Assembly (NCBI GenBank): GCA_016182385.1
Contig: JACPGV010000004.1
Span: 1 to 54,978 of the forward strand
Source of the DNA: Candidatus Moraniibacteriota bacterium
GTDB taxonomy: Bacteria > Patescibacteriota > Minisyncoccia > Moranbacterales > UBA1568
Direction of reading: 5' to 3'
DNA length: 54,978 nucleotides
Each line of letters starts with the position of its first letter. The first letter of the stretch is position 1. Below are positions 1 to 54,978 of this stretch, piece by piece. A program made the translations under genes and the position numbers. The notes under the pieces are model-generated. The model was given only the letters and a program-made list of their open reading frames with translations, was not told where the DNA came from and ran no database searches.

Positions 1-919
1 AAGGAAACAAGAGAAAAATACCACAAAGAAGCATCTTTGAGAGAAAGGAGAGAAAAGGGAGAAAAGAGGAAGAAGGCATACGAAAGAAAGAGTTTTTGAC
101 CTCTTTAGTATACCGTACTTTTCTGTGGTGTGGGAAGGGAGGAGGGAAGATAAAAAAAAACGTCAAAAATCTTTTATTTTACCAAAAGATAAAAACAATA
201 GTCTATTTGATTTTTCCTTATAAAAACAAAAAAACACCCTCGTGGGGAGTCTCTCCTTCTTTCACCCGACCCAACAAAAAATTGTTGGTGTCGGGCGCTA
301 CGTGCGCCCAATAATATAAATATTTGGCTGTAGCGCCCGAACTTGCATGTGCCAACACGCATGTCGGTTACCTAGCTCCGGGTGAGAAAGCATCAGTAAT
401 CCATTGAGCATTCGTGTAGTTTGTGCACTTGCACCATTCGCAGTTGTCCTAACGTTTCAACTACTTCTCCCTTCACCGTTCTCTGGCACTTGGCCTTTGA
501 TTTTTTTGAAAGAACGATTTTTTGTTTCTTTTTGTTTTTCTTCCGCTTTATTATTTTTCGGAAGTGAACTTTTGTTTTTGTTTTGGGTCCCCGTGTTAGG
601 GCGGGGCGGCTTCGGACATTGCCGAAACACTTGAACAGTGAAAGAGTCCCCGTCACAATTAGGGGGAAATTGTGATTGGGAACTCTTTCACCATTCAGAA
701 GTTATTTTATCAATAACGTTTGAAGGGAATTTGTTAAAGTTCAACACTTACATATCAATTATAACAAAAAAAATGCTCTCGGTCAATTACAAAACCCCCT
801 TCTTCCTTCAGCAAAAGCTTTTTTTTCTTTCTTGAAAAAAATTTTCTCGATTTACAGTTTTTTCCAAGAATAAAAAAGTAATTTACTTTTTTATTATGCT
901 TCTTTCAAGCCATTTTAAA

Positions 920-1984
920 CTACTCCTGATTTCTATCGAGAAGAGCGCGTAACGTATTTTTACTCGTGCCCACATACCATCGATTATTGTATATCGTATA
1001 ATCAATGGAAATATTTTTGCTTATATCCAGATTGCTGTACCGCACGGTGTATTCTTTATACACACTCGATTGAAAAACTTCCTGTTTCGAAATCATCACG
1101 CCAAGAAACGGTTGAAAAAATTGGGGAAGAGAGCTCTCTGTTTTTTGTAACAGAGTAGACGCGGCTGCCGAATCTTTAAGAGCAAAAACAAATCCAAACC
1201 GAAAGTCTTCTCCGTCATTGAAAACATACAATGAAAAAGATTCATCTAGGTGAAGCAAAAGCTCCGGGTCAACATTCAATTTCAAAAGAAAAGCGAGACG
1301 ACTGAATGCCAAGGGATTGTTATTGTGATCAGTAATATAAAACTCCACGGGCACTGTTATTTCTGCCTCTTTTGCCCGTCGAGAGGTTTGAAAAAAAAGC
1401 GCGAGAATACTTTCCGGTGTGGCAGTTTCAGTATTAATTGATAAATAATTTGGCTTATCTAAAGCAAATGGTATCTTTTCTCGTTCAGGCACCTCCAGAG
1501 GATCTTTTACTTGATCTTCCTTTGATATCTCATCCAAAAGAGGAGGGGCCGGAACAAAAAATCTTCGCCCATCAAAAAAGAAATACCATGCCGCCCCAAG
1601 AGAGCCCGCCAAAAAAAGAATGGCACACAAAAGAAAAAGCCACTTTTTGCTTTTTTTTGGTTGTTCTACGGTAAGAGTAGCGGGGATAATTTCTTTCAGG
1701 CCATTTTCAAGCTTATTTCCTTGCACAAGACCGTCCTCAGGAATTTTGTTTTGTTCGATTTTCACTCCAAAAGGACTCGCGGTATTCATTCCTTTCTCCT
1801 GCGCGAAGGGCGCGTTGGTCCCTCCTTCTTTTTTCTCATCAAAGCTCATTTTTGGTTCCGCTTTGCCGTTTTTTATTTCATCCAAATCACCCTCCATGGT
1901 ATGCACCATTTTTCCAATTTCAGCAACACGAGCAATCGCCTCTTTCCCGGAAAATTTTTTTTGTGAAAAAATTGTTTCCGACAT
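920..1984 (-). CDS. hypothetical membrane-anchored protein
   Basis: 354-aa ORF. One hydrophobic helix (WLFLLCAILFLAGSLGAAWYFFF) follows a charged N-terminal region. No family motif recognised. Confidence 0.55.
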   Translation of the reverse strand: MSETIFSQKKFSGKEAIARVAEIGKMVHTMEGDLDEIKNGKAEPKMSFDEKKEGGTNAPFAQEKGMNTASPFGVKIEQNKIPEDGLVQGNKLENGLKEIIPATLTVEQPKKSKKWLFLLCAILFLAGSLGAAWYFFFDGRRFFVPAPPLLDEISKEDQVKDPLEVPEREKIPFALDKPNYLSINTETATPESILALFFQTSRRAKEAEITVPVEFYITDHNNNPLAFSRLAFLLKLNVDPELLLHLDESFSLYVFNDGEDFRFGFVFALKDSAAASTLLQKTESSLPQFFQPFLGVMISKQEVFQSSVYKEYTVRYSNLDISKNISIDYTIYNNRWYVGTSKNTLRALLDRNQE

Positions 1985-2063
1985 ATTTCCTATTATTGTC
2001 TAAATAAAATAAGAGAGAGAGTTTCCTCTCTCTTAAGTATACACCAATTTTTTTCTTCGCGCA

Positions 2064-4178
2064 TTATTTATTCGCCTCGTCTTTTCTCAGGGCCGCCTTA
2101 TGCGAAAGATTAATGCGTCCTTGACTATCAATCTCCTTGACTATAACAGGTACGATATCGCCAACGTGAACGACGTCCTCCACTTTCTCAACGCGATGAT
2201 CGGCTAACTCGGAAATATGAATGAGTCCTTCCTGATTCGGAAGTACTTCGGCAAAAGCACCAAAATTCATAATCCTCGTGATGCGCCCCTGAAAAAGCTC
2301 ACCAGCCTTTACTTCACGGGTAATGTTGTTGATCCATGCTACCGCCTCTTGAGCGCTTGTTTCGTCAGTTGATGTGATAAAAACTGAACCATCATCCTCA
2401 ATATCGATAGAAACTCCCGTTTCATCAATAATTTGATTGATCATTTTTCCGCCGGGACCAATAACATCACGGATTTTTTCAGGATTAATGTGAAGCGTAA
2501 TAATACGTGGCGCATACGGCGACATCGTTTCTCGTGGTTGAGCAATCGTTTCAAGCATCTTTCCCATAATAAACATTCGTCCTTCTTTGGCTTGAGCAAG
2601 GGCTGTTTTTAGCATTTCCGGTGTCAAACCATCGATTTTTACATCCATCTGCATCGCCGTAATCCCATCTTTGGTGCCAGCCACTTTGAAATCCATATCA
2701 CCATAGTGATCTTCAAGACCCTGAATATCAGTAAGTACTTTGTATTCCCCATTTTTTCCGGTAATGACGCCCATTGCCACACCCGCAACTGGTTTTTTTA
2801 TTGGCACTCCGGCATCCATCAGGGAAAGAGTCGAACCGCACGTTGAGGCCATCGACGACGACCCGTTAGATTCAAGCACTTCGGAAACAAGAAGAATGGT
2901 ATACGGAAATTCCTCTTTGGAAGGAAGAACGGGAACAAGCGCCTTTTCGGCCAGTGCTCCATGCCCGATCTCACGTCGTCCCGGACCACGCATCGGACGC
3001 ACCTCACCGACAGAATACGGGGGGAAATTATAGAAGTGCATATACCGTTTCTTCATATCCACCTCCATTGTATCTACCACCATTTCATCACCGGGGGCGC
3101 CGAGTGTTGTCACCGTAAGCGCTTGTGTTTCACCACGCGTAAAAAGACCAGTGCCATGCGTACGCGGAAGAATACCAATATTACACGTAATCGGACGAAT
3201 CTCCGTTATACCGCGGCCGTCAGGACGAGCATCCTTATGAAGAATATTTTCATGCACTGCCTCATCGGAAACTTCCTCCGTAATGATAGAAAGGAGTTCG
3301 GAAAGATTTTTTTGATCAGGATATTTTTCATTGGCGTACGCGGCAATCGTTTCGTTGATTTCAGCAACCTTGCTTTCCATGGCTTGTTTCGGACGAAGAT
3401 AAAGAGCGTCAGCCAAGCCGGATTGTTCACAAAAAGACCGTATATCAGCTTCAAAAGCATCCGAGCCACGAAGCGTTGCGGCAGCGCGTTTTTCTTTACC
3501 GGCTTCTTTTCTGATATTTTCAATAAATGTTGTAATTTTTTGAATCGCCTCAAAACCAAATTCAAGCGCGGCCCCCATCTGTTCCTCAGTAATTTCTTTG
3601 GCGCCGCACTCGATCATATTGATCTTTTCTTTGGTGCCAGAAACCAAAAGATCGAGAACGCTTCCCTCGCGCTCCTCACTTGAAGGATTCAGAACAAACA
3701 TTTCTCCCTGAAGTCCTACTCGAACAGCGCCAATAGGTCCATTCCATGGGATATCCGAGAGAGTAAGCGCCGCCGAGGCAGCAATCATAGCCACAAGATC
3801 CGGATCATTTTCTCCATCATAAGAAAGCGTCGTCACCACCACCTGTACTTCATTGCGCATCCGACTATCAAACAGCGGACGGACCGTACGATCTACCGCA
3901 CGACCAGAAAGGACGGCATCATCTGACGGACGTCCCTCACGTTTGATAAATCGTGATCCTTTAATTTTCCCAGCAGCATAATATCGCTCTTCATAATCCA
4001 CCATTAAAGGGAAATATCCGGTTATTTTGGACATTTCCTTGCTCATGGTAGCGGTAGCGAGTACAACGGTATCGCCATACTGAACCGTCACCGATCCGCT
4101 TGCCTGTTTGGCAAGCGTTCCTGTCGCGATGATCAATTCGCGACCACCAAGCTGCAGAGACCATTTCTTCTCTTGCAT
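2064..4178 (-). CDS. pnp: polyribonucleotide nucleotidyltransferase (PNPase)
   Basis: 704-aa ORF with a duplicated RNase PH-like core, a KH-like segment ([15 protein letters not shown]) and a C-terminal S1 segment ([28 protein letters not shown]). It lies downstream of rpsO, the usual arrangement. Confidence 0.95.
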
Positions 4179-4372
4179 ACACGCATCGGGCCTCCATCAA
4201 GCTCATAAACACGCGATTGTGGCCAAAAAGCCGCACTCGTGTACCTATAAACCAGAAAGAGACCATATTAAATTGTTATGTTCCCACTCTACCTCTCTTT
4301 TCCTCTCTTTGTCAAAGAAAAAATCGTTCTGTCAGTCAATAACAAACTTGATTTTTTGATTCTCTTTCCCGC

Positions 4373-4870
4373 TTAAATAAGAAATCGCCTTTTGTTCTCG
4401 GAAAGATTGGTGAAATCATCGGCAATATCGACAAGTTTGGCCGACGCTGATTCCGCAAAAGCAATCACTTCGACACGGCATCCATGAGTATTTTGAATAT
4501 ATTCAACAAGAGACACATAGTCACCATCACCGGAAACAATCACTACGACATCAAGTTTAGCCGCCATCTTGATCGCATCTACCGCAATACCAACATCCCA
4601 ATCACCTTTTTTCGATCCATCAGGAAAAATCTGAAGGTCCTTGGTTTTTACCTCATATCCGCTTTTTTCCAGTGCCTCAAAAAATTTTTCTTCGGTTGCT
4701 TCAGTAGTCGTAATACCATACGCGATAGCTCGAATCAGCTTTCGGTCATCCGTAGCCGCCTCAAGAACATTCTTGAAATTTACCTTTTTCCCATACAAAA
4801 CACGCGCGCTATAATAAAGATTGGAAATATCTACCAAAACACCTATCCTTTGCTCTGAAAATTTTGCCAT
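4373..4870 (-). CDS. NYN-domain (LabA/DUF88-like) protein, putative RNase
   Basis: 165 aa. N-terminal IGVLVDISNLYY and later VVIVSGDGDY match the acidic motifs of the NYN/LabA family as I recall them. Confidence 0.7.
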   Translation of the reverse strand: MAKFSEQRIGVLVDISNLYYSARVLYGKKVNFKNVLEAATDDRKLIRAIAYGITTTEATEEKFFEALEKSGYEVKTKDLQIFPDGSKKGDWDVGIAVDAIKMAAKLDVVVIVSGDGDYVSLVEYIQNTHGCRVEVIAFAESASAKLVDIADDFTNLSENKRRFLI

Positions 4871-4897
4871 ATTTTTCTCTCGTCAAACAAAATGGGG

Positions 4898-5164
4898 CTA
4901 TTCTAGCCCCAATTTTTTCACGATTGTTTTATAAGATTTCTCATTTGTCTTTTCAAGATACGCGAGAAGCTTCTTGCGCTTGGCTACCATTTTCAAAAGT
5001 CCACGTCGAGAATGAAAGTCTTTTTTATTCTTCTTCAAATGTGTTGTCAGTTTCTTGATTTGCTCCGTAAAAAGAGCGACCTGATATTCCGGAGAACCAG
5101 TATCCTTTTCGTGCCGCTTTACTTCGCCCGTCACTTTTTCCTTTTGCTTATGCGTCAATGCCAT
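4898..5164 (-). CDS. rpsO: 30S ribosomal protein S15
   Basis: 88 aa. [39 protein letters not shown] is the typical S15 core. Located upstream of pnp. Confidence 0.95.
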
Positions 5165-5421
5165 AGCATTATTTTGTCAGCAAGATACTCGTTCATTCGC
5201 TTTTCAACAAACAAACCAATATCCGCTCCTTATAAAAATTAACATTCGCACTGTACCACATGATTCTTTTTTATGCAAGAAAAAAAAGAGTGTCATGATA
5301 CTCTTCTCTCTGTCCCGTATTCATCATTGTGGAATATTTTCTTGTCTTCAACACTTGACGAAAAAAAACATTGCCCCTTTAATAGTATTGTCCCGATAGG
5401 CGGACTTTCCCAGGAGGTAGC

Positions 5422-5724
5422 ATGGAACTACAAATGAAAGCGCGCGGCCAAAGAAATGGTCGAAGCGTTACCGTAAAAGATATCCCTTCGGGGGTAAAAA
5501 GAATCCAAACGGAGACGCTTTTCGGTCAAACGTCGAAAGATACGATTCCTAACGGTCATATCGACGTCGATTTTCAAGACGACAAAGCCTGTCTCGTTCC
5601 AAGTTTTCCGTTAAACATAAACGGAAACAAAGTACGCGGCGGGGAACTGGTCGTTATCCGGCAACGTTCCGGGCGATTCAGGGTGGGAATCGGAAACAAG
5701 GTGTGGGTTCTCAGCGTCTCCTGA
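5422..5724 (+). CDS. hypothetical protein
   Basis: 100-aa ORF. AGGAGG lies about 6 nt upstream of the ATG, a TTGACG -35-like hexamer lies further upstream, and a strong hairpin follows. No family recognised. Confidence 0.5.
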   Translation: MELQMKARGQRNGRSVTVKDIPSGVKRIQTETLFGQTSKDTIPNGHIDVDFQDDKACLVPSFPLNINGNKVRGGELVVIRQRSGRFRVGIGNKVWVLSVS

Positions 5725-5731
5725 AAGGAAC

Positions 5732-5766
5732 ACAGCTTGCGAGAGCAAGCTGTTTCATTTTTTATT
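5732..5766. terminator. hairpin terminator between convergent genes
   Basis: ACAGCTTGC-GAGA-GCAAGCTGT (9-bp stem) followed by TTCATTTTTT. It sits between the 5422-5724 ORF and the gyrA stop. Confidence 0.6.
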
Positions 5767-8212
5767 ACAAAATAGTAAACGCCGCCACCTTGTCCCCCGC
5801 CTGCGGTTTCATCACGCGGACACCTTGTGTTACACGACCGAGAAGCGGAACGCTCTTAAAAGGGATACGAATGATTGTTCCTTTTTCCGATGTCAAAATA
5901 AGATCATCTTCAACGTCCCCCATGCTGGTGATAAGCGCCCCGACAATATCTCCCGTCTTTGGCGTCACCTTCATCGCCTTAATACCGGAACCACCGCGCT
6001 TCTGCACTTTAAATTGTTTTAAAACGCTTCGTTTTCCATAACCGTTCTGCGAAAGAACAAGGAGTTCCATTTCTTTGGATTCCTTGGCGACGACACCCAT
6101 GGCAACAATTCTGTCTTTATCATCTTTCAGCTTCATCCCACGCACACCGGCGGCATTTCGTCCCATCGGACGCACATCGGATTCCTTGAAACGAATCGCC
6201 TGTCCATCAGCCGTCGTCATCACCATTTCATCGTTACCGGTCGTCGGCCGCACCCAACCAAGCACATCACCTTTATCGAGAGTGATGGCAATAAGACCAC
6301 TTCGACGAACATTTTCAAAATCTTCAATTTTTGTCTTTTTTACGGTACCATTAGCCGTTACCATGCAGAGGTATTTATAATCTCCCGCTTTGAAAGCAAT
6401 GACGGCAGTAATTTTTTCTTCTTGTGATAACTGAAGGAAATTGACAATAGCCTGCCCTTTGGCCGTACGAGACGACTCAGGAATTTCATAGGCCTTCGTC
6501 TGAAATACTTTTCCGGTGTTTGTAAAAAACATCATATTATCATGCGTCTCGATAGTAAGCACCTGAGCAATCCGATCTTCTTCCTTGGTTGTCGCACCAA
6601 TCACTCCCTTACCACCTCGCTTCTGTACCCGATAACCATCCGGGTTCATCCGCTTGATATAACCATCTTCTGTAAGTGTAATGATGGCTTCTTCATTCGG
6701 AATGAGATCTTCTTGCTTGAACTCTGAAATACCGGTTTTGACAACGCGTGTTTTACGATCATCACCAAAACGATCCCGCACTTCAAGGAGCTCACTTTTC
6801 ACCAACGCAAGAATTTTTTTGCGATGTTTCAACAAGTCTTCCAAATGAGCAATCAGCTTGAGTTTTTCTTCCAGTTCATCCTCGATTTTCTTTCGCTCCA
6901 ATCCGGCAAGCGTTTGCAAGCGCATTTCCAAAATGGCCGCGGCTTGACGCTCGGAAAGCTTAAACTTGGTCATCAAATTTTTATGTGCCTCTTCTTTAGT
7001 CGGAGATTTTTTGATGGTCTCAATAATCTTATCAATGTGATCAAGTGCCTTTTTCAGCCCTTCAAGAATGTGCGCTCGGTCTTTGGCTTTCCGCAAATCA
7101 TGTTCCGTGCGACGAATGACGACTCCTTCTCGGTGCTTAATATAATGTTCAAGAATCGCTTTCAAAGTAAGAATCTGCGGATCAACACCATCAACAAGCG
7201 CCAGCATATTGACGTTGAAATTTTTCTGCAAATCCGTCATCTGATATAGCTGATTGAGTACCTTTTGAGGAAACGCTTCCTTTTTCAAATCAACAACAAT
7301 ACGCACGCCGTCTTTATCGCTTTCGTCACGCAAATCTTTAATGCCAGAAATTTTTTCTTCTTTGACCAATTCAGCGATTTTCATAATAAGTGAGGCCTTG
7401 TTGGTCGCGTACGTCATTTCACTCACAATGATTTGAAATTGCCCGGACTTTGTTTCCACTATTTCCGTTTTCGCTCGAGAAACAATCGGTCCCTTTCCAG
7501 TAGCATAGGCTTCACGTATATCTTTCTGATTATAAATAATACCCCCCGTCGGAAAATCAGGGCCCTTGATAAACTGCATCAAATCATCAACGCTTGCCTC
7601 AGGGTGATCAACAAGATGACAAATACCGTCTACCAATTCATTCAAATTATGTGGCGGGATATTGGTCGCCATACCGACCGCGATACCAACGGTGCCATTG
7701 AGCAAAAGTTGGGGCAGCTTTGCCGGCAACACTGTTGACTCTTCATGTACGCCATCAAAATTCGGTACGAAATCTACGGTATCTTTCTCAATATCAAGAA
7801 GCATTTCCTCTGCAATAGGAGAAAGCTTGGCCTCGGTATAACGATACGCGGCGGCGCCATCACCATCCATTGAGCCAAAGTTTCCTTGTCCCCACACGAG
7901 TGGATAGCGAAGTGAGAAATCTTGTGCCAAACGCACCATAGTATCATAAACGGCCGTATCACCATGTGGATGATATTTTCCGAGCACCTCACCAACCACC
8001 GTCGCTGATTTACGAAATTTCGCCGTAGAACGGAGTCCCGTAGACCACATCGAATAAAGGATGCGACGATGTACCGGCTTCAAACCATCACGTACATCAG
8101 GAAGGGCACGCGCTACGATGACGCTCATCGCATAGTCAAGATATGATTGACGCACTTCGTCAGCTATGGAACGTCCTTCAATTTTTCCGTCATGAAATGT
8201 TTTTTCCTGCAT
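5765..8212 (-). CDS. gyrA: DNA gyrase subunit A
   Basis: 815 aa. [12 protein letters not shown], the active-site region [11 protein letters not shown], and C-terminal beta-pinwheel repeats. Confidence 0.95.
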
Positions 8213-8234
8213 ATAATTTCAACATTAATCTCTT

Positions 8235-8576
8235 TCAATTCTTCTCTTGCGTACGCTCTTGAAATTGTTCATTAAAATATTCTGTACCGGTTTTTTCTTT
8301 TTGTTCCGTTGTCCCCAAAGGAATATCTTTGCCTAAAAGATCATTAAGCGATGTTGAGGGAGTCTGTGACAAGGCATCTTTCCCTTTTTTTGTAACCGAA
8401 GGAACATCACGAGCGATACCTTGAAAATTTTCCTTAACCGAGAGAAGCCAGATGCCAAAAATAATAGCCATGGAAACACAAAGACAGATTAAAACATATC
8501 GCATCCTTACGTGCTCCGGCTCCTCCCGAATCTTTTCAATTTTTTCCCATACGGAATCAAACATAACAAAAAACAA
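8235..8576 (-). CDS. hypothetical small membrane protein
   Basis: 113-aa ORF with one hydrophobic helix (YVLICLCVSMAIIFGIWLL). Confidence 0.45.
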   Translation of the reverse strand: MFFVMFDSVWEKIEKIREEPEHVRMRYVLICLCVSMAIIFGIWLLSVKENFQGIARDVPSVTKKGKDALSQTPSTSLNDLLGKDIPLGTTEQKEKTGTEYFNEQFQERTQEKN

Positions 8577-8582
8577 AGAAAA

Positions 8583-9230
8583 TTAAGCGCCTCGTTCCAA
8601 AAGCACCACTTCCAAATTTTTCTCCTCTATATCCTTCTTTTTCAGGTTCAGTTTAGCAAGGGATTCTTTTGGACAACTTCCCATCGCCTCACAAAAAGCT
8701 TTTTCCGTTTCAAGTGACAACGTAAGTCCAGGAATTTTATAGTGCATCGGAATAACGATGTTTGGTTCAATTTTTCTCACTAATTCCGCCGCCACCTTAG
8801 GAGGCAGCGTGTCTGCGCCTCCCACTGGGATAAAAAGAATATCAACACCATTGAGTTTGTCCAAAAGTTCCGGCGATAAATCGTGTCCCAATGCCCCCAG
8901 ATAGCACAAATGAATATCTTCGCTTTCAATAAGAAAAATGGTATTTTGACCATGTTTTTCTCCACTTTTTTCATCCCGATACGAAGGAAATCCAAGAGCA
9001 GAAATCCCTTTAACGGCATATTCTCCCGGGGTATGAAACACTACCGTTTCTTCTTTATACTCTTCCGTATCGCCATGCGAAAGGAAAATCACATCAACTT
9101 GACCTTGTGGCGAACGCAAACCCGCTCCTTTTTTGAGCGGATCAGTCCAAAAGACAACATCTTCTGTCGCTCGGCCAGCCGGTTTTGTGCTTATTTTAAA
9201 ACAAAAATCGCCGTAATATTGGATATTCAT
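8583..9230 (-). CDS. metallo-beta-lactamase-fold hydrolase (UPF0173-like)
   Basis: 215 aa. The segments FLSHGDTEE, LGHD and IPMHY resemble the small MBL-fold family. Family assignment is from memory only. Confidence 0.6.
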   Translation of the reverse strand: MNIQYYGDFCFKISTKPAGRATEDVVFWTDPLKKGAGLRSPQGQVDVIFLSHGDTEEYKEETVVFHTPGEYAVKGISALGFPSYRDEKSGEKHGQNTIFLIESEDIHLCYLGALGHDLSPELLDKLNGVDILFIPVGGADTLPPKVAAELVRKIEPNIVIPMHYKIPGLTLSLETEKAFCEAMGSCPKESLAKLNLKKKDIEEKNLEVVLLERGA

Positions 9231-9510
9231 AGAAAAAGACTTATAAACATAGCTATTTTAACAGGTTTTTTCCCTTTTGTCACGTTAAAAACATCTTTTT
9301 CCCTCCTTGCCAAAAATAAAATCCTACGCTATACTCCGAAAACCCCTTCTTAAAGGGGAAGATAACTGGAAATAATACAATTGAATACAAGAATGAGACA
9401 ATTCTTGACGTTTCGTACTATTTTTCCAGACACTTCTTTATAGTGTTTTTTTTGTTTCCGCACTCTAAACAGTAATCGCGATACGCGGATCGCTTCAATT
9501 ATTTATCATT

Positions 9511-10650
9511 ATGCCTACTCAAGAAAAAATTTCTTCCATGGAAGCGTTGCTTGCCAAGCACATCGTAGAAGTGCCTGATCTCGGCGACGTTGTTCATGGA
9601 ATAGTTGTACATGTAGCTCCCGCTTCAGCTCTTATCGATCTTGGACCGCTTGGTACAGGTATTGTTCTCGGTAAAGAAATGCGTGATGGTCTCGGACCAG
9701 AAGGCAAATTAAAAGTAGGAACTGAGGTGACTGCTACCCTGATGGATTTCGAAAACGAGGATGGCTATATCGAACTTTCCATCCGCGAGGCTTCCTATGA
9801 AAAATCTTGGGACGATATTGAACACAAACTGACCAATCGTGAGGTTGTCTCTACCAAAGTCGTAGAAGCCAACAAGGGCGGCCTGATGATAGAGATAAAT
9901 GGTATTATGGGATTTCTTCCTGTTTCCCAACTTTCCAATGAACACTATCCGCGCGTTGAAGACGGTGACAAAAATAAAATTCTTGATCTCTTGAAAAAAC
10001 TCATCGGCCAAGAGGTTTCCGTTCGTATTCTTGACGCTGACCGAGAGACAGAAAAGCTTATCGTGAGCGAAAAAGCGGCTCAAAGCGAAAAAGAGCGTGA
10101 ACTTATCAATCTACTTCATGTCGGTGACGTTATCTCCGGAGAAGTAAGCGGTGTTGTTGATTTCGGCGCTTTTGTAAAATTTGCTCCTCCCGTCAAAGAA
10201 GATGAGAAAAAGACGTTTGAAAAACTGGAAGGCCTCGTACATATCTCCGAACTCGCGTGGCAACTTATCGATGATCCACGCGAAATGATCAAAACGGGCG
10301 ATCACGTTGAAGCAAAAATTATCGGTATTGACGATACTCGCATTTCGCTTTCCATGAAAGCACTCAAAGAAGATCCTTGGAATGCTGTTCTCGATAAATA
10401 CAAACCGGAAGACATTGTTTCCGGAAAAGTTGATAAAATAAATCATTTCGGTGCATTCGTCTATCTCGACAAAGACATTCATGGTCTCGCGCATGTTAGT
10501 GAATTCCAAGAGGTTTATCCCGGTAAAAAAATGGAAGAAACTTTCAAAGAGGGGGAAACCTATTCATGGAAAATTCTCTCTATCGAACCAAAGAGTCACC
10601 GTATGGGTCTGCTCCCCGTCAAAGAAAGCGGAAAGAAAAAGGAGGCCTAA
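9511..10650 (+). CDS. rpsA: S1 RNA-binding domain protein (ribosomal protein S1-like)
   Basis: 379 aa with four S1-like repeats (e.g. GDVISGEVSGVVDFGAFVKF, GKVDKINHFGAFVYL). Confidence 0.8.
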   Translation: MPTQEKISSMEALLAKHIVEVPDLGDVVHGIVVHVAPASALIDLGPLGTGIVLGKEMRDGLGPEGKLKVGTEVTATLMDFENEDGYIELSIREASYEKSWDDIEHKLTNREVVSTKVVEANKGGLMIEINGIMGFLPVSQLSNEHYPRVEDGDKNKILDLLKKLIGQEVSVRILDADRETEKLIVSEKAAQSEKERELINLLHVGDVISGEVSGVVDFGAFVKFAPPVKEDEKKTFEKLEGLVHISELAWQLIDDPREMIKTGDHVEAKIIGIDDTRISLSMKALKEDPWNAVLDKYKPEDIVSGKVDKINHFGAFVYLDKDIHGLAHVSEFQEVYPGKKMEETFKEGETYSWKILSIEPKSHRMGLLPVKESGKKKEA

Positions 10651-10715
10651 GTTAAGGGGTTGCGCTATTTTCTTTTTCACAAAAAAATAATGACCGTGAA
10701 CACTTTCCTTTCATT

Positions 10716-11276
10716 ATGAAAAATATCTTTATTCTTTCCGGGCCATCCGGTGCCGGCGAAGACTCCATTATTGACGGGCTAGAGAAAATTCTTCCTCTCG
10801 AAAGAGTTGTCACCACGACTTCTCGAGCGATGCGTCCTGGCGAAAAAAACGGTCACCCCTATTACTTCATCGACAAAACATCCTTTGAAAAAAAAATTGC
10901 GGCTGGAGATTTTGTCGAATACGCCCGTCAATATAACGACCATCTTTACGGTGTCACAAAAAAAGAACTCGATCGTGTCGCCGCCACTGGAAAAAGGGGT
11001 ATTTGGAAAATCGAGTATCAAGGGGTGGCGACGGCTAAGCGTCTTTTCCCGGGGATAATCGCTATTTTTATCAATGCTCCGCTTGCTATTCTTGAAGAGC
11101 GCATCCGAAGACGAGACAATCTTTCAGAAACGTATATTCGCGAACGAATGCGTTACACAAAAGATTGGCTCACTCATACCCATCTTTATGACTACATCAT
11201 TGAAAATGAGCAAGGAAAACTCGAAGAGGCCATCAAAAATGTCGCGGCTATCATCGATCGTCATTACGAAAAATAA
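10716..11276 (+). CDS. gmk: guanylate kinase-like protein (atypical P-loop)
   Basis: 186 aa. GMP-binding motifs TTTSRAMRPGEKNGHPYYFI and EYARQYNDHLYGV are present. The P-loop reads GPSGAGEDS rather than GPSGxGKST. Confidence 0.8.
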   Translation: MKNIFILSGPSGAGEDSIIDGLEKILPLERVVTTTSRAMRPGEKNGHPYYFIDKTSFEKKIAAGDFVEYARQYNDHLYGVTKKELDRVAATGKRGIWKIEYQGVATAKRLFPGIIAIFINAPLAILEERIRRRDNLSETYIRERMRYTKDWLTHTHLYDYIIENEQGKLEEAIKNVAAIIDRHYEK

Positions 11277-12249
11277 GCAAAGATCTTCGCTTACCAAGCG
11301 TCTTCTTCTTCGTGTCCAAAATACCGTTACAAAACACGCGCTCTGGAAAGACGGAATGACGCTTGTTATCGGTGTTTCCAGCGGCCCGGACAGTTGCTGT
11401 CTTCTCGATATTCTGGCAGCACTACAAAAAAAACACCGTCTTTCCCTTTCCGTCGCCCATGTGAATTATCGCTTGCGAGGAAAAGACTCCGACGAGGACG
11501 AGCGTTTTGTTCAAAAACTGGCCGCACACTATAAAATCCCGTGCTTCATCCACACACCGCCAAAAAAAATCCAAGCATCCGAAGAGGCTCTTCGCGTCAT
11601 CCGTTATAATTTTTTTGAAAAAACAAGAAAAAAAAATAACGCGGATCGCATCATCATCGCACACCATGAAGACGATCAAGCAGAAACCATTCTCTTGCGA
11701 CTCCTCCGCGGATCCGGATTGTCCGGGTTACAATCCATGCAACCAAAAAACGACTTCCTTGTTCGGCCGCTCCTCACAACATCACGCGCCGATATTCTTC
11801 TTTATCTGAAAGAGAGAAAACTTTCCTTTCGTGAAGACAAAAGTAACAACGATGAGCACTATCTTCGAAATCGTATTCGCCACACGCTCCTGCCCCTTCT
11901 CGCCAAAAATTTTCAACCAAACATTCGTCAAAGTTTAGCAAAAACAGCCTTCCTCGTAGCAGAAGATTACCACGAACTCACCAAAAGATTTCGTTCCTAC
12001 CACATGCCTCTCGTACCACCGATAACCCTTTCACGAACAGAACTCCTTTCTCTCTCGGAGTCGTCCCTGCGACATACCCTGCGCTCTATCATCCAAACAG
12101 CCTCGAAAAAAAAAGTTGTTCCATCCAAAAATCTTCTTTTTGAGATCATCGCCGCCATCAAAAGCGAAAAGAAAAAACAACGCGTTGTGACTTTTGGCGG
12201 CTTGAAATTTCTCTGTAGAGGTGATACAGTGACACTGCTCAATTTATAA
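11239..12249 (+). CDS. tilS: tRNA(Ile)-lysidine synthase
   Basis: PP-loop motif GVSSGPDS, then HVNYRLRG and AHHEDDQAET. I chose the ATG at 11239. The track start at 11074 would overlap gmk by about 200 nt. Confidence 0.8.
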   Translation: MSRLSSIVITKNKQRSSLTKRLLLRVQNTVTKHALWKDGMTLVIGVSSGPDSCCLLDILAALQKKHRLSLSVAHVNYRLRGKDSDEDERFVQKLAAHYKIPCFIHTPPKKIQASEEALRVIRYNFFEKTRKKNNADRIIIAHHEDDQAETILLRLLRGSGLSGLQSMQPKNDFLVRPLLTTSRADILLYLKERKLSFREDKSNNDEHYLRNRIRHTLLPLLAKNFQPNIRQSLAKTAFLVAEDYHELTKRFRSYHMPLVPPITLSRTELLSLSESSLRHTLRSIIQTASKKKVVPSKNLLFEIIAAIKSEKKKQRVVTFGGLKFLCRGDTVTLLNL

Positions 12250-12276
12250 GTTTATTACATGCTCTAAAGCGATTTT

Positions 12277-14106
12277 ATGGAAAAAATACTCAAAAATTTA
12301 TCCACTCTCATCCTTTTGTTTCTCCTCCTATCGGGCATTATTATTCTTTATCAATCTCCCGAAAAAAAGCCTTCTCTTGTTTCTCTTTCCGAGCTTGTCA
12401 CGGAAATAAATAAAGGCGAAATTAAAAATATTGTCATCAGTGATAACGAGCTTGATATCGAACTCCAAAACGGAGAGAAACAAAAAGCCAGCAAAGAATC
12501 AGAAAGTTCTCTCTCGGAAACACTCACGAATTACGGGATCAATAAAGAAAAACTAAACGAGGTCACCATCACCATCAAAGAAAAATCCGGCTTTGGTTTT
12601 TGGATGGCTGCCATCCTGCCCTTTCTTCTTCCCTTCATTCTTATTTCCGCCTTTATCTGGTTTATGATGCGGCAGGCTCAACGAGGCAATTCACAAGCTC
12701 TTTCTTTTGGTATGAGCAAAGCGCGCGTTCTCGATCCGAAGGATAAAAAAAAGCGTATTCTTTTTTCTGATGTTGCTGGCGCACAAGAAACAAAGACCGA
12801 GCTCGAAGAAGTTGTTGAGTTTCTCAAGCATCCAAAAAAATTTCTCAATATGGGAGCCAAGATTCCAAAAGGAGTTCTTCTTTTGGGCCCTCCGGGAACA
12901 GGAAAGACGCTCATGGCTAAAGCCGTAGCCGGAGAAGCGGGAGTTCCTTTTTTCAATATCAGTGGTTCGGAATTCGTGGAAATGTTTGTTGGCGTTGGCG
13001 CCAGCCGCGTCAGAGACCTTTTTAAACAAGCTAAAAAGAGCGCCCCCGCCATTGTTTTTATCGATGAAATCGATGCGGTCGGTCGTCATCGCGGCGCCGG
13101 ACTCGGCGGCGGACATGATGAGCGAGAACAAACCCTCAACCAAATTCTCGTGGAAATGGATGGTTTCGAAACGGATATGAGTGTTATTGTCATTGCCGCT
13201 ACCAACCGACCAGACGTTCTCGATCCGGCACTGCTTCGCCCGGGACGTTTTGATCGTCGCGTCACCATGGACCTTCCTGATATCAATGAACGAGAACAGA
13301 TCCTCGTCATCCATACCAAAAACAAACCTCTCGATAGCGACGTGAAACTCCGCGTACTTGCCGAACGCACGCCCGGATTTTCTGGTGCCGATCTCGCCAA
13401 TCTCGTCAACGAAGGTGCTATTCTCGCTACCCGCCGTAACAAAAAAACGATTGGGATGTCTGAGCTTGCCGAATCCATCGAAAAAGTCATCCTTGGTCCG
13501 GAGCGTCGTGGACGTGTCATCAGCGAACAGGAAAAAAAGATTATCGCCTATCATGAAGGCGGTCATGCTCTTGTCGGCGCGAGTCTTCCCCATGCCGATC
13601 CCGTACAAAAAGTTTCCATAATTTCTCGTGGTCATGCGGGCGGGTACACACTTGCCGTACCCACCGAAGATAAGAGTCTGCATTCCTACGAATATTTCCT
13701 CGATGAATTAGCTATGCTACTCGGTGGTTATGCTAGTGAAAAATTTATTTTCAATGATATTACCACTGGCCCATCAAGCGATCTCGAGCGAGCGACTCAA
13801 ATGGCGCGCAATATGGTGACACGCTATGGGATGAGTCGTCTCGGCGCACGCACCTTCGGAAAAAAAGATGAGCTTGTTTTTTTGGGTCGTGAAATGCATG
13901 AGGAGCGAAACTACTCCGAAAAAACCGCTCAAGATATCGATGCGGAAGTAACTCATCTCGTAGAAAACGCCCTTGAACGAGCCACGACCATCCTCAAAGA
14001 AAAACGCGCTACCCTTGATCTTTTGGCCACGACATTACTCGAGAAAGAAATCATCGAAAAAGAAGAGTTTGATACCATTGTTCATGGTGTGAAAACAAAA
14101 GAGTAG
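12277..14106 (+). CDS. ftsH: ATP-dependent zinc metalloprotease FtsH
   Basis: 609 aa. N-terminal TM helices, Walker A GPPGTGKT, Walker B IVFIDEID, and zinc motif HEGGH. Confidence 0.95.
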
Positions 14107-14117
14107 TCACCTCTCTT

Positions 14118-15005
14118 ATGCCTCCTTTTGTCGAAATAATAAAAAAAGCCTGGACCGTTTCTTCGCCGGAACCGCTTTCTTTTGTCTGTGCAACCGTTCT
14201 TGCCATCACGGGTATGTTCCAAACATCTCTTTTTAAAAATTTTCTTGATGCTCTTCCTAAAGAAAACTTAACAAACGCTTCCTTATTATTTCAAGAAACT
14301 CCCCTTTCTTTTTTTTGGACTCTTTGCGCGCTTTTTATTGTGACCCACGTAAGCCGAGGCAATCTTTTTATCGCCCTCAAAAAACGCTTCCAAGAAAAAA
14401 CATCAAAAAACAAATTCTTTCCCTCATTCTCTCTTCTCGTTCAAACGGGCTGGAAAACACTCCTTCTCGAAACTCTTTTCCTTTTTATTTTTTTAGGCAT
14501 CTTCATTATTATAAGCCTCCCTCTTTTCATCGCTACCAAAAACAACCCTTCCGTCGTCTCTTCCTTGCTCGCGCTTTCTCTTCCTGTCTTTTTCTTATGC
14601 GGCATTGTTATATTTTTTATCAAACAATATACCCTTTTTTACTTTCTTTTTTCTTCCATCCGCCTACGAGCGAGCATAGAATTGGCTGGTCGTCTTTTTT
14701 CTCGCTTCACGGCGCAAAGTTTTCTTTTTGGACTTTTTTCTTTTTTGGTCGTCATCCTCTTTACTTTTTTTCTGAATCTCGTTATCCTAGGTACGGTCGC
14801 TTTTGTTCAAGCAATTCTCTCTTCCTTCAATGAAAACGTCGTTGTTCTTTTTGTAAGTTTTTTTGCGCTTCTTTGGTTTACTGTTTTTTATAATGCTCTC
14901 TGGTTGGTATTTTTCCAAACCCTTGCCGCTCCCAAAGAAACTCTTCTTCAGGAAAAAGAAACGGCGCTGACCGAAAACGACGCAACAAAAATCCCCTCAA
15001 TTTAG
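14118..15005 (+). CDS. hypothetical polytopic membrane protein
   Basis: 295-aa ORF with several long hydrophobic segments. No motif recognised. Confidence 0.5.
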   Translation: MPPFVEIIKKAWTVSSPEPLSFVCATVLAITGMFQTSLFKNFLDALPKENLTNASLLFQETPLSFFWTLCALFIVTHVSRGNLFIALKKRFQEKTSKNKFFPSFSLLVQTGWKTLLLETLFLFIFLGIFIIISLPLFIATKNNPSVVSSLLALSLPVFFLCGIVIFFIKQYTLFYFLFSSIRLRASIELAGRLFSRFTAQSFLFGLFSFLVVILFTFFLNLVILGTVAFVQAILSSFNENVVVLFVSFFALLWFTVFYNALWLVFFQTLAAPKETLLQEKETALTENDATKIPSI

Positions 15006-15078
15006 GGCGTATAGCTCAGCTGGTTAGAGCGCTACATTGACATTGTAGAGGTCTCCTGTTCGAATCAGGATACGCCCA
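15005..15078 (+). tRNA. tRNA-Val (anticodon GAC)
   Basis: Hand-folded cloverleaf: acceptor GGGCGTA/TACGCCC, anticodon arm CTACA-TTGACAT-TGTAG, T arm TCCTG-TTCGAAT-CAGGA. No encoded CCA. Confidence 0.85.
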
Positions 15079-15092
15079 CTATTGTTTCCTAT

Positions 15093-15126
15093 AAAAAATC
15101 TCACCTGCTCGGTGAGATTTTTTTTC
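15093..15126. terminator. bidirectional rho-independent terminator
   Basis: AAAAAATCTCACC-TGCTC-GGTGAGATTTTTTTT between the convergent tRNA-Val and the 15130 CDS. Confidence 0.75.
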
Positions 15127-15129
15127 GGT

Positions 15130-16482
15130 TTACCGACAGCATTTATAGCTTGAGCTTCCACAAGAAAGACTGTTGTCTACTTGACCAGAGTCGCAATCAA
15201 GCCCCTGACTCACGCATGTTCCACCGACGTCTCGACAATATTTTGGTGGCATACAACAAGTATAGTTCGGGCTCCCACAAGAGGCATCGGCCTCTGTTTC
15301 GCCACTTCCACAACCACCACTTTCACAAATACCACCGATATCTCGACAAAGAACGGCGCTGGAATTTGATTGCCCGCTGGGAACACAACACACATACCCC
15401 GATCCGCCACACGCGCCGCTCGTTTGTGTCTCGTCACTTCTACAACCATCATTTGAGCATGCCCCCCGACACACACCGGAAAGAGCGGAGGGAGGAACAG
15501 GGCCGCTCGGATTGATACGGGAGGCCGTATTTTGCAAATTACCCAACGACAACCCACCCGGACCAGTGATAGAGCTTATCTGACCAAGCTGAGAGTTGAT
15601 TTGTGATGTCACGTTGCCTATCTCTCGCTGAATATTAGCCTGAATTTGTCCAATACCCTTTTGCACGAGATTATTAATCATCTTATTGGCCATACCGGTA
15701 ATAACTCCCGAGAGAAGTTCTCCGGGATTTTGCGCGGCGGCAATGATTTGATTCGGTATATTTTGCACGCTGGTGACCAATCCTTCAATCGCGGCCGCAG
15801 GCGTTGTCACCATACCATTTTGTTCAGAAGGCAAAAACCCGGATGATTGAGCCTTCGTAACGGCTATCTCCCGCTCCATGGCGAGCTTTCCTTGATACGC
15901 TCCCTCGGCCTCAAGCACATAACCGTAAGGGTTGTTGGCTGGGTTAGAGAAAAACGCGTTAAACGCTCGAAAATCACCTTCAGCAAACATCGTTTCCGGA
16001 TTTGCCGTGTATTGATCAAGATCATATGTCTTTGGACCGCCACTTTCTATGGTCGCTTCTTTGGCGGCGGACACAAGGTATGACTGATAATTTCCACCGA
16101 TGCCACCACTATCACCAACAGCCACATAATTCGCTGACGAAGACTGTCCGCGCGTTGTCAAAGTAAAGAAATCATTCATATACAATTCCGCGCGCTGTTT
16201 CGGTCCCTGATAAAGAAAGTCATTGAAGTCCGTAATAAAAAGCGCTTGTCCCACTGACGCACCACCAACGAGCTGTCCCACCTGACTATTAAGCATCTGT
16301 GTCGCGGCAAGTTTCAAAGATCCAAGCATGACCCCCTCTATCGATCTCTGTATTCTTTCCATCATCTGTTGTACCATAACCGCAATCAAATTTGCTCCCC
16401 ATGTATCAGCCCTCACTGTCCGCAGAGGTGCAAATGACAACGCCAACACAAAAACAATCGTTACCAAAAAACGAGTTACCAT
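15130..16482 (-). CDS. secreted protein with three C-terminal six-cysteine modules
   Basis: Start set at the ATG at 16482, which gives the signal peptide MVTRFLVTIVFVLALSFAPLRTVRA. The track start at 16557 overlaps the upstream gene. The C-terminal 113 aa hold three C..C..C..C..CC modules. Confidence 0.65.
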   Translation of the reverse strand: MVTRFLVTIVFVLALSFAPLRTVRADTWGANLIAVMVQQMMERIQRSIEGVMLGSLKLAATQMLNSQVGQLVGGASVGQALFITDFNDFLYQGPKQRAELYMNDFFTLTTRGQSSSANYVAVGDSGGIGGNYQSYLVSAAKEATIESGGPKTYDLDQYTANPETMFAEGDFRAFNAFFSNPANNPYGYVLEAEGAYQGKLAMEREIAVTKAQSSGFLPSEQNGMVTTPAAAIEGLVTSVQNIPNQIIAAAQNPGELLSGVITGMANKMINNLVQKGIGQIQANIQREIGNVTSQINSQLGQISSITGPGGLSLGNLQNTASRINPSGPVPPSALSGVCRGACSNDGCRSDETQTSGACGGSGYVCCVPSGQSNSSAVLCRDIGGICESGGCGSGETEADASCGSPNYTCCMPPKYCRDVGGTCVSQGLDCDSGQVDNSLSCGSSSYKCCR

Positions 16483-16525
16483 AAATTTCCGTGATGAAGA
16501 TTTTTTTTGTTTCACAAGAAAAAAA

Positions 16526-17524
16526 TTATAAATCCAAAGGAATTTCTTCAATCTCATAATCAGCCAACTTCTTATTTATCTCATCAACAAATCCGAACGC
16601 GCCAGCAATAAACCCCTGCATTTTTGAAAGCGCCTCTATCTGTCCCAGAGGATCTTCATCCGCCGGACGAAAATCTTTTTTTAATTCAACGGCATACCGA
16701 GCCATCTTCAAGGCCTTCACGTGAACATCAAGCATTTTTTCCGGTACTTCCACGTCTTTCAACTCTTCCAACATTTTTTCTCCGCGTTGCGACAAATCGT
16801 CAATATATTTTGCATTTCCAAGCGAGACGGCTGTAAGAGAATTGTCGGAAAGAGAAAAAAGTACTTTTTCCAAATCTTCATTCGTCCGAAATGTTTGCGG
16901 CATATTGTTTGCCATAAGGTACGACATAATTGTCAGATACTCCACCGCATACTCACGCTCTTTTTCTTTTCGTTTTTTTTCCTTAAGACTTTTTGCCACT
17001 TTTTTAATTTTTATATCTTTCAATTCAATTTCCGGCAACACCACTTCTTCATTCGAACTATTCAAAATCTTTTCTACCGTCATATCAATTTTTTCCAAAG
17101 AAATATCTTCTCCTTGTTCATGAGAGCGCTTCACCAAACGAGCAATCTCTCCGGAAACCTCTTCTGTTAAGTTTTCTTTTTCCGTACCACTCGTCGCTGT
17201 CGCTTTTGCTTCAGCTGTCGCCACGCTTTCTTTCGTCACTTTGTCTCCCGGTGCCCGCTTGAGTGGATTGTATCCACTTTCAATTTCTACTCCATCGCTA
17301 TACCCATCACCATCAGTATCTTTTTTGTGAGGATCGGTACCATAAAGTTTTTCTTCTTCATTACTCAAACCGTCCTGATCGGCATCTTGAAAAATATTTT
17401 TCGTGCTCAAGGTATCATCAGCAAAAACAAAAAAAGCCACACTAAAAAAAATGAGACTAAAAAAAATAAAAGTGGCACGCTCGAAAATTTTTATGGAAAA
17501 ATATCCGGCCAAGCTTTCTCGCAT
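16526..17524 (-). CDS. secreted protein with thrombospondin type-3-like calcium-binding repeats
   Basis: 332 aa. N-terminal hydrophobic helix, then DADQDGLSNEEEKLYGTDPHKKDTDGDGYSDGVEIESGYNP. Confidence 0.6.
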   Translation of the reverse strand: MRESLAGYFSIKIFERATFIFFSLIFFSVAFFVFADDTLSTKNIFQDADQDGLSNEEEKLYGTDPHKKDTDGDGYSDGVEIESGYNPLKRAPGDKVTKESVATAEAKATATSGTEKENLTEEVSGEIARLVKRSHEQGEDISLEKIDMTVEKILNSSNEEVVLPEIELKDIKIKKVAKSLKEKKRKEKEREYAVEYLTIMSYLMANNMPQTFRTNEDLEKVLFSLSDNSLTAVSLGNAKYIDDLSQRGEKMLEELKDVEVPEKMLDVHVKALKMARYAVELKKDFRPADEDPLGQIEALSKMQGFIAGAFGFVDEINKKLADYEIEEIPLDL

Positions 17525-17973
17525 AATTTCATTGTATCTTTATTTTATTCTAGCACATTTTTCCAGAATCATCATTTTCTTTTCCAGTCTTCTTTTTTAC
17601 CAACTATTACAATTATTCAAAATACTTTTTCAATAAAAATATTTTTACCATTTCACCATCATTATAATCAATATCACATTAAAAATAAAGTGTCTCTTTT
17701 TCTTTTCTTTACCAAGATACATCTTCCTTTCGTCTGATTGATCTGTTTTGCGACAAGCCATCACCCCTCCTCCTCTTGTTATTCACTCAGTAACGAGAGT
17801 AGGTTTTCATTACGCTCGTTTCGTTAAAAAATATAATATCTTAAGTTCTTTTTAAGAAAAAACGTTTCTTTTGCAAAAAATTTAAAATGATTGCCCTAAA
17901 AAACTCCTTTCTTATAAAAGATTCTTTCTTCATACGAAGAATACAAAAGAATAATATTAAACAATATAAATAG

Positions 17974-19968
17974 CTATTTGTCAATATTATCCTTTCTTGC
18001 TGTTGCCGCTATAATTCCACATAAAATCCAGAAAAGCAGTTGTCCCTGTTGAATATCCCAAAAATAATGATCGAATAAAGCAAGACCAAAAATCATTATC
18101 CATAAAGTAACCGATAGTTTTTTCATAAATGTTTCACGTGAAACATTTTCTACATTAATTAATCTATTTTGTTTCACGTGAAACATATTTTCTGTTTGAT
18201 TTTCTTTATTATCAAACTTTTCAATAAAAAAGTTTACATTAAATACATCTTTTAAAAAACTATAAATCGATGTTTCACGTGAAACATTTAAAATAAAAAT
18301 TCCCACCCAAAAAAGTAAAAATAACACGAGACCGATAAAGCCTAACTCAACAAAAACAAGTAAAAAAAGGTTATGTACTGGCTGAAATTGCCAATCAAAA
18401 AGCTTTTGATCAAAAAAACCTTGTAATAAATAAACAAATTGCCCAGAACCAAGACCTAAAAAGAAATTTTCTTCAAATATTTGTCCCACTGGCTTTAAAA
18501 GAAAAACCCTTTCGTTTATTGATTGCTTAATGAAATACTCTGTATTTACAATACTAAAAAAGAATACAATTACCAAAAAAATTACTAGTAAATGTTTCAC
18601 GTGAAACATTTGTATGGTCTCACTCATAAAAGAATAAAAAGGCTTTACACTTTTCTTTAAAAAAGTGAGGAATTGGTTGTTTTCTGATAATGTTTCACGT
18701 GAAACATTCTGATTTTCTTGTTTTTCTCTTAAAAAATGTTTCACGTGAAACATTGCATATATTTGTCCGAAAAGGAATAAGACCCCAAAACAAAACATGA
18801 TAAGTGCTGATTTAGAAAAAGTCGTAATAAGAGCAAAAATTTGCAAAAAGATAATTGCATAATAAATAAAATAGACGTAATTATGTTTCACGTGAAACAT
18901 TTTTATAAATCCTTTTATAAAAAGAATTATTTTTTGTACGGTATTACTAGAAAAATCAACAAGGTATTGATCTTGTCCACATGTTTCACGTGAAACATTT
19001 TTATAAAAATTAGTCTGATTTTGTTTCACGTGAAACATTTTTAATTTCTTTAAAAAAAGTAAAAATCCAAAAAATATAGAAATTATGCTTGTTATAGCCA
19101 AAAAAGCACCGAGAATATTTGGATGAGGAAAGGTTCCGTATGAGCGAACAAGCGTATTTTCATACAAAACAATTTTTGCTACACCGACCATTTCTTTTGA
19201 AAAAATGCTCTCTTGTAAAAAGGTTATACCTATCGATCCTTGATGAAAAAATTGACCTATCGCAATTATTGCTTCAAAAAGGCCTACTATTATAAAAATG
19301 ACTAGTACCCTCTCTGTTTTCGAGATTGGTATATAATGTTTCACGTGAAACATTTGTATCGTCTCACTCATAAAAGAATAAAAAGGCTTTACACTTTTCT
19401 TTAAAAAAGTGAGAAATTGGTTGTTTTCTGATAATGTTTCACGTGAAACATTCTGATTTTCTTGTTTTTCTCTTAAAAAATGTTTCACGTGAAACATTGC
19501 ACATATATTACGGAGAGTATATTTATTATTCTTTTCAATATTTTCTTCTTTTATTGTTTCACGTGAAACAATAAAAATAATTATCGCTACAAATACTAGA
19601 AAAAACTCAAAAAGTTTCAATGAAACAAATACACTTAAAATCTTGTTATCAGACCAAAGAAATGATAAGAATGACCAAAAACATATCAAAAATGGTAAAA
19701 AAATAATGAGAAACAAATGTTTCACGTGAAACATATTGGTCCACCATTCAATTGACAAAACATTATTTTTATTGTTTAATATAACAACGATTATAAAAAT
19801 GACCGCAATAATATCGGAGAAATATGTGGATACATCTGTATATTCATTAAATATACGCCTATTATCCACAAAAAAATCATGGTGTACCTTTCTTAAGGAA
19901 ATTGGCAAAGAAAAAAGAAGTGTGTAAAAAACAAGGTTCTCAAGTTTTTTCATGACATTACTTTCCAT
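17974..19968 (-). CDS. O-antigen ligase / Wzy-like polytopic membrane protein carrying palindrome-bounded inserts
   Basis: 664-aa ORF. It has many TM helices and a Wzy_C-like region (GLGSGQFVYLLQ ... QPVHNLFLLVFVELGFIGLVLF). It is interrupted by hydrophilic segments bounded by MFHVKH or VSRET peptides. Confidence 0.7.
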   Translation of the reverse strand: MESNVMKKLENLVFYTLLFSLPISLRKVHHDFFVDNRRIFNEYTDVSTYFSDIIAVIFIIVVILNNKNNVLSIEWWTNMFHVKHLFLIIFLPFLICFWSFLSFLWSDNKILSVFVSLKLFEFFLVFVAIIIFIVSRETIKEENIEKNNKYTLRNICAMFHVKHFLREKQENQNVSRETLSENNQFLTFLKKSVKPFYSFMSETIQMFHVKHYIPISKTERVLVIFIIVGLFEAIIAIGQFFHQGSIGITFLQESIFSKEMVGVAKIVLYENTLVRSYGTFPHPNILGAFLAITSIISIFFGFLLFLKKLKMFHVKQNQTNFYKNVSRETCGQDQYLVDFSSNTVQKIILFIKGFIKMFHVKHNYVYFIYYAIIFLQIFALITTFSKSALIMFCFGVLFLFGQIYAMFHVKHFLREKQENQNVSRETLSENNQFLTFLKKSVKPFYSFMSETIQMFHVKHLLVIFLVIVFFFSIVNTEYFIKQSINERVFLLKPVGQIFEENFFLGLGSGQFVYLLQGFFDQKLFDWQFQPVHNLFLLVFVELGFIGLVLFLLFWVGIFILNVSRETSIYSFLKDVFNVNFFIEKFDNKENQTENMFHVKQNRLINVENVSRETFMKKLSVTLWIMIFGLALFDHYFWDIQQGQLLFWILCGIIAATARKDNIDK
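18592..18757. repeat. 166-bp direct repeat, copy 1 (contains 3 palindromes)
   Basis: Collinear with 19336-19501 at a constant offset of 744 bp. I see 2 mismatches. Confidence 0.9.
19336..19501. repeat. 166-bp direct repeat, copy 2 (contains 3 palindromes)
   Basis: See copy 1. Both copies encode the identical peptide AMFHVKHFLREKQENQNVSRETLSENNQFLTFLKKSVKPFYSFMSETIQMFHVKH. Confidence 0.9.
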
Positions 19969-20060
19969 ACGTTCAGCGGTTCAGTCAATTATTTCCCATC
20001 ATGCATCACTTCATTATAACGAAACGGGCGTTTTTGTGAACTATGAGGGTTTTTTCATCA

Positions 20061-20088
20061 TTGACGAAATATAAAGAATCGCTATGAT
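20061..20088 (+). promoter_or_regulatory. sigma70-like promoter upstream of tRNA-Ala
   Basis: TTGACG (20061-20066), 16-nt spacer, TATGAT (20083-20088), about 18 nt upstream of the tRNA 5' end. Confidence 0.5.
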
Positions 20089-20105
20089 ACAAAGGTGTCT
20101 CTTGA

Positions 20106-20181
20106 GGGCCATTAGCTCATTTGGTAGAGCACTTCCATGGCATGGAAGGGGTGGCCGGTTCGAATCCGGCATGGTCCACCA
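20106..20181 (+). tRNA. tRNA-Ala (anticodon GGC)
   Basis: Cloverleaf with a G3:U70 wobble in the acceptor stem (Ala identity element), anticodon arm CTTCC-ATGGCAT-GGAAG, T arm GCCGG-TTCGAAT-CCGGC. CCA is encoded. Confidence 0.9.
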
Positions 20182-20240
20182 ATAGGAAACTCAAAACTCA
20201 TCAAAAAATCTACTTGTACTGTCACCAGTAGCGCTTTGTA

Positions 20241-20266
20241 AAAAAACCCGTTTCGCACGGGTTTTG
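20241..20266 (+). terminator. rho-independent terminator after tRNA-Ala
   Basis: ACCCGT-TTCGC-ACGGGT followed by TTTT. Confidence 0.6.
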
Positions 20267-20370
20267 CTTTGTTCGAGACTATTGATAATATACAAGAAGC
20301 ATGCTAAAGTGTTTCCTTGCCTTTCATAAAAAAGGAATTGCCGACATATTCCTTATACAATCGTTTTACG

Positions 20371-20442
20371 GCCCCCATAGCTCAATGGATAGAGCTACCG
20401 CGTCCTAAGCGGGAGATCTAGGTTCGATTCCTGGTAGGGGCA
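20371..20442 (+). tRNA. tRNA-Arg (anticodon CCT)
   Basis: Cloverleaf: acceptor GCCCCCA/TAGGGGC (one C-A mismatch), anticodon loop GTCCTAA, T arm CTAGG-TTCGATT-CCTGG, 4-nt variable loop. Confidence 0.8.
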
Positions 20443-20465
20443 CAAAAAATTTATTCCCCTCAATT

Positions 20466-20816
20466 ATGTCATCTCTTCGTATCACAAAAATCAACGATCT
20501 TCTCCGTTCTCACTTAGGAACAATTCTTGAGCGTGAACTTTCTCTGAAGCAAGGTGTTATTCTCACGATAACAAAAGTTGTTACTTCGCATGATCTTCGC
20601 TATGCGCGTTTTTTCGTAAGCGTTTTTCCGGAAAAAGATACTGGCTATGTTTCACGAACATTAAAAAATGAACTTTCCCGTATCCAAAAATCACTCTACG
20701 CCAAACTCTATATGAAACCTCTTCCAAAAATTTCTTTCGAGCTTGATAAAACAGAACAAAAAGCCGATGTGGTGGAAAAAATACTTAAAAAACTTTTTCC
20801 TGATTCTTCCTGTTGA
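20466..20816 (+). CDS. rbfA: ribosome-binding factor A
   Basis: 116 aa. RITKINDLLRSHLGTIL ... ITKVVTSHDLRYARFFVSVF is the typical RbfA pattern. Confidence 0.85.
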   Translation: MSSLRITKINDLLRSHLGTILERELSLKQGVILTITKVVTSHDLRYARFFVSVFPEKDTGYVSRTLKNELSRIQKSLYAKLYMKPLPKISFELDKTEQKADVVEKILKKLFPDSSC

Positions 20817-21781
20817 AAATTATGCAGCACTTCGATAGTGAATTTAATACTCTCAACTATATTATTGCCCAATCGAAGCGCGTGCTTCTTTTTGCTCATA
20901 GTCGACCGGATCCTGACACCGTCGGCGCGAACCTTGCTCTTTTTGAATACATCAAAAATTGTGGAAAACATGTGGACATAGCTTGTTTTGACGCTTTTCC
21001 GGATAATCTTCGTGTCTTGGGAGAGGCTGATTTCTTCCATCCGGATCAACTGAATCTTTCCAGCTATGACGCCGTTATCGCTTGCGACAGCGTCGATCGT
21101 GGATTTGAAAAAATTATTTCAAAATTTTCAGAAAAACAAGTTATCGTTCTTATTGACCATCATCCAGATATAACTCTTGCAAGCGATCTTCGCATAATCG
21201 ATCCTCTCTATTCTTCATCAGCAGAATTAACCTACAATTTTCTTGTTTCCGTGAATGCAAAAATAACCAAATCTCTCGCCACGGTTTTGCTTATGGGTAT
21301 TCTTTTTGACACAGGCGGGTTTCAGCATTCCAACGTTTCTTCTCAGGTAATGGAAATTGCCTCTGCTCTCATGAAAAGAGGAGCGCCCCTGGCAAAAATC
21401 TCTCAAGTTATCTTCGCGAAAAAAAATATCACCGCTCTCCGCTTATGGGGGAAGGCTTTTGACAAAGCGCGTTTCAATGAAAAAAATGGGATGCTAGTAA
21501 CCGCTATCACAAAAAAAGACGCTCTCGAATGTGGTGCCGCCGTAGAAGACATCTATCAAGTCGCTTCTATTTTAAGTACCGTTCCTGATGCCAAGTTTTC
21601 TCTCGTGCTTTCCGAACGCGACGAAGACACTCTTCGCGCATCTCTCCGTTCCACGGAAGAAAAACAAACTGATGTCTCCGCTATCGCTCATCAATTTGGT
21701 GGGGGAGGACATCGTCTTGCAAGTGGTTTCGAAATCAGGGGTCGTCTCATCGAAACAACAACCGGTTGGAAAGTAGAATAA
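20813..21781 (+). CDS. nrnA: DHH-family phosphoesterase (NrnA-like oligoribonuclease / pAp phosphatase)
   Basis: 322 aa. HSRPDPDTVGANLAL, LIDHHP (DHH motif) and GGGHRLASG (DHHA1 motif). Confidence 0.75.
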   Translation: MKIMQHFDSEFNTLNYIIAQSKRVLLFAHSRPDPDTVGANLALFEYIKNCGKHVDIACFDAFPDNLRVLGEADFFHPDQLNLSSYDAVIACDSVDRGFEKIISKFSEKQVIVLIDHHPDITLASDLRIIDPLYSSSAELTYNFLVSVNAKITKSLATVLLMGILFDTGGFQHSNVSSQVMEIASALMKRGAPLAKISQVIFAKKNITALRLWGKAFDKARFNEKNGMLVTAITKKDALECGAAVEDIYQVASILSTVPDAKFSLVLSERDEDTLRASLRSTEEKQTDVSAIAHQFGGGGHRLASGFEIRGRLIETTTGWKVE

Positions 21782-21782
21782 T

Positions 21783-22385
21783 GTGTCTCGTATGGACAAA
21801 CGTACCGCTCTTAAAAAATTGAACGCTCACTGGATAACCAACTGCTCTTGCGACCTTCGAAAACAATGTACGCAAGCTGTTTTGGGGGATGGGAATATAC
21901 GCGCAAAAATTCTCTTTATCGGAGAGGCACCAGGAAAAAACGAGGACGAGCAAGGAAAACCATTTATCGGTGCCGCAGGAAAGTTTCTCTCCGAAATGCT
22001 CGCGAGTATCAGTCTCAAACGAGAGGATGTTTATATCACCAACATTGTCAAATACCGCCCACCCAACAATCGCGATCCTTTGCCGGAAGAAATCGTCGCT
22101 TGTGCTCCATGGCTCCACGAAGAAATCGCTCTTATCCGTCCACACATTATCATTACTCTTGGCCGCCACGCACTTACTCACTTTCTTCCCGGAAAAAAAA
22201 TATCATCGATGCACGGACAGCTTTTTCAATGTCCACTTCCCGATATCGGCAAACAAACTTTCTTCGCCCTCTATCATCCAGCCGCAGCACTTTATAATGG
22301 GGGAATGAGACAAACTCTTATCAATGACTTTAAAAAAATTCCTTCCATACTCCGTACGATAAAAAAAGAAGGCCCCACAAAATAG
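21783..22385 (+). CDS. uracil-DNA glycosylase, family 4
   Basis: 200 aa. Cys cluster CSCDLRKQC, GEAPGKNEDEQGKPFIGAAGKFL and HPAAALY. The GTG start at 21783 could instead be the ATG at 21792. Confidence 0.85.
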   Translation: MSRMDKRTALKKLNAHWITNCSCDLRKQCTQAVLGDGNIRAKILFIGEAPGKNEDEQGKPFIGAAGKFLSEMLASISLKREDVYITNIVKYRPPNNRDPLPEEIVACAPWLHEEIALIRPHIIITLGRHALTHFLPGKKISSMHGQLFQCPLPDIGKQTFFALYHPAAALYNGGMRQTLINDFKKIPSILRTIKKEGPTK

Positions 22386-22416
22386 CGGGGCCTTGGTTGT
22401 ACGATGCGTTGTGTGA

Positions 22417-22962
22417 TTACGACAAGTGATCTATTTTTCGTAAAAGCTCCACCCAGCCAAAAACACGGTGCGCTTCTCTTGGAAAAAACGTCCCTCTGAA
22501 AAAGGGTCGCTCCAAGAATACCACGTGCGGAATATCGCACGAAACAGCGCGCCTGACAATGATCGGGTCGTCGCCTATGTACATCTGCGGATTGACTCTC
22601 CTCTTCCCCTCTCTTGAGGCAAATGGGATATCTATCCCGTACCGCTCCTGCCAAAAAGAGTGAATCGCCTTCTCCATTTCTAAAGGACGATTGGAAACGA
22701 CTTTTACTTCATTGTTCTCCAAAAGCCTTTTGAAACAACACCTCGCGTCTGCTGCTGGCGCAAGTTTCTCAACACCCCATTTTTGATCACTCAAAATGAG
22801 GGAAAAAATTTTCTCCCTTTCGTCGAAAGAAAGTATTTCCGGGGCAACGTTGTGAAAATACATTGCCGGAGAAACCACCTTGCCACACAGCTCTCTCGCA
22901 GCAATATGCAGGGTTTCCTGTGTATCTGTAAGAAAGCCGTCCATCGGTAGAACAATCTTCAT
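22417..22962 (-). CDS. HAD-superfamily-like protein (5'(3')-deoxyribonucleotidase-like), degenerate motif I
   Basis: 181 aa. The N-terminus KIVLPMDGFLTD resembles HAD motif I (DxDG) but has Pro where the nucleophilic Asp is expected. Weak assignment. Confidence 0.35.
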   Translation of the reverse strand: MKIVLPMDGFLTDTQETLHIAARELCGKVVSPAMYFHNVAPEILSFDEREKIFSLILSDQKWGVEKLAPAADARCCFKRLLENNEVKVVSNRPLEMEKAIHSFWQERYGIDIPFASREGKRRVNPQMYIGDDPIIVRRAVSCDIPHVVFLERPFFRGTFFPREAHRVFGWVELLRKIDHLS

Positions 22963-23001
22963 GCCACATCTCCTCTGCTTTTGAAAAAAGAACTACTCCT
23001 G

Positions 23002-23084
23002 TGCCGCGAGCGAGACTCGAACTCGCATGATTTCACAATCCGAGGATTTTAAGTCCTCTGCGTATACCATTCCGCCATCGCGGC
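23002..23084 (-). tRNA. tRNA-Leu (anticodon TAA)
   Basis: The reverse complement folds as a class II tRNA: acceptor GCCGCGA/TCGCGGC, anticodon arm GAGGA-CTTAAAA-TCCTC, 15-nt variable arm, T arm GCGAG-TTCGAGT-CTCGC. Confidence 0.85.
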
Positions 23085-23093
23085 AACTGTATG

Positions 23094-23164
23094 AGGTCCG
23101 GGGCGGAGTCGAACCGCCATAAAGGGTTTTGCAGACCCGTGCCTATCCGATCGGCCACCGGACC
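23094..23164 (-). tRNA. tRNA-Cys (anticodon GCA)
   Basis: Reverse complement: acceptor GGTCCGG/CCGGACC, anticodon loop CTGCAAA, T arm GGCGG-TTCGACT-CCGCC. Confidence 0.85.
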
Positions 23165-23253
23165 ATTTTCTGCGAGCACTTTAAAGCCTATCAAATAGCC
23201 TTTCTCACGTCAATAAAAAATCGCCCCAATCACTCGGGACGATTTTCCTTTTT

Positions 23254-23793
23254 TTATTTTATAACTTCAGCAATCAGGTTACGACGCCCGAAAGCGAAGG
23301 CTTCCTTTTTTGTTTCCATATATATATCAATTTTATTTCCTTTGATGGCCCCACCTCGATCCTCACAACGAAATTCACCCATACCCTCAATAGCAATTTT
23401 TGTTCCGAACGGAAAGTTTGGCGGGCATGCCAACGTACGTTTCTCTTCTACTGTAAGTCCGGACGCGGTAATTCCGTCGTTTTTTCCACACTCATCCGCC
23501 GCGGCAGTATAAGCAGAAGCGTTGATGGTAAATTTTCCCTCAGGAAGATTCTTCCACAAATTTGTCTGCTTCTTTTTCCATCGCTCAAGCGTCTTTTCTT
23601 CAAAAGTAAGCTCTTTTTGATTCTCAAGTACGAATGTCCATCCCAAAAGAAATGGGTCATTCGTAAAGTTATAGCTTCCCGCTACAGGCAATTCTTCAGA
23701 GATATTCTTTGTATCAGAAGCTACAACGCTTTCTCCGTACAAAAAAATACTGACAAAGACGATCACGAGTGACAAAAACTTCTTCAAACTCAT
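23254..23793 (-). CDS. secreted 3D-domain (MltA/RlpA-like double-psi barrel) cell-wall protein
   Basis: 179 aa. Signal peptide, then C-terminal INASAYTAAADECGKNDGITASG ... CEDRGGAIKGNKIDIY, typical of 3D domains. Confidence 0.7.
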   Translation of the reverse strand: MSLKKFLSLVIVFVSIFLYGESVVASDTKNISEELPVAGSYNFTNDPFLLGWTFVLENQKELTFEEKTLERWKKKQTNLWKNLPEGKFTINASAYTAAADECGKNDGITASGLTVEEKRTLACPPNFPFGTKIAIEGMGEFRCEDRGGAIKGNKIDIYMETKKEAFAFGRRNLIAEVIK

Positions 23794-24092
23794 AGAGTGT
23801 CTTTAGGGATAAGCCGTGTTCCCCATGGGGATAACGGGAAAGCTTTTTCAGCTAACCGTATATCCTAGCACAAAATTTACATTCTGTCAATACCAAAATG
23901 CTACCTTTTGGCTTATTAAAGGCAATATATTGCTTTTATTAGATGAGAATTATCGCACAATACGCCTTCTAATTTTTAAGGATAATAAAAACAAAGCCCC
24001 GATAAGCTCTGTTTTTAACTGAGCTGGCTGGTACATGCGGTTAGAACTAGATTAAAGCAAGAAATTCGTATGTAACATAATTTATAGTATAT

Positions 24093-24135
24093 TTAACATA
24101 TGTGACATATTGACTTATTTATACACATATGTTAA
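24093..24135. promoter_or_regulatory. operator-like inverted repeat upstream of or overlapping the HTH-Doc operon start
   Basis: TTAACATATGTG (24093-24104) and CACATATGTTAA (24124-24135) are exact reverse complements. Each half contains the 8-bp palindrome ACATATGT. Confidence 0.5.
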
Positions 24136-24407
24136 CATTTAGACATATGGGTACAAAAAACCACCAACCAGAAGATCTTCTTTCTACAGCCCAAGTAGCT
24201 GAAATTTTGGGTGTCAGCCGTTTTGCGGTGTTTCAAAGAATTAAACGCGGGTCGCTTTTGGCTAAAAAAATTGGCAGAAACTACCTCATTCGCTACGGCG
24301 ATCTCATAGGGGATCTTAGCGAGAAGGACAAGCAAAGAATCGAACAAGCTGTTAAACAAGCTGTGGAAGAATATAGCGAAACATTCAAGCTCCTTGGCAA
24401 AGAATAA
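24129..24407 (+). CDS. helix-turn-helix (excisionase/MerR-type) protein, putative antitoxin of Doc
   Basis: 92 aa. LLSTAQVAEILGVSRFAVFQRIKRGSLLAKKIGRNYLI is an HTH_17-like motif. Its stop is 3 nt before the Doc ATG. The true start may be the ATG at 24147, because 24129 lies inside the inverted repeat. Confidence 0.65.
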   Translation: MLTFRHMGTKNHQPEDLLSTAQVAEILGVSRFAVFQRIKRGSLLAKKIGRNYLIRYGDLIGDLSEKDKQRIEQAVKQAVEEYSETFKLLGKE

Positions 24408-24410
24408 GTT

Positions 24411-24851
24411 ATGCAGTATCTTTCAGTTTCTGAAATTGAATATGTAGCCCATACGCTTGCCAAAGAATTAATGTCTTGGAACGAACCCATTCCTGATTTT
24501 CAAAGCAGATATCCAAATAAACTCGAAGCCTGTTTAGCTGCTCCTCGACAGACTTTTGATAAAAAACAGCTCTATCCAAAAATTTACAGGAAGGGCTCAA
24601 TTTTGTTTTATCTTATAATCAAAGATCATCCCTTTCAAAATGGAAACAAACGCATAGCTATCATGGCATTACTGTATTTTCTTTATAAAAATGGGAGGTG
24701 GTTAAAAATTGATAACCAACAGCTCTACAACTTTGCTCGATGGGTAGCGGCAAGCGATCCGGCTGTCAAAGAGCAAGTCTTGGGTGCTATTTATGAAATT
24801 CTAAGAAAATACTCCGAAAATCGTAGTTTATCTCAAGAAAATCAGGAGTAG
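24411..24851 (+). CDS. doc: Fic/Doc-family toxin (death-on-curing type)
   Basis: 146 aa with HPFQNGNKRIA, which matches the Doc variant (HxFx[DN][AG]NKR) of the Fic motif. Confidence 0.8.
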   Translation: MQYLSVSEIEYVAHTLAKELMSWNEPIPDFQSRYPNKLEACLAAPRQTFDKKQLYPKIYRKGSILFYLIIKDHPFQNGNKRIAIMALLYFLYKNGRWLKIDNQQLYNFARWVAASDPAVKEQVLGAIYEILRKYSENRSLSQENQE

Positions 24852-24856
24852 TGATT

Positions 24857-24873
24857 GAGCAGGTAACGGGAGT
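24857..24873. repeat. displaced copy of the tRNA-Gly 3' end (att-like direct repeat)
   Basis: GAGCAGGTAACGGGAGT matches 34201-34217 (GAGCGGGTAACGGGAGT) at 16 of 17 positions, in the same orientation. Confidence 0.75.
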
Positions 24874-25195
24874 TCCGCATCGTTCATTCGTCGTCACTCA
24901 TTCACTCTTTGCCCGGGGTGGCGCCGAATGCTCATTTGATCGCATCCGTCGACGCTCGTCATCGCTTCCTTCCTACTGAAAGGAAGCTCGTCTCGCTTCC
25001 GCCCGTTCGACTACCGTTCACACCAACAAACTAAAAATCACCCCGGTTGGAGTGATTTTTAGTTTAGTGGAGCTGGGTAGTGAATGCGGTTAGAACCAAT
25101 TTTGTTAAAGATTTGACTGCCACGTTTAATCATTGAAAACACACCTAAAAAATAGTATTCTATAGAATACTGGGTATTGTTTTGGCATTAAGGAT

Positions 25196-26275
25196 ATGGG
25201 TAGGAAAAACCTTGGCAAAAAAGAAAGACCAACCGTGATTAGCTTGTACTCTGGTGCCGGCGGACTTGATGTTGGATTGGAACAAGCTGGCTTTGATGTC
25301 AGAGTCGCTCTCGATTTTGATCATGATAGTTGTGAAACACTCCGCACTAACTTTAAACACTCAGCTGTCATTGAAGGTGACGTAACAAAAATTACTTCAC
25401 AAGAAATCTTAAAAAATGGTGGACTCAAGAAAGGAGAAGTTGATTTACTGGTGGGAGGGCCTCCGTGTCAGCCGTTCTCAAAATCTGCTTTTTGGAATGG
25501 ATCTAAGGGTTTAAAGGATCCACGAGCTGTTACACTACATGAATATATTCGCATATTAAAGGACTCAAAACCAAAGGCGTTTATTTTGGAAAACGTTTTT
25601 GGTTTGGCTTATAAAAACAATCAGGACGCCTTTACTCTTTTGCGAGAAGGCTTTAAACAGCTTGGGTATGAAATCAATTGGCAGGTTATAAATACTGCTT
25701 CTTATGGCATTCCTCAGATACGGCAACGTTTGATTATACTTGGCTCACGAATTGGCCGTATTGAATTTCCACTGCCGACTCATCACGATCCAGCAGAAGA
25801 AGGAGAAAAAAATACTCTTTTCAAAAATGAGCTCCCTTGTTATGTAACAGCAAAAGAGGCGTTCAAAGGATTAAAAGAAGAGGGAGGGGAAGTCCCAACA
25901 GAATTAAAAGTTGGTGGTAAATGGGGTCATTTACTAGCAGAAATTCCTCCAGGTGACAATTACCTTTATTACACAGAGAAAAGGGGTCACAAAAACCCAT
26001 TATTTGGATGGAGATCACGCTATTGGTCATTCCTTCTCAAACTCTCTCCAAATAAACCATCGTGGACTATTCAAGCCCAGCCAGGACCTTATGTGGGACC
26101 TTTCCACTGGGATAACCGCAGACTAACACTTGGGGAAAGAAAAAGAATCCAAACATTTCCAGACAATTACATCTTTGTTGGCAAGAAAGGATCTGTTCAA
26201 AAACAAATAGGAAATGCTGTCCCATGTCTCCTTGGCAAGGTTTTAGGAGAGGCAATAAAAAAACAAGTGCTTTAA
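25196..26275 (+). CDS. DNA (cytosine-5)-methyltransferase
   Basis: 359 aa. Motif I LYSGAGGLDVG, motif IV GGPPCQPFS, motif VI ENV, motif VIII QIRQRLIILG, motif X IGNAVP. Confidence 0.9.
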   Translation: MGRKNLGKKERPTVISLYSGAGGLDVGLEQAGFDVRVALDFDHDSCETLRTNFKHSAVIEGDVTKITSQEILKNGGLKKGEVDLLVGGPPCQPFSKSAFWNGSKGLKDPRAVTLHEYIRILKDSKPKAFILENVFGLAYKNNQDAFTLLREGFKQLGYEINWQVINTASYGIPQIRQRLIILGSRIGRIEFPLPTHHDPAEEGEKNTLFKNELPCYVTAKEAFKGLKEEGGEVPTELKVGGKWGHLLAEIPPGDNYLYYTEKRGHKNPLFGWRSRYWSFLLKLSPNKPSWTIQAQPGPYVGPFHWDNRRLTLGERKRIQTFPDNYIFVGKKGSVQKQIGNAVPCLLGKVLGEAIKKQVL

Positions 26276-26943
26276 GCCCTCCTTTCTCCTCGTCTAGGTA
26301 TTCCTGCCCAAAACTTGTAGAATTCTTTCTGAGTTCGAAATACCCCGCCTTTTTCTTCTCGGATTTTATCAATTTCCATTACCGCACCCACATAATCTCT
26401 AGTGGCGCTTGATAGTGTTTTGGAAGCTACTTTCCAAGGTTCTACAATGAGTATTTCAAAGTTTGTGACACTCTTTTCCGTGTTGTTTACATCAAAAACA
26501 ACAATGAGATCAAGGTGATGCGCATAGTCCTGAAAAGGTCGTATGGTCTGAGGAAATTTTTTGTCCTGACACTTCAAATATGTCCCAAAAGTATACAGGG
26601 TTATTCTAGACTGAGTTCTGTTTGGATTGCGCTCATTTCGGCGTGCTGCCTTAATGTCAAAGGCAATTACCTTGTTGTCAAACAAGGAACCAGACAACTC
26701 GATATCGGGGTAATACCGATTTCCTCCTTCTACTGCCGCAGCGTCTTTTCTCCCGTTGAGCTTTTCATGCAAGTGTGCAATTAAAACACCCTCTATTACA
26801 TTACCTAGCGTACCTGGTTCAAGGTTGAGAGGAATAACTTTCCCTTGCTTAGTGGCAAATCCGATGATATCAAAGTTAAAATCAGCATAAATGCTTTTAA
26901 GCCACTCCTTTACATCTTCAGCCGTAGTAAGACTCTTTGACAT
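26272..26943 (-). CDS. putative type II restriction endonuclease (PD-(D/E)xK)
   Basis: 223 aa, convergent with the methyltransferase; the stop codons overlap within TTAA at 26272-26275. YYPDIEL ... VIAFDIKAA fits a PD...(D/E)xK catalytic motif. Confidence 0.5.
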   Translation of the reverse strand: MSKSLTTAEDVKEWLKSIYADFNFDIIGFATKQGKVIPLNLEPGTLGNVIEGVLIAHLHEKLNGRKDAAAVEGGNRYYPDIELSGSLFDNKVIAFDIKAARRNERNPNRTQSRITLYTFGTYLKCQDKKFPQTIRPFQDYAHHLDLIVVFDVNNTEKSVTNFEILIVEPWKVASKTLSSATRDYVGAVMEIDKIREEKGGVFRTQKEFYKFWAGIPRRGERRA

Positions 26944-26954
26944 ACAATTTTATA

Positions 26955-27452
26955 TTAAATAACTCTACACTCCATCAAATGACGAGTAAGGGCTTCTTTG
27001 CTAACAGCATACCTCTTTGATAGTTCGTCAAGATTTTCGGTTTGTTTAAAATCTTGTTTAAGTCTTGCTAATGGCATCAGGAGTTCGGCTGCAAACTGGT
27101 GCGCCTCGGTCTCTTGCGGACTCCCTTTATCCACTGGATTACAGGTGTGCCCCATAAGCAAGTGTCCGATTTCATGAGAAATCGTGAATCTTCTCCGGTG
27201 CCAGTGTTGAGTATTGTTAAAACCAATTGTTGCCTCATCGCCGATCATGACAAGCATCCCAGACACTTTCTCGCTAAATCCATAACCATATATCTGAAGA
27301 TTTGTTTTTGTCTTCAAAAAATCCAGCACCTTTTGAAGGGATACTGGTAAATTTACGATTTTTGCATCCTTAAGTAACTTTCTAGCCAAGTTTCGCGCTG
27401 CCCCCTTCTGAGCCGTATTAACTATCTCATCCATGCCTCTTTTTCTTAGCAA
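26955..27452 (-). CDS. ImmA/IrrE-family zinc metallopeptidase
   Basis: 165 aa with HEIGHLLMGH (HExxH) in the usual ImmA/IrrE context. Overlaps the upstream XRE gene by 26 nt. Confidence 0.8.
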   Translation of the reverse strand: MLRKRGMDEIVNTAQKGAARNLARKLLKDAKIVNLPVSLQKVLDFLKTKTNLQIYGYGFSEKVSGMLVMIGDEATIGFNNTQHWHRRRFTISHEIGHLLMGHTCNPVDKGSPQETEAHQFAAELLMPLARLKQDFKQTENLDELSKRYAVSKEALTRHLMECRVI

Positions 27453-27762
27453 GTTCTATGAAATACATGATTGAGTCTTTATCCTTTTGGGATAAATCCT
27501 TGTCTGCTCGTAAAGCGAATTTCACATCAGGAGCCTTTTCTTCTTGGCCAAGAAAAAACTTGATATCTCGATGCAAAAAATTCGATATTTTCTCTAAATC
27601 CTCGACTCGGAGTTTCCTGCTACCTGATTCGATCAAGGAAATTGCCGTAGCAGATTCATAGCCGAGAGCCTCGGCAAGCGCAAGCTGGGATAACCCCTGA
27701 GACTCTCTAGCTTCACGGATTTTTGAGCCAATAAAAACGTTCTTGTCTATCTGATTTTTCAT
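27427..27762 (-). CDS. XRE-family helix-turn-helix transcriptional regulator
   Basis: 111 aa. IGSKIREARESQGLSQLALAEALGYESATAISLIESGSRKL is a canonical Cro/CI-type HTH. Confidence 0.85.
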   Translation of the reverse strand: MKNQIDKNVFIGSKIREARESQGLSQLALAEALGYESATAISLIESGSRKLRVEDLEKISNFLHRDIKFFLGQEEKAPDVKFALRADKDLSQKDKDSIMYFIELAKKKRHG

Positions 27763-27773
27763 AATGCAATAAT

Positions 27774-27801
27774 AGCCTTTTCAAAATGATTTGACAAGGC
27801 T
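27774..27801. promoter_or_regulatory. operator-like inverted repeat in the divergent XRE / rightward promoter region
   Basis: AGCCTTTTCA (27774-27783) and TGACAAGGCT (27792-27801) are reverse complements at 9 of 10 positions. The right arm overlaps the -35 hexamer. Confidence 0.45.
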
Positions 27802-27818
27802 TTTCATTCTGCTATACT
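27791..27818 (+). promoter_or_regulatory. near-consensus sigma70 promoter facing right
   Basis: TTGACA (27791-27796), 16-nt spacer, TATACT (27813-27818). Confidence 0.65.
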
Positions 27819-27824
27819 AATGTT

Positions 27825-28084
27825 ATCAAATCGGCAATTTGGTCGAGTCCACCGTTTTGAGGCTAACCAGTAAGCAGAACGGCCCCACACCACGCATATG
27901 CGTAAGTCACCGTGGCACTCAGTGAAACAGCCCGTATATCACGAAAATACGGAATGTAACACCGGGAACAACATCGAGCGAGAGAATCTTCGTCAGGGAA
28001 CTGGCGGGAAGCCTCTCTGCAAGGAATGCGAGCGGCTCCGCAAATAAAGCTCTCGTACACCAGACCGCCGAAAGGCGGTTTTGG
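27825..28084 (+). ncRNA. candidate structured non-coding RNA or leader (unknown class)
   Basis: About 260 nt between the promoter and a terminator. It looks GC-rich against AT-rich flanks and has no plus-strand ORF of 60 aa or more. Local hairpins include ACGCATATGCGT and CCGTAT-ATCACGAAA-ATACGG. Confidence 0.35.
28063..28084 (+). terminator. rho-independent terminator-like hairpin
   Basis: ACCGCC-GAAA-GGCGGT followed by TTTTGGT. Confidence 0.5.
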
Positions 28085-28491
28085 TATTAGTATATTCCAA
28101 GAAAATTACATGAGCAAATACGATAAAAGGTTTTGTCTAAAACCTTTTAAACCGAAGAATTGTTACGAACTCATATTTTGAGACAAACTTCATCCCGAGA
28201 CATGATTTTGTCCTCTAGCCATATATTTTTATGTCTTTTAGTCCTCCGTGTCTCTCGGAATGATCTAGACGGCTCTAGGAATGTTTAGGAAACCACATAT
28301 AAGGTAGTTTTTGGCTTTTTAAGACTCAAAAATACTTGAGTAAACACATGGATTGGCTTTAGATAAATCCTTTTTTCACGAAAAATTGTCACGCACCCAT
28401 GAGAGGAATGTAAAAAAGACCGCTCGAACAGTGAGAAGTCTTATTTTGTTGAATTTTTGAGTCAAAACACCGTTTTTGTTTCAGGTAAAGC

Positions 28492-28779
28492 CTAGTTTGT
28501 AGAGAATATATAAACCAGGAAACCGCCCCAAATCAAAAGATCGTATACAGCTATCCTTTCCGCCTTCTTGGCTTTTTCTACCGTTTTTATGTTCGTGCTC
28601 ATTTTTGCACGCGGAGCATAGCGAAAAGGAACCATGATAAGTAATGGAATTATCAGTGCGAAATTCGCCGAGAGATACGCATCCTTCGCAAACTTCTCCA
28701 TCTGCTCTTCTGAATATGCTTTCGTACCAGCGCCGGATCCGGCCTCGAATACTGAGGCAATCCTTTCAATTATACTCAT
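28492..28779 (-). CDS. hypothetical small membrane protein
   Basis: 95-aa ORF with two hydrophobic segments (ANFALIIPLLIMVPF, LLIWGGFLVYIF). Confidence 0.4.
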   Translation of the reverse strand: MSIIERIASVFEAGSGAGTKAYSEEQMEKFAKDAYLSANFALIIPLLIMVPFRYAPRAKMSTNIKTVEKAKKAERIAVYDLLIWGGFLVYIFSTN

Positions 28780-28789
28780 AATTGTTTAC

Positions 28790-29155
28790 TTAAGAATTAG
28801 TCTTGATCTGATTTGACTTGTAGTAATGGAAGCCGAACCCGATACCAAGCAACATCGTGAAAGGGGCAAGATTCTTTATCCCTTCCAAATCCTCGAGAGT
28901 TGCTTCAGAAAACGAAAGGTGGCGAGATGGTTCATAAATATAATCTTCTCCGCCATTACATGTGTACCCACCAACTCTTGGATCATAATCCACGGACTGA
29001 CATGTTTTTGAAATTCCGCCCCTTAAAATACCTCCGTCAAAAATCGAGTGTTTGGCATTTGAAAAAAGGATACCAATCAGAAAAAGAGGCATATAAAAAT
29101 TGAATATCAAAATCGAATACAACAGACTTCGTTGCAGAGTCATTTCTTTCTCCAT
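28790..29155 (-). CDS. hypothetical small membrane protein
   Basis: 121-aa ORF with N- and C-terminal hydrophobic helices around a Gly/Cys-containing loop (CQSVDYDPRVGGYTCNGGEDY). Confidence 0.4.
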   Translation of the reverse strand: MEKEMTLQRSLLYSILIFNFYMPLFLIGILFSNAKHSIFDGGILRGGISKTCQSVDYDPRVGGYTCNGGEDYIYEPSRHLSFSEATLEDLEGIKNLAPFTMLLGIGFGFHYYKSNQIKTNS

Positions 29156-29230
29156 ATAAAAAGACGACCTAAACTATTTAAGTCGTCGTGACGTTCACTA
29201 TGTTCACACATTCACTTGAGTGGACGACCC

Positions 29231-29353
29231 GACGGGTACCACACTCAAAAAGCACCGAAATGCCTCATCATGTGCGCCGAGCCGCCCGCTAAAGGGCGTG
29301 ATGAGGCAAAAAACCGAATAAAAATTCGGTGCACTATTGAGTATGGTACCGTC
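29231..29353. other. 123-nt rod-like imperfect hairpin (candidate origin/priming site or ncRNA)
   Basis: Nested helices. 29231-29247 pairs with 29338-29353 (15 bp with one bulge and one mismatch). GCACCGAA 29252-29259 pairs with TTCGGTGC 29325-29332. GCCTCATCA 29262-29270 pairs with TGATGAGGC 29299-29307. CGCCC 29283-29287 pairs with GGGCG 29294-29298. Confidence 0.6.
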
Positions 29354-29439
29354 TATAAAGTAATACGAATTTCGATAAAAGTAAACGATCCTTCTCTTGA
29401 TTTGAGCGTCTGCTAGGAGTAGTCTGTGAAGAAAGCTTT

Positions 29440-30321
29440 ATGTACGCGAGAATTTCAGAACAAGACTATATCCTGATCCGAAGGTTGGAATCAGGAACAG
29501 CAATAGAGAAGCGTTTTGCCGAGATTTTCAAGGAAGTCTTGATCGATCTTGATTTTAGGGATTTTGTCTCCCATGCGAGAAAGAGGTTAAAAATTCCTGA
29601 GAACGGAATTAGCAACGACAGGCGATCTGCGAGTCTCCTTGATAAATGCCTGATGCCGGGAGGAATTACTGATGGTCAATACGTCTACAGACCCTACATA
29701 TCTTTAGATGAACTCTGTGTTGGATATGATAATGCAATAGATGAATTCCTGGAAAAAAAGTCATGGTACGGGCTGGACAGAAAGTATTACTATCACAATT
29801 TTTACTCTATTGGCAGCCTATCTTTCGCAATAAGGGAGTATATCTTGACAGGAGACGTCGTCCCTTCAGAGACTGAAATGGCTTGTATATCAAGGACTTT
29901 TCATAAAGAATCGGATTTGGAAGAAATGAAAAAAGACCCCAAATTATACGAGGAAATGAAGAAAGATGGGATTGCGTCGTACGTCACAGATGAGTCAATT
30001 GAGATTTCTTTTTCTCCACATGTGACAAAAAAGGAACTCATCGAATATATCGAAAGTAATTGGAGGTATGTTCAGGAATTAAAGACGAATATCCTTGGAA
30101 AAATTCCCCAGAGAAGGATCAAATCTAGAAAGAATTTTTTTCGTGACTTATACATATTTCAAAAATACGAGGAGTTTAAGAAAACAATTCAACCAGGCGA
30201 ATATGCCGAAATTAAGGTTGGAACATTCTTAAGAAAAGAGTATGGGATGAACTTGGAAGACGGGACTATTCGCTCAATCGTAAGCAGGACTCGTAAACTT
30301 GTTTCAAATAAGAAGGGGTAG
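29440..30321 (+). CDS. hypothetical protein (island-encoded)
   Basis: 293-aa ORF followed by a clean terminator. No motif recognised. Confidence 0.55.
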   Translation: MYARISEQDYILIRRLESGTAIEKRFAEIFKEVLIDLDFRDFVSHARKRLKIPENGISNDRRSASLLDKCLMPGGITDGQYVYRPYISLDELCVGYDNAIDEFLEKKSWYGLDRKYYYHNFYSIGSLSFAIREYILTGDVVPSETEMACISRTFHKESDLEEMKKDPKLYEEMKKDGIASYVTDESIEISFSPHVTKKELIEYIESNWRYVQELKTNILGKIPQRRIKSRKNFFRDLYIFQKYEEFKKTIQPGEYAEIKVGTFLRKEYGMNLEDGTIRSIVSRTRKLVSNKKG

Positions 30322-30356
30322 CTTAAAAGCAGTATTTCAACAAAGAAGATTCCTCG

Positions 30357-30383
30357 ATACTGGCAATATGCCAGTATTTTTTA
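30357..30383 (+). terminator. rho-independent terminator
   Basis: ATACTGGC-AATAT-GCCAGTAT followed by TTTTTT. Confidence 0.7.
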
Positions 30384-30394
30384 TTTTCTAACCT

Positions 30395-31018
30395 ATGCAA
30401 GAGAGAAAATCTCATGAGTTAGATGACGACGAGTTGTTTTTCGCTTCGCTCGAGTGGAAGCACGAATGGCGGCGAAGTCTCCCAAGACTCAGTGATAGAG
30501 AGTTGCTTGAGATTTTTCCAGTCTCAAAAGAAACACTCCAAGAGAAGCTCGCCGAGTGGCGAAGGCAGCGAGACATCGTAGCGCTCTCGATCAAGTCGGA
30601 CTGGCAGAAAGTCCCGAGGGAATATGAATGGTTTTTCAAGATACTGTTCGAGAAATGCCGTCTCTCTGAACTTCGTGAGATCGACCGACAAATAGCCAGA
30701 ATCAAAAGACTGCTTGCGATACTCGGTGGCCCAACGGACAAGCAAGGCCGTCGTTGGCAAAGCATGGCCGATCTCATCGCCGAAGCGAGAGTCTATCCGA
30801 TCTACGAATTCGCCAGGGATAAACTTGATCTCAAACCATCCGGAAAGAATTTCTTCGCTTTGTGTCCGTTTCACAATGAGAAAACCCCTTCTTTCTGCCT
30901 CTACACCGAAAGCAACCGCTTCCACTGCTTCGGTTGTCATGAAAAGGGTGACGTAATTAATTTAGCGATGCGTCTGTGCGGAGTCGGTTTCACCGAAGCC
31001 GTCCGGATGCTCCGATAA
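30395..31018 (+). CDS. CHC2 zinc-finger protein (DnaG-primase-type zinc finger only)
   Basis: 207 aa. The C-terminal CPFHNEKTPSFCLYTESNRFHCFGCHEKGDVINL is the CHC2 primase zinc-finger signature. I see no TOPRIM-like region. Confidence 0.7.
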   Translation: MQERKSHELDDDELFFASLEWKHEWRRSLPRLSDRELLEIFPVSKETLQEKLAEWRRQRDIVALSIKSDWQKVPREYEWFFKILFEKCRLSELREIDRQIARIKRLLAILGGPTDKQGRRWQSMADLIAEARVYPIYEFARDKLDLKPSGKNFFALCPFHNEKTPSFCLYTESNRFHCFGCHEKGDVINLAMRLCGVGFTEAVRMLR

Positions 31019-31022
31019 TCAT

Positions 31023-32369
31023 ATGTCAGATATAGAAAAAGATGTCGAGAAGCCAATCGAAATATCGTCAAAAGTATTCGATGACGGCACTATAGCCGAG
31101 ATGGTCTATGACCCGAAGGAAGGCACGACCGCTCTCATAACCTGCGGAGTCATGGGAGAAATCGAAACCAAGCAATCGTTCGAGCACCATGGAGTCGTTT
31201 ACAAGCCTCACTCGCCACACAAAGAAATCTTGCACAGCGGCGTGGTCCTCTTTCCGTCTGAACCAATAGAGTACGGGTCTCAAACCGAACTAGTACGAGA
31301 TATTCAAGCATTCATCCACAAGTATCTCTCGGTATCGCCGTTCTTCGAAAAGATAGCTAGCTACTACGCGCTCTTCTCGTGGATATACGACGACTTCAAT
31401 GAGCTGCCCTATCTCAGAGGGTTGGGCGATTATGGCACCGGCAAATCAAGACTGCTCCAAGTAGTCGGCTCGATCTGCTATACACCGATCTTCGCTAGTG
31501 GTGCCACTACTGTCTCGCCCATATTCCGCATTCTCAACGACTACAAAGGGACACTCGTTCTCGATGAGGCCGACTTCCGCTTTTCCGATACGACTGCTGA
31601 CATTATCAAGATTCTGAACAGCGGTTTCATGAAGGGTGTGCCGGTTATCCGGAGCGAAGCCAACGGAAAAAAGAGTTTTGACGTCAAAACATTCCAGGTA
31701 TTCGGCCCCAAGCTCATCGCCACGAGGCAGCTTTTCAAGGATACAGCGCTTGAAAGCCGGATGCTTACCGAAGACATGAACCTGAATTCACCGAGAGGCG
31801 ATGTGCCATTCAATATCCCAGACAGTTTTCGAGACGAAGCGCTCGAACTGAGAAACAAGCTGCTCATGTTCAGGCTCCGCAACAAGGGGGTGAGTCAGCT
31901 CAAGCCCGAGCTTGAAAATCGAGACATTGAACCACGGCTCAACCAGATCGCTGTTCCGCTCATGAGCATCATTGAGGATCAAGAGCTTGTCGCCGAGATT
32001 CAAAGCCACATCGCCGAGTACAACGAACGTATCAAAACCGACCGCACGCTGAACTACAACTACCAGATTCTCGACGCTATCTGCGCGTTATTGGATAACG
32101 GCTATTTCAAGCCGACGATCAAGCAGATAACCGACAAGTTCAATGAAGGGCTGAGCTATACGGAAACGACGACTTCCAAGAAGATGGGTTACCTGATCAG
32201 TAAAATCCTGTACCTCAGAACCGAAAAGACCAGAAACGGCTATGTGCTCTGCGAGGACAACAAGGAAAAAATCGAAATCCTACGAAAACGATACGGCATA
32301 GACAAGAACGGCGTGAACATCGTGAACAATGAGAACGTCTCCGAGGACATTCCTGTGGTGCCGTTTTAA
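31023..32369 (+). CDS. P-loop NTPase, putative replication helicase / primase-associated ATPase
   Basis: 448 aa. Walker A GDYGTGKS and Walker B-like LVLDEADF. Sits next to the zinc-finger gene. Confidence 0.55.
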   Translation: MSDIEKDVEKPIEISSKVFDDGTIAEMVYDPKEGTTALITCGVMGEIETKQSFEHHGVVYKPHSPHKEILHSGVVLFPSEPIEYGSQTELVRDIQAFIHKYLSVSPFFEKIASYYALFSWIYDDFNELPYLRGLGDYGTGKSRLLQVVGSICYTPIFASGATTVSPIFRILNDYKGTLVLDEADFRFSDTTADIIKILNSGFMKGVPVIRSEANGKKSFDVKTFQVFGPKLIATRQLFKDTALESRMLTEDMNLNSPRGDVPFNIPDSFRDEALELRNKLLMFRLRNKGVSQLKPELENRDIEPRLNQIAVPLMSIIEDQELVAEIQSHIAEYNERIKTDRTLNYNYQILDAICALLDNGYFKPTIKQITDKFNEGLSYTETTTSKKMGYLISKILYLRTEKTRNGYVLCEDNKEKIEILRKRYGIDKNGVNIVNNENVSEDIPVVPF

Positions 32370-32390
32370 CCCAACGGATACCGCAAGTGT

Positions 32391-32573
32391 GTGCTTACCG
32401 AATCCGACATCAAGAAGTTTCAGACGCTCTACGAGCAAGAAACGGTCGAACAACTGTCTCCAGAAGAGGCTTTGGACTGTGTGGAAAGTCTGGTTGAGAT
32501 GATCCGCTCAGTCTACAAGCCGATCAAGAAAGACGACTTCGAGCCGTGTACAAGCCAAAAGAGCGGTATATAA
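32391..32573 (+). CDS. hypothetical small acidic protein
   Basis: 60-aa ORF with a GTG start, directly upstream of the recombinase. It could be a directionality-factor-like accessory, but nothing supports that beyond position. Confidence 0.3.
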   Translation: MLTESDIKKFQTLYEQETVEQLSPEEALDCVESLVEMIRSVYKPIKKDDFEPCTSQKSGI

Positions 32574-32605
32574 TCGCTCTTGTGCGTGCAAAATTATCTA
32601 CGCAG

Positions 32606-34210
32606 ATGGAAAAGACTGTCTACCTGATGTATCTCCGTAAGTCGACCGACAGCGAAGATCGTCAGATCCAATCGATCGAAGACCAGAAAAAGGAACTGGA
32701 GCGTATCGCCAGGCAGTTTAAGCTTGAAATCAAAGGAATCTACCAAGAGAACATGTCGGCCAAGAAGCCGGGTCGTCCTGAGTTCAACCGCATGCTCGCC
32801 GACATCAGGAAGGGCAAGGCGAACGGCATTCTCTGCTGGAAGCTCAACCGTTTGGCGAGAAATCCGATCGACGGAGGCGAGATCATGTGGCTTGTCCAAG
32901 AAGGTATCGTCCGATCCATTCAGACACCCGGGAGAGAATACAAGACCGGTGACAATGTGATCATCATGAGCGTCGAACTCGGCATGGCGAGCCAGTACGT
33001 CCTCGATCTAAGCCGAGACGTGAAGCGAGGCATGCTTTCCAAAGCCGAGAAGGGCTGGCGACCCGGTCGAGCACCGATTGGCTACCGGAACGACAAAGGA
33101 GGCGAGCAAGGAAGCAAGGTAATCCATACCGACGACGAAAAGTTTCCGATCGTGAGAAAGATGTGGGATCTCATGCTGACAGGCGAATACTCGGTCTCCA
33201 AGATTCTCGATATCGCCAATAACGAGTGGGGGTTGAGAAGAACGACCAGAAAAGGCGAAGAAAAGCTCTATGAAAGCCATGGCTACGTCATTTTCACCAA
33301 TCCGTTCTACTTCGGCGAGTACGAGTGGAATGGCAAGCCATATCAGGGCAAGCACCGCCCCATGGTGACCCGAGAAGAGTTCGAATACGTCCAAAAGCTC
33401 CTCGGAATCAAGAGCAAGCCTCAATCAAGACACAAAGACTTGCCGTATAGGGGAACGATTCGCTGCGGTGAGTGCGGCTGCCATATCACAACCGAGATCA
33501 AGACTAAGCGGATCAAGTCAAAAGGCGTTCTCAAAAGCTTTATCTATCACCACTGCACCAAGAAAAAGCCTGAGGCAAGGTGCCAGCAGAAACCGATAGT
33601 CCACGAGAAGCTGAACGAACAAATCATGGCCAAGTTGGACAGTATAACCCTGCCAGAAAGCTTTCTCGGATTCGCCTTGAACATTCTGAACCGAGACAAC
33701 GAACTGGAGACCGACAATCGCAATATCGTGATCGGCAACATGCAGAAAGCCCTCAAAGACTGCCAAGAGAAGATCGATAATCTCTTGAAGGTCTATATCT
33801 CCTCGGGGAACTCGGAGAAAGAGCTGATAAGCGATGAAGAATTCAAGACCCAGAAGACAGCTCTTCTGAGAGAAAAGACCGAAATCGAACAGAAATTGGA
33901 CAATTTAAGCCGTCGAGCGGATGAATGGTTAGAACTGACGGAAAAAACCTTCAAATTCGCAGTCTATGCCAAGCATAATTTCGATAAAGGGGACTATAAA
34001 ACCAAGACTTCTATACTGCGAGCGCTCGGATCGAGCTTCGTTCTGAAGGACGGCAAGATCGAAATCACCCTACGGAAACAGTATCAAATCATCGAAAAAG
34101 GCATCGAAATGACAAAGGCTCAAAACCCTAGGTTAGAACTGACCAGTTTTGCTTCAGATAAAACAAAAACAGCCTCTTTCGAGGCCGTTTCTGCTACTTG
34201 GAGCGGGTAA
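32606..34210 (+). CDS. large serine recombinase
   Basis: Resolvase-type N-terminus VYLMYLRKSTDSEDRQIQSIEDQ (catalytic Ser region), a recombinase domain, a zinc ribbon CGECGCHIT...HHCTKKK and a coiled-coil. I prefer the ATG at 32606 to the track start at 32546, which overlaps the preceding ORF. Confidence 0.85.
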   Translation: MEKTVYLMYLRKSTDSEDRQIQSIEDQKKELERIARQFKLEIKGIYQENMSAKKPGRPEFNRMLADIRKGKANGILCWKLNRLARNPIDGGEIMWLVQEGIVRSIQTPGREYKTGDNVIIMSVELGMASQYVLDLSRDVKRGMLSKAEKGWRPGRAPIGYRNDKGGEQGSKVIHTDDEKFPIVRKMWDLMLTGEYSVSKILDIANNEWGLRRTTRKGEEKLYESHGYVIFTNPFYFGEYEWNGKPYQGKHRPMVTREEFEYVQKLLGIKSKPQSRHKDLPYRGTIRCGECGCHITTEIKTKRIKSKGVLKSFIYHHCTKKKPEARCQQKPIVHEKLNEQIMAKLDSITLPESFLGFALNILNRDNELETDNRNIVIGNMQKALKDCQEKIDNLLKVYISSGNSEKELISDEEFKTQKTALLREKTEIEQKLDNLSRRADEWLELTEKTFKFAVYAKHNFDKGDYKTKTSILRALGSSFVLKDGKIEITLRKQYQIIEKGIEMTKAQNPRLELTSFASDKTKTASFEAVSATWSG

Positions 34211-34273
34211 CGGGAGTCGAACCCGTATCTTGACCTTGGCAAGGTCACATAATAGCCGCTATACGATACCCGC
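34199..34273 (-). tRNA. tRNA-Gly (anticodon GCC)
   Basis: Reverse complement: acceptor GCGGGTA/TACCCGC, anticodon arm TGACC-TTGCCAA-GGTCA, T arm ACGGG-TTCGACT-CCCGT. CCA is encoded. Confidence 0.9.
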
Positions 34274-34282
34274 GTTCTTTTG

Positions 34283-34354
34283 TGGGACTGGTTGGAATCG
34301 GACCAACGACCAAGCGGTTATGAGCCGCGCGCTCTACCACTGAGCTACAGTCCC
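34283..34354 (-). tRNA. tRNA with CAT anticodon (elongator Met or Ile2/lysidine)
   Basis: Reverse complement: acceptor GGGACTG/CAGTCCC, anticodon loop CTCATAA, T arm GTTGG-TCCGATT-CCAAC (unusual C at position 55). The 1-72 pair is G-C, so it is not a bacterial initiator. Confidence 0.8.
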
Positions 34355-34416
34355 GAGAGCCAAAACAGCCATTTTTCCACATTATACACACGATATACAC
34401 TCTTTTCTTCTTTCTG

Positions 34417-34488
<72 letters not shown>

Positions 34489-34497
34489 TTTTTTTGG

Positions 34498-34529
34498 CTT
34501 GCTCACCACGGTGCGTGCTTGGGGACTCG
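34498..34529 (-). pseudogene. duplicated 3' fragment of tRNA-Val(TAC) plus its downstream flank
   Basis: 34498-34529 matches 34620-34651 with 2 mismatches over 32 nt. This covers 14 nt of flank plus the last 18 nt of the tRNA. Confidence 0.8.
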
Positions 34530-34633
34530 GTCACGAGTTTCGCTTCGCGAACTCTCGACCCCGCCTCGCGGCTTTGCAGCGCTCCGGCCTTCTCGTCCCT
34601 GCGCAAGTCGAGCAGTCGACTTGCTCACCACGG

Positions 34634-34707
34634 TGCGTGCTGAGGGACTCGAACCCCCGACCCTCTCGGTGTAAACGAGATGCTCTAACCAACTGAGCTA
34701 AGCACGC
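34634..34707 (-). tRNA. tRNA-Val (anticodon TAC)
   Basis: Reverse complement: acceptor GCGTGCT/AGCACGC, anticodon arm TCTCG-TTTACAC-CGAGA, T arm GGGGG-TTCGAGT-CCCTC. Confidence 0.9.
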
Positions 34708-34755
34708 TATCCGAAGAGTAAAATTAAAACACCAAAACTCTCTTCATTCGTTTTG

Positions 34756-34839
34756 TGCCCAGGAGAGGACTCGAACCTCCAATCCCTTGCGAGAACTAGC
34801 ACCTCAAGCTAGCGCGTATACCAATTCCGCCACCTGGGC
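34756..34839 (-). tRNA. tRNA-Leu (anticodon GAG)
   Basis: Reverse complement: class II tRNA, acceptor GCCCAGG/CCTGGGC, anticodon arm CTAGC-TTGAGGT-GCTAG, long variable arm, T arm GGAGG-TTCGAGT-CCTCT. Confidence 0.85.
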
Positions 34840-34849
34840 ATAAAAGAGC

Positions 34850-35293
34850 TTACTCTTTCGTTTCTTTCTCTTCTTTTTCAGGATTTTCCACGACATTTTC
34901 CTCAGAAATCGTTTCTTCCGGAACCAAACCGCTTTTTACAGCCACTTCTTTTAGTTTCTTGCTGAGTACTTTGACGGACTTATCACGAACATAATACAAC
35001 TTCGCTCGGCGGGCGCGCGTTCGTTTTACAAACTCAATTTTTTCAATTTGCGGCGAAGAAAGAGGAAAAATAAGCTCTACACCAACACCGGACGATATTT
35101 TTCGAACAGTAATAGTTTTTGAAGAACTTTGTCCTCCTTTAATAGCAATAACCGTTCCCTGAAAAACCTGCGTGCGTTCCTTCCCGCCTTCTTTAATTTT
35201 ACGAAAAATCTTTAAAACATCACCCGCTTGAAGTTCGGGAGTGGAAAGCGGCTTGCGCTGTTTGAGATTAAAAGCAATAAGTTTTTGGTGCAT
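34850..35293 (-). CDS. rplS: 50S ribosomal protein L19 (with acidic C-terminal extension)
   Basis: 147 aa. AGDVLKIFRKIKEGGKERTQVFQGTVIAIKGG ... FPLSSPQIEKIEFV is the L19 core. Confidence 0.9.
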   Translation of the reverse strand: MHQKLIAFNLKQRKPLSTPELQAGDVLKIFRKIKEGGKERTQVFQGTVIAIKGGQSSSKTITVRKISSGVGVELIFPLSSPQIEKIEFVKRTRARRAKLYYVRDKSVKVLSKKLKEVAVKSGLVPEETISEENVVENPEKEEKETKE

Positions 35294-35410
35294 ACGTTTA
35301 TGAAAATAGAGCTTAAATAGCCTGCGAAGTCATTACCAAGAAAAAGAAAAAACCTTGACCCTCTCATTCCAATAAAAGGCTTTCCAAGGCCCTGTCATCA
35401 TAGCTTGCAA

Positions 35411-36445
35411 TTATTCTTTCGTCAACCCCAAAGCAATACCGGAAAAATAGGTGCGAGGAACACAAAAAACACTTCCTTTCTGCATACTTTTTACAATAGC
35501 TTGAAAGTCGTCCGGCAAAGGAGCGATCATATCGTATTGTTTTGAAAAAAGATTGAAAACAAGTTTTGTCGCGTGAAGCAAGTGTCTCTTGGGAAAAAGA
35601 GTATTCTCTCGACGAAGAGATTTAAATGTATAGGTTTTGTCTCCCACGAGAGGACAACCCAGAGAAGCGAAATGAGCACGAATTTGATGTGTGCGGCCGG
35701 TTTTTGGACGCGCTTCGACAAGATCAAAGTTTTCATAACGAATTAAAACCGTATACTCTGTTATTGCGTCTCTTGCTTCTTGCGACTCCTTTCCTTTTTC
35801 AACAACAAAACGCTTTAATTCTCCGGACCGACGACTGATCGGTTTTTGTATTTTTCCCTCACGCTCAGGCATATGACCATACACCAGAGCAATATATGTT
35901 TTCCTTATCATTCGTTTCTGAAAAAGTTCTTTCATAGAAACAAACGCTTCTTTTGTTTTTGCTATGACTACAATACCCGAGGTTTCTTTATCCAAACGAT
36001 GCACGATGCCCGGACGCAAAACATCCTCTCCAACGCCTTGTGCTAATGGATATTTCCCAACAATCCAATGAGCGACCGTTTCTTTTTCAAGATTTCCGGC
36101 AGGATGCATTTGTAGACCGGCCGGCTTATCGATTACCACTATATGCTCGTCTTCAAAAAGAACCGGGATATCTGTCGTTGGAACAAGCGCGCCCAATACA
36201 GCATCTTTAGGAAAAAGATCTTTCTCAAAACACTCCAGCACATCATGCAAATGAACCAAAAAATCAGATTGTCTTTTCTTGCCTCCAAGCAACACTCGCC
36301 CATCTTGAATACATTTGTTGGCCAACCCACGAGAAAAAATTTTCTTTGGGTATCGCTCTTGCACGAGCGTCTTTAGCGCGACATCCAGACGACTATTTAC
36401 AAGTCTTCTCGGAATTTCAAATGTTATTTTTGACGAAAGTGACAT
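35411..36445 (-). CDS. rluD: RluA/RluD-family pseudouridine synthase
   Basis: 344 aa. S4-like N-terminus, catalytic motif HRLDKETSGIVVIAKT, and GRTHQIRAH. Confidence 0.85.
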   Translation of the reverse strand: MSLSSKITFEIPRRLVNSRLDVALKTLVQERYPKKIFSRGLANKCIQDGRVLLGGKKRQSDFLVHLHDVLECFEKDLFPKDAVLGALVPTTDIPVLFEDEHIVVIDKPAGLQMHPAGNLEKETVAHWIVGKYPLAQGVGEDVLRPGIVHRLDKETSGIVVIAKTKEAFVSMKELFQKRMIRKTYIALVYGHMPEREGKIQKPISRRSGELKRFVVEKGKESQEARDAITEYTVLIRYENFDLVEARPKTGRTHQIRAHFASLGCPLVGDKTYTFKSLRRENTLFPKRHLLHATKLVFNLFSKQYDMIAPLPDDFQAIVKSMQKGSVFCVPRTYFSGIALGLTKE

Positions 36446-36732
36446 AAAAAGTGATTAGGAAACTTTTGATCATCATAGGCCGAATTGTCAAAGAGAGCAA
36501 ATTTTTTGAGGAAATTATCCCTCATTTTTTTCTATTGATTTCTCATTTTTCAATATTTTACCTTGTATTCAAATTTCGAATACAAACACTATATATTGTT
36601 GAAAAATGTGAAATGTTATCATTTTAGGATAAAAAGAACCGCTTGCCATGCGGCTATTTGACACACCAGAGAATAAGCTTTTATGATAAGAAAACACTCT
36701 CGTATTTTCTTATCAATTTATCAAATAAAACT

Positions 36733-37353
36733 ATGTCGCAAGATATGTGCTGTGGGGGAGGATCGTGTTCTTCACAAGGGTTCCCGGTCATCGGACAGCC
36801 GATACAGAATTTTGAAGCGGACGCGTATCATGAAAATTCGTTTCGCAAAATACATCTTTCCGATTTTAAAGGAAAGTGGGTTATCTTTTTCTTCTATCCG
36901 GCCGATTTCACTTTTATTTGTCCTACGGAGCTTGAAGAAATGGCCGCGCACTATGATCAATTTCAAAAATTGGATACCGAAGTACTTTCCATAAGCACCG
37001 ATACAAAATTCACCCATAAAGCATGGCACGATCATTCGCCTGCAATCAAAAACATCCACTTCCCCATGGTGGCTGATCCGGCAGGGGATATAACAAAGAG
37101 TTTTGGTGTCTACATTGAAGAAGGTGATGATCGGGGTCTCGCGCTTCGAGGCACCTTTCTTGTCGATCCGGATGGCATCCTTCAGGCCTACGAAATCCAC
37201 AATAACAATATCGGGCGCAGCGCTGGCGAGATTCTTCGCAAACTGGAAGCGGCAATTTTTGTTCGAAAACACGGTGGGGAAGTCTGTCCGGCCAATTGGA
37301 AGCCTGGTGCTAAAACACTGACACCAAGCATTGATCTTGTCGGAAAAATTTAA
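36733..37353 (+). CDS. 2-Cys peroxiredoxin (AhpC/Tsa family) with Cys-rich N-terminal tag
   Basis: FFFYPADFTFICPTE (peroxidatic Cys) and GEVCPANW (resolving Cys). I chose the ATG at 36733, giving the N-terminus MSQDMCCGGGSCSS. The track start at 36643 adds an implausible leader. Confidence 0.85.
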   Translation: MSQDMCCGGGSCSSQGFPVIGQPIQNFEADAYHENSFRKIHLSDFKGKWVIFFFYPADFTFICPTELEEMAAHYDQFQKLDTEVLSISTDTKFTHKAWHDHSPAIKNIHFPMVADPAGDITKSFGVYIEEGDDRGLALRGTFLVDPDGILQAYEIHNNNIGRSAGEILRKLEAAIFVRKHGGEVCPANWKPGAKTLTPSIDLVGKI

Positions 37354-37375
37354 TTCTTCTCTAAAAATAAAAATC

Positions 37376-37948
37376 ATGACTCCCTTTACCCCAAAAGATT
37401 TTAGTACCCTTCTTGGTCTTTCCGGATTCAGCGATACCCTACTCAAAAATCATTTCTCTCTCTACGAGGGTTATGTTTCTGCTGTGAATAACCTTTCTAT
37501 CCTTCTTACCACAAAAGAACCCGGAACGCCTGAGTATGCCGAACTCAAAAGACGTTTTGGCTGGGAATGGAACGGCGTGCGCTTTCACGAACTCTATTTC
37601 GAAAACCTCACCAAAAATCCCACTTCTTTGAAGAGCGCCTCTGTCTTAGCACTCAAACTTCAAAAGCAGTTTGGGAGTCTGGAGGCATGGGAAAAAGATT
37701 TTCGAAATACCGGCTCTCTCAGGGGAATAGGGTGGGCCGTCTTATTACAAGACAACAAAAACGACTCCTTCCATAATGTCTGGATCAATGAACATCATGA
37801 GGGGTATCTCGCTGGAACGACGCCGCTTCTTGTTATGGATGTCTTTGAACATGCCTATGTAACCGATTACGGCATCAAAAGAGCTTCCTATATCGACGCC
37901 TTCTTTCGTTCTCTTGATTGGGAAGCCGTGGAAAAACGCCTTCTGTAA
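37376..37948 (+). CDS. Fe/Mn-family superoxide dismutase
   Basis: C-terminal DVFEHAY signature plus upstream His residues. Start taken at the ATG at 37376, after the peroxiredoxin stop. Confidence 0.8.
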   Translation: MTPFTPKDFSTLLGLSGFSDTLLKNHFSLYEGYVSAVNNLSILLTTKEPGTPEYAELKRRFGWEWNGVRFHELYFENLTKNPTSLKSASVLALKLQKQFGSLEAWEKDFRNTGSLRGIGWAVLLQDNKNDSFHNVWINEHHEGYLAGTTPLLVMDVFEHAYVTDYGIKRASYIDAFFRSLDWEAVEKRLL

Positions 37949-38018
37949 TACCTTTATTTCACATAAAAACACGGGCCTCCCTTTGGGGAAGTTTTGTCCG
38001 TCATTTACATAAAAACCT

Positions 38019-40631
38019 ATGACGCTCTCTCAAGTAAAACGCCGCGATGGTAAAATAATCCCCTTTGATCAAGCGCGTATCGAACACGCTGTTGGACTTG
38101 CCTGTGAAGCTGTCGGAGAAACCGATAAAACTTTTATTCCTGAATTAACAAACACTCTTGTTGACGAGCTCAATCTCATACACAGCAAAAGGGGCTCTCA
38201 TATTTCTTCAGTTGAAGAGATACAAGATCTCGTGGAAAAACACCTCGTCCGCATCAACAAATTCGAAATCGCTAAAGCCTATATTCTCTATCGTGAACGA
38301 CGAAACGAGGAGCGGGAAGAACGTCGGGAAAAGCTGATCGAACAATTCGAAAAACATTCCCTTACGGTAACAAAAGCGGACGGATCAACTGAACTTTTTG
38401 ATATTAAAAAACTTCGTGCCGTCTTTGAGCGAGCGGTTTTTGGCTATGAAAAGCAGTGCTCCTTTGAAACACTTCTTGGCGCCTTCAAAAAAAATCTCGT
38501 TGATGAAATCAAAACATCAGACATTAATAAGCTCCTCGTCAAAACGTGCATCGATCTGGTTACCGTTGAAAATATTGCTTGGCAAAACGTGGCGGCGCGC
38601 ATCTTTCTCGGCAATCTCTATAAGCATGCCTGTCGCAATCGTGCTATTGATCAAGAAAAACTCTACACGCCGGAAAGTTATAAGGCCTTGTTTGATGATT
38701 ACATAAAGCAGGGTCTCTATTACAAGGATTTTTATCAATACTATACACCGGAAGATATTTTAGAAGCAGGAAAACATCTCTCGCGAGAAACAGATTTCCA
38801 CTATGAATACACGACCGTTGTTTCTTTTGCCAAACGCTATCTACTCAACCCAAACAAAGTCACCAAGGAACTCCCTCAAGAAATGTACATGTCCGTAGCG
38901 CTTTTTCTCGCCATTCCGGAAGAAAAAGAACGGCGACTTTCTTTCGCTTTGGAAATCTACGAACACTGTTCCAAACAACGCATCTCTCTTCCCACACCGA
39001 CGCTTCTCAATGCTCGTACTAATTATCATCAGCTTTCCAGCTGTTTCAAAATAAATATCGACGACGATCTCCGCACCATTTATCATGCCATTGAAAACAT
39101 GGCTCAAATATCAAAGTTTGGCGGTGGTGTTGGTGTTTATCTTGGGAATATTCGCGCTCGCGGAAGCGCTATTCGCGGTGTCTTTGGCATGTCGGGCGGC
39201 GTCAATCCCTGGATAAAAGTTATCAACGATACGGCCGTAGCAGTCAATCAACTTGGCTCTCGCCTTGGCGCTATTTCTGTTACGCTCGACGTTTGGCATC
39301 ACGATATTTATGATTTTCTTGATCTCCAAACAGAAACAGGGGACATCCGCTCTAAAGCGTTCGATATTTTCCCTGCCCTCTCTATTCCAGATTTATTTAT
39401 GCGTCGCCTCCAAGAAGATCGCGATATCACGCTTTTTGATCCGCACGAAATATTCACTCTTTACAAAAAACGCCTCCAAGATCATTTCGGCCCATCTTTT
39501 GACGCCTTTTACGAGACGCTGGAACAAGACGACCGACTCACGTTAAAAAAAGTTGTCAAAGCAAAAGATTTGTTCAAGGTGTTTTTAAAAACAGTCGTGG
39601 AAACCGGTATGCCCTACGTTTTTTTCCGCGACACTGTCAATCGTCTTAATCCGAATAAACACGCGGGAAACATTTATTCCACTCAACTCTGCACAGAAAT
39701 TTGCCAAAACACATCGCCCTCTAAGTTTATTGAGGAAAAAATCGAAGGCGGCACTATTGTCATCAAATATGAACCCGGCGATCTTGTTGTGTGTAATCTC
39801 GCCTCCATAAACATCGCCACCGTTTTCGAAAAAAATATAATCGCGCAAGTGTTCCCTGTGGTAATGCGCATCTTGGATAATGTTGTTACTCTTAATTACT
39901 ACCCCATTAAAGAAGCGGAGCGTACCGCCATGCGCTATCGAAGCGTTGGACTTGGTTATTTGGGCCTTGCCGAATACCTTGCCACGCACCAATTAGCCTA
40001 CGACAGCGAAAAGGCCCGAGAAAAAGTACATGAGCTCTTCTCTCTCTATGCTTACTACACCTACCGGTCCTCGGTTGATCTTGCCCGCGAGCGAGGACAC
40101 TATGAGCTTTATCCGGGAAGTGATTACGAAAAAGGTCTTCTCTTAGGAAAATCTGTCGATTGGTTCGCAAAAAACACTTCTGCCGGCTCTCTTTGGCAAG
40201 AACTTTTCGCTGATATGAAACGTTTTGGTGTGCGTTTCGCTTATCATACCGCCCCAGCACCCAACACCTCCACGGCCGGTGTCGTCGGCACCACGGCCGC
40301 CCTTCTTCCTATTTACAAAAAATTCTTTGTAGAAACCAACCTTTCGGCGCCAACTATTCGGGTTGCGCCAAAACTCTCCAAAGAAAACTTCTGGTTTTAC
40401 AAAGAGTATATCAACATGGACATGAACGACGTCATTGATATGATAGCCACCGTTTATCCCTGGATTGATCAATCGATTTCCTTTGAATGGATGATTGACC
40501 CTTCCCGAGTAAGTCCCGCTCAACTCTATGAGTATTACACAAAATCCTGGAAACAAGGGATTAAAACTGTCTATTATGTTCGTAGTCTTTCTGGGGAAGT
40601 AAAAGATGGCTGTGTTAGTTGCAGTGGATAA
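38019..40631 (+). CDS. nrdA: ribonucleoside-diphosphate reductase alpha subunit (class Ia, with ATP-cone)
   Basis: 870 aa. N-terminal ATP-cone (VKRRDGKIIPFDQARI), catalytic core (NLCTEI-like STQLCTEI) and a C-terminal Cys pair (CVSCSG). Confidence 0.9.
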   Translation: MTLSQVKRRDGKIIPFDQARIEHAVGLACEAVGETDKTFIPELTNTLVDELNLIHSKRGSHISSVEEIQDLVEKHLVRINKFEIAKAYILYRERRNEEREERREKLIEQFEKHSLTVTKADGSTELFDIKKLRAVFERAVFGYEKQCSFETLLGAFKKNLVDEIKTSDINKLLVKTCIDLVTVENIAWQNVAARIFLGNLYKHACRNRAIDQEKLYTPESYKALFDDYIKQGLYYKDFYQYYTPEDILEAGKHLSRETDFHYEYTTVVSFAKRYLLNPNKVTKELPQEMYMSVALFLAIPEEKERRLSFALEIYEHCSKQRISLPTPTLLNARTNYHQLSSCFKINIDDDLRTIYHAIENMAQISKFGGGVGVYLGNIRARGSAIRGVFGMSGGVNPWIKVINDTAVAVNQLGSRLGAISVTLDVWHHDIYDFLDLQTETGDIRSKAFDIFPALSIPDLFMRRLQEDRDITLFDPHEIFTLYKKRLQDHFGPSFDAFYETLEQDDRLTLKKVVKAKDLFKVFLKTVVETGMPYVFFRDTVNRLNPNKHAGNIYSTQLCTEICQNTSPSKFIEEKIEGGTIVIKYEPGDLVVCNLASINIATVFEKNIIAQVFPVVMRILDNVVTLNYYPIKEAERTAMRYRSVGLGYLGLAEYLATHQLAYDSEKAREKVHELFSLYAYYTYRSSVDLARERGHYELYPGSDYEKGLLLGKSVDWFAKNTSAGSLWQELFADMKRFGVRFAYHTAPAPNTSTAGVVGTTAALLPIYKKFFVETNLSAPTIRVAPKLSKENFWFYKEYINMDMNDVIDMIATVYPWIDQSISFEWMIDPSRVSPAQLYEYYTKSWKQGIKTVYYVRSLSGEVKDGCVSCSG

Positions 40632-40678
40632 AAACAGATAGTACAGAAATCACATAAATAACCAATGCAAAACTGTCT

Positions 40679-41722
40679 ATGACTGAAAAAATGCGCCAAA
40701 ATCAACTTTTCAACCCGGCGGGGAATGATGAGATTACCGCGCGCACCATTATCAAGGGCTCAACCACAGGACTGTTTAATCTTAACGCCACAAAATACCC
40801 GTGGGCTAAATCACTCTACCAGGTCATGATTGGTAATTTTTGGGTGCCGGAAAAAGTTTCCGGGCTCAAAGATGACGCCCGCATGCTTCATGCCGAACTC
40901 TCCGTAGAAGAAAAAGAAGCTTATAAAGGAATTCTTTCTTTTCTTATCTTTCTCGATTCAATTCAAACTGTTAATTTGCCTCATTTTTCAGATTACATAA
41001 CATCACCAGAAGTCAATCTCGTTCTTTCCATTCAGGCCTATCAAGAAGCCATTCATTCCCAGTCTTACGCTACCATTCTTGAATCCGTAGTAGAAAGCAA
41101 AGAACGCAACGAGATCTATTATTTCTGGCGTAATGACAAAATCTTACTCGAGCGAAACAAATACATCGGCCAAATGTATCAAGACTTCATCGATATGCCC
41201 GCCGATAAAACGTTTTTCCGCGGCATCGTCGCCAACTTTCTCCTTGAATCTGTTTACTTCTACAATGGTTTCGCGTTTTTTGATACGCTTGTTGATCATA
41301 TGAAAATGCTTGCTACCGGCCGCATGATAGCGTATATCCGCCGTGATGAGCTCACTCATGTCACTATTTTTGCTAACATTATTCGTGAAATTCGCCGTGA
41401 ATTTCCAGATATTTATGATGAAAAAATTATTTTATCTATGATGAAAACGGCGGTTGAACAAGAAATAGAATGGAGCAAGCATATTTTAGGTGAGCGTATT
41501 CCTGGTATCAATGGTTCTACCACGGAAGAATACACCCGCTGGCTCGCCAATAACCGTCTCGCCATGCTTACTATTGCTCCTCTTTATCCAGACGCGGTGG
41601 AAAATCCTTACAAGCACCTTGAGCGCCTCCAGGATCCAAATAGTGACAAAGGAAATTTCTTTGAAACAACGGTGGTAAATTACACTCAATCTTCTAGCCT
41701 CAACGGGAGCTGGGATTTCTGA
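40679..41722 (+). CDS. nrdB: ribonucleoside-diphosphate reductase beta subunit
   Basis: 347 aa. Di-iron ligand motifs EAIHSQSY and DELTH. Directly follows nrdA. Confidence 0.9.
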   Translation: MTEKMRQNQLFNPAGNDEITARTIIKGSTTGLFNLNATKYPWAKSLYQVMIGNFWVPEKVSGLKDDARMLHAELSVEEKEAYKGILSFLIFLDSIQTVNLPHFSDYITSPEVNLVLSIQAYQEAIHSQSYATILESVVESKERNEIYYFWRNDKILLERNKYIGQMYQDFIDMPADKTFFRGIVANFLLESVYFYNGFAFFDTLVDHMKMLATGRMIAYIRRDELTHVTIFANIIREIRREFPDIYDEKIILSMMKTAVEQEIEWSKHILGERIPGINGSTTEEYTRWLANNRLAMLTIAPLYPDAVENPYKHLERLQDPNSDKGNFFETTVVNYTQSSSLNGSWDF

Positions 41723-41776
41723 TGAGTAATCGCAAAATATACCCTCTCTGTGATATACTGTTTACAGAGATTGTCT

Positions 41777-42688
41777 ATGTATACAAACAGAAAATTTTTT
41801 TCTTTTCTTTTTCTTGGCCTTTTTTTTCTCGGCTTCTTTTTTCTTTTTCCAGAGTACGGTCTAGCGCAAACGGTCGGTCTCAAATATACTCCTCTGGAAA
41901 AACTTCCCGGCACAGAGAATGTTGGGAGTGATCTTCCGGAGTATGTTCAAGCTATTTACAATCTCGGCCTTGCCATCGTTACGCTTTCAGCTGTTCTCAT
42001 GCTCTCGATTGGTGGTTTTATGTATCTTACAAGCGCCGGAAACACTTCAGCAATGGGCTCGGCTAAAGGGGTTATTTTTGACGCGCTTATCGGTCTTGTT
42101 ATTGCGCTCACCGCATGGCTTCTTCTTAATGTTATCAATCCCGACTTGGTGAAAGTAAACACCAATGGAATTTCGGCAACATCATCACAAACGCCACCGC
42201 CCACAACAACATCTCCGGGGGAGCCACGACCAACGAGGACAACGCCATCGTCTACATGCCCAACGCCACCAACCGCAGCAGCCGTCTGTTGCCCCAAAGG
42301 AGTAAAGTGTGAAGCCTGTAAAGACTGCGAGGAAATAAGCGGTGTAGCTTTCAAGACATGCGGGCTAAGCAAGTGTTTTTTAAACAAAAATCTCCTTGCA
42401 AAAATAAAAACTGTCTCCGGAGTAAGTGGCTGGCGCGTCACCGAGTCGTGGCCGCCAACTGTTGATCACCTAAGCACCTGTCACAAAAATGGTACTTGCG
42501 CAGATCTTAACAATAGTGGCGGAAAAACAGACGCAACAACAATCAAAGAATATTATGACGCTTTTAAAAGTGCTGGCCTAGAGGTTCTTTATGAGAGCAA
42601 GGATTGCACTCCTTATACGGCCGCCGGCGTGGATAATTGCAAAACCTATAGCACCATGACCAACCTTTCTTCATTTCATGTTAAATAA
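41777..42688 (+). CDS. T4SS-pilin-like (TrbC/VirB2-type) protein fused to a C-terminal zinc DD-peptidase (M15A-like) domain
   Basis: Signal peptide MYTNRKFFSFLFLGLFFLGFFFLFPEYGLAQ. Pilin-like core LPEYVQAIYNLGLAIVTLSAVLMLSIGGFMYLTSAGNTSAMGSAKGVIFDALIGLVIALTAWLL. Pro/Thr linker. The C-terminal domain has SGWR, STCHKNGTCAD and a terminal SFHV, resembling the SGYR / SxHxxGxAxD / FxHxD motifs of the M15A fold. Confidence 0.6.
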   Translation: MYTNRKFFSFLFLGLFFLGFFFLFPEYGLAQTVGLKYTPLEKLPGTENVGSDLPEYVQAIYNLGLAIVTLSAVLMLSIGGFMYLTSAGNTSAMGSAKGVIFDALIGLVIALTAWLLLNVINPDLVKVNTNGISATSSQTPPPTTTSPGEPRPTRTTPSSTCPTPPTAAAVCCPKGVKCEACKDCEEISGVAFKTCGLSKCFLNKNLLAKIKTVSGVSGWRVTESWPPTVDHLSTCHKNGTCADLNNSGGKTDATTIKEYYDAFKSAGLEVLYESKDCTPYTAAGVDNCKTYSTMTNLSSFHVK

Positions 42689-42693
42689 AAATT

Positions 42694-43839
42694 ATGAAGA
42701 AGTTTTTCTTCTTTTCTCTGGGATTTCTTTTCTTGTCGCTTATTTTCCTCGTGGCATATAATGTCGCTTTCAAAAATAACGCCAACAATCCACTCGCCGA
42801 AACCACAGAAAAATCAAAAAAAGAAGAGACAAAAGACACGCCTCCCGAGGAAAGAGCGCCATCAACTGTTATTTTGAATGTTCTCCATGAAAAAATTTCC
42901 AGTGCCGATGTCCTCGAAAACGGAGAGGTCATATATTATTCTCTTGATGATCGATCCTTTAAGAAAGCCTCCTCCGAAGGAAAAGATAAAACGATTCTTT
43001 TAAGCAACCTCCCAAGCGATCCGCTACGTGTCGTCTGGTCACCAAAAAAAGATCGCGTTCTTGCTCTCCTTCAACAAACAAGCGGCCCAGCACGATGGCA
43101 CTTTATCGATCTTACTACCAAAACTCTGACCCCACTTAAAAACGATGTGGGGCGGCTTACCTGGGACAATCTCGGTGATAAAATTTTTTATCAATACACC
43201 GATCAAAAAAGTGACAAACGAACCTTAAATACCTCCAATCCGGACGGCACAAACTGGAAAGAGATCACTCCTCTTCGTCACGATTCATACATCGCTCCGG
43301 TACCTCGAAGCATAAGCGTTTCCTTTTGGAACAAGCCTAACGCTCTTGAAAAAACTTTTTTTGAAACCGCTTCTCTTTCCGGGGAAAATCGCCGTCTTCT
43401 TCTTGCGGAAAAATTTGGCGCGGATTACCTCTGGTCTCCCAACGGAGAGCGTATCTTGGTGTCTCTTACTGAGGAAAAAGGAGGGCACAGAACCTCTCTT
43501 GGCGTGATGAATAGTAATGGCGGTGAATTTCAAAACTTGCAGATTCCCACGCTTATCAGCAAAACCATCTGGTCAAAAGACAATCGCACGGTTTATTTTT
43601 CTCTTCCCGGATCTTTGCCAGAAAACGCTATGCTTCCAAACGATTATTTTGAAAAATCTCTTCACACGAAAGACACCTTCTGGAAAATGGATGTGTTGAC
43701 AGGAAAAAAAACACGCATTGTTGATCTTAAGGAGGTTGCTAACGCCTTCGATAGCAACAATCTTCTTCTCTCCCGAAACGAAGAAAGTCTTTTCTTTATT
43801 GACCGTGTCACCAAACAACTTTTTCGTATTGATCTCTAA
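42694..43839 (+). CDS. secreted beta-propeller-like (TolB/PD40-like) protein
   Basis: 381 aa. N-terminal TM/signal helix, then repeated WSP-type strands (VVWSPKKDRVL, YLWSPNGERILV, TIWSKDNRTVYF). Confidence 0.45.
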   Translation: MKKFFFFSLGFLFLSLIFLVAYNVAFKNNANNPLAETTEKSKKEETKDTPPEERAPSTVILNVLHEKISSADVLENGEVIYYSLDDRSFKKASSEGKDKTILLSNLPSDPLRVVWSPKKDRVLALLQQTSGPARWHFIDLTTKTLTPLKNDVGRLTWDNLGDKIFYQYTDQKSDKRTLNTSNPDGTNWKEITPLRHDSYIAPVPRSISVSFWNKPNALEKTFFETASLSGENRRLLLAEKFGADYLWSPNGERILVSLTEEKGGHRTSLGVMNSNGGEFQNLQIPTLISKTIWSKDNRTVYFSLPGSLPENAMLPNDYFEKSLHTKDTFWKMDVLTGKKTRIVDLKEVANAFDSNNLLLSRNEESLFFIDRVTKQLFRIDL

Positions 43840-45053
43840 TCCTGATTATCTTGCACAACAATCATCCCGGCGACTACTATCCAAAACATTATCGCCAAGT
43901 CTGTTTTAAAAAACATTGTATCGGTTATCCCGCACAAAAGAAACCAGAACATCAGTCCTCCTAAAAGAATAATGAGCTGCGTGGTATCTTCTTGTTTTGT
44001 TTTTTTCCAAGAATCATACGCGGCGCGCCACCAAAAGAAAAGGAGAGAACAAAAACTTATAATGCCCAACAATCCCGCCTGTAACCAAACAGCCAAAAAA
44101 AGATTGTGTGGGTGAGGAACAGCCCATTCAAGATAAGGGGGGAAATGTTGTTGATATTCCAAGTACACCTCCTGAAACCTGCCCATGCCAATCCCCAAGA
44201 GAGGGTTTTGAAAAATCATTTCATAAGAAGCTCTCCAAATCATAAAGCGTGAAGAAAGGGATGATCGCTCATCAAAAGAAAAAAGTGTTTGCCATTTACT
44301 GCTTCCTTGTTCAAAAAAAACAAACGTTAAAAAAATACCCATCACAAAAAGAACAAGAAAAAGTATTTTTTTAGAAGAAAAACCCTTCCAACAAAAAAGA
44401 ATCATTCCGAAAGCCGCTACAAAAACCGAGAAAAAAACATTGTATGATTTGGTGAGAAAGAGGGCGCTCAAGAGAAAGAGGGCGCTCAAGAGAAAGAGGG
44501 CGCGCTGTTCTTTTTTTGAAAAAAGCGCTTGCCAAAAAGCTATCAACACTCCTGGAGCAATCATGAAGGCAAGCATGTTTGGCGAAGCGTACCAGCCAGA
44601 TAACCGTCCGTCATAGGTAAACTGAAACGAAAAAATATACCAGAAAGCGGCTACAGCAACCAAAAAAGCCTGCGCCCACCAACAAAATAATAATTCTCGA
44701 ACACGCCTCTTTGACGGTTGCGTCAACAACCAAACGCCCACAAAAGCCATGGGAAGAACAAACCACGTCTTTAACATTCCAAGACCAGTTACTGAGTGTG
44801 GATTCAAAAAAAGAGAACTGCTCGCGCCAAGGAAAAACCCGACGGCGGATAAAACGAGGGGTGAAAAAAAATTCTTCTTCTCTTCTCTTTCTCTGAAAAA
44901 AGAAATTTTCCCACAAAAAACAACTAAGCCAACAAGCATGGGGATTTCCACAAAATATATTGGGATATCAAAAAAAATCACCTTGTGTTGAGCAAGAGGC
45001 AATCCAAGTATGATCACAAAAAATAAAAAAGATACCACTTTCTCAAGATTCAT
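43836..45053 (-). CDS. O-antigen ligase / Wzy-like membrane protein
   Basis: 405 aa, polytopic. Wzy_C-like region GIGMGRFQEVY ... PHPHNLFLAVWLQAGLLG. Confidence 0.7.
   Translation of the reverse strand: MNLEKVVSFLFFVIILGLPLAQHKVIFFDIPIYFVEIPMLVGLVVFCGKISFFREREEKKNFFSPLVLSAVGFFLGASSSLFLNPHSVTGLGMLKTWFVLPMAFVGVWLLTQPSKRRVRELLFCWWAQAFLVAVAAFWYIFSFQFTYDGRLSGWYASPNMLAFMIAPGVLIAFWQALFSKKEQRALFLLSALFLLSALFLTKSYNVFFSVFVAAFGMILFCWKGFSSKKILFLVLFVMGIFLTFVFFEQGSSKWQTLFSFDERSSLSSRFMIWRASYEMIFQNPLLGIGMGRFQEVYLEYQQHFPPYLEWAVPHPHNLFLAVWLQAGLLGIISFCSLLFFWWRAAYDSWKKTKQEDTTQLIILLGGLMFWFLLCGITDTMFFKTDLAIMFWIVVAGMIVVQDNQD
44454..44503. repeat. 18-bp in-frame tandem repeat (2.8 units) inside the Wzy-like gene
   Basis: GAGAAAGAGGGCGCTCAA at 44454-44471 and 44472-44489, plus a 14-nt partial third unit. 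Encodes the repeated SALFLL. Confidence 0.85.
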
Positions 45054-46320
45054 ATTTAAAATGTTTGGTCATACCAACCGAAAGCAGCAGCAAAAAAACC
45101 GGGAGAACGTGCACTGAAAAAAGAACCGTTTCAAAAAAAGAATGTGTGGCAAAAGAAAAGAGGGCCGTTAGAACGCCTAAATATAGCATATTTTTCTCAT
45201 AGAGCCATCTTTTCCAAATAACTCTCGCCACCACCAAAAAAAGACCGGCAAACAACGCCACGCCTACGAATCCTGTTTCCACAATAATATCCAAATAAAG
45301 ATTATGGACATAAATAGGTTCTCGATACGTGGCGGTCGGCTTTACCGCTAAAGGATAATTTCCCAGGCCCGTTCCCAAAACGGGATGCTCGAAAAAAAAT
45401 ACTCCCGCCTCTCTCCAGAGGCGCACCCGTTCACTATTTGAAGTATCATCAGGAGAGAAACTGCTCAAAAAACGTGTGCCCGCCGGACTCAAGAAAAAAA
45501 GAAAAGAAAAAACGCAGCAGGAAACTATGCCGAAAAAAATAGTTTTTCGAATCTGCATGGTTGTTATCAAAAAAAGAACAAAAAAAACAATCGCGCCAAC
45601 AAACAATCCTCCATATCCTCCACGAGAGAAGGTAAGTATATCAGCAAATAACAGAATGCCCGCCCACCAAAAAAATTTTTTTCGCTTTTCTTCTGGGCAT
45701 TCATTCATAAGACCCAGCGTAACAAAAAACGCCATAGTAAAAAAGAACGCAGCTACGTGAGGGTCGGGGAAGGGTCCCGCTGCTCGAAAAATCGTCTCGC
45801 CTCCTATATTTACCAAAAGGCTGGGGTATGTCGCTACCGCCGCGCCAAATCCTTGCCCGAGAAAAAAAGGTGTCACATTTTTTATCCAAAAAGCAAACAG
45901 TGTTTCAACACCAAAAAAGAATTGCAAGAAAAACTGCACGAGTGCCAAACAAGCAGCAAGAAACGCGCCAAAAGAAAAGGCTTCAAAAAGAATCCTTTCC
46001 TGTTTTTTTTCTCTCAACAAAGAAACAAAAACAAACAGGAGGGGAAGAAACGAACAAAGAAACAATCCTTTTCGCAGAGACCATTCTTTATTATCAGCCC
46101 ACGTTATAGAAAAAAGCTCCCAAAGAAAAAATGCGAGAAAAAAGAATAATTGTGTTGGTTTTGGCAAAAAAATTTTTTTCTGGAAAAAGCCTCTCGCAAG
46201 CCAAAAAAGAAAAATACATACAGCGGCTATACGAATAAGCGCCAAATCAACCGTTGGCGTCGGTTCAAGCGCGAACTGAAAAGGAAGGATAATAAAAAAA
46301 ATTGTTGCTATCTTTATCAT
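45043..46320 (-). CDS. O-antigen ligase / Wzy-like membrane protein
   Basis: 425 aa, polytopic. GTGLGNYPLAV ... VHNLYLDIIVETGFVG is a Wzy_C-like motif. Confidence 0.7.
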   Translation of the reverse strand: MIKIATIFFIILPFQFALEPTPTVDLALIRIAAVCIFLFWLARGFFQKKIFLPKPTQLFFFLAFFLWELFSITWADNKEWSLRKGLFLCSFLPLLFVFVSLLREKKQERILFEAFSFGAFLAACLALVQFFLQFFFGVETLFAFWIKNVTPFFLGQGFGAAVATYPSLLVNIGGETIFRAAGPFPDPHVAAFFFTMAFFVTLGLMNECPEEKRKKFFWWAGILLFADILTFSRGGYGGLFVGAIVFFVLFLITTMQIRKTIFFGIVSCCVFSFLFFLSPAGTRFLSSFSPDDTSNSERVRLWREAGVFFFEHPVLGTGLGNYPLAVKPTATYREPIYVHNLYLDIIVETGFVGVALFAGLFLVVARVIWKRWLYEKNMLYLGVLTALFSFATHSFFETVLFSVHVLPVFLLLLSVGMTKHFKYES

Positions 46321-47132
46321 GTCTTTTTATTCTTCCCACAAAGTCTCTGTAAACACACAAGAAGCCCGCTCTCCAATCGAGGTCGGTGTTTTTGAAAGTA
46401 TTTTCTTTGTGAAACAAAATAATGCTTTTTTTGCGTGCTCGCCGAAGAAAAGCTCTTTCCTCCGGAATGAAGAAAGGTTCTGTTTTCATCACAACCAATC
46501 AAAAATCCTTTTTGTGAAACAGCATAACACAAGTCAATATCTTCAAAATACAAAAAAAAGCGCTCATCAAAACCGCCGGTCGCAACAAAAACCTCCTTTC
46601 GAATAAAAAGTGCCGCGCCACTCACCCAATCAAAAAAACTAACATTTTCTTTTTTCTTTTTATCCTCCCTCTGTTTAAAAATGCCACTTTTTATATTGTT
46701 TTTTGCTAATTGCCAAAGCGTTGGATATCTTCCTTTGCTCCACGGCTCCGTCTCGCCTTTTTCATTGACAAGCTTTCCTCCTATCACTCCCACCAGTGAC
46801 TGTTTATCAAAAGTGTCCTTTATGGAGGAAAGAGTCGGTTGCAACCAGAGAATATCTGGGTTCACACAGCCCAAAATGTCCGCTCGTGCGTAGCTCGCGG
46901 CCCTGTTGATTGCCGCGCCAAAACCCGTATTATCCGTATTTTCAATAACTTGTAGTGGGTATTGTGCAGAAAGCGCTCGCAAAGCCTCTTTTTCTTTCTT
47001 ATCATTATTTACGATAAACACCTCAAACATCTCTCGCGGTTCATATTGAAAAAGACTTCTCAAAGACGCGCCGAGATATTTGACACTTTCATAATTAACA
47101 AAAATGAGGCTAAAGCTTGGTTTTGATTCCAT
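46317..47132 (-). CDS. glycosyltransferase family 2
   Basis: FSLIFVNYES ... IVNNDKKEKE ... GFGAAINRA ... NPDI (DxD-type GT-A features). I prefer the start at the ATG at 47132 (MESKPSF); the track start is 47180. Confidence 0.75.
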   Translation of the reverse strand: MESKPSFSLIFVNYESVKYLGASLRSLFQYEPREMFEVFIVNNDKKEKEALRALSAQYPLQVIENTDNTGFGAAINRAASYARADILGCVNPDILWLQPTLSSIKDTFDKQSLVGVIGGKLVNEKGETEPWSKGRYPTLWQLAKNNIKSGIFKQREDKKKKENVSFFDWVSGAALFIRKEVFVATGGFDERFFLYFEDIDLCYAVSQKGFLIGCDENRTFLHSGGKSFSSASTQKKHYFVSQRKYFQKHRPRLESGLLVCLQRLCGKNKKT

Positions 47133-47985
47133 GAAAATACTGCCTGTACGCCGCCTGAGCCTGTGCGAGAACCAAGTCACGCGGAAACAGCATTTTTAAA
47201 AAAATATTCTTTACTCTCCGCATTGTACCATGAAGAAAAAAATATGGTTTTTGCCACCAAAAAGCGTTTTTTTGAAAAAAAAGTAAACCAGATAAAATAA
47301 GATAGTATACCTTTTGTGGATTCTGCCGACTTACTTCACGATGCCAGACTATCGCTTTTGGCACCACCAAAGAAAGAAACCCTCCTTGCTTCGCGCGATA
47401 AGAAAGATCGGCGTCCTCATAATACAGAAAAAAGCGCTCATCAAAAAACCCTTGCCGATCCGTAAACTCCTTACGAACAAGGAGGGCACAGCCCGTTACA
47501 AATTCACTCATAAAAAACTCTTCCGTTCGCTCTTTTTTTGTCGGAACAACGTGTCTTGTTTTCATTCGCCAAAAATCAAAAACTCCCTTCCCGAACCAGA
47601 GCGCCCCATTTTCAGTATAGATTGTTGGGCTTATAAGCGCATTTCTCTCATCCTTTTCACCACTCTCTACGAGGCGCTTCAAGGCAAACGGATCTACGGT
47701 AGCATCATTATTTACAATCCAGCACCACCTTGCCCCGCGCGCAAAAGCATACCGCATTCCTTTATTGGCCGCCTTGGCAAATCCTTCATTTGTCTCATTC
47801 CGTAAAAATACTCCTTCGGAAAAATTTTCTTTTGCCAAAGAAAAGGATTGGTCTGTAGAAGCATTATCAACAATAATTATTTGTTTTTCAGAATATTCAA
47901 GAGAAAAAAGAGAAGAAAGGCACGCCAAGAAATCCTGGCCGCCATTATAATTAACAACAATAATCCCAACACGCGGGCTTTTCAT
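47110..47985 (-). CDS. glycosyltransferase family 2
   Basis: 291 aa. VGIIVVNYNG ... IIIVDNASTD ... GFAKAANKG ... NNDA are typical GT2 motifs. Confidence 0.8.
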   Translation of the reverse strand: MKSPRVGIIVVNYNGGQDFLACLSSLFSLEYSEKQIIIVDNASTDQSFSLAKENFSEGVFLRNETNEGFAKAANKGMRYAFARGARWCWIVNNDATVDPFALKRLVESGEKDERNALISPTIYTENGALWFGKGVFDFWRMKTRHVVPTKKERTEEFFMSEFVTGCALLVRKEFTDRQGFFDERFFLYYEDADLSYRAKQGGFLSLVVPKAIVWHREVSRQNPQKVYYLILSGLLFFQKNAFWWQKPYFFLHGTMRRVKNIFLKMLFPRDLVLAQAQAAYRQYFHGIKTKL

Positions 47986-47995
47986 GGTTTTCTCT

Positions 47996-49450
47996 CTAAG
48001 AAATTGGCGTCTCTACACCAACAACCATTTTCTCTCTTCGTGAAAAAAGACTACGCACTTCATGAATAGTTACTGCCTTCGTAAGCCATAAGAAAAAAAG
48101 ATACGAAAACACCCCGACAAAGCCCGCGAAAAAAAACGGGACTGCCTTCACCAAAAAAAGAACCCCTGCCATCGCGCAACCAGAAAAAATTACTCTACTT
48201 ATATGGTGCCAGGAAGGCGTATATTCCACATATTTCTTCGCAAGCCACCACGTGAGAAAAACAACAAACGCTTCCGTAATCACCGATACAGTGGCGGCCC
48301 CCATATAAGAAAACTCTCGAATGAAAACACTGTTGAGAATAATATTTACCGTTGCCGCCAAAAAAAGCGTCTGCATGAGTTTTTTTTGCGCATTTCCCGC
48401 CACCAAAATCATTGTAAAGAAATGCCCAAAAAATATGCACGCCAAAGAGAAAACAAGTACTTGAAGTACCGGTGCAGATGCCTCAAACCCGCCACCGCCT
48501 ACTATGGAAACAATGTCTTTCGCCAAAAAAACCGTCCCCACAACAAGCGGGGTAACAATAATAAAGAAAACACGAAACGTGGTGTTTGCAATATCTCGAA
48601 AGCGCTCTTTTTGCGTAAAAATATATTTTGAAAGGAGTGGAAGAATCAGTCCTGCAAGCATCGCCGGAAAAAAAATAAGGTTTTCCATTATTTTATAGGC
48701 CACATTATAAATACCAACTTCCGCGCTTGATCGAAGAAGTGAGAGAAGGATCGTGTCCATCTTAAAATACGCGAAAGAAATAATAGCCGTCACGCCAATC
48801 GGCCATGATAAGCCTAAAAAGTGCCTCCAGTATTCCTTATCAAAATGGGGGGCAAAACGAATAAACCGCCGACTGAGAAAAAATATAAAAACAGCATTAA
48901 AAGAAAGCGCGGCTACAAGCGTTGCTGCTATTGGCAAAAATCCGAGATCCGCCTTTACAATTATCAAAACGAGCCCGACTTGTAAAAGCTTCCCAAAAAA
49001 CTCTACCAGCGCCACCTTATCCATCGCCAAACGCTTCTGAAAAATACCATTCAAAAAAAGAGATGTCGTAGAAAAAAGAATGGCCAAGGCCGCGAAAGAA
49101 ATCCCTATCTTTACATCATCTGGGTATTGAAAAAAGAAGATGAGGGCTGGCGAAAGACAGACAACAAAAAAAGAAGCTGCTAGCCGAAGAGAAAACACGC
49201 TCGAGAGAATTTTCTTTTCATCCGCCCCCTCTCGAGAAATTTCCCTTGCGGTAATCGCGCTTATCCCAAGATCTGCCAGTGCCGAGAAAAAGGCAAAAAA
49301 AGCTAAAATAGTTGAATAATCACCAAATCCGTCTGGTCCCAAATAGCCCGTTATCAGACGAATGGAAAACAAAGAAAGAACCACCGTTGAAAACACCTTG
49401 AGAAAGGAATTTAAAACGACATTGTACGCTATCTTTCTCGCAACAGCCAT
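47996..49450 (-). CDS. polysaccharide flippase (Wzx / MOP superfamily)
   Basis: About 484 aa with 12 or more hydrophobic helices, in a glycan cluster. I prefer the start at the ATG at 49450 (MAVARKIAYN), just after the jag stop. Confidence 0.7.
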   Translation of the reverse strand: MAVARKIAYNVVLNSFLKVFSTVVLSLFSIRLITGYLGPDGFGDYSTILAFFAFFSALADLGISAITAREISREGADEKKILSSVFSLRLAASFFVVCLSPALIFFFQYPDDVKIGISFAALAILFSTTSLFLNGIFQKRLAMDKVALVEFFGKLLQVGLVLIIVKADLGFLPIAATLVAALSFNAVFIFFLSRRFIRFAPHFDKEYWRHFLGLSWPIGVTAIISFAYFKMDTILLSLLRSSAEVGIYNVAYKIMENLIFFPAMLAGLILPLLSKYIFTQKERFRDIANTTFRVFFIIVTPLVVGTVFLAKDIVSIVGGGGFEASAPVLQVLVFSLACIFFGHFFTMILVAGNAQKKLMQTLFLAATVNIILNSVFIREFSYMGAATVSVITEAFVVFLTWWLAKKYVEYTPSWHHISRVIFSGCAMAGVLFLVKAVPFFFAGFVGVFSYLFFLWLTKAVTIHEVRSLFSRREKMVVGVETPIS

Positions 49451-49454
49451 GATT

Positions 49455-49943
49455 TTATTCCGTTGACTGAACAATGAGTTCTGGTTTTGGACGAACCATA
49501 ACCTTTCGCTCATCACCCTTTCCAACGCTTTCTGTTATTATGTTTGGGTTTTTTGAAAGAAAAAAGTGAACAATTTTTCGCTCATGCGGGAGCATCGGTC
49601 GCAGAGCAACGGAAATCTTGTCCTGTAAAGCCTCTGCAGCGGCCTTTTCCGCCTCTTTTTCGATGACAGCCCTCTTCTCAAAAAAATAATCGTTCACATC
49701 AACAACGATCATAATTTTATCATCAATTTTCTTTCGTAAAAGCGCTCGTACGAGATGTTGAATAGCTGACAAGTTCACGCCATGCTGACCAATAAGAAGA
49801 TTTTGATCTTTTTCCAATCGAATCATGCACTCATACTCCTCTTCATTCTCTTTGCGGCTTATTTCAATCGTCGCTAAAAAATCCATCTTTGCGAGAAGGC
49901 TCTCGATCGTCTCTCTGATTATCTGCTCGTGTTGCTTTTCCAT
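49455..49943 (-). CDS. jag: Jag-like KH/R3H RNA-binding protein
   Basis: 162 aa. KH-like LLIGQHGVNLSAIQHL and R3H-like MLPHERKIVHFFL. Located downstream of yidC. Confidence 0.7.
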   Translation of the reverse strand: MEKQHEQIIRETIESLLAKMDFLATIEISRKENEEEYECMIRLEKDQNLLIGQHGVNLSAIQHLVRALLRKKIDDKIMIVVDVNDYFFEKRAVIEKEAEKAAAEALQDKISVALRPMLPHERKIVHFFLSKNPNIITESVGKGDERKVMVRPKPELIVQSTE

Positions 49944-49946
49944 ATA

Positions 49947-50669
49947 TTATTTCTCTTCTTTCGGTTTAAAGATAAACATCTGCTGAAAAATCATAAAAAG
50001 CGTTGAAACAAACCAATAAAGTGAAAGGGCTGCTGGAAAAGTAACGCCAATAAAAAAAGTCAGAGCTGGTCCTAAATAAAGCATCTGCTTATTCATTATA
50101 GCGGCAAAATCATTATCCGTTGAGCCTATCTTTACTAATTTTTGACTCTGAAAAAGCATCTTTGTTTGATAGTATTGTGCGATTGCTGAAAAAACAGCTA
50201 AAACATAGTTCGGTGTTGTCAAATCAACGAAGTGTAAAAAAAGATGATTGATCGGCCCCGGATCAGCTACAAAAGCATATAGATCCGTCGATTGAATCAC
50301 AAACCCGGCCTCAGAAATATTAATAATCACTCGGTAGATGGCGATAAGAAAAACGAGTTGAATAATAAGCGGGAGACATCCGGAAAAAGGATTTACCTTA
50401 TTTTCTTTATAAAAATCCATTAACGCTCGCGTCTGTTTTTCTTTATCGTTTTTATGTTTTTGCTGAATTTCCTTTATTTTCGGCTGTAATTCTTGCATTT
50501 TCTTTTGAGAAGCTATTTGTTTTGCTGATAACGGGATAAGAACAAATTTTAAAACAATAGTCGTGAGAATAATAGCTATACCAAAATCTTTCCCCGGTAT
50601 GGTGTTATAGAAAAAAATCAGCGTATTATAAAGAGGGTGATATACGGCCGCATCAAAAATCTCCATCAT
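49947..50669 (-). CDS. yidC: membrane protein insertase YidC (short form)
   Basis: 240 aa. KMQELQPKIKEIQQKHKNDKEKQ ... NPFSGCLPLIIQL is a typical YidC/Oxa1 core. Confidence 0.9.
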   Translation of the reverse strand: MMEIFDAAVYHPLYNTLIFFYNTIPGKDFGIAIILTTIVLKFVLIPLSAKQIASQKKMQELQPKIKEIQQKHKNDKEKQTRALMDFYKENKVNPFSGCLPLIIQLVFLIAIYRVIINISEAGFVIQSTDLYAFVADPGPINHLFLHFVDLTTPNYVLAVFSAIAQYYQTKMLFQSQKLVKIGSTDNDFAAIMNKQMLYLGPALTFFIGVTFPAALSLYWFVSTLFMIFQQMFIFKPKEEK

Positions 50670-50675
50670 AGTTTT

Positions 50676-51005
50676 TTATACTATTTTTTTAAGTATTTCT
50701 TCTATTAAGTATACTACATTCTCTCTTTTTATGTTTTTTGCCTTTTTAAAGCAAAAAAATACCATATCTCCTCCCTGTGGCCATATCTTTTTTTTCTCTA
50801 AGAGTACTCCCATAATCATCCTTTTTACTTTATTGCGCTTTGTAGCTAAAGCAATATATTTTTTACCAAAAGAAAACCCTACACGAAAAGCTTTTTCATG
50901 AAAAAAGTATCGGCATCCTAAATCTCCAAAAAAAAGAGGTTTGCCGTGACGGAAAACTCTCTCAAAATCCTCTTTTTTCTTTAGGCGTGAGCTTTTTTTT
51001 AGCAT
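50676..51005 (-). CDS. rnpA: ribonuclease P protein component
   Basis: 109 aa. LKKKEDFERVFRHGK ... ATKRNKVKR. Position between rpmH and yidC. Confidence 0.85.
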   Translation of the reverse strand: MLKKSSRLKKKEDFERVFRHGKPLFFGDLGCRYFFHEKAFRVGFSFGKKYIALATKRNKVKRMIMGVLLEKKKIWPQGGDMVFFCFKKAKNIKRENVVYLIEEILKKIV

Positions 51006-51027
51006 ACTCTAGCCTTTTTACTCATTT

Positions 51028-51165
51028 TTATACCGTAAGTCGTTTTCTTCCTTGTCTTCGTCGACGAGCCACAACTTTTTTTCCGCCAACCGTGCTCATC
51101 CGCTCCAAAAAACCATGACGTCGCGTGCGTTTTCTTGTTTTTGGCTGATATGTTCTTTTTGGCAT
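51028..51165 (-). CDS. rpmH: 50S ribosomal protein L34
   Basis: Not in the ORF track because it is under 60 aa. My translation of the minus strand is [45 protein letters not shown], 45 aa, the canonical L34 pattern. Confidence 0.9.
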
Positions 51166-51268
51166 ACACTAAAAATTTATATAATTTACCATTATCAAAG
51201 CGTTTCTTTAGTGTATCAGTATTTATAAAAAAGTCAATATTGAAGCCTTTTATTAAGTTATGCACGGC

Positions 51269-51277
51269 TTATCCACC
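51269..51277 (+). promoter_or_regulatory. DnaA box upstream of dnaA
   Basis: TTATCCACC, 8 of 9 matches to TTATCCACA, in the rpmH-dnaA intergenic region. Confidence 0.5.
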
Positions 51278-51350
51278 CTTTATAAACTTTTTGATTATAG
51301 ACCCATTATTTCAGTGGTGTTATAATACATTTCACTGTTTTATACACCCT

Positions 51351-52784
51351 ATGACCAACGAAGAATTGTGGCGGGCTGTCCTTGGCCAAATCGAGCTTTC
51401 TATCTCAAAAGCAAACTTTATTACTTGGTTTAAAAATACCAGCATCCTTAATAATCAGGATGGTTGTGTTGTTATAGGCGTACCAAATGGTTTTGCTAAA
51501 GAGTGGCTTGAAAATAAGTATAATCTCTACATTCTTCGTGCCTTAAAAAGTTTTGATACCACTATTCATACCATACGCTGTGTTATATCTCAGGAAAAAA
51601 TTTCTCACCCAGCAATTCAAACCGTCGATGGTGTAAAAAATATTGACGCCATCCAAGCACCAGAACAAAGTGGTTTTACAAGAAAAAAAATTCTTGAAAA
51701 ACCGTCTTTTGGAGCTCAAATAAGCCATAATACTACATTCCACGAAACAAACCTGCATAGTCGCTATACTTTTGAAAATTTTATTGTTGCTGAAAACAAC
51801 GAACTCGCCCGTGCCGCCTGTTATGCCGTTTCTCAAAACCTCGGCTTGGTTTATAACCCTCTTTTTATTTATGGAGGCGTCGGTCTAGGAAAAACCCACC
51901 TTCTTCAGTCTATTGGAAATGAAGTAATGAAAAATTTTCCAGAAAAAAGAATAAAATATATCAATTCTGAGCGTTTTACTACGGAGCTTGTTGATTCAAT
52001 AAAAAATCAAAAAATTGATAAGTTTAAAGAGTATTATCAACAAATGGATCTTCTAATAATTGATGACGTTCAGTTTCTTTCTGGGAGAGAAAAAACCCAA
52101 AATGAGTTTTTTCATATTTTTAACGCACTTTATCAACTTGATAAACAAATTGTTATTTCCAGCGATCGCCCTCCCAAAGCCATCCCTACTCTCGAGGACC
52201 GCCTCCGCTCTCGCTTTGAGGGAGGGATGATTGTTGATATTAGTCGTCCAAACCTTGAAACAAGAATTGCTATTTTGGAATCAAAAATTCTTGAAAAGGG
52301 TGTCGTTCTTGATAAGGCCTCTCTTCATTTTATTGCTGAACATATAACCCAAAACATTCGAGAGCTTGAGGGCGCCTTAAACCGTGTTCTTGCTTTTTCA
52401 GAATTTCATAAAGTTCCCGCCTCCTTAGAAAACACTAAAAAAATACTCTCTCAACTTATAGAAAACAATAAAAAAAATATTAAATCGGATGATGTTTTTT
52501 CTGTTATTTGCTCCTTTTATGATCTTCAAAAAGAGGATTTAATTAAAAAAGGAAGAAAAAAAGAAATTGTTCATCCGCGACAAGTGATGATGTATCTTCT
52601 TCGCACAGAGCTTGAAATGCCTTTCTCTACTATCGGAGATCTTCTTGGTGGTCGTGATCACACAACCGTTCTTCATGCTTTTGAAAAAATTGAAAAAAAT
52701 AAAAATATCCACTCCCGTTTAAAAGAAGAACTCTCTTCTCTTTTGGAACGACTTTACTATTCTTCTGTGGATACCACTGTATAA
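51351..52784 (+). CDS. dnaA: chromosomal replication initiator DnaA
   Basis: Start at the ATG at 51351 (MTNEELWRAVLGQIE). Walker A GGVGLGKTHL, Walker B LLIIDDVQF, C-terminal DNA-binding GGRDHTTVLHA. The track start at 51135 adds 72 implausible residues. Confidence 0.92.
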   Translation: MTNEELWRAVLGQIELSISKANFITWFKNTSILNNQDGCVVIGVPNGFAKEWLENKYNLYILRALKSFDTTIHTIRCVISQEKISHPAIQTVDGVKNIDAIQAPEQSGFTRKKILEKPSFGAQISHNTTFHETNLHSRYTFENFIVAENNELARAACYAVSQNLGLVYNPLFIYGGVGLGKTHLLQSIGNEVMKNFPEKRIKYINSERFTTELVDSIKNQKIDKFKEYYQQMDLLIIDDVQFLSGREKTQNEFFHIFNALYQLDKQIVISSDRPPKAIPTLEDRLRSRFEGGMIVDISRPNLETRIAILESKILEKGVVLDKASLHFIAEHITQNIRELEGALNRVLAFSEFHKVPASLENTKKILSQLIENNKKNIKSDDVFSVICSFYDLQKEDLIKKGRKKEIVHPRQVMMYLLRTELEMPFSTIGDLLGGRDHTTVLHAFEKIEKNKNIHSRLKEELSSLLERLYYSSVDTTV

Positions 52785-52999
52785 ACGTCTTCTTTTATGA
52801 ATAACTTCTTAATAAAAAAATATTTATGTGTATATTTTTATAGTTTTTTATAAAATACGCTTTTTTTAAAAAAAATATTTTCTCTTATTTTAAAAAAAAC
52901 GCATAAAAAACCTCTTCGTAAAAAGAAAAACACCACTTATCCAAATATCCACACCTCTAATGATAATAATAGTTATAAATATATAAGATATTACTTATT
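52785..52999. promoter_or_regulatory. candidate oriC (dnaA-dnaN intergenic, AT-rich with DnaA boxes)
   Basis: Very AT-rich tract at about 52800-52920. Boxes TTATCCAAA (52937-52945) and ATATCCACA (52945-52953). A further inverted box, TGTGGATAC (52766-52774), lies at the dnaA 3' end. Confidence 0.55.
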
Positions 53000-54154
53000 A
53001 TGAAACTCTTTTGCACTCAAGAAAATCTTCAAAGAATTCTTTCTTATTTAGAACGAGTTACCGGAAGACAAACATCCCTTCCTATTCTTAGTAATGTTCT
53101 TTTTGAAACAGAAAAAGGACAATTAAAAATTTCTGCTACAAATTTGGAAATAGGGGTAATTTCTTGTATTGGTGGAAAGATAGAAAAAGAAGGGCGCGTT
53201 GCTGTACCCGCAAAACTTCTTGCAAATTTTATTTACAATATCCCACAAGGAGAGGTTTTAGAAATAGAAAGTGATGAAAAAAACACCCTTCATATTTCTA
53301 CCCCCTCTTACCAAATGAAGATGAAGGGTTTAGATGGAAAAGATTTTCCAATTATTCCTCAATATAAAGAGAGTTACCCTTTATCTTTTTCTGCACAACA
53401 ATTTAAAAATAGTATCACAAAGCTTTTATCTTGTGTGAGTACAAATACAAGCAGGATCGAACTAACAGGAGTGCATATTCTTTTTTTTGAAAATAATTTT
53501 TATGTGGCGGCGACAGATAGTTTTCGTTTGGCGGAAGAAAAAATACCCTTCTCTCTTCTACAAGAGACCTATAAAGAGACTCTTTTAAAAAATGACTCCT
53601 GTATTATTCCAGCAAATACACTCCAAGAAATACTTCGTGTTATCACCCCCGAAACAGAACAGGTTTTTATGGTTGTACAAGAGGGACAATTATTTTTTGA
53701 AATTGATGGCGTTCAGGTAATTTCAAGAATAATTAATGGTAAATATCCAGACTATAAACAAATTATTCCCAAAAACTTTTCTTTTTCTGGTGTTTTGTTA
53801 AAAAATGATTTTCAAAGAGCTTTAAAAATAGCAAGCACTTTTTCTTCTTATAACGCCAATGAAATAACTCTTTCTTTTTTTCCTCAAGAAAAACACTGTG
53901 TAATAACATCACAATCACAAGAAATTGGTGAAAATAAAACCACAATACCAATAGAGGTATCACAAGGAGCCACACCACTAACCATGACGTTTAATGTGAA
54001 ATATATTCTTGATGGGGTAAATACAATAGAAGGAGAAACAATTGTTTTTTCAGCAAATACTCCGCAGACACCCATTGCCCTACAAGGGTGGAACACAGAG
54101 AAAAAAGAAAAGAAAGAGGAAGCGGTATATATCGTGATGCCGATACGAAAATAA
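53000..54154 (+). CDS. dnaN: DNA polymerase III beta sliding clamp
   Basis: 384 aa. Three-domain clamp pattern (ILSNVLFETEKGQLKISATNLE ... ATDSFRLAE ... YPDYKQIIP). Follows dnaA. Confidence 0.9.
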   Translation: MKLFCTQENLQRILSYLERVTGRQTSLPILSNVLFETEKGQLKISATNLEIGVISCIGGKIEKEGRVAVPAKLLANFIYNIPQGEVLEIESDEKNTLHISTPSYQMKMKGLDGKDFPIIPQYKESYPLSFSAQQFKNSITKLLSCVSTNTSRIELTGVHILFFENNFYVAATDSFRLAEEKIPFSLLQETYKETLLKNDSCIIPANTLQEILRVITPETEQVFMVVQEGQLFFEIDGVQVISRIINGKYPDYKQIIPKNFSFSGVLLKNDFQRALKIASTFSSYNANEITLSFFPQEKHCVITSQSQEIGENKTTIPIEVSQGATPLTMTFNVKYILDGVNTIEGETIVFSANTPQTPIALQGWNTEKKEKKEEAVYIVMPIRK

Positions 54155-54158
54155 TTTT

Positions 54159-54446
54159 ATGCAAACATTAAAAAACCTTCTTCCTAAAAAAAGAGAAAAG
54201 GTTTTAGGTGATGTTGATGAAAAAACCATTTTATATATTACAAAAAAAATTCTTACCGAAGAATATGGTTTACGGGGAGCGGAAAATATTTTTCCTACAA
54301 CATACCGAAATAAAAAAGTGTTTCTTTTGGTGAAAAACTCTCTCTGGATGAATGAGGTGTTTCTTTGTAGGGAGAGTATACAAAAAAGAATTAATCTTCT
54401 TCTCGGAGAAGAATGTATTTGTGGAATAATAATAAAACACCAATAG
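54159..54446 (+). CDS. DUF721 / DciA-like protein
   Basis: 95 aa directly after dnaN. The C-terminal pattern KKVFLLVKNSLWMNEVFLCRESIQKRINLLLG resembles DUF721 (..L.V.V.SS.W..EL......I...L). Confidence 0.5.
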   Translation: MQTLKNLLPKKREKVLGDVDEKTILYITKKILTEEYGLRGAENIFPTTYRNKKVFLLVKNSLWMNEVFLCRESIQKRINLLLGEECICGIIIKHQ

Positions 54447-54520
54447 TTCTTTTTAGTGTCGTACAGAAAGAGAAGAAAAGAACAAGCAACGAAATAAAAA
54501 ACAAAAAAGGAAAGAGATTT

Positions 54521-54978
54521 CTAGAAGTGGATAGTAAGATTTTTTTCAGTTTTTGTTTTATTGTTATTTTTATCTTTTACTTCCACCTCTAACAAAACAG
54601 AGGAATTATTTTTTTCCAAAGGAATATCATACGAGAGAGAATAGGGCTTTGCCGTTGTTGACCCAATAACAGAGCCGTCAAAGGAATAGGTAACGGTGTC
54701 AACACCATACGGTGCGTCGAGAGAAACCGTGAAGGTTGTTGATGAGGATGTTATATCCGACGAGGAGGAAAGAGAGATTTTGGGTAAAAAAGAGGAAAAG
54801 TCCTCAACTTCACATTCTTTTTTTGGTGGTTCTTTCAGGACAACACCCTTCTTTTTTTCATACCAATTCTCTACACCCTTTTCCCAATTTTTATATTGTG
54901 GATCGGTGCTTGGTTTTTCAGGAATTTGACCGCGCGGATCATCGCGAGAAACATAATAGAGAATACTGTGAGCGCTCA
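54521..54978 (-). CDS. C-terminal fragment of a penicillin-binding-protein-1A-like protein (runs off the window)
   Basis: My translation of the minus strand is open from the window edge to the TAG at 54521-54523: SAHSILYYVSRDDPRGQIPEKPSTDPQYKNWEKGVENWYEKKKG... I remember this as the region just after the transpeptidase domain in CPR PBP1A-type proteins. It is absent from the track because it has no start codon in the window. Confidence 0.45.
   Translation of the reverse strand, partial: SAHSILYYVSRDDPRGQIPEKPSTDPQYKNWEKGVENWYEKKKGVVLKEPPKKECEVEDFSSFLPKISLSSSSDITSSSTTFTVSLDAPYGVDTVTYSFDGSVIGSTTAKPYSLSYDIPLEKNNSSVLLEVEVKDKNNNKTKTEKNLTIHF

Follow-up and report, generated by a model that had tools for sequence, protein, structure and literature searches.

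The palindromes packed into one gene of the analysed DNA are exact copies of parS, which very probably represent jointly the origin-proximal centromere of the chromosome, embedded in a conserved gene and acting in segregation through the binding of ParB. The type of element is already known, parS being the site bound by ParB/Spo0J and the standard centromere site in bacterial chromosome segregation, while the architecture, an array inside one conserved gene, is new. The analysed stretch (54,978 bases, referred to as the window) is chromosomal DNA and corresponds to a whole contig.

Fourteen exact parS sites in a single open reading frame

The 16-mer TGTTTCACGTGAAACA starts at positions 18130, 18170, 18271, 18593, 18691, 18737, 18884, 18982, 19022, 19337, 19435, 19481, 19555 and 19718, and all 14 sites match exactly, over all 16 bp, the consensus of chromosomal parS, given as TGTTNCACGTGAAACA (review PMC7022226). 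Literature containing the exact 16-mer string consisted, among the matches listed, of papers on ParB/parS, Noc or origin mapping. The array and its gene are located as follows.

17974 to 19968, minus strand: host gene, encoding a 664-aa WaaL/Wzy_C-like polytopic membrane protein (ORF call, Pfam and structure)
18130 to 19733, no strand assigned: parS array, 14 sites of TGTTTCACGTGAAACA (exact match count)
18591 to 18762, no strand assigned: 172-nt module, copy 1, with sites 18593, 18691 and 18737, encoding a loop at about residues 403-460
19335 to 19506, no strand assigned: 172-nt module, copy 2, with sites 19337, 19435 and 19481, encoding a loop at about residues 155-212
20013 to 20040, minus strand: promoter-like site TTCACA-16-TATAAT (11/12 matches), 45 nt upstream of the ATG, identified by consensus match only

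No further match to TGTTTCACGTGAAACA was found outside the array in the 54,978 bases with up to two mismatches allowed, and the exact and two-mismatch searches confirmed the original prediction that the 14 copies between 18130 and 19733 are absent elsewhere in the window. The chance expectation obtained from shuffles is 0.03 matches, and 14 matches were reached in none of 100 shuffles. The exact 18-mer ATGTTTCACGTGAAACAT accounts for eleven of the copies, two (the 18-mers at 18169 and 19021) carry T and not A as their first base, and the one at 19554 reads TTG...CAA; the counts originally given for exact copies and for those altered at the outermost base were correct, as were the gaps of 22 bp (18129/18169 and 18981/19021) and 28 bp (18690/18736 and 19434/19480). 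The extent of the palindromes had been underestimated: the copy at 19555, described as a 20-bp palindrome at 19553-19572, is perfect over 28 bp (19549-19576), and the reported 22-bp extension at 18129/18130 holds, with a second one at 18593 and 20-bp palindromes at five other copies having been omitted.

The spacings between successive sites, all of them within the ORF, are 40, 101, 322, 98, 46, 147, 98, 40, 315, 98, 46, 74 and 163 nt, in which by our own reading no consistent multiple of ~10.5 bp, as helical phasing would require, is present. No sequence shared around the copies is conserved past ~20 bp; identity beyond the core amounts to 66-83% in AT-rich sequence, and therefore provides no evidence for a shared longer element. 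The two 172-nt modules (family D2) are 98% identical, lie 744 nt (248 codons) apart, are bounded by parS and contain three sites each, the peptide AMFHVKHFLREKQENQNVSRETLSENNQFLTFLKKSVKPFYSFMSETIQMFHVKH being present twice in the 664-aa protein. As judged from the sequence, they represent an intragenic, non-tandem duplication. Multi-site modules are also duplicated between loops in the Parcubacteria locus L095.

The host gene encodes a WaaL/Wzy_C-like membrane protein

As originally described, all 14 sites lie in frame within a single intact ORF of 664 aa. The sites are read in two stop-free frames. The GC content of this gene is 0.276, versus 0.415 for the window. The longest ORF obtained in 500 shuffles of the region did not exceed 132 aa (mean 72), and therefore an ORF of 664 aa is not expected by chance. 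The protein matches Pfam Wzy_C (PF04932) with 37.6 bits at residues 463-551 (gathering cut-off 31.7), and no NCBIfam model matches it. The core of an AF2 model (pLDDT 76, pTM 0.79) is confident, low confidence being limited to the parS loops, and among PDB structures the top hit of the model is WaaL 7TPG (prob 1.00, target-normalised TM 0.61, E = 2.8e-3, 8% identity). The product of the gene is a genuine WaaL/Wzy_C-like membrane protein with, as modelled, a WaaL-type polytopic fold of 12 helices, which shares with the WaaL/Wzy_C family the Wzy_C domain, the structural match to WaaL and conserved loop motifs.

The family alignment contains 20 invariant residues, all of them outside the parS peptides. 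The predicted topology places all 14 sites on the same side of the membrane and every invariant loop residue (R275, H282, R487, H532 and D633/H634) on the opposite side. Of the 248 residues on the side of the parS sites, 34 are lysine or arginine, versus 10 of 133 on the opposite side; following the positive-inside rule and our own reading of the topology, all 14 sites are predicted to face the cytoplasm, either within loops or at the ends of transmembrane helices. Two paralogues of 405 and 425 aa encoded in the same window are free of parS, and the host protein is ~200 aa longer than these because its parS-bearing loops are expanded.

Constraint on the DNA rather than on the encoded peptides

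Eight of the sites are read as MFHVK(H/Q) and the other six as VSRET, and the third frame, which would generate a TGA codon, is used by none of the 14. Where the C..G variant of parS is present, three frames are used (FHVE, VPRGT and CSTWN). One and the same DNA string, unchanged at every third codon position as well, is in this way translated into unrelated peptides depending on the frame. Symmetry of the flanks is likewise independent of the frame, the palindrome being extended to A-W-[16]-W-T, and among 229 sites these A-W...W-T positions are the only conserved flanks. When the parS peptides were masked in the alignment, the core segments still aligned and the loops did not. Since the parS arrangement is conserved across orthologues and family representatives, selection acts, on these sequence comparisons, on the DNA and not on the peptide. 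Within a genome, all sites carry one sequence variant, either T..A or C..G; GC content was considered as the cause of this difference and rejected, both variants spanning GC contents of 0.29 to 0.45.

Conservation of the array across Patescibacteria

The syntenic orthologue L001 (~30% protein identity) contains 15 sites inside the gene and none outside, while two other loci contain nine sites in the gene and none outside (L003), and seven in the gene with one degenerate site outside (L002). L001, L002, L003 and L127 come from the bins GCA_964363485.1, GCA_043815505.1, GCA_027428215.1 and GCA_020049755.1. Eighty metagenome loci were recovered by means of motifs unrelated to parS (YGxFPHPN and QPVHN), of which the closest 26 carry 2-17 sites each. 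Across these 80 loci, 201 of 213 sites are inside ORFs and the other 12 are within ~650 bp of an ORF end, seven of them belonging to one broken ORF; no parS site was found in the remaining ~700 kb of their flanks. In a full HMMER scan, parS peptides are encoded in 126 of 130 new family representatives (median 6, maximum 18), in many cases at positions that align.

Aligned sites, shared in the same frames, correspond to reference positions 80, 134, 159, 174, 312, 422, 455, 596 and 609, in a comparison of proteins that are 30-40% identical and for which the identical peptides themselves help to anchor the alignment. A pattern of presence and absence between orthologues, as recent insertion would leave, was not observed, sites being found at shared positions in these distant proteins. 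The sites thus aligned in distant orthologues are ancient, and the array evolves in concert within a genome, with parS-bounded modules being copied between loops. The ORF is intact, with an unchanged order of sites, in over 100 independent assemblies, and the same architecture recurs in NCBI, ENA, JGI and Logan assemblies.

Position of the array relative to the replication origin

The window contains dnaA, dnaN, yidC, jag and gyrA, with 31-33 kb between dnaA and the array. The features relevant to the origin are the following.

51135 to 52784, plus strand: dnaA, replication-origin marker (Bac_DnaA, DnaA_N and Bac_DnaA_C domains)
52785 to 52999, no strand assigned: dnaA-dnaN intergenic region, candidate oriC, with DnaA-box-like 9-mers at 52937 and 52945
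53000 to 54154: dnaN

The true start of dnaA is probably at ~51351, judging from locus L208, where this gene has been called with a length of 477 aa. The intergenic region has a GC content of ~0.32-0.35. In the relative L147, 2 kb separate dnaA from the host gene. Assemblies obtained from elsewhere stop at the same points as the contig analysed here, and dnaN together with PNPase is also present on contigs of run SRR12113422 with about the same end points. The array itself was considered as oriC and rejected, dnaA/dnaN being 31 kb away and the gene having no cluster of DnaA boxes (one perfect box at 19862 and a few with one mismatch).

Search for ParB and ParA, and control loci

No ParB or ParA gene was found in the 55-kb window. 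The sole ORF in the window that contains GERR (26272-26943) was rejected as ParB, as it encodes a restriction enzyme of the EcoRV family. Using a local HMM built from 33 ParB ORFs, no ParB was detected in ~0.8 Mb around the gene in CPR relatives, and the ParA Walker motif KGGxGKT is absent from the loci of these relatives. A homology search with the conserved ParB core returned, among the 120 matches listed, ParB names from Clostridia and one Vibrio record only, and so is uninformative with regard to CPR. As ParB was not found in the window or the flanks, binding is inferred and a cognate protein is assumed.

Genome contigs were also scanned for pairs of parS sites, which recovered at least 120 loci, mostly from non-CPR phyla; this set provides reference values for site density and for linkage to ParB, and is not a census. 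As a positive control, an ORF for ParB (GERRxRA) was present within 8 kb in ~40 of 116 non-CPR loci of this set. Density did not exceed four sites per 2 kb in 113 of the 116 control loci; the dense exceptions are L095, which carries the same gene family as the host gene, and two low-GC loci of Bacilli type with tandem 44-bp arrays near dnaX.

Alternative explanations

The original prediction had not recognised the motif as parS and had favoured a novel in-frame element, resembling Rickettsia palindromic elements (RPE) and without a described equivalent. A mobile palindromic element that colonised the host gene could account for copies that are in frame, that are situated in loops adding ~200 aa (664 aa versus 405 and 425 aa in the paralogues), and that form multi-site modules duplicated between loops, here and in L095. 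The conserved stretch is however only 16-20 bp, with flanks otherwise unrelated, there are zero other copies in the 55 kb or in the ~700 kb of relatives' flanks, and sites at aligned positions in orthologues of 30-40% identity are the opposite of what a recent mobile insertion would produce. The sequence is, moreover, that of a known ParB site, namely textbook parS confined to one gene, which leaves the mobile element very improbable. The description of the host as CPR-like and of the arrangement as unusual did stand, and one of the alternatives originally listed, in which a dimeric DNA-binding protein has its binding sites arrayed within a gene, was essentially right. That they are operators of some other CACGTG-binding regulator, or that ParB bound here acts mainly as a roadblock or silencer of the envelope gene and not in segregation, is improbable, though less so than a mobile element. 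Intragenic binding arrays are able to block transcription, parS-bound ParB of P. aeruginosa represses nearby genes (PMC7022226), and the promoter-like site is directly upstream of the host gene; yet the match to parS extends beyond CACGTG to all 16 bp, the locus is origin-proximal, and the place to expect a regulatory operator is the promoter rather than 1.6 kb of coding sequence, with site positions conserved across a superphylum.

Recombination between copies, inverting or deleting segments and thereby generating phase variation of a surface-glycan enzyme, had also been proposed, and would be in keeping with the large number of identical palindromes within an envelope gene, and with a 172-nt module copied between loops. 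It is not supported: against it stand the intact ORF and the same site order in more than 100 independent assemblies, the lack of an adjacent recombinase (a serine recombinase at 32546-34210 is the closest and belongs to a separate element), and the consideration that inversion between self-complementary sites would scramble the transmembrane helices; we give it a slightly lower probability than the mobile element. The lowest probability, close to negligible, is assigned to selection on the peptides MFHVKH and NVSRET at the protein level with an incidental palindrome, or to an assembly artefact. These peptides do recur at transmembrane-helix boundaries, but one DNA string specifying two or three unrelated peptides, third codon positions included, and a flank symmetry that does not depend on the frame argue against the former, while the misassembly envisaged in the original prediction is countered by the recurrence of the architecture across the four assembly sources.

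Comparison with known partition sites

The array shares with chromosomal parS of the B. subtilis Spo0J/ParB type the same 16-bp palindrome, an origin-proximal position and multiple copies. Model species have 1 to ~10 sites over tens to hundreds of kb, whereas here 14 are present in 1.6 kb within one ORF; in addition, the same gene family serves as host across many genomes, and parAB is not beside the array. An intragenic position has a precedent in that Lin and Grossman reportedly found, in 1998, the first B. subtilis parS inside spo0J. Clusters of parS are present in Myxococcus xanthus and Streptomyces coelicolor (~20-24 sites) and in Corynebacterium glutamicum (10 sites), likewise offering many ParB loading sites near oriC for one large partition complex, but extend over about 10-200 kb, taking in numerous genes or intergenic stretches rather than one gene. 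Plasmid centromere arrays, such as F sopC (12 x 43 bp) and the R1 parC iterons, are also dense in sites for a partition protein, each an inverted repeat; these are tandem, of fixed period and non-coding, while the present sites are irregularly spaced by 40 to 322 nt, coding and of the chromosomal consensus. RPE similarly constitute palindromic DNA tolerated in frame that adds peptide segments to loops, but are selfish repeats of ~100-150 bp in many genes, as opposed to a 16-20-bp site in one gene at orthologous positions. The host protein differs from its parS-free paralogues in the window by the additional ~200 aa.

Numbers of parS sites reported for model species are 10 in B. subtilis, a cluster of four in P. 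aeruginosa and four in S. pneumoniae, and one parS is sufficient in such species (PMC7022226). Fourteen sites are far above this need, and site number alone is no proof of centromere function. No published description of a dense intragenic parS arrangement in Patescibacteria was found, nor a paper joining parS/ParB with Patescibacteria/CPR or O-antigen ligase or treating the encoded peptides as parS, nor one documenting ParABS in Patescibacteria in the literature searched.

Proposed function and implications

By extension from established ParABS systems, dimers of ParB, a CTP-dependent clamp, would load at each of the 14 sites. Loaded ParB would close round the DNA and slide outward to form one dense partition complex ~31 kb from dnaA/oriC, which would label the region of the origin so that ParA can segregate it and/or SMC condensin can be loaded there. 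Since the sites are on the predicted cytoplasmic side and in two stop-free frames (MFHVKH or NVSRET), the enzyme core and the conserved loops of the opposite side remain intact.

That the embedding is functional, and not merely tolerated, such that Patescibacteria possess a dedicated 'centromere gene', is conceivable but on balance improbable. It would be compatible with one polytopic family always being the host, with the predicted cytoplasmic side, with the conserved positions and with parAB never being adjacent. Co-transcriptional translation and membrane insertion may then hold the ParB-parS complex, and thereby the region of the origin, at the membrane, replacing polar anchors (PopZ, HubP, DivIVA/RacA), and occupancy by ParB may gate expression of the envelope glycosyltransferase according to the state of replication or segregation. 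In a weaker version, placement inside a selected ORF may keep an array that is prone to recombination from being deleted as genomes are streamlined.

To our knowledge, no bacterial system of chromosome segregation is more widespread than parS/ParB, but work on it has been confined almost entirely to cultured phyla, where few scattered sites are located near the origin. The present findings point to a dense and conserved centromere, of up to 17-18 sites in ~2 kb, in one gene of a large part of the Patescibacteria. Where CPR metagenome bins are fragmented, such an array offers an easy sequence landmark of the centromere and of the DNA near the origin, and for annotators MFHV(K/E)H, NV(S/P)R(E/G)T and CSTWN in CPR proteins are footprints of parS and not protein motifs. 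It is also a natural case of dual coding, in which the same bases have to satisfy both a protein-binding DNA array and a membrane protein, with frame usage directly readable, and it would provide a concrete locus for chromosome organisation and segregation in ultra-small cells with minimal cell-cycle machinery.

The palindromes are consensus parS sites within one ORF

The 16-mer TGTTTCACGTGAAACA was retrieved 14 times within 18130-19733 by a motif search of the whole window, compared with an expectation of 0.03 matches from shuffles, and no further copy was detected in the rest of the window with up to two mismatches permitted. The 18-mer counts and gap sizes of the original prediction were reproduced by recounting; the copy at 19555, to which a 20-bp extent had been assigned, is a 28-bp perfect palindrome, and several other copies extend to palindromes of 20-22 bp.

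The 16-mer is the consensus chromosomal parS, a centromere-like sequence bound by ParB/Spo0J, for which a review states the consensus TGTTNCACGTGAAACA (PMC7022226). Among the matches listed, the literature containing the exact 16-mer is ParB/parS, Noc or origin-mapping work. The earlier view that this element has no described equivalent was therefore mistaken as regards the motif, since the string was already known as parS. A control scan of one genome per species for two parS sites spaced 6-36 bp returned at least 120 loci from many phyla, approximately 40 of which have a GERRxRA-containing ParB within the 8 kb covered at each locus.

As had been proposed, all copies are located within a single ORF:

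17974-19968, minus strand, 664-aa ORF (host gene)

This ORF is not a product of chance, since the longest ORF in shuffles of the region never exceeded 132 aa. Translation gives MFHVK(H/Q) for eight copies and VSRET for the other six; none of the 14 lies in the third frame, where TGA, a stop codon in this genome, would be read.

Selection acts on DNA

Selection acts on the DNA: a single string specifies two unrelated peptides in the window, and the TGTTCCACGTGGAACA variant, of which the third frame is stop-free, encodes three (FHVE, VPRGT and CSTWN). At 229 sites of Patescibacteria (CPR), representing the window and relatives' loci L001-L003, L095 and L125-L207, the palindrome extends to 20 bp, A-W-TGTTYCACGTGRAACA-W-T (W being A or T), with A at -2 in 90% and T at +17 in 82%; this extension is present in every reading frame taken separately, and is followed outwards by A-rich and T-rich tracts. 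Within each genome almost all sites are of one variant, T..A or C..G, a choice for which GC content fails to account. A parS-bounded 172-nt module with three sites is found in two different loops of the window gene, 248 codons apart and with 98% identity, and a Parcubacteria relative carries a three-site module in three loops. The uniformity of the variant per genome, together with these copied modules, suggests evolution of the array by gene conversion or template switching between sites, or by co-evolution with ParB.

Host protein

The host gene is a genuine gene, predicted to encode a WaaL-like enzyme. Its product matches Pfam Wzy_C above threshold, and of the PDB structures it best matches 7TPG, the WaaL O-antigen ligase. 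The AlphaFold2 model (pLDDT 76, pTM 0.79) has low confidence at residues 138-183, 209-212, 312-339, 410-415, 420-429 and 587-607, corresponding to the loops bearing parS sites. An alignment of 34 relatives contains 20 invariant columns (including R275, Y277-G278, H282-P283-N284, R487, Q529-P530, H532 and D633-H634), none of them inside parS peptides; when these peptides are masked, the core aligns with orthologues at 40-58% identity and the loops fail to align. Helix order places all 14 parS peptides on one membrane face and all loop invariants on the opposite one. Lys/Arg constitute 34 of 248 residues on the parS face, which is thus the richer in them, versus 10 of 133 on the other; the positive-inside rule and the analogy with WaaL both suggest that the parS face would be cytoplasmic.

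Conservation across Patescibacteria

Synteny with the window is seen at locus L001 of a relative, with rbfA-DHH-udg to one side and TSP3, ftsH, tilS, gmk, S1 and gyrA to the other; its orthologue, of ~30% identity, contains 15 sites, the ±10 kb flanks being free of them. L003/L004 and L002 have nine and seven sites, respectively. A metagenome scan seeded with the non-parS motifs YGxFPHPN and QPVHN yielded 80 loci, of which the best 26 all have sites (2-17 each), distant Wzy_C paralogues in the scan having none. Across these 80 loci, 201 sites are within ORFs and 12 are at most ~650 bp from an ORF end, seven of the latter belonging to one broken ORF; the remaining ~700 kb of flanks contain no site. 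A full HMMER scan (E ≤ 1e-30) yielded 4,762 cluster representatives, and among the best 150 of these, 126 of 130 new representatives encode parS peptides (median 6, maximum 18). Aligned positions and frames are shared between orthologues (reference 80, 134, 159, 174, 312, 422, 455, 596 and 609), identical peptides helping to anchor the alignment. Named family members are 'Patescibacteria group bacterium', Candidatus Moranbacteria and 'Parcubacteria group bacterium'. This conservation across relatives means that the arrangement did not arise as an artefact or by recent insertion.

Genomic context

The window belongs to the chromosome and lies near the origin, the identified genes being pnp, gyrA, rpsA-like S1, gmk, tilS, ftsH, rbfA, a DHH phosphoesterase, udg, rplS, nrdAB, a glycan cluster, jag and yidC, in addition to:

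15130-16557, minus strand, 475-aa protein with an N-terminal hydrophobic segment and three C-terminal Cys-rich repeats (C..C...C......CG...Y.CC.P)
16526-17524, TSP3-repeat protein, adjoining the 475-aa protein
24411-34839, probable integrated element
34202-34839, tRNA cluster
41750-42688, plus strand, 312-aa protein with a type IV secretion system pilin domain (PF18895), directly after nrdAB
43839-45053, minus strand, Wzy_C paralogue, 405 aa
45046-46320, minus strand, Wzy_C paralogue, 425 aa
51135-52784, dnaA
53000-54154, dnaN

The array and dnaA lie 31-33 kb apart, ~10 kb of this interval being the probable integrated element adjoining the tRNA cluster. No DnaA-box cluster was detected at the array, no ParB or ParA gene in the window, and no ParB in ~0.8 Mb of relatives' flanks. 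The mechanically called dnaA ORF begins at TTG 51135 (549 aa), and in another assembly (L208, 6878-8311) a length of 477 aa is assigned to the identical gene, the true start probably being ~216 nt further downstream. Repeats are suggested at both ends of the window, since contigs of two independent runs stop within ~1-2 kb of each.

The probable element encodes a Fic/DOC protein, a C5 DNA methyltransferase with an EcoRV-family restriction enzyme, an IrrE/M78 peptidase, a DnaG-type zinc-ribbon protein, a 448-aa P-loop ORF and a large serine recombinase which terminates at the first tRNA; its GC climbs to 0.49, and the syntenic interval of L001 carries different genes. The 475-aa protein has no Pfam match, and a TSP3-repeat gene also follows the parS gene in syntenic relatives. 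The tandem Wzy_C paralogues, part of the glycan-synthesis cluster adjoining jag-yidC-rnpA-dnaA, have no parS sites; only the third, longer family member in the window bears the array.

Comparison with other arrays and interpretation

Among the matches listed, 113 of 116 non-CPR control loci with parS pairs have at most four sites per 2 kb. Denser control loci are L095, a Parcubacteria locus with a member of the host-gene family, and two loci of low-GC Bacilli type (L089 5922-7979 and L039 443-2293), in which a tandem array of 44-bp period adjoins dnaX. Dense arrays are thus not exclusive to CPR. One low-GC 'uncultured Bacilli' MAG has four sites of exact 44-bp period upstream of dnaX and three more within the part of dnaX that encodes the C-terminal linker, where they are translated as NVSRGT/VPRET; a similar array accompanies the near-identical dnaX of a MAG assigned to Muribaculaceae, which is probably mis-binned. 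Bacterial contamination is the probable source of a contig in a MAG labelled as the archaeon Nitrosopumilus (L108 3246-5375), which has a GC of 0.63, a ParB ORF and four consensus parS sites.

Interpretations of the palindromes as elements resembling Rickettsia palindromic elements, as recombination sites, as a peptide motif or as an artefact are each contradicted by the features tested. The parS array, set in-frame into the sequence for the predicted cytoplasmic loops of a conserved WaaL-like protein, is very probably a Patescibacteria chromosome's centromere, which would be bound by ParB and serve in segregation. No published description of a parS array confined to one membrane-protein gene was found in the literature searched; the new feature is this confinement to one conserved gene, density alone not being CPR-specific. 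Such embedding may have a function of its own, for example in tethering to the membrane, in placing the enzyme under cell-cycle control or in protecting the repeats.

Follow-up and report, generated by a model that had tools for sequence, protein, structure and literature searches.

A single open reading frame in a 54,978-nucleotide stretch of Candidatus Moraniibacteriota DNA (the window, here analysed in full) carries 14 perfect copies of the 16-bp palindrome TGTTTCACGTGAAACA, and no perfect copy lies elsewhere in the 55 kb. These copies very likely form a gene-embedded, origin-proximal parS centromere array within a functional WaaL/Wzy_C-type gene, and not a mobile palindromic element. The host gene (17974-19968, minus strand) starts with ATG, encodes 664 aa and contains the whole array, whose 14 sites span ~1.6 kb. 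The source organism is uncultured and is represented in groundwater metagenomes; the array locus is identical, with no differences, in three independent groundwater assemblies.

No perfect 16-mers would be expected by chance in the window. A scan allowing up to 3 mismatches returned a single additional match, at 16508 with 3 mismatches (chance expectation 0.57). All 14 perfect copies fit the parS consensus TGTTNCACGTGAAACA, and 11 of them have the 18-mer form ATG...CAT. The 16-mer string is identical to the parS substrate of ParB biochemistry, and all literature occurrences of the exact string among the matches listed concern ParB/parS. Judged from this identity, the palindrome is the canonical centromere site parS, and it is predicted to bind ParB. 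The array is located about 31-35 kb from dnaA (51135-52784, plus strand) and dnaN (53000-54154, plus strand). DnaA-box-like 9-mers are found in the dnaA-dnaN spacer (52766, 52937 and 52945). The genes jag/KhpB and yidC (49455-50669, minus strand), then rnpA and rpmH, complete the canonical origin-flanking gene order of rpmH-rnpA-yidC-jag followed by dnaA-dnaN. Throughout the window the GC skew is negative, in keeping with an origin at the right end, and the dnaA-dnaN region is the probable oriC. When extension of the window through other assemblies was attempted, the dnaN-side contigs stopped at the same point and the protein at the left end had no record.

A search for ParB and ParA genes in the 55-kb window and in the 10-kb flanks of the gene in 84 related loci gave no hit. 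It used regular-expression motifs, phmmer with Spo0J and Soj probes and an HMM of 60 real ParBs, with PF02195 plus PF17762 as the definition of a ParB; the HMM did detect ParB in 35 of 120 loci that served as controls. When a large database was searched with a self-written ParB consensus, the hits were Firmicutes-like ParBs only, with none from Patescibacteria, and a paper on Patescibacteria genetics mentions neither ParB nor parS. In the reverse test, a ParB gene was present in 35 of 120 metagenome loci with paired sites, indicating that the motif acts as parS in ordinary bacteria. Single parS sites of ordinary bacteria were found within or beside rsmG, soj or parB. The four densest low-GC arrays among the 120 paired-site loci (7, 8, 11 and 11 sites) are all in the Wzy_C/WaaL-like host family.

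Because no ParB gene was located in the window or the related loci, the sites could instead be operators through which a different DNA-binding protein, for example a divergent relative of ParB/Noc or a transcription factor, controls this envelope gene, and would then have no part in segregation. All of the sites do lie in one transcription unit, and the host gene is unusually AT-rich (28% GC). This explanation is, however, quite unlikely: the parS consensus is matched exactly in both of its classical variants, the position is origin-proximal, in other loci such motif pairs occur together with ParB genes, and simple regulation by 14-18 operators inside one coding sequence would have no precedent.

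The host protein is predicted to be a Wzy_C/WaaL-like polytopic membrane protein with an O-antigen-ligase fold. It matches the Pfam domain Wzy_C at aa 463-551 (37.6 bits; cut-off 31.7) with partial coverage of the domain, the N-terminal half of which is split by the insert in loop L8. The AF2 model (pTM 0.80; 312 residues at a pLDDT of at least 90) is most similar among PDB structures to WaaL (Foldseek match 7tpg_B; probability 1.00, TMt 0.62), a fold of ~12 TM helices and one long outward-facing loop. WaaL itself spans the membrane 12 times and carries two arginines and a histidine in a periplasmic loop (PMC10920833). In the host protein, R275, R487 and H532 (located in L5 and L9) are invariant in 60 orthologues and, on sequence grounds, match these WaaL residues in kind. 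The WaaL O-antigen ligase (PDB 7TPG; CAZy GT121; GT-C_B fold) is the best structural match, with ~12 TM helices and with two conserved arginines and a histidine in outward loops; unlike the host protein, with which it shares ~8% sequence identity, it is without the four long inserts, which are probably cytoplasmic. The dN/dS of the core is 0.15-0.26 in orthologue pairs and, as judged from these ratios, the core is under purifying selection. To our knowledge, LPS production is not known in Patescibacteria.

A second explanation is that the gene is decaying or has lost its function and survives solely as a carrier of the parS array, its frame being kept to avoid polar or toxic effects. The partial Pfam match, the very low GC content and the frame breaks seen in 5 of 75 orthologous loci, some of which coincide with masked runs of N, would be compatible with such decay, and none of the RNA runs contained the array locus. 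Nevertheless, decay is very unlikely in view of the low core dN/dS, the invariance of two arginines and a histidine as in WaaL, the confidently modelled core, a frame that is intact in 70 of the 75 loci and a length of 664 codons at 28% GC. A chance open reading frame was also considered and rejected, because an open frame of this length cannot persist by chance at that GC content.

Within the protein, the palindromes occupy five separate sites, a solo copy and four composite inserts, as the sequence-only reading of this DNA had described. The solo copy (aa 79-84, MFHVKH; 19717-19734, 16-mer start 19718) is in loop L2, between TM2 and TM3. The L4 insert (aa 134-212; 19333-19569, minus strand; pLDDT low at aa 147-183 and 205-211) contains four parS sites, with 16-mers starting at 19555 (VSRET), 19481 (MFHVKH), 19435 (VSRET) and 19337 (MFHVKH). 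Three sites are present in each of the remaining inserts: L6 (aa 311-362; 18883-19038, minus strand; pLDDT low at aa 314-339) has 16-mers at 19022 (MFHVKQ), 18982 (VSRET) and 18884 (MFHVKH), L8 (aa 406-459; 18592-18753, minus strand; pLDDT low at aa 419-429) at 18737 (MFHVKH), 18691 (VSRET) and 18593 (MFHVKH), and L10 (aa 562-613; 18130-18285, minus strand; pLDDT low at aa 585-607) at 18271 (VSRET), 18170 (MFHVKQ) and 18130 (VSRET). Low-pLDDT segments of the AF2 model coincide with the inserts, and the palindromes are at helix ends or in low-confidence loops between TM helices. Together with the mapping of loops in orthologues, this bears out the earlier proposal that the palindrome-bounded segments sit between the helices of a Wzy_C/WaaL-like protein. 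The proposal that the inserts explain the length of the protein also holds, since the five locations sum to 243 aa and the protein is 239-259 aa longer than two Wzy_C paralogs (405 and 425 aa). The K+R density is higher in the even-numbered loops than in the others. By homology to WaaL and the positive-inside rule, the even-numbered loops of the 12-TM fold are probably cytoplasmic.

A recount of reading frames agrees with the earlier one. Eight sites are translated in the FHVK frame (aa 80, 159, 207, 312, 358, 407, 455 and 596; peptide MFHVK(H/Q)), six in the VSRET frame (aa 134, 174, 325, 422, 562 and 609) and none of the 14 in the frame containing TGA. Because the ORF is open, this absence is not an independent statistic. 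The variant present in the window (..GTGAAACA) creates a TGA in one frame, so that only two frames are usable.

Related loci were examined in 80 GTDB species, mostly Moranbacteria-like Patescibacteria. These loci were chosen by the catalytic motif YG[LTF][FL]PHPN[IV] and not by parS, which excludes a bias of the homologue list through shared parS-peptide words. Inside the orthologous ORFs (140 kb) there are 594 of 605 perfect sites, compared with 11 outside (1,118 kb), an enrichment of ~430-fold. All 11 outside sites are no more than 1.4 kb downstream of the orthologous gene, and these are the only sites in 1.1 Mb of flanks from the 80 species. At least one site is present in 77 of the 80 loci and at least three in 68, with a maximum of 18. 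Both classical parS variants are present among the relatives; a syntenic orthologue has 15 sites of the other variant, TGTTCCACGTGGAACA, all within the gene. The same loops, site positions and frames recur in orthologues that are only ~30% identical. The sites are therefore of old origin, inherited vertically and maintained by selection on the DNA. Protein length increases by ~9 aa per site (r = 0.62).

In these orthologues, L4, L6, L8 and L10 contain 122, 115, 124 and 86 sites, respectively, and ~90% of the 561 mapped sites are in L2, L4, L6, L8, L10 or their edges. None of the 561 is in the catalytic loop L5 or in TM2, TM4, TM5, TM8 or TM12. In 29 orthologues, however, a site is found inside a conserved outward-facing helix (L9), so that the cytoplasmic-loop rule is not absolute.

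The sequence-only reading had suggested in-frame colonization of the loops by a small element ending in palindromes, with insertions in the third frame purged, which would amount to repeated insertion of a mobile, selfish element comparable to Rickettsia palindromic elements or MITEs. Its account of in-frame translated loops, of protein length and of frame exclusion stands, but the mobile origin is unsupported and now highly improbable. As a mobile element would predict, hydrophilic in-frame inserts with palindromes at their ends are located in non-critical regions (loops or low-pLDDT segments), the stop frame is absent and one cassette is present twice. On the other hand, the palindrome is parS, it is found at recurrent positions and in recurrent frames in matching loops of orthologues of ~30% identity, and the sites are confined to one gene, both in the window and in the 80 relatives (apart from those just downstream), and are not dispersed. 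The copies also lack a conserved body of ~100 bp: the 16-18-mer alone is shared between all of them (repeat family D1), and their flanks are at best 65-83% alike over 35 nt, with differing spacers. The single exception is repeat family D2, a 172-nt, parS-bounded cassette with three parS sites, whose two copies are 98% identical. Copy A (18591-18762) is the L8 insert and copy B (19335-19506) is the distal part of the L4 insert. Logan contigs break at this cassette, and a shared 141-nt piece is covered ~1.5-2.4 times as deeply as the contigs that flank it. The cassette pair looks like the only case of recent copying, and local duplication or gene conversion accounts for it best.

The two parS variants indicate what is conserved at these sites. 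TGTTCCACGTGGAACA (the GGAAC variant) has no stop in the third frame, and relatives that carry it use all three frames (124, 184 and 209 sites), the third accounting for 124 of 517. This supports the earlier claim that the stop-containing frame is excluded, and the use of all three frames when none has a stop implies that the DNA is conserved and not the peptide. The peptides encoded by this one DNA word in its different frames include FHVE (126), PRGT (99) and STWN (68). An apparent TGA-frame site within one ORF was set aside, as it sits in a frame-broken stretch. Where the core dS is 1.18 (synonymous sites saturated), 76 of 78 parS codons are identical; the stretches between sites still have a dN/dS below 1. 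Selection of MFHVKH and VSRET as protein (for example as metal-binding or interaction motifs), with the DNA palindrome as a by-product, is extremely improbable: the peptides recur at conserved positions and the inter-site dN/dS is below 1, but a single DNA word yields unrelated peptides in two or three frames, its codons are identical despite synonymous saturation and no orthologue was seen that keeps the peptides with synonymous codon changes.

The model proposed for the gene-embedded parS array is the following. The parS sites would be loading sites of the ParB CTPase clamp, a cognate ParB being assumed in the lineage, and the 14 sites in 1.6 kb would together form the origin-proximal centromere of the organism. 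ParB would bind at the array, which would drive segregation and SMC loading. Each 16-mer would be translated, as MFHVK(H/Q) or VSRET, within five loops, or at their margins, on a single membrane face, probably the cytoplasmic one; the outward-facing catalytic loops and most of the TM helices would contain no site. Selection at the DNA level would keep each 16-mer perfect for ParB, and selection at the protein level would preserve an open frame and an intact enzyme core. The arrangement is presumably ancient and vertically inherited in Moranbacteria-like Patescibacteria, with arrays that may expand and homogenize as parS-bounded cassettes duplicate locally or undergo gene conversion with one another. 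Its location may reflect a compact genome with little intergenic space, as well as lock-in after the centromere had come to lie in loops that tolerate it.

Parallels to parts of this arrangement exist. A parS site is contained in spo0J of B. subtilis. Such single intragenic parS sites can likewise be read as codons (VPRGT, MFHVEQ, VPRET) and do not destroy the gene, but they number 1-3 per gene in cytoplasmic housekeeping genes, whereas here a dense array adds ~240 aa of extra loops, at conserved loop positions, to a polytopic membrane enzyme. Rickettsia palindromic elements (RPEs) are 100-150 bp long and are dispersed over many genes and intergenic regions. Ogata et al. reportedly described them in 2000 as selfish repeats in frame within protein-coding genes. 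They resemble the present case in adding in-frame peptides from palindromic DNA that are tolerated on non-critical protein surfaces; unlike RPEs, the sites described here have only a 16-bp word conserved, lie in one gene at orthologous positions and match a known protein-binding site. Chromosomal ParABS systems of Streptomyces coelicolor and Listeria innocua have clusters of 20-23 origin-proximal parS sites (reviewed in PMC7333895). Like the array, these clusters are made up of several copies of a 16-bp palindrome of the same consensus, lie near the origin and are presumed to act in the loading of ParB and SMC. In contrast to them, the array consists of 14 sites (up to 18 in relatives) within ~1.6 kb of one translated gene, the host gene is the same across many species and par genes are not adjacent.

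Arrays of parS are known already, and so are isolated parS sites within genes. A dense centromere array of 14-18 sites that occupies loops of a single membrane-enzyme gene, itself conserved and under selection, and that is retained across many species belonging to a large uncultured lineage, appears to be undescribed in the searchable literature. It accounts for the puzzling repeat peptides MFHVEH, VPRGT, CSTWN, MFHVKH and VSRET in predicted proteins, and it offers a practical marker of the centromere and origin region for metagenome-assembled Patescibacteria genomes. The array is also relevant to open questions on ParABS systems, namely the variation in parS number and the drivers of clustering (PMC7333895), and could be used to study how the presence of ParB clamps is reconciled with transcription across the sites at which they load.

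The placement of the array might also have a function and not be a frozen accident, through transertion (membrane insertion coupled to transcription and translation) that tethers the origin region to the membrane or through ParB occupancy that gates expression of an envelope glycosyltransferase, but such coupling is considered unlikely. If it did exist, the restriction to cytoplasmic loops and the low GC content would be parts of the design, and ParB gating would link segregation to envelope growth in ultra-small cells, for which we know of no polar anchors. The array constitutes a natural case of overlapping codes, in which a protein-binding DNA word and a reading frame constrain each other; this mutual constraint is seen in the TGA that limits the frames of one variant and in the use of all three frames by the other.

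parS is the sequence at which ParB nucleates. Judged by its sequence, the 16-mer TGTTTCACGTGAAACA is a canonical chromosomal parS site. It is identical to the parS substrate of Jalal et al. 2020 (PMC7053999), and its literature occurrences, among the matches listed, all concern ParB/parS. The ORF at 17974..19968 (-), here called the host gene, is real, starts with ATG, encodes 664 aa and contains 14 perfect copies, 11 of which extend to the 18-mer ATGTTTCACGTGAAACAT. Across the 54,978-base window, the single match outside the array at up to three mismatches is a three-mismatch site at 16508 (mean for shuffles: 0.57). Translation gives (M)FHVK(H/Q) at eight copies and VSRET at six. No copy falls in the TGA frame; within the window an open ORF already entails this absence, which carries no separate statistic. 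One copy stands alone (aa 79-84) and the other 13 fall into four composite inserts (aa 134-212, 311-362, 406-459 and 562-613), in all 243 residues; the protein is 239-259 aa longer than the two Wzy_C paralogs (43836-46320). ORF and site mapping thus bear out the sequence-only reading in its count of 14 palindromes, the 8/6 frame split with the stop frame unused, and the five locations, and the summed inserts account for the extra length as it had proposed. Three groundwater metagenome runs, independent of one another, yield contigs that match the locus without a single base difference. Their sole interruption is at an internal 172-nt duplicate, where the common 141-nt piece shows the raised depth expected of two real copies.

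The array also has the position of chromosomal parS. The window carries jag/KhpB (49455-49943, -), yidC (49947-50669, -), dnaA (51135-52784) and dnaN (53000-54154), with rnpA and rpmH found beyond yidC/jag in an overlapping Logan contig; the order rpmH-rnpA-yidC-jag|dnaA-dnaN is confirmed on an independent Logan contig. Three DnaA-box-like 9-mers, the first (52766) in the last dnaA codons and two in the dnaA-dnaN spacer, mark 52766-52953 as a candidate oriC. GC skew is negative over the entire window, which fits an origin at its right end. By gene order, 9-mers and skew together, the distance between the array and the probable oriC is 31-35 kb. According to a ParABS review (PMC7333895), parS sites commonly lie close to the origin and number from 1 to about 20-23, and the causes of their variation in number and clustering are open questions. 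The 14 sites agree with chromosomal parS in both sequence and position, and the genomic surroundings fit a centromere.

The motif was also followed in the reverse direction, through 120 metagenome stretches that each contain a pair of perfect sites spaced by 10-40 nt. High-GC bacteria with two or three sites account for most of them. A ParB gene lies on the same stretch in 35 of the 120, which validates the ParB HMM and indicates that the motif behaves as parS. In the ordinary high-GC bacteria inspected (loci L137, L099 and L184), paired sites adjoin soj/parA or rsmG. Some of these sites are translated within RsmG-like ORFs (as SVPRGT...SVPRGT, or as MFHVEQ close to the N-terminus), so small-scale intragenic parS is common; no large read-through array was found in the ordinary bacteria inspected. 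Four of the 120 stretches belong to the host-gene family; their arrays, of 7, 8, 11 and 11 sites lying wholly within the ORF, are denser than any other low-GC array in the set. Another organism (locus L177; 15 kb, GC 0.28) shows a low-GC parS arrangement of a different kind, with seven perfect sites over 11 kb, outside ORFs of at least 80 aa and with no Wzy-like gene.

A homology search for the host protein returned 114 relatives, from Patescibacteria wherever named. At least one parS-encoded peptide is present in 75 and at least three in 57, drawn from the sets FHVK/VSRET or FHVE/VPRGT/CSTWN; the latter set arises when the other classical variant, TGTTCCACGTGGAACA, is read in its three frames. 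Because this search was word-based and possibly biased toward parS-encoded peptides, sampling was repeated independently with the catalytic motif YG[LTF][FL]PHPN[IV] in one genome per GTDB species. This confirmed 556 relatives, and the best 80 of the 556 loci, mostly from Moranbacteria/Moraniibacteriota and other Parcubacteria, were taken. In these 80, the orthologous ORFs contain 594 perfect TGTTNCACGTGNAACA sites in 140 kb searched (4.23 per kb) and the flanks 11 in 1,118 kb (0.0098 per kb). Every one of these 11 is downstream of the orthologous gene, at a distance of no more than 1.4 kb. At least one site is present in 77/80 loci and at least three in 68/80, with a maximum of 18. By variant, 38 of 64 arrays are fully homogeneous (mean majority share 0.92), and the largest all-TTTCAC..GAAA array seen is that of the window. 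Proteins with more sites are longer, by about 9 aa for each (r = 0.62).

The syntenic locus L001 shares RbfA-DHH-UDG-3D on one side and TSP3-...-FtsH-TilS-Gmk-S1-GyrA on the other, and its 15 sites, all of the GGAAC variant, lie within the host-gene orthologue. The gyrA/S1/tilS/ftsH neighbourhood is retained in more distant relatives. Directly downstream of the host gene in the window (15130-17524, -) are two genes, one for a 332-aa protein that has bacterial TSP3 repeats and one for a 475-aa protein lacking any Pfam match; the TSP3-repeat neighbour is also found in L001 and in a further related locus, L004, so this neighbourhood is conserved. Elsewhere in the window, 24411-34839 is a probable integrated element encoding Fic, a Dcm-type C5 methyltransferase with an EcoRV-like endonuclease, an M78/IrrE peptidase, a primase zinc-ribbon protein and a large serine recombinase. 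Five clustered tRNA genes (34199-34839) adjoin this element, and GC reaches 0.49 at 31-35 kb of the window. An ORF with a T4SS-pilin-like domain (41750-42688, +) adjoins ribonucleotide reductase genes and the glycosyltransferase/Wzy_C paralog cluster.

The host protein has the Wzy_C/WaaL profile and fold, and is predicted to belong to this family. An AlphaFold2 model built on a 60-sequence alignment (pTM 0.80; pLDDT of at least 90 at 312 residues) is most similar in the PDB to the WaaL O-antigen ligase 7TPG (probability 1.00, TM 0.62 normalised to target). WaaL has 12 TM helices and, in a periplasmic loop, two arginines and one histidine (PMC10920833). R275, R487 and H532, in loops L5 and L9 of the protein, are invariant across the family. 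Low-confidence segments (147-183, 205-211, 314-339, 419-429 and 585-607) coincide with inserts, and each parS footprint lies either where a helix ends or within a disordered segment of the model, in agreement with the earlier claim that the palindromes bracket inserts in loops. When 561 sites from 74 orthologues were placed on the window protein, loop L2 received 35 (plus 23 at the TM3 edge), L4 122, L6 115, L8 124 and L10 86 (plus 11 at the TM10 edge); L1, TM2, TM4, TM5, the catalytic loop L5, L7, TM8, L11 and TM12 received none. The favoured loops are two TM helices apart and so share a membrane side; the sites are mostly in loops on one membrane face. K+R density is 0.11-0.16 in these five loops versus 0.07, and together with WaaL topology this suggests that they are cytoplasmic. 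The one recurrent exception is in L9 (30 sites in 29 loci), where a site read as NVSRGT/NVSRET immediately follows R487. In these 29 orthologues it forms part of a conserved outward-facing helix (aligned aa ~487-495); the window protein lacks it.

Purifying selection acts on the host gene, as core dN/dS in six orthologue pairs is 0.15-0.26. Within the window, the origin-proximal array of parS-consensus sites is confined to this one conserved, selected WaaL-like gene. The reading frame is uninterrupted in 70/75 orthologous loci; stops or frame changes in the matched region occur in five (L045, L060, L066, L068 and L070), two of them at masked N runs; the other three may reflect misassembly or genuine pseudogenes. 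Between sites, dN/dS is 0.10-0.35 (mostly 0.27-0.35) and indels are far more numerous. Within common sites, identical codons number 69/72 in one pair, 76/78 in a pair with core dS of 1.18 and 36/42 in another. This near-total identity indicates that the DNA word is conserved far beyond the needs of the protein, and a single word gives unrelated peptides in different frames. A DNA-level constraint is overlaid on the coding frame. In GC content, the host gene (0.276; core 0.283; inserts without parS 0.214) is far more AT-rich than the window (0.415) or the two site-free Wzy_C paralogs (0.40); with parS removed, the gene is below its flanks in 68/71 loci (0.340 versus 0.409).

The sequence-only reading had attributed the array to colonisation by a small palindrome-terminated element, with stop-frame copies purged. 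RPE/MITE-type mobile elements are defined by dispersal and a conserved element body; both features are missing in the DNA covered here, and this origin is very unlikely. The constraint on the stop frame is real. Where position 12 is G and the third frame has no stop, frame use is 124/184/209; where it is A, no TGA-frame site occurs except one in a frame-broken stretch. This constraint is best read as a limit on a binding site rather than on a mobile element. Loops L4 and L8 have a 172-nt cassette in common, 98% identical, which shows that parS-bounded cassettes can pass from one loop to another by copying or conversion; arrays may plausibly grow and become homogeneous in this way.

The proposed model for the parS array is as follows. 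ParB clamps would load at the array sites and spread over the surrounding few kilobases, building a partition complex that would be a substrate of ParA and/or SMC. No ParB gene was found in the window, or in 84 related loci over the 10 kb on either side of the gene, so the par genes are not adjacent to the array and are assumed to lie elsewhere in these genomes; a database probe with a self-written consensus returned only Firmicutes-like ParBs. In a compact genome with little intergenic space, the sites may have settled in tolerant cytoplasmic loops, a placement that would accommodate the basic residues they encode. Once in place, the centromere would lock gene and array together. In the searchable literature, neither Patescibacteria nor an O-antigen-ligase gene was found linked to parS, and these peptide footprints go unmentioned. 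On present sequence evidence, we rate the finding as a putative gene-embedded, translated centromere array, conserved across a large uncultured lineage.

Follow-up and report, generated by a model that had tools for sequence, protein, structure and literature searches.

Background

For the insertion of large DNA, serine integrases are the tools of choice. According to the Islander study of 2015, no serine integrase was known to use a tRNA gene as its target (PMC4383910), and the literature yielded no published account of these enzymes at such genes. The closest described systems each share part of their organization with the locus reported here. Phage-type large serine recombinases (LSRs), such as those of A118/LI, SPbeta (SprA), TP901-1, Bxb1, and phiC31, are three-domain proteins that use a short common core and similar, non-identical arms, with an arm spacing 5 bp longer in attP; the same arrangement is seen here. 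Tyrosine-integrase islands of tRNA and tmRNA genes (Islander signature; P4-like) resemble the present island in lying downstream of an intact tRNA, in the integrase gene adjoining that tRNA, and in their accessory, hot-spot distribution. SCC elements (SCCmec), placed by Ccr at the 3' end of rlmH, provide a parallel for LSR insertion at the end of a housekeeping gene without its inactivation. Prochlorococcus tycheposons are likewise small tRNA-adjoining elements with an integrase, a primase/helicase-type module, and variable cargo (bioRxiv 10.1101/2020.12.28.424599).

The island analyzed here belongs to a tiny groundwater bacterium (Patescibacteria) and was found in a window of 54,978 nucleotides, which is the whole stretch of DNA analyzed. 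Positions 25068 to 34198 appear to be an integrative element that was put into the 3' end of tRNA-Gly(GCC) by its own LSR, a reading to which we assign a probability of roughly 85%. The features of the locus are listed in Table 1.

Table 1. Features of the tRNA-Gly(GCC) locus in window coordinates
Feature	Position	Strand	Remarks
3D-domain protein	23254-23793	-	Pfam 1e-10
Mini-element without recombinase	24020-24855	+	836 bp; HTH-Doc; adjoins island
HTH_17 protein of mini-element	24129-24407		
Doc toxin of mini-element	24411-24851		
tRNA-mimic module	24855-25067		tRNA-Gly 3'-end copy (24855-24873), spacer, hairpin
attR	25068-25096	+	core TGGAGC (25068-25073), then arm TGGGTAGTGAATGCGGTTAGAAC
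m5C methylase	25196-26275	+	Pfam 2.9e-63; TIGR00675
EcoRV-family endonuclease	26272-26943	-	Pfam 4.3e-12
ImmA/IrrE metalloprotease	26955-27452	-	Peptidase_M78 1.4e-15
XRE repressor	27427-27762	-	Pfam HTH_3 3e-13
Two small ORFs (95 and 121 aa)	28492-29155	-	cargo; hydrophobic stretches; no family match
Conserved backbone protein (293 aa)	29440-30321	+	no Pfam/PHROG/NCBIfam match
CHC2 (DnaG-type) zinc-finger protein	30395-31018	+	Pfam 1.6e-22; PHROG primase families
P-loop ATPase	31023-32369	+	448 aa; backbone
LSR	32546/32606-34210	+	554 aa from GTG 32546; 534 aa from ATG 32606
P arm of attP	34160-34198		inside last LSR codons (…KTKTASFEAVSAT)
attL core TGGAGC	34199-34204		tRNA 3' end; identical core at attR
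tRNA-Gly(GCC)	34199-34273	-	integration target, attB side of attL; ARAGORN, Rfam 59.4 bits

The target gene and its recombinase

The target is present in a single copy and is the sole glycine tRNA with a GCC anticodon in the genome. An Rfam scan of 23-35 kb found nothing beyond tRNAs. Between the tRNA-Cys and tRNA-Gly genes, only the 3D-domain gene looks like core genome. This interval is just 0.9-1.0 kb in two genomes (G024 and G010) and ranges from 0.9 to 15 kb across the genus; together with the occurrence of the P-loop ATPase in 5 of 50 genus genomes, this shows the content of the interval to be accessory.

The LSR combines a catalytic Resolvase domain (PF00239, 1.4e-19) with the Recombinase (PF07508, 4e-10) and Zn_ribbon_recom (PF13408, 7e-6) domains C-terminal to it. 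The protein matches PHROG integrase profiles at 1e-65 and can be aligned by profile to the SPbeta and A118 integrases of the PDB up to position 472. Across 10 LSR homologues, no variation occurs at Y9, R11, S13 (the catalytic serine), R57, or R82-L83-R85. No tyrosine recombinase (PF00589) was found in the window; the two of the genome are located on C2 and C11.

Attachment sites and proposed mechanism

Comparison of empty and occupied sites showed the predicted element to measure 9131 bp and to be flanked by a core of 4-6 bp, (TG)GAGC, which is common to attL and attR of the window, to the most closely related island (G053), and to G001. A short core of this kind, shared by attP and attB, is normal for a serine integrase. 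In attL, the core corresponds to tRNA positions 71-76, comprising CCA, the discriminator, and the last two acceptor bases, and it also supplies the LSR codons Trp-Ser.

Four tRNA-Gly insertions (window 25068, window 24020, G001, and G053) end directly after GAGC in the same arm. This arm (D8; TGGGTAGTGAATGCGGTTAGAAC) is the putative right arm of attP, the P' half-site. All four arms have T next to GAGC, whereas every empty tRNA has G at this position, as acceptor pairing requires; thus, the crossover lies within (TG)GAGC. Symmetry had pointed to GG, 8-9 nt inside the tRNA gene, as an alternative crossover; this was rejected, since the base next to GAGC would in that case have to be host-derived, and the island arms invariably carry T there instead of the G of empty tRNAs. 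When the reconstructed attP and attB were scanned for dyad symmetry, it was weak around the core and had no clear centre, from which we infer that the exact crossover dinucleotide may be GA, AG, or GC. The distance from the end of the motif T(C/A)GAAC to the core start is 24 nt in the tRNA arm but 29 nt in that of the island, a 5-bp shift that agrees with published attB and attP half-sites of LSRs.

On the opposite strand, the P arm contains a hairpin (flagged at 34172-34185) and a T-run, forming a terminator directly after the tRNA, and the same layout is seen at junctions of other LSR-tRNA loci. The right-arm motif was detected on 17 metagenome contigs, preceded by a terminator T-run, and was not found in viral contigs. 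A tRNA-Gly gene was found on 5 of the arm-bearing contigs, each time 0.8-4.9 kb beyond the arm.

In the proposed mechanism, recombination would take place inside the common core at the extreme 3' end of the tRNA, which would lose at most its last few bases and receive those of the element in exchange. The attP site would overlap the end of the recombinase gene, with the last ~13 LSR codons as its left arm and their opposite strand serving as the terminator that now follows the tRNA. Integration would split the LSR frame: the integrated gene, whose TAA stop (34208-34210) lies within the tRNA gene, ends in ...ATWSG by using tRNA sequence, and the excised circle would encode ...ATWS-WVVNAVRTNFVKDLTATFNH before its stop. 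The integrated form is 20 residues shorter than the form predicted for the circle.

The same site has also received elements that carry no recombinase. The mini-element beside the island has the core TGAGC at 24020-24024 and 24856-24860 and a D8-type arm at 24020-24047, and its insertion point is the pseudo-3' end of the tRNA-mimic module. Other LSR-less inserts measure 1.1 kb in G001 and 0.8-4.9 kb on metagenome contigs.

Gene content and present-day mobility

The gene content is as the first-pass annotation described it: a restriction-modification pair, XRE/ImmA, a CHC2 protein, a P-loop ATPase, and an LSR. The element carries a type II restriction-modification pair, an XRE/ImmA switch, and a backbone of putative replication type, made up of the 293-aa protein, the CHC2 protein, and the P-loop ATPase. 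The CHC2 protein has no primase catalytic domain. The P-loop ATPase has no match in Pfam, PHROG, or NCBIfam; it has more than 5000 homologues, some of them fused to Prim-Pol, PriCT, or Toprim domains, and probably acts as helicase or initiator in a replication module of the primase-helicase type. A fold search with its AF2 model (pLDDT 73.6) returned nothing significant, the matches to MCM, ORC, and ASFV-PrimPol being weak. The overlapping XRE and ImmA genes form a predicted switch of the ImmR/ImmA type, and the family matches of the m5C methylase and the EcoRV-family endonuclease mark them as type II restriction-modification cargo.

In the G053 island, the LSR is 80% identical, the same tRNA is occupied, and the arm and the order of the four backbone genes are conserved, with a 295-aa ORF at the place of the 293-aa protein; different cargo is carried on this matching backbone. 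The enclosed DNA had been described as richer in GC than its flanks. This holds for the backbone (29.4-34.2 kb), which has 46.9% GC and a tetranucleotide distance at the 99th percentile, but not for the cargo (25.1-29.4 kb; 40.8%). The island overall (44.0%) is near the genome value of 43.3%.

The LSR-integrated island may by now be a fixed, immobile remnant, for example one without a directionality factor or a transfer route, although we regard this as doubtful. Capsid and conjugation genes were not found in the island, no recombination directionality factor was recognized, and a search of metagenome contigs returned neither an excised form nor the attP junction pattern. That the adjacent mini-element and many cassettes in metagenomes have no recombinase points in the same direction. 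However, the LSR frame, the catalytic residues, and both cores are intact, the tetranucleotides of the backbone are still foreign, and the closest relative has other cargo on an equal backbone. We infer, with the same reserve as for the crossover dinucleotide, that the element may be mobile at present.

The repeated tRNA 3' end

The 17-mer GAGCGGGTAACGGGAGT at 34201-34217 has a copy on the identical strand, GAGCAGGTAACGGGAGT, at 24857-24873, which matches it at 16 of 17 positions; when compared from the last tRNA base (34199 and 24855), 17 of 19 are identical. The mismatch search gave no further match with two or fewer mismatches, and 0.01 were expected from shuffles, so the repeat is real and non-random. 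The first-pass annotation had taken it as the bounds of the island. If this repeat of 17-19 bp were the att core, the island would extend from 24857 to 34217, the crossover would lie in the T-loop, and the carried copy would rebuild the tRNA. Such a reading gains from the repeat starting exactly at the last base of the tRNA, and two other islands, that of G002 at tRNA-Asp and that of G047 at tRNA-Gln, likewise have distal repeats of 16-17 nt. Nevertheless, it is largely refuted by the relatives and must be considered improbable. In at least 11 island-free relatives, a second tRNA-Gly 3'-end copy is located 156-233 nt downstream of the tRNA. When window positions 24855-25067 were joined to 34199 onward, the product could be aligned end to end with 11 island-free relatives, all of the order 3'-end copy, spacer, hairpin, tRNA-Gly; these relatives are all different species, with no strictly isogenic empty site among them. 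Moreover, 7 other tRNAs of the genome have similar modules or copies 104-186 nt downstream without any island.

The copy is also absent from the G053 island, a related island without the repeat being just what the first-pass annotation had named as evidence against its proposal. It is situated 195 bp beyond the conserved end of the island, which is at 25068 and not at 24857. These comparisons indicate that the copy is part of an older module adjoining tRNA-Gly in most of the genus and does not belong to the island. The extended attP identity that had been suggested thus finds no support, the real repeat being the core of 4-6 bp. The hairpin of the module is a two-way terminator (25023-25070), its spacer is GC-rich, and the module as a whole has 52.4% GC. 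An arrangement of tandem related islands, each headed by the 17-mer copy, was first suggested by the 34-nt repeat D8 and a weak third tRNA-like stretch at ~23827, and was dropped since copy, spacer, and hairpin are native in island-free relatives. The stretch at ~23827 (12/19) is probably due to chance.

Serine recombinases at tRNA genes of Patescibacteria

Integration by the LSR, the preferred reading, is in line with the distribution of its homologues. Of the roughly 20 LSR homologues of the genus, 18 are convergent with a tRNA gene and overlap its 3' end. Among the GTDB genomes of Patescibacteria, 59 of 80 LSR loci are at a tRNA 3' end, with at least 15 tRNA identities represented, and each of the 52 loci that could be parsed by script has its LSR stop codon within the tRNA gene, at a depth of 10-64 nt. 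This genome comparison showed a family-wide link between LSR and tRNA genes, together with an accessory distribution. Most genus genomes have one tyrosine recombinase, of Xer size. The LSR-tRNA system looks like the main integration system of Patescibacteria, which are very small and uncultured.

Insertion by a tyrosine integrase that has since been lost, with the LSR as cargo or resolvase, would agree with the classical assignment of tRNA-integrating islands to tyrosine integrases (PMC4383910), but it is highly improbable given LSR genes that abut or overlap tRNA 3' ends in many lineages, tyrosine recombinases almost limited to one copy per genus genome, and a core of just 4-6 bp. No such loss is needed, since the LSR accounts for the insertion, and the other proposal of the first-pass annotation, an island at tRNA-Gly with the LSR as integrase and attB embedded in the tRNA, is supported.

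A large family of Patescibacteria serine integrases may read a geometry that tRNA 3' ends have in common (T-loop plus acceptor end), which, if true, would let close LSR relatives hop between tRNA species. Because attP lies in the last LSR codons, integration would swap the C-terminal tail of the enzyme, and this swap could be a built-in switch of direction or expression. Combined with recombinase-less cassettes, and with tRNA-mimic modules as extra landing pads, an integron-like cassette platform based on a serine recombinase would result. The joint reading of a tRNA-end-reading family, a tail switch, and a cassette platform is tentative and, taken as a whole, rather unlikely.

The main reading overturns the working rule of island finding that a tRNA-gene target implies a tyrosine integrase. 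Programs that look for long displaced tRNA fragments would place such islands wrongly or overlook them. Since every genome has tRNA genes, a tRNA-aimed LSR family could give landing sites in organisms that are hard to engineer. The overlapping coding is also unusual, a single stretch being recombination site, recombinase gene end, and tRNA terminator.

Comparison with known systems

Known phage-type LSRs use protein-coding or intergenic sites, whereas attB here is the 3' end of a tRNA gene. Unlike in those systems, the putative attP lies inside the last codons of the integrase, so that the C-terminal tail would change on integration, and the same DNA also serves as terminator for the tRNA. In contrast to islands of the Islander type, no tyrosine integrase is on board, and the island end bears no long displaced tRNA fragment, only the core of 4-6 bp. 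Tandem recombinase-less elements with equal ends (HTH-Doc, G001, and the metagenome cassettes) are a further likeness to SCC; however, the target is a tRNA gene and not rlmH, the host belongs to a Patescibacteria lineage, and the LSR is not a Ccr orthologue, as the CcrB, CcrA, and CcrC models gave 58-82 bits against cut-offs of 700-900 (CcrB, 81.8 bits against 900). Finally, about 97% of tycheposons have tyrosine recombinases, whereas the whole family described here uses LSRs and has a different attachment-site layout.

The tRNA-Gly repeat and the native state of the site

The single tRNA-Gly(GCC) gene of this genome, a 776-kb Patescibacteria assembly whose relatives carry the label Candidatus Moraniibacteriota, is the last gene of the tRNA run Leu-Val-Phe-Met-Gly (ARAGORN). 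Because the gene is single-copy, an insertion that spares it is expected. The first-pass annotation took a 17-mer from the tRNA 3' end and its upstream copy as the two ends of an integrative island. The repeat itself is genuine: both copies lie on the same strand and match at 16 of 17 positions (0.01 expected from shuffles), or at 17 of 19 when counted from the last base of the tRNA. Its role as island end, however, was not sustained. In a pattern search, a further copy of the tRNA-Gly 3' end turned up in at least 11 island-free relatives, at 156-233 nt downstream of the tRNA. In one of them, G011, tRNA-Gly is directly flanked by the copy, a GC-rich spacer and a terminator hairpin, and this hairpin shares 83% identity with window 25002-25079. 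Window 24855-25067, when joined to 34199 onward, aligned over its full length with 11 island-free genomes; copy, spacer, hairpin and tRNA-Gly, in that order, therefore make up the native site. These alignments put the insertion point between hairpin and tRNA-Gly. The nearest related island, in genome G053, has a large serine recombinase (LSR) 80% identical to that of the window, and no 17-mer copy was found there within 18.8 kb; a related island without the repeat is an observation that the first-pass annotation had itself named as counting against its reading. All comparison genomes belong to other species.

Ends and core of the island

At 25068 the window reads TGGAGC-TGGGTAGTGAATGCGGTTAGAAC (repeat D8). 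This arm recurs at 24020 in the window, in genomes G001 and G053 and on 17 metagenome contigs, always with (T)GAGC immediately before it. This recurrence places the island at 25068-34198 (9131 bp), with the core TGGAGC at both ends. The G001 arm lies 192 nt past the 17-mer copy of that genome and 1.1 kb ahead of its tRNA-Gly, and the G053 arm lies 11.7 kb from tRNA-Gly, immediately after a terminator. A terminator T-run also precedes the arm on each of the 17 metagenome contigs. Five of these contigs yielded a tRNA-Gly gene, in each case on the minus strand and 0.8-4.9 kb past the arm, and most of them lack a recombinase in the intervening DNA.

GAGC is the portion of the core common to all genomes. 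All arms have T as the next base, whereas empty tRNAs always have G, which takes part in acceptor-stem pairing; the crossover must therefore fall inside the core (tRNA positions 71-76). We infer the crossover dinucleotide, how directionality is controlled and whether the element is still mobile; no excision product was seen, and one attP-junction pattern matched nothing in the metagenome contigs.

A second element, of 836 bp, is bounded by TGAGC on either side and has a D8-type arm; it encodes an excisionase-type HTH protein and a Doc toxin, without a recombinase. It is inserted at the pseudo-3' end formed by the 17-mer copy, which suggests that this copy acted as a pseudo-attB. Seventeen relatives share the order tRNA-Leu(TAA)-Cys ... 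Gly-Met-Phe-Val-Leu(GAG), and the Cys-Gly interval measures 0.9 kb in G024, 1.0 kb in G010, 11 kb in the window and 15 kb in G053. The site is a hot spot, with a 3D-domain protein as its sole apparently core gene. The tRNA run varies at another point too: in G011, about 2 kb is inserted between tRNA-Gly and tRNA-Met, adjacent in other genomes.

Locations of features in the window, in contigs C2 and C3 of the same genome, and in extracted loci L020 and L049
Feature	Location	Remark
tRNA-Gly(GCC)	34199-34273	minus strand
17-mer of tRNA-Gly 3' end	34201-34217	
Copy of 17-mer	24857-24873	
LSR stop codon TAA	34208-34210	inside tRNA gene
836-bp element	24020-24855	
3D-domain protein	23254-23793	
tRNA-mimic module, Gly	24855-25067	
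tRNA-mimic module, Val	34498-34651	
tRNA-mimic module, Tyr	C2:154756	
tRNA-mimic module, Thr	C2:156041	
tRNA-mimic module, Glu	C2:156667 and C2:186163	
tRNA-mimic module, Arg	C2:195317	
tRNA-mimic module, Met	C3:80197	
tRNA-Ser(GCT)	C2:204216-204306	
LSR C-terminus fragment	C2:204406-204654	minus strand, weak
Gly/Met insertion	L020 14088-16246	G011
Copy with 2-nt insertion	L049 2057-2075	G002, tRNA-Asp
Copy with 2-nt insertion	L020 13830-13852	G011

Gene content and composition

The island genes listed at first pass were borne out by Pfam, PHROGs and NCBIfam. The backbone consists of a 293-aa protein, a CHC2 zinc-finger protein, a 448-aa P-loop ATPase and the recombinase, in an order identical to that in G053. 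More than 5000 metagenomic homologues of the ATPase were found; some of them contain fused Prim-Pol, PriCT or Toprim domains, and every named one is annotated as hypothetical. Its structural model (pLDDT 73.6) gave at most weak resemblances to MCM, ORC and ASFV-PrimPol. With moderate confidence, the ATPase and the CHC2 protein are regarded as a replication module. The ATPase occurs in 5 of 50 genomes of the genus, beside a recombinase in 4. The cargo is made up of the type II restriction-modification genes, the XRE and ImmA pair, and two small ORFs that contain hydrophobic stretches; neither capsid nor conjugation genes were found in the island.

GC content is 43.3% in the genome and 44.0% in the redefined island. 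The backbone (29.4-34.2 kb) reaches 46.9%, at the 99th percentile of tetranucleotide distance, whereas the cargo half has 40.8%, at the 93rd percentile; the earlier description of the island as GC-richer is therefore valid for the backbone only.

The recombinase as integrase

The LSR contains Resolvase, Recombinase and zinc-ribbon domains (Pfam, PHROGs, NCBIfam), and a profile comparison matches it to the SPbeta and A118 integrases, whose structures are solved. It is the integrase of the island. Homologues occur in 30 of 50 genomes of the genus; in contrast, most genomes in the genus have only one Xer-size tyrosine recombinase. About 20 genus loci with usable flanks were inspected, and in 18 the LSR gene converges on a tRNA 3' end, abutting or overlapping it. 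The targets were Gly-GCC and Asn (3 loci each), Gly-TCC, Asp, Gln and Ser (2 each), and Gly-CCC, Arg, Ala and Leu (1 each).

A wider scan, with one genome per GTDB species, yielded 80 LSR loci, mostly from Patescibacteria lineages. A convergent tRNA lies at the recombinase end in 59, and the LSR stop codon is 10-64 nt inside the tRNA in all 52 script-parsable loci. The targets represent at least 15 tRNA identities. In a quick tree, the window LSR is placed with support (SH-aLRT 99) in a four-member clade of tRNA-Gly users, and tRNA labels cluster beyond chance (42 changes vs 55.9 in shuffles; 0 of 200 shuffles as low). Of the 14 tRNA-less loci, nine belong to a single clade, from non-Patescibacteria genomes. 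Target switches occur even among near-identical LSRs: those of L121, L125 and L130 (branch lengths 0.01-0.07) are found at tRNA-Gln, no tRNA and tRNA-Asn, a shift of target with almost no protein change.

Elsewhere in the genome, a convergent LSR fragment is present some 100 nt downstream of the tRNA-Ser(GCT) gene. The approximately 6 kb preceding the fragment (C2 ~198-204 kb, GC 33%) has the most deviant tetranucleotide make-up of the genome. This region is probably another LSR island or scar.

tRNA-mimic modules

Copies of their own last 17 nt were found 104-194 nt downstream of 8 of the 41 tRNAs in the genome, 5 of them exact; tRNA-Gly counts among the 8 once the island is removed. A terminator hairpin lies between each tRNA and its copy, together with a GC-rich segment that folds strongly; in the predicted folds of the Glu and Arg modules, the start of this segment pairs with the copy. 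MFE z-scores range from -2.4 to -9 and are similar in antisense (-1.3 to -7.9), so the fold test does not tell the functional strand. The Tyr and Gly modules have sequence in common, and the copy varies together with its tRNA across species. At two different tRNAs, distal copies carry a 2-nt insertion ahead of the T-loop TCGAAC (GGAC-AA-TCGAAC and GGAG-GA-TCGAAC).

Attachment-site layout and comparison with known integrases

According to reviews of integrative elements and surveys of prophages (PMC5704250, PMC10654092), the sites of serine integrases lie within protein-coding genes. The literature searched contained no report of Patescibacteria serine integrases located at tRNA genes, an absence that is not proof.

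The predicted attP would read ...GTTTCTGCTACT-TGGAGC-TGGGTAGTGAATGCGG..., and the predicted empty attB ...TTTTTAGTTTAG-TGGAGC-GGGTAACGGGAG.... The left arm of this predicted attP is formed by the last LSR codons (…KTKTASFEAVSATWS). Their opposite strand reads GGCCTCGAAAGAGGC and then TGTTTTTGTTTT, a hairpin and T-run immediately after the tRNA, and this design is repeated across the LSR family. The LSR frame ends ...ATWSG* in the integrated form and, as computed for the excised form (34204 joined to 25074), ...ATWSWVVNAVRTNFVKDLTATFNH*; translation of the G053 arm would begin similarly, with WVVNTVRT.

The end of the T-loop sequence TCGAAC in the tRNA arm is 24 nt away from the core start; for TAGAAC in the island arm, this distance is 29 nt. 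In A118-type integrases, attB and attP half-sites are reportedly offset by 5 bp in this way, which the spacing of 24 vs 29 nt would match.
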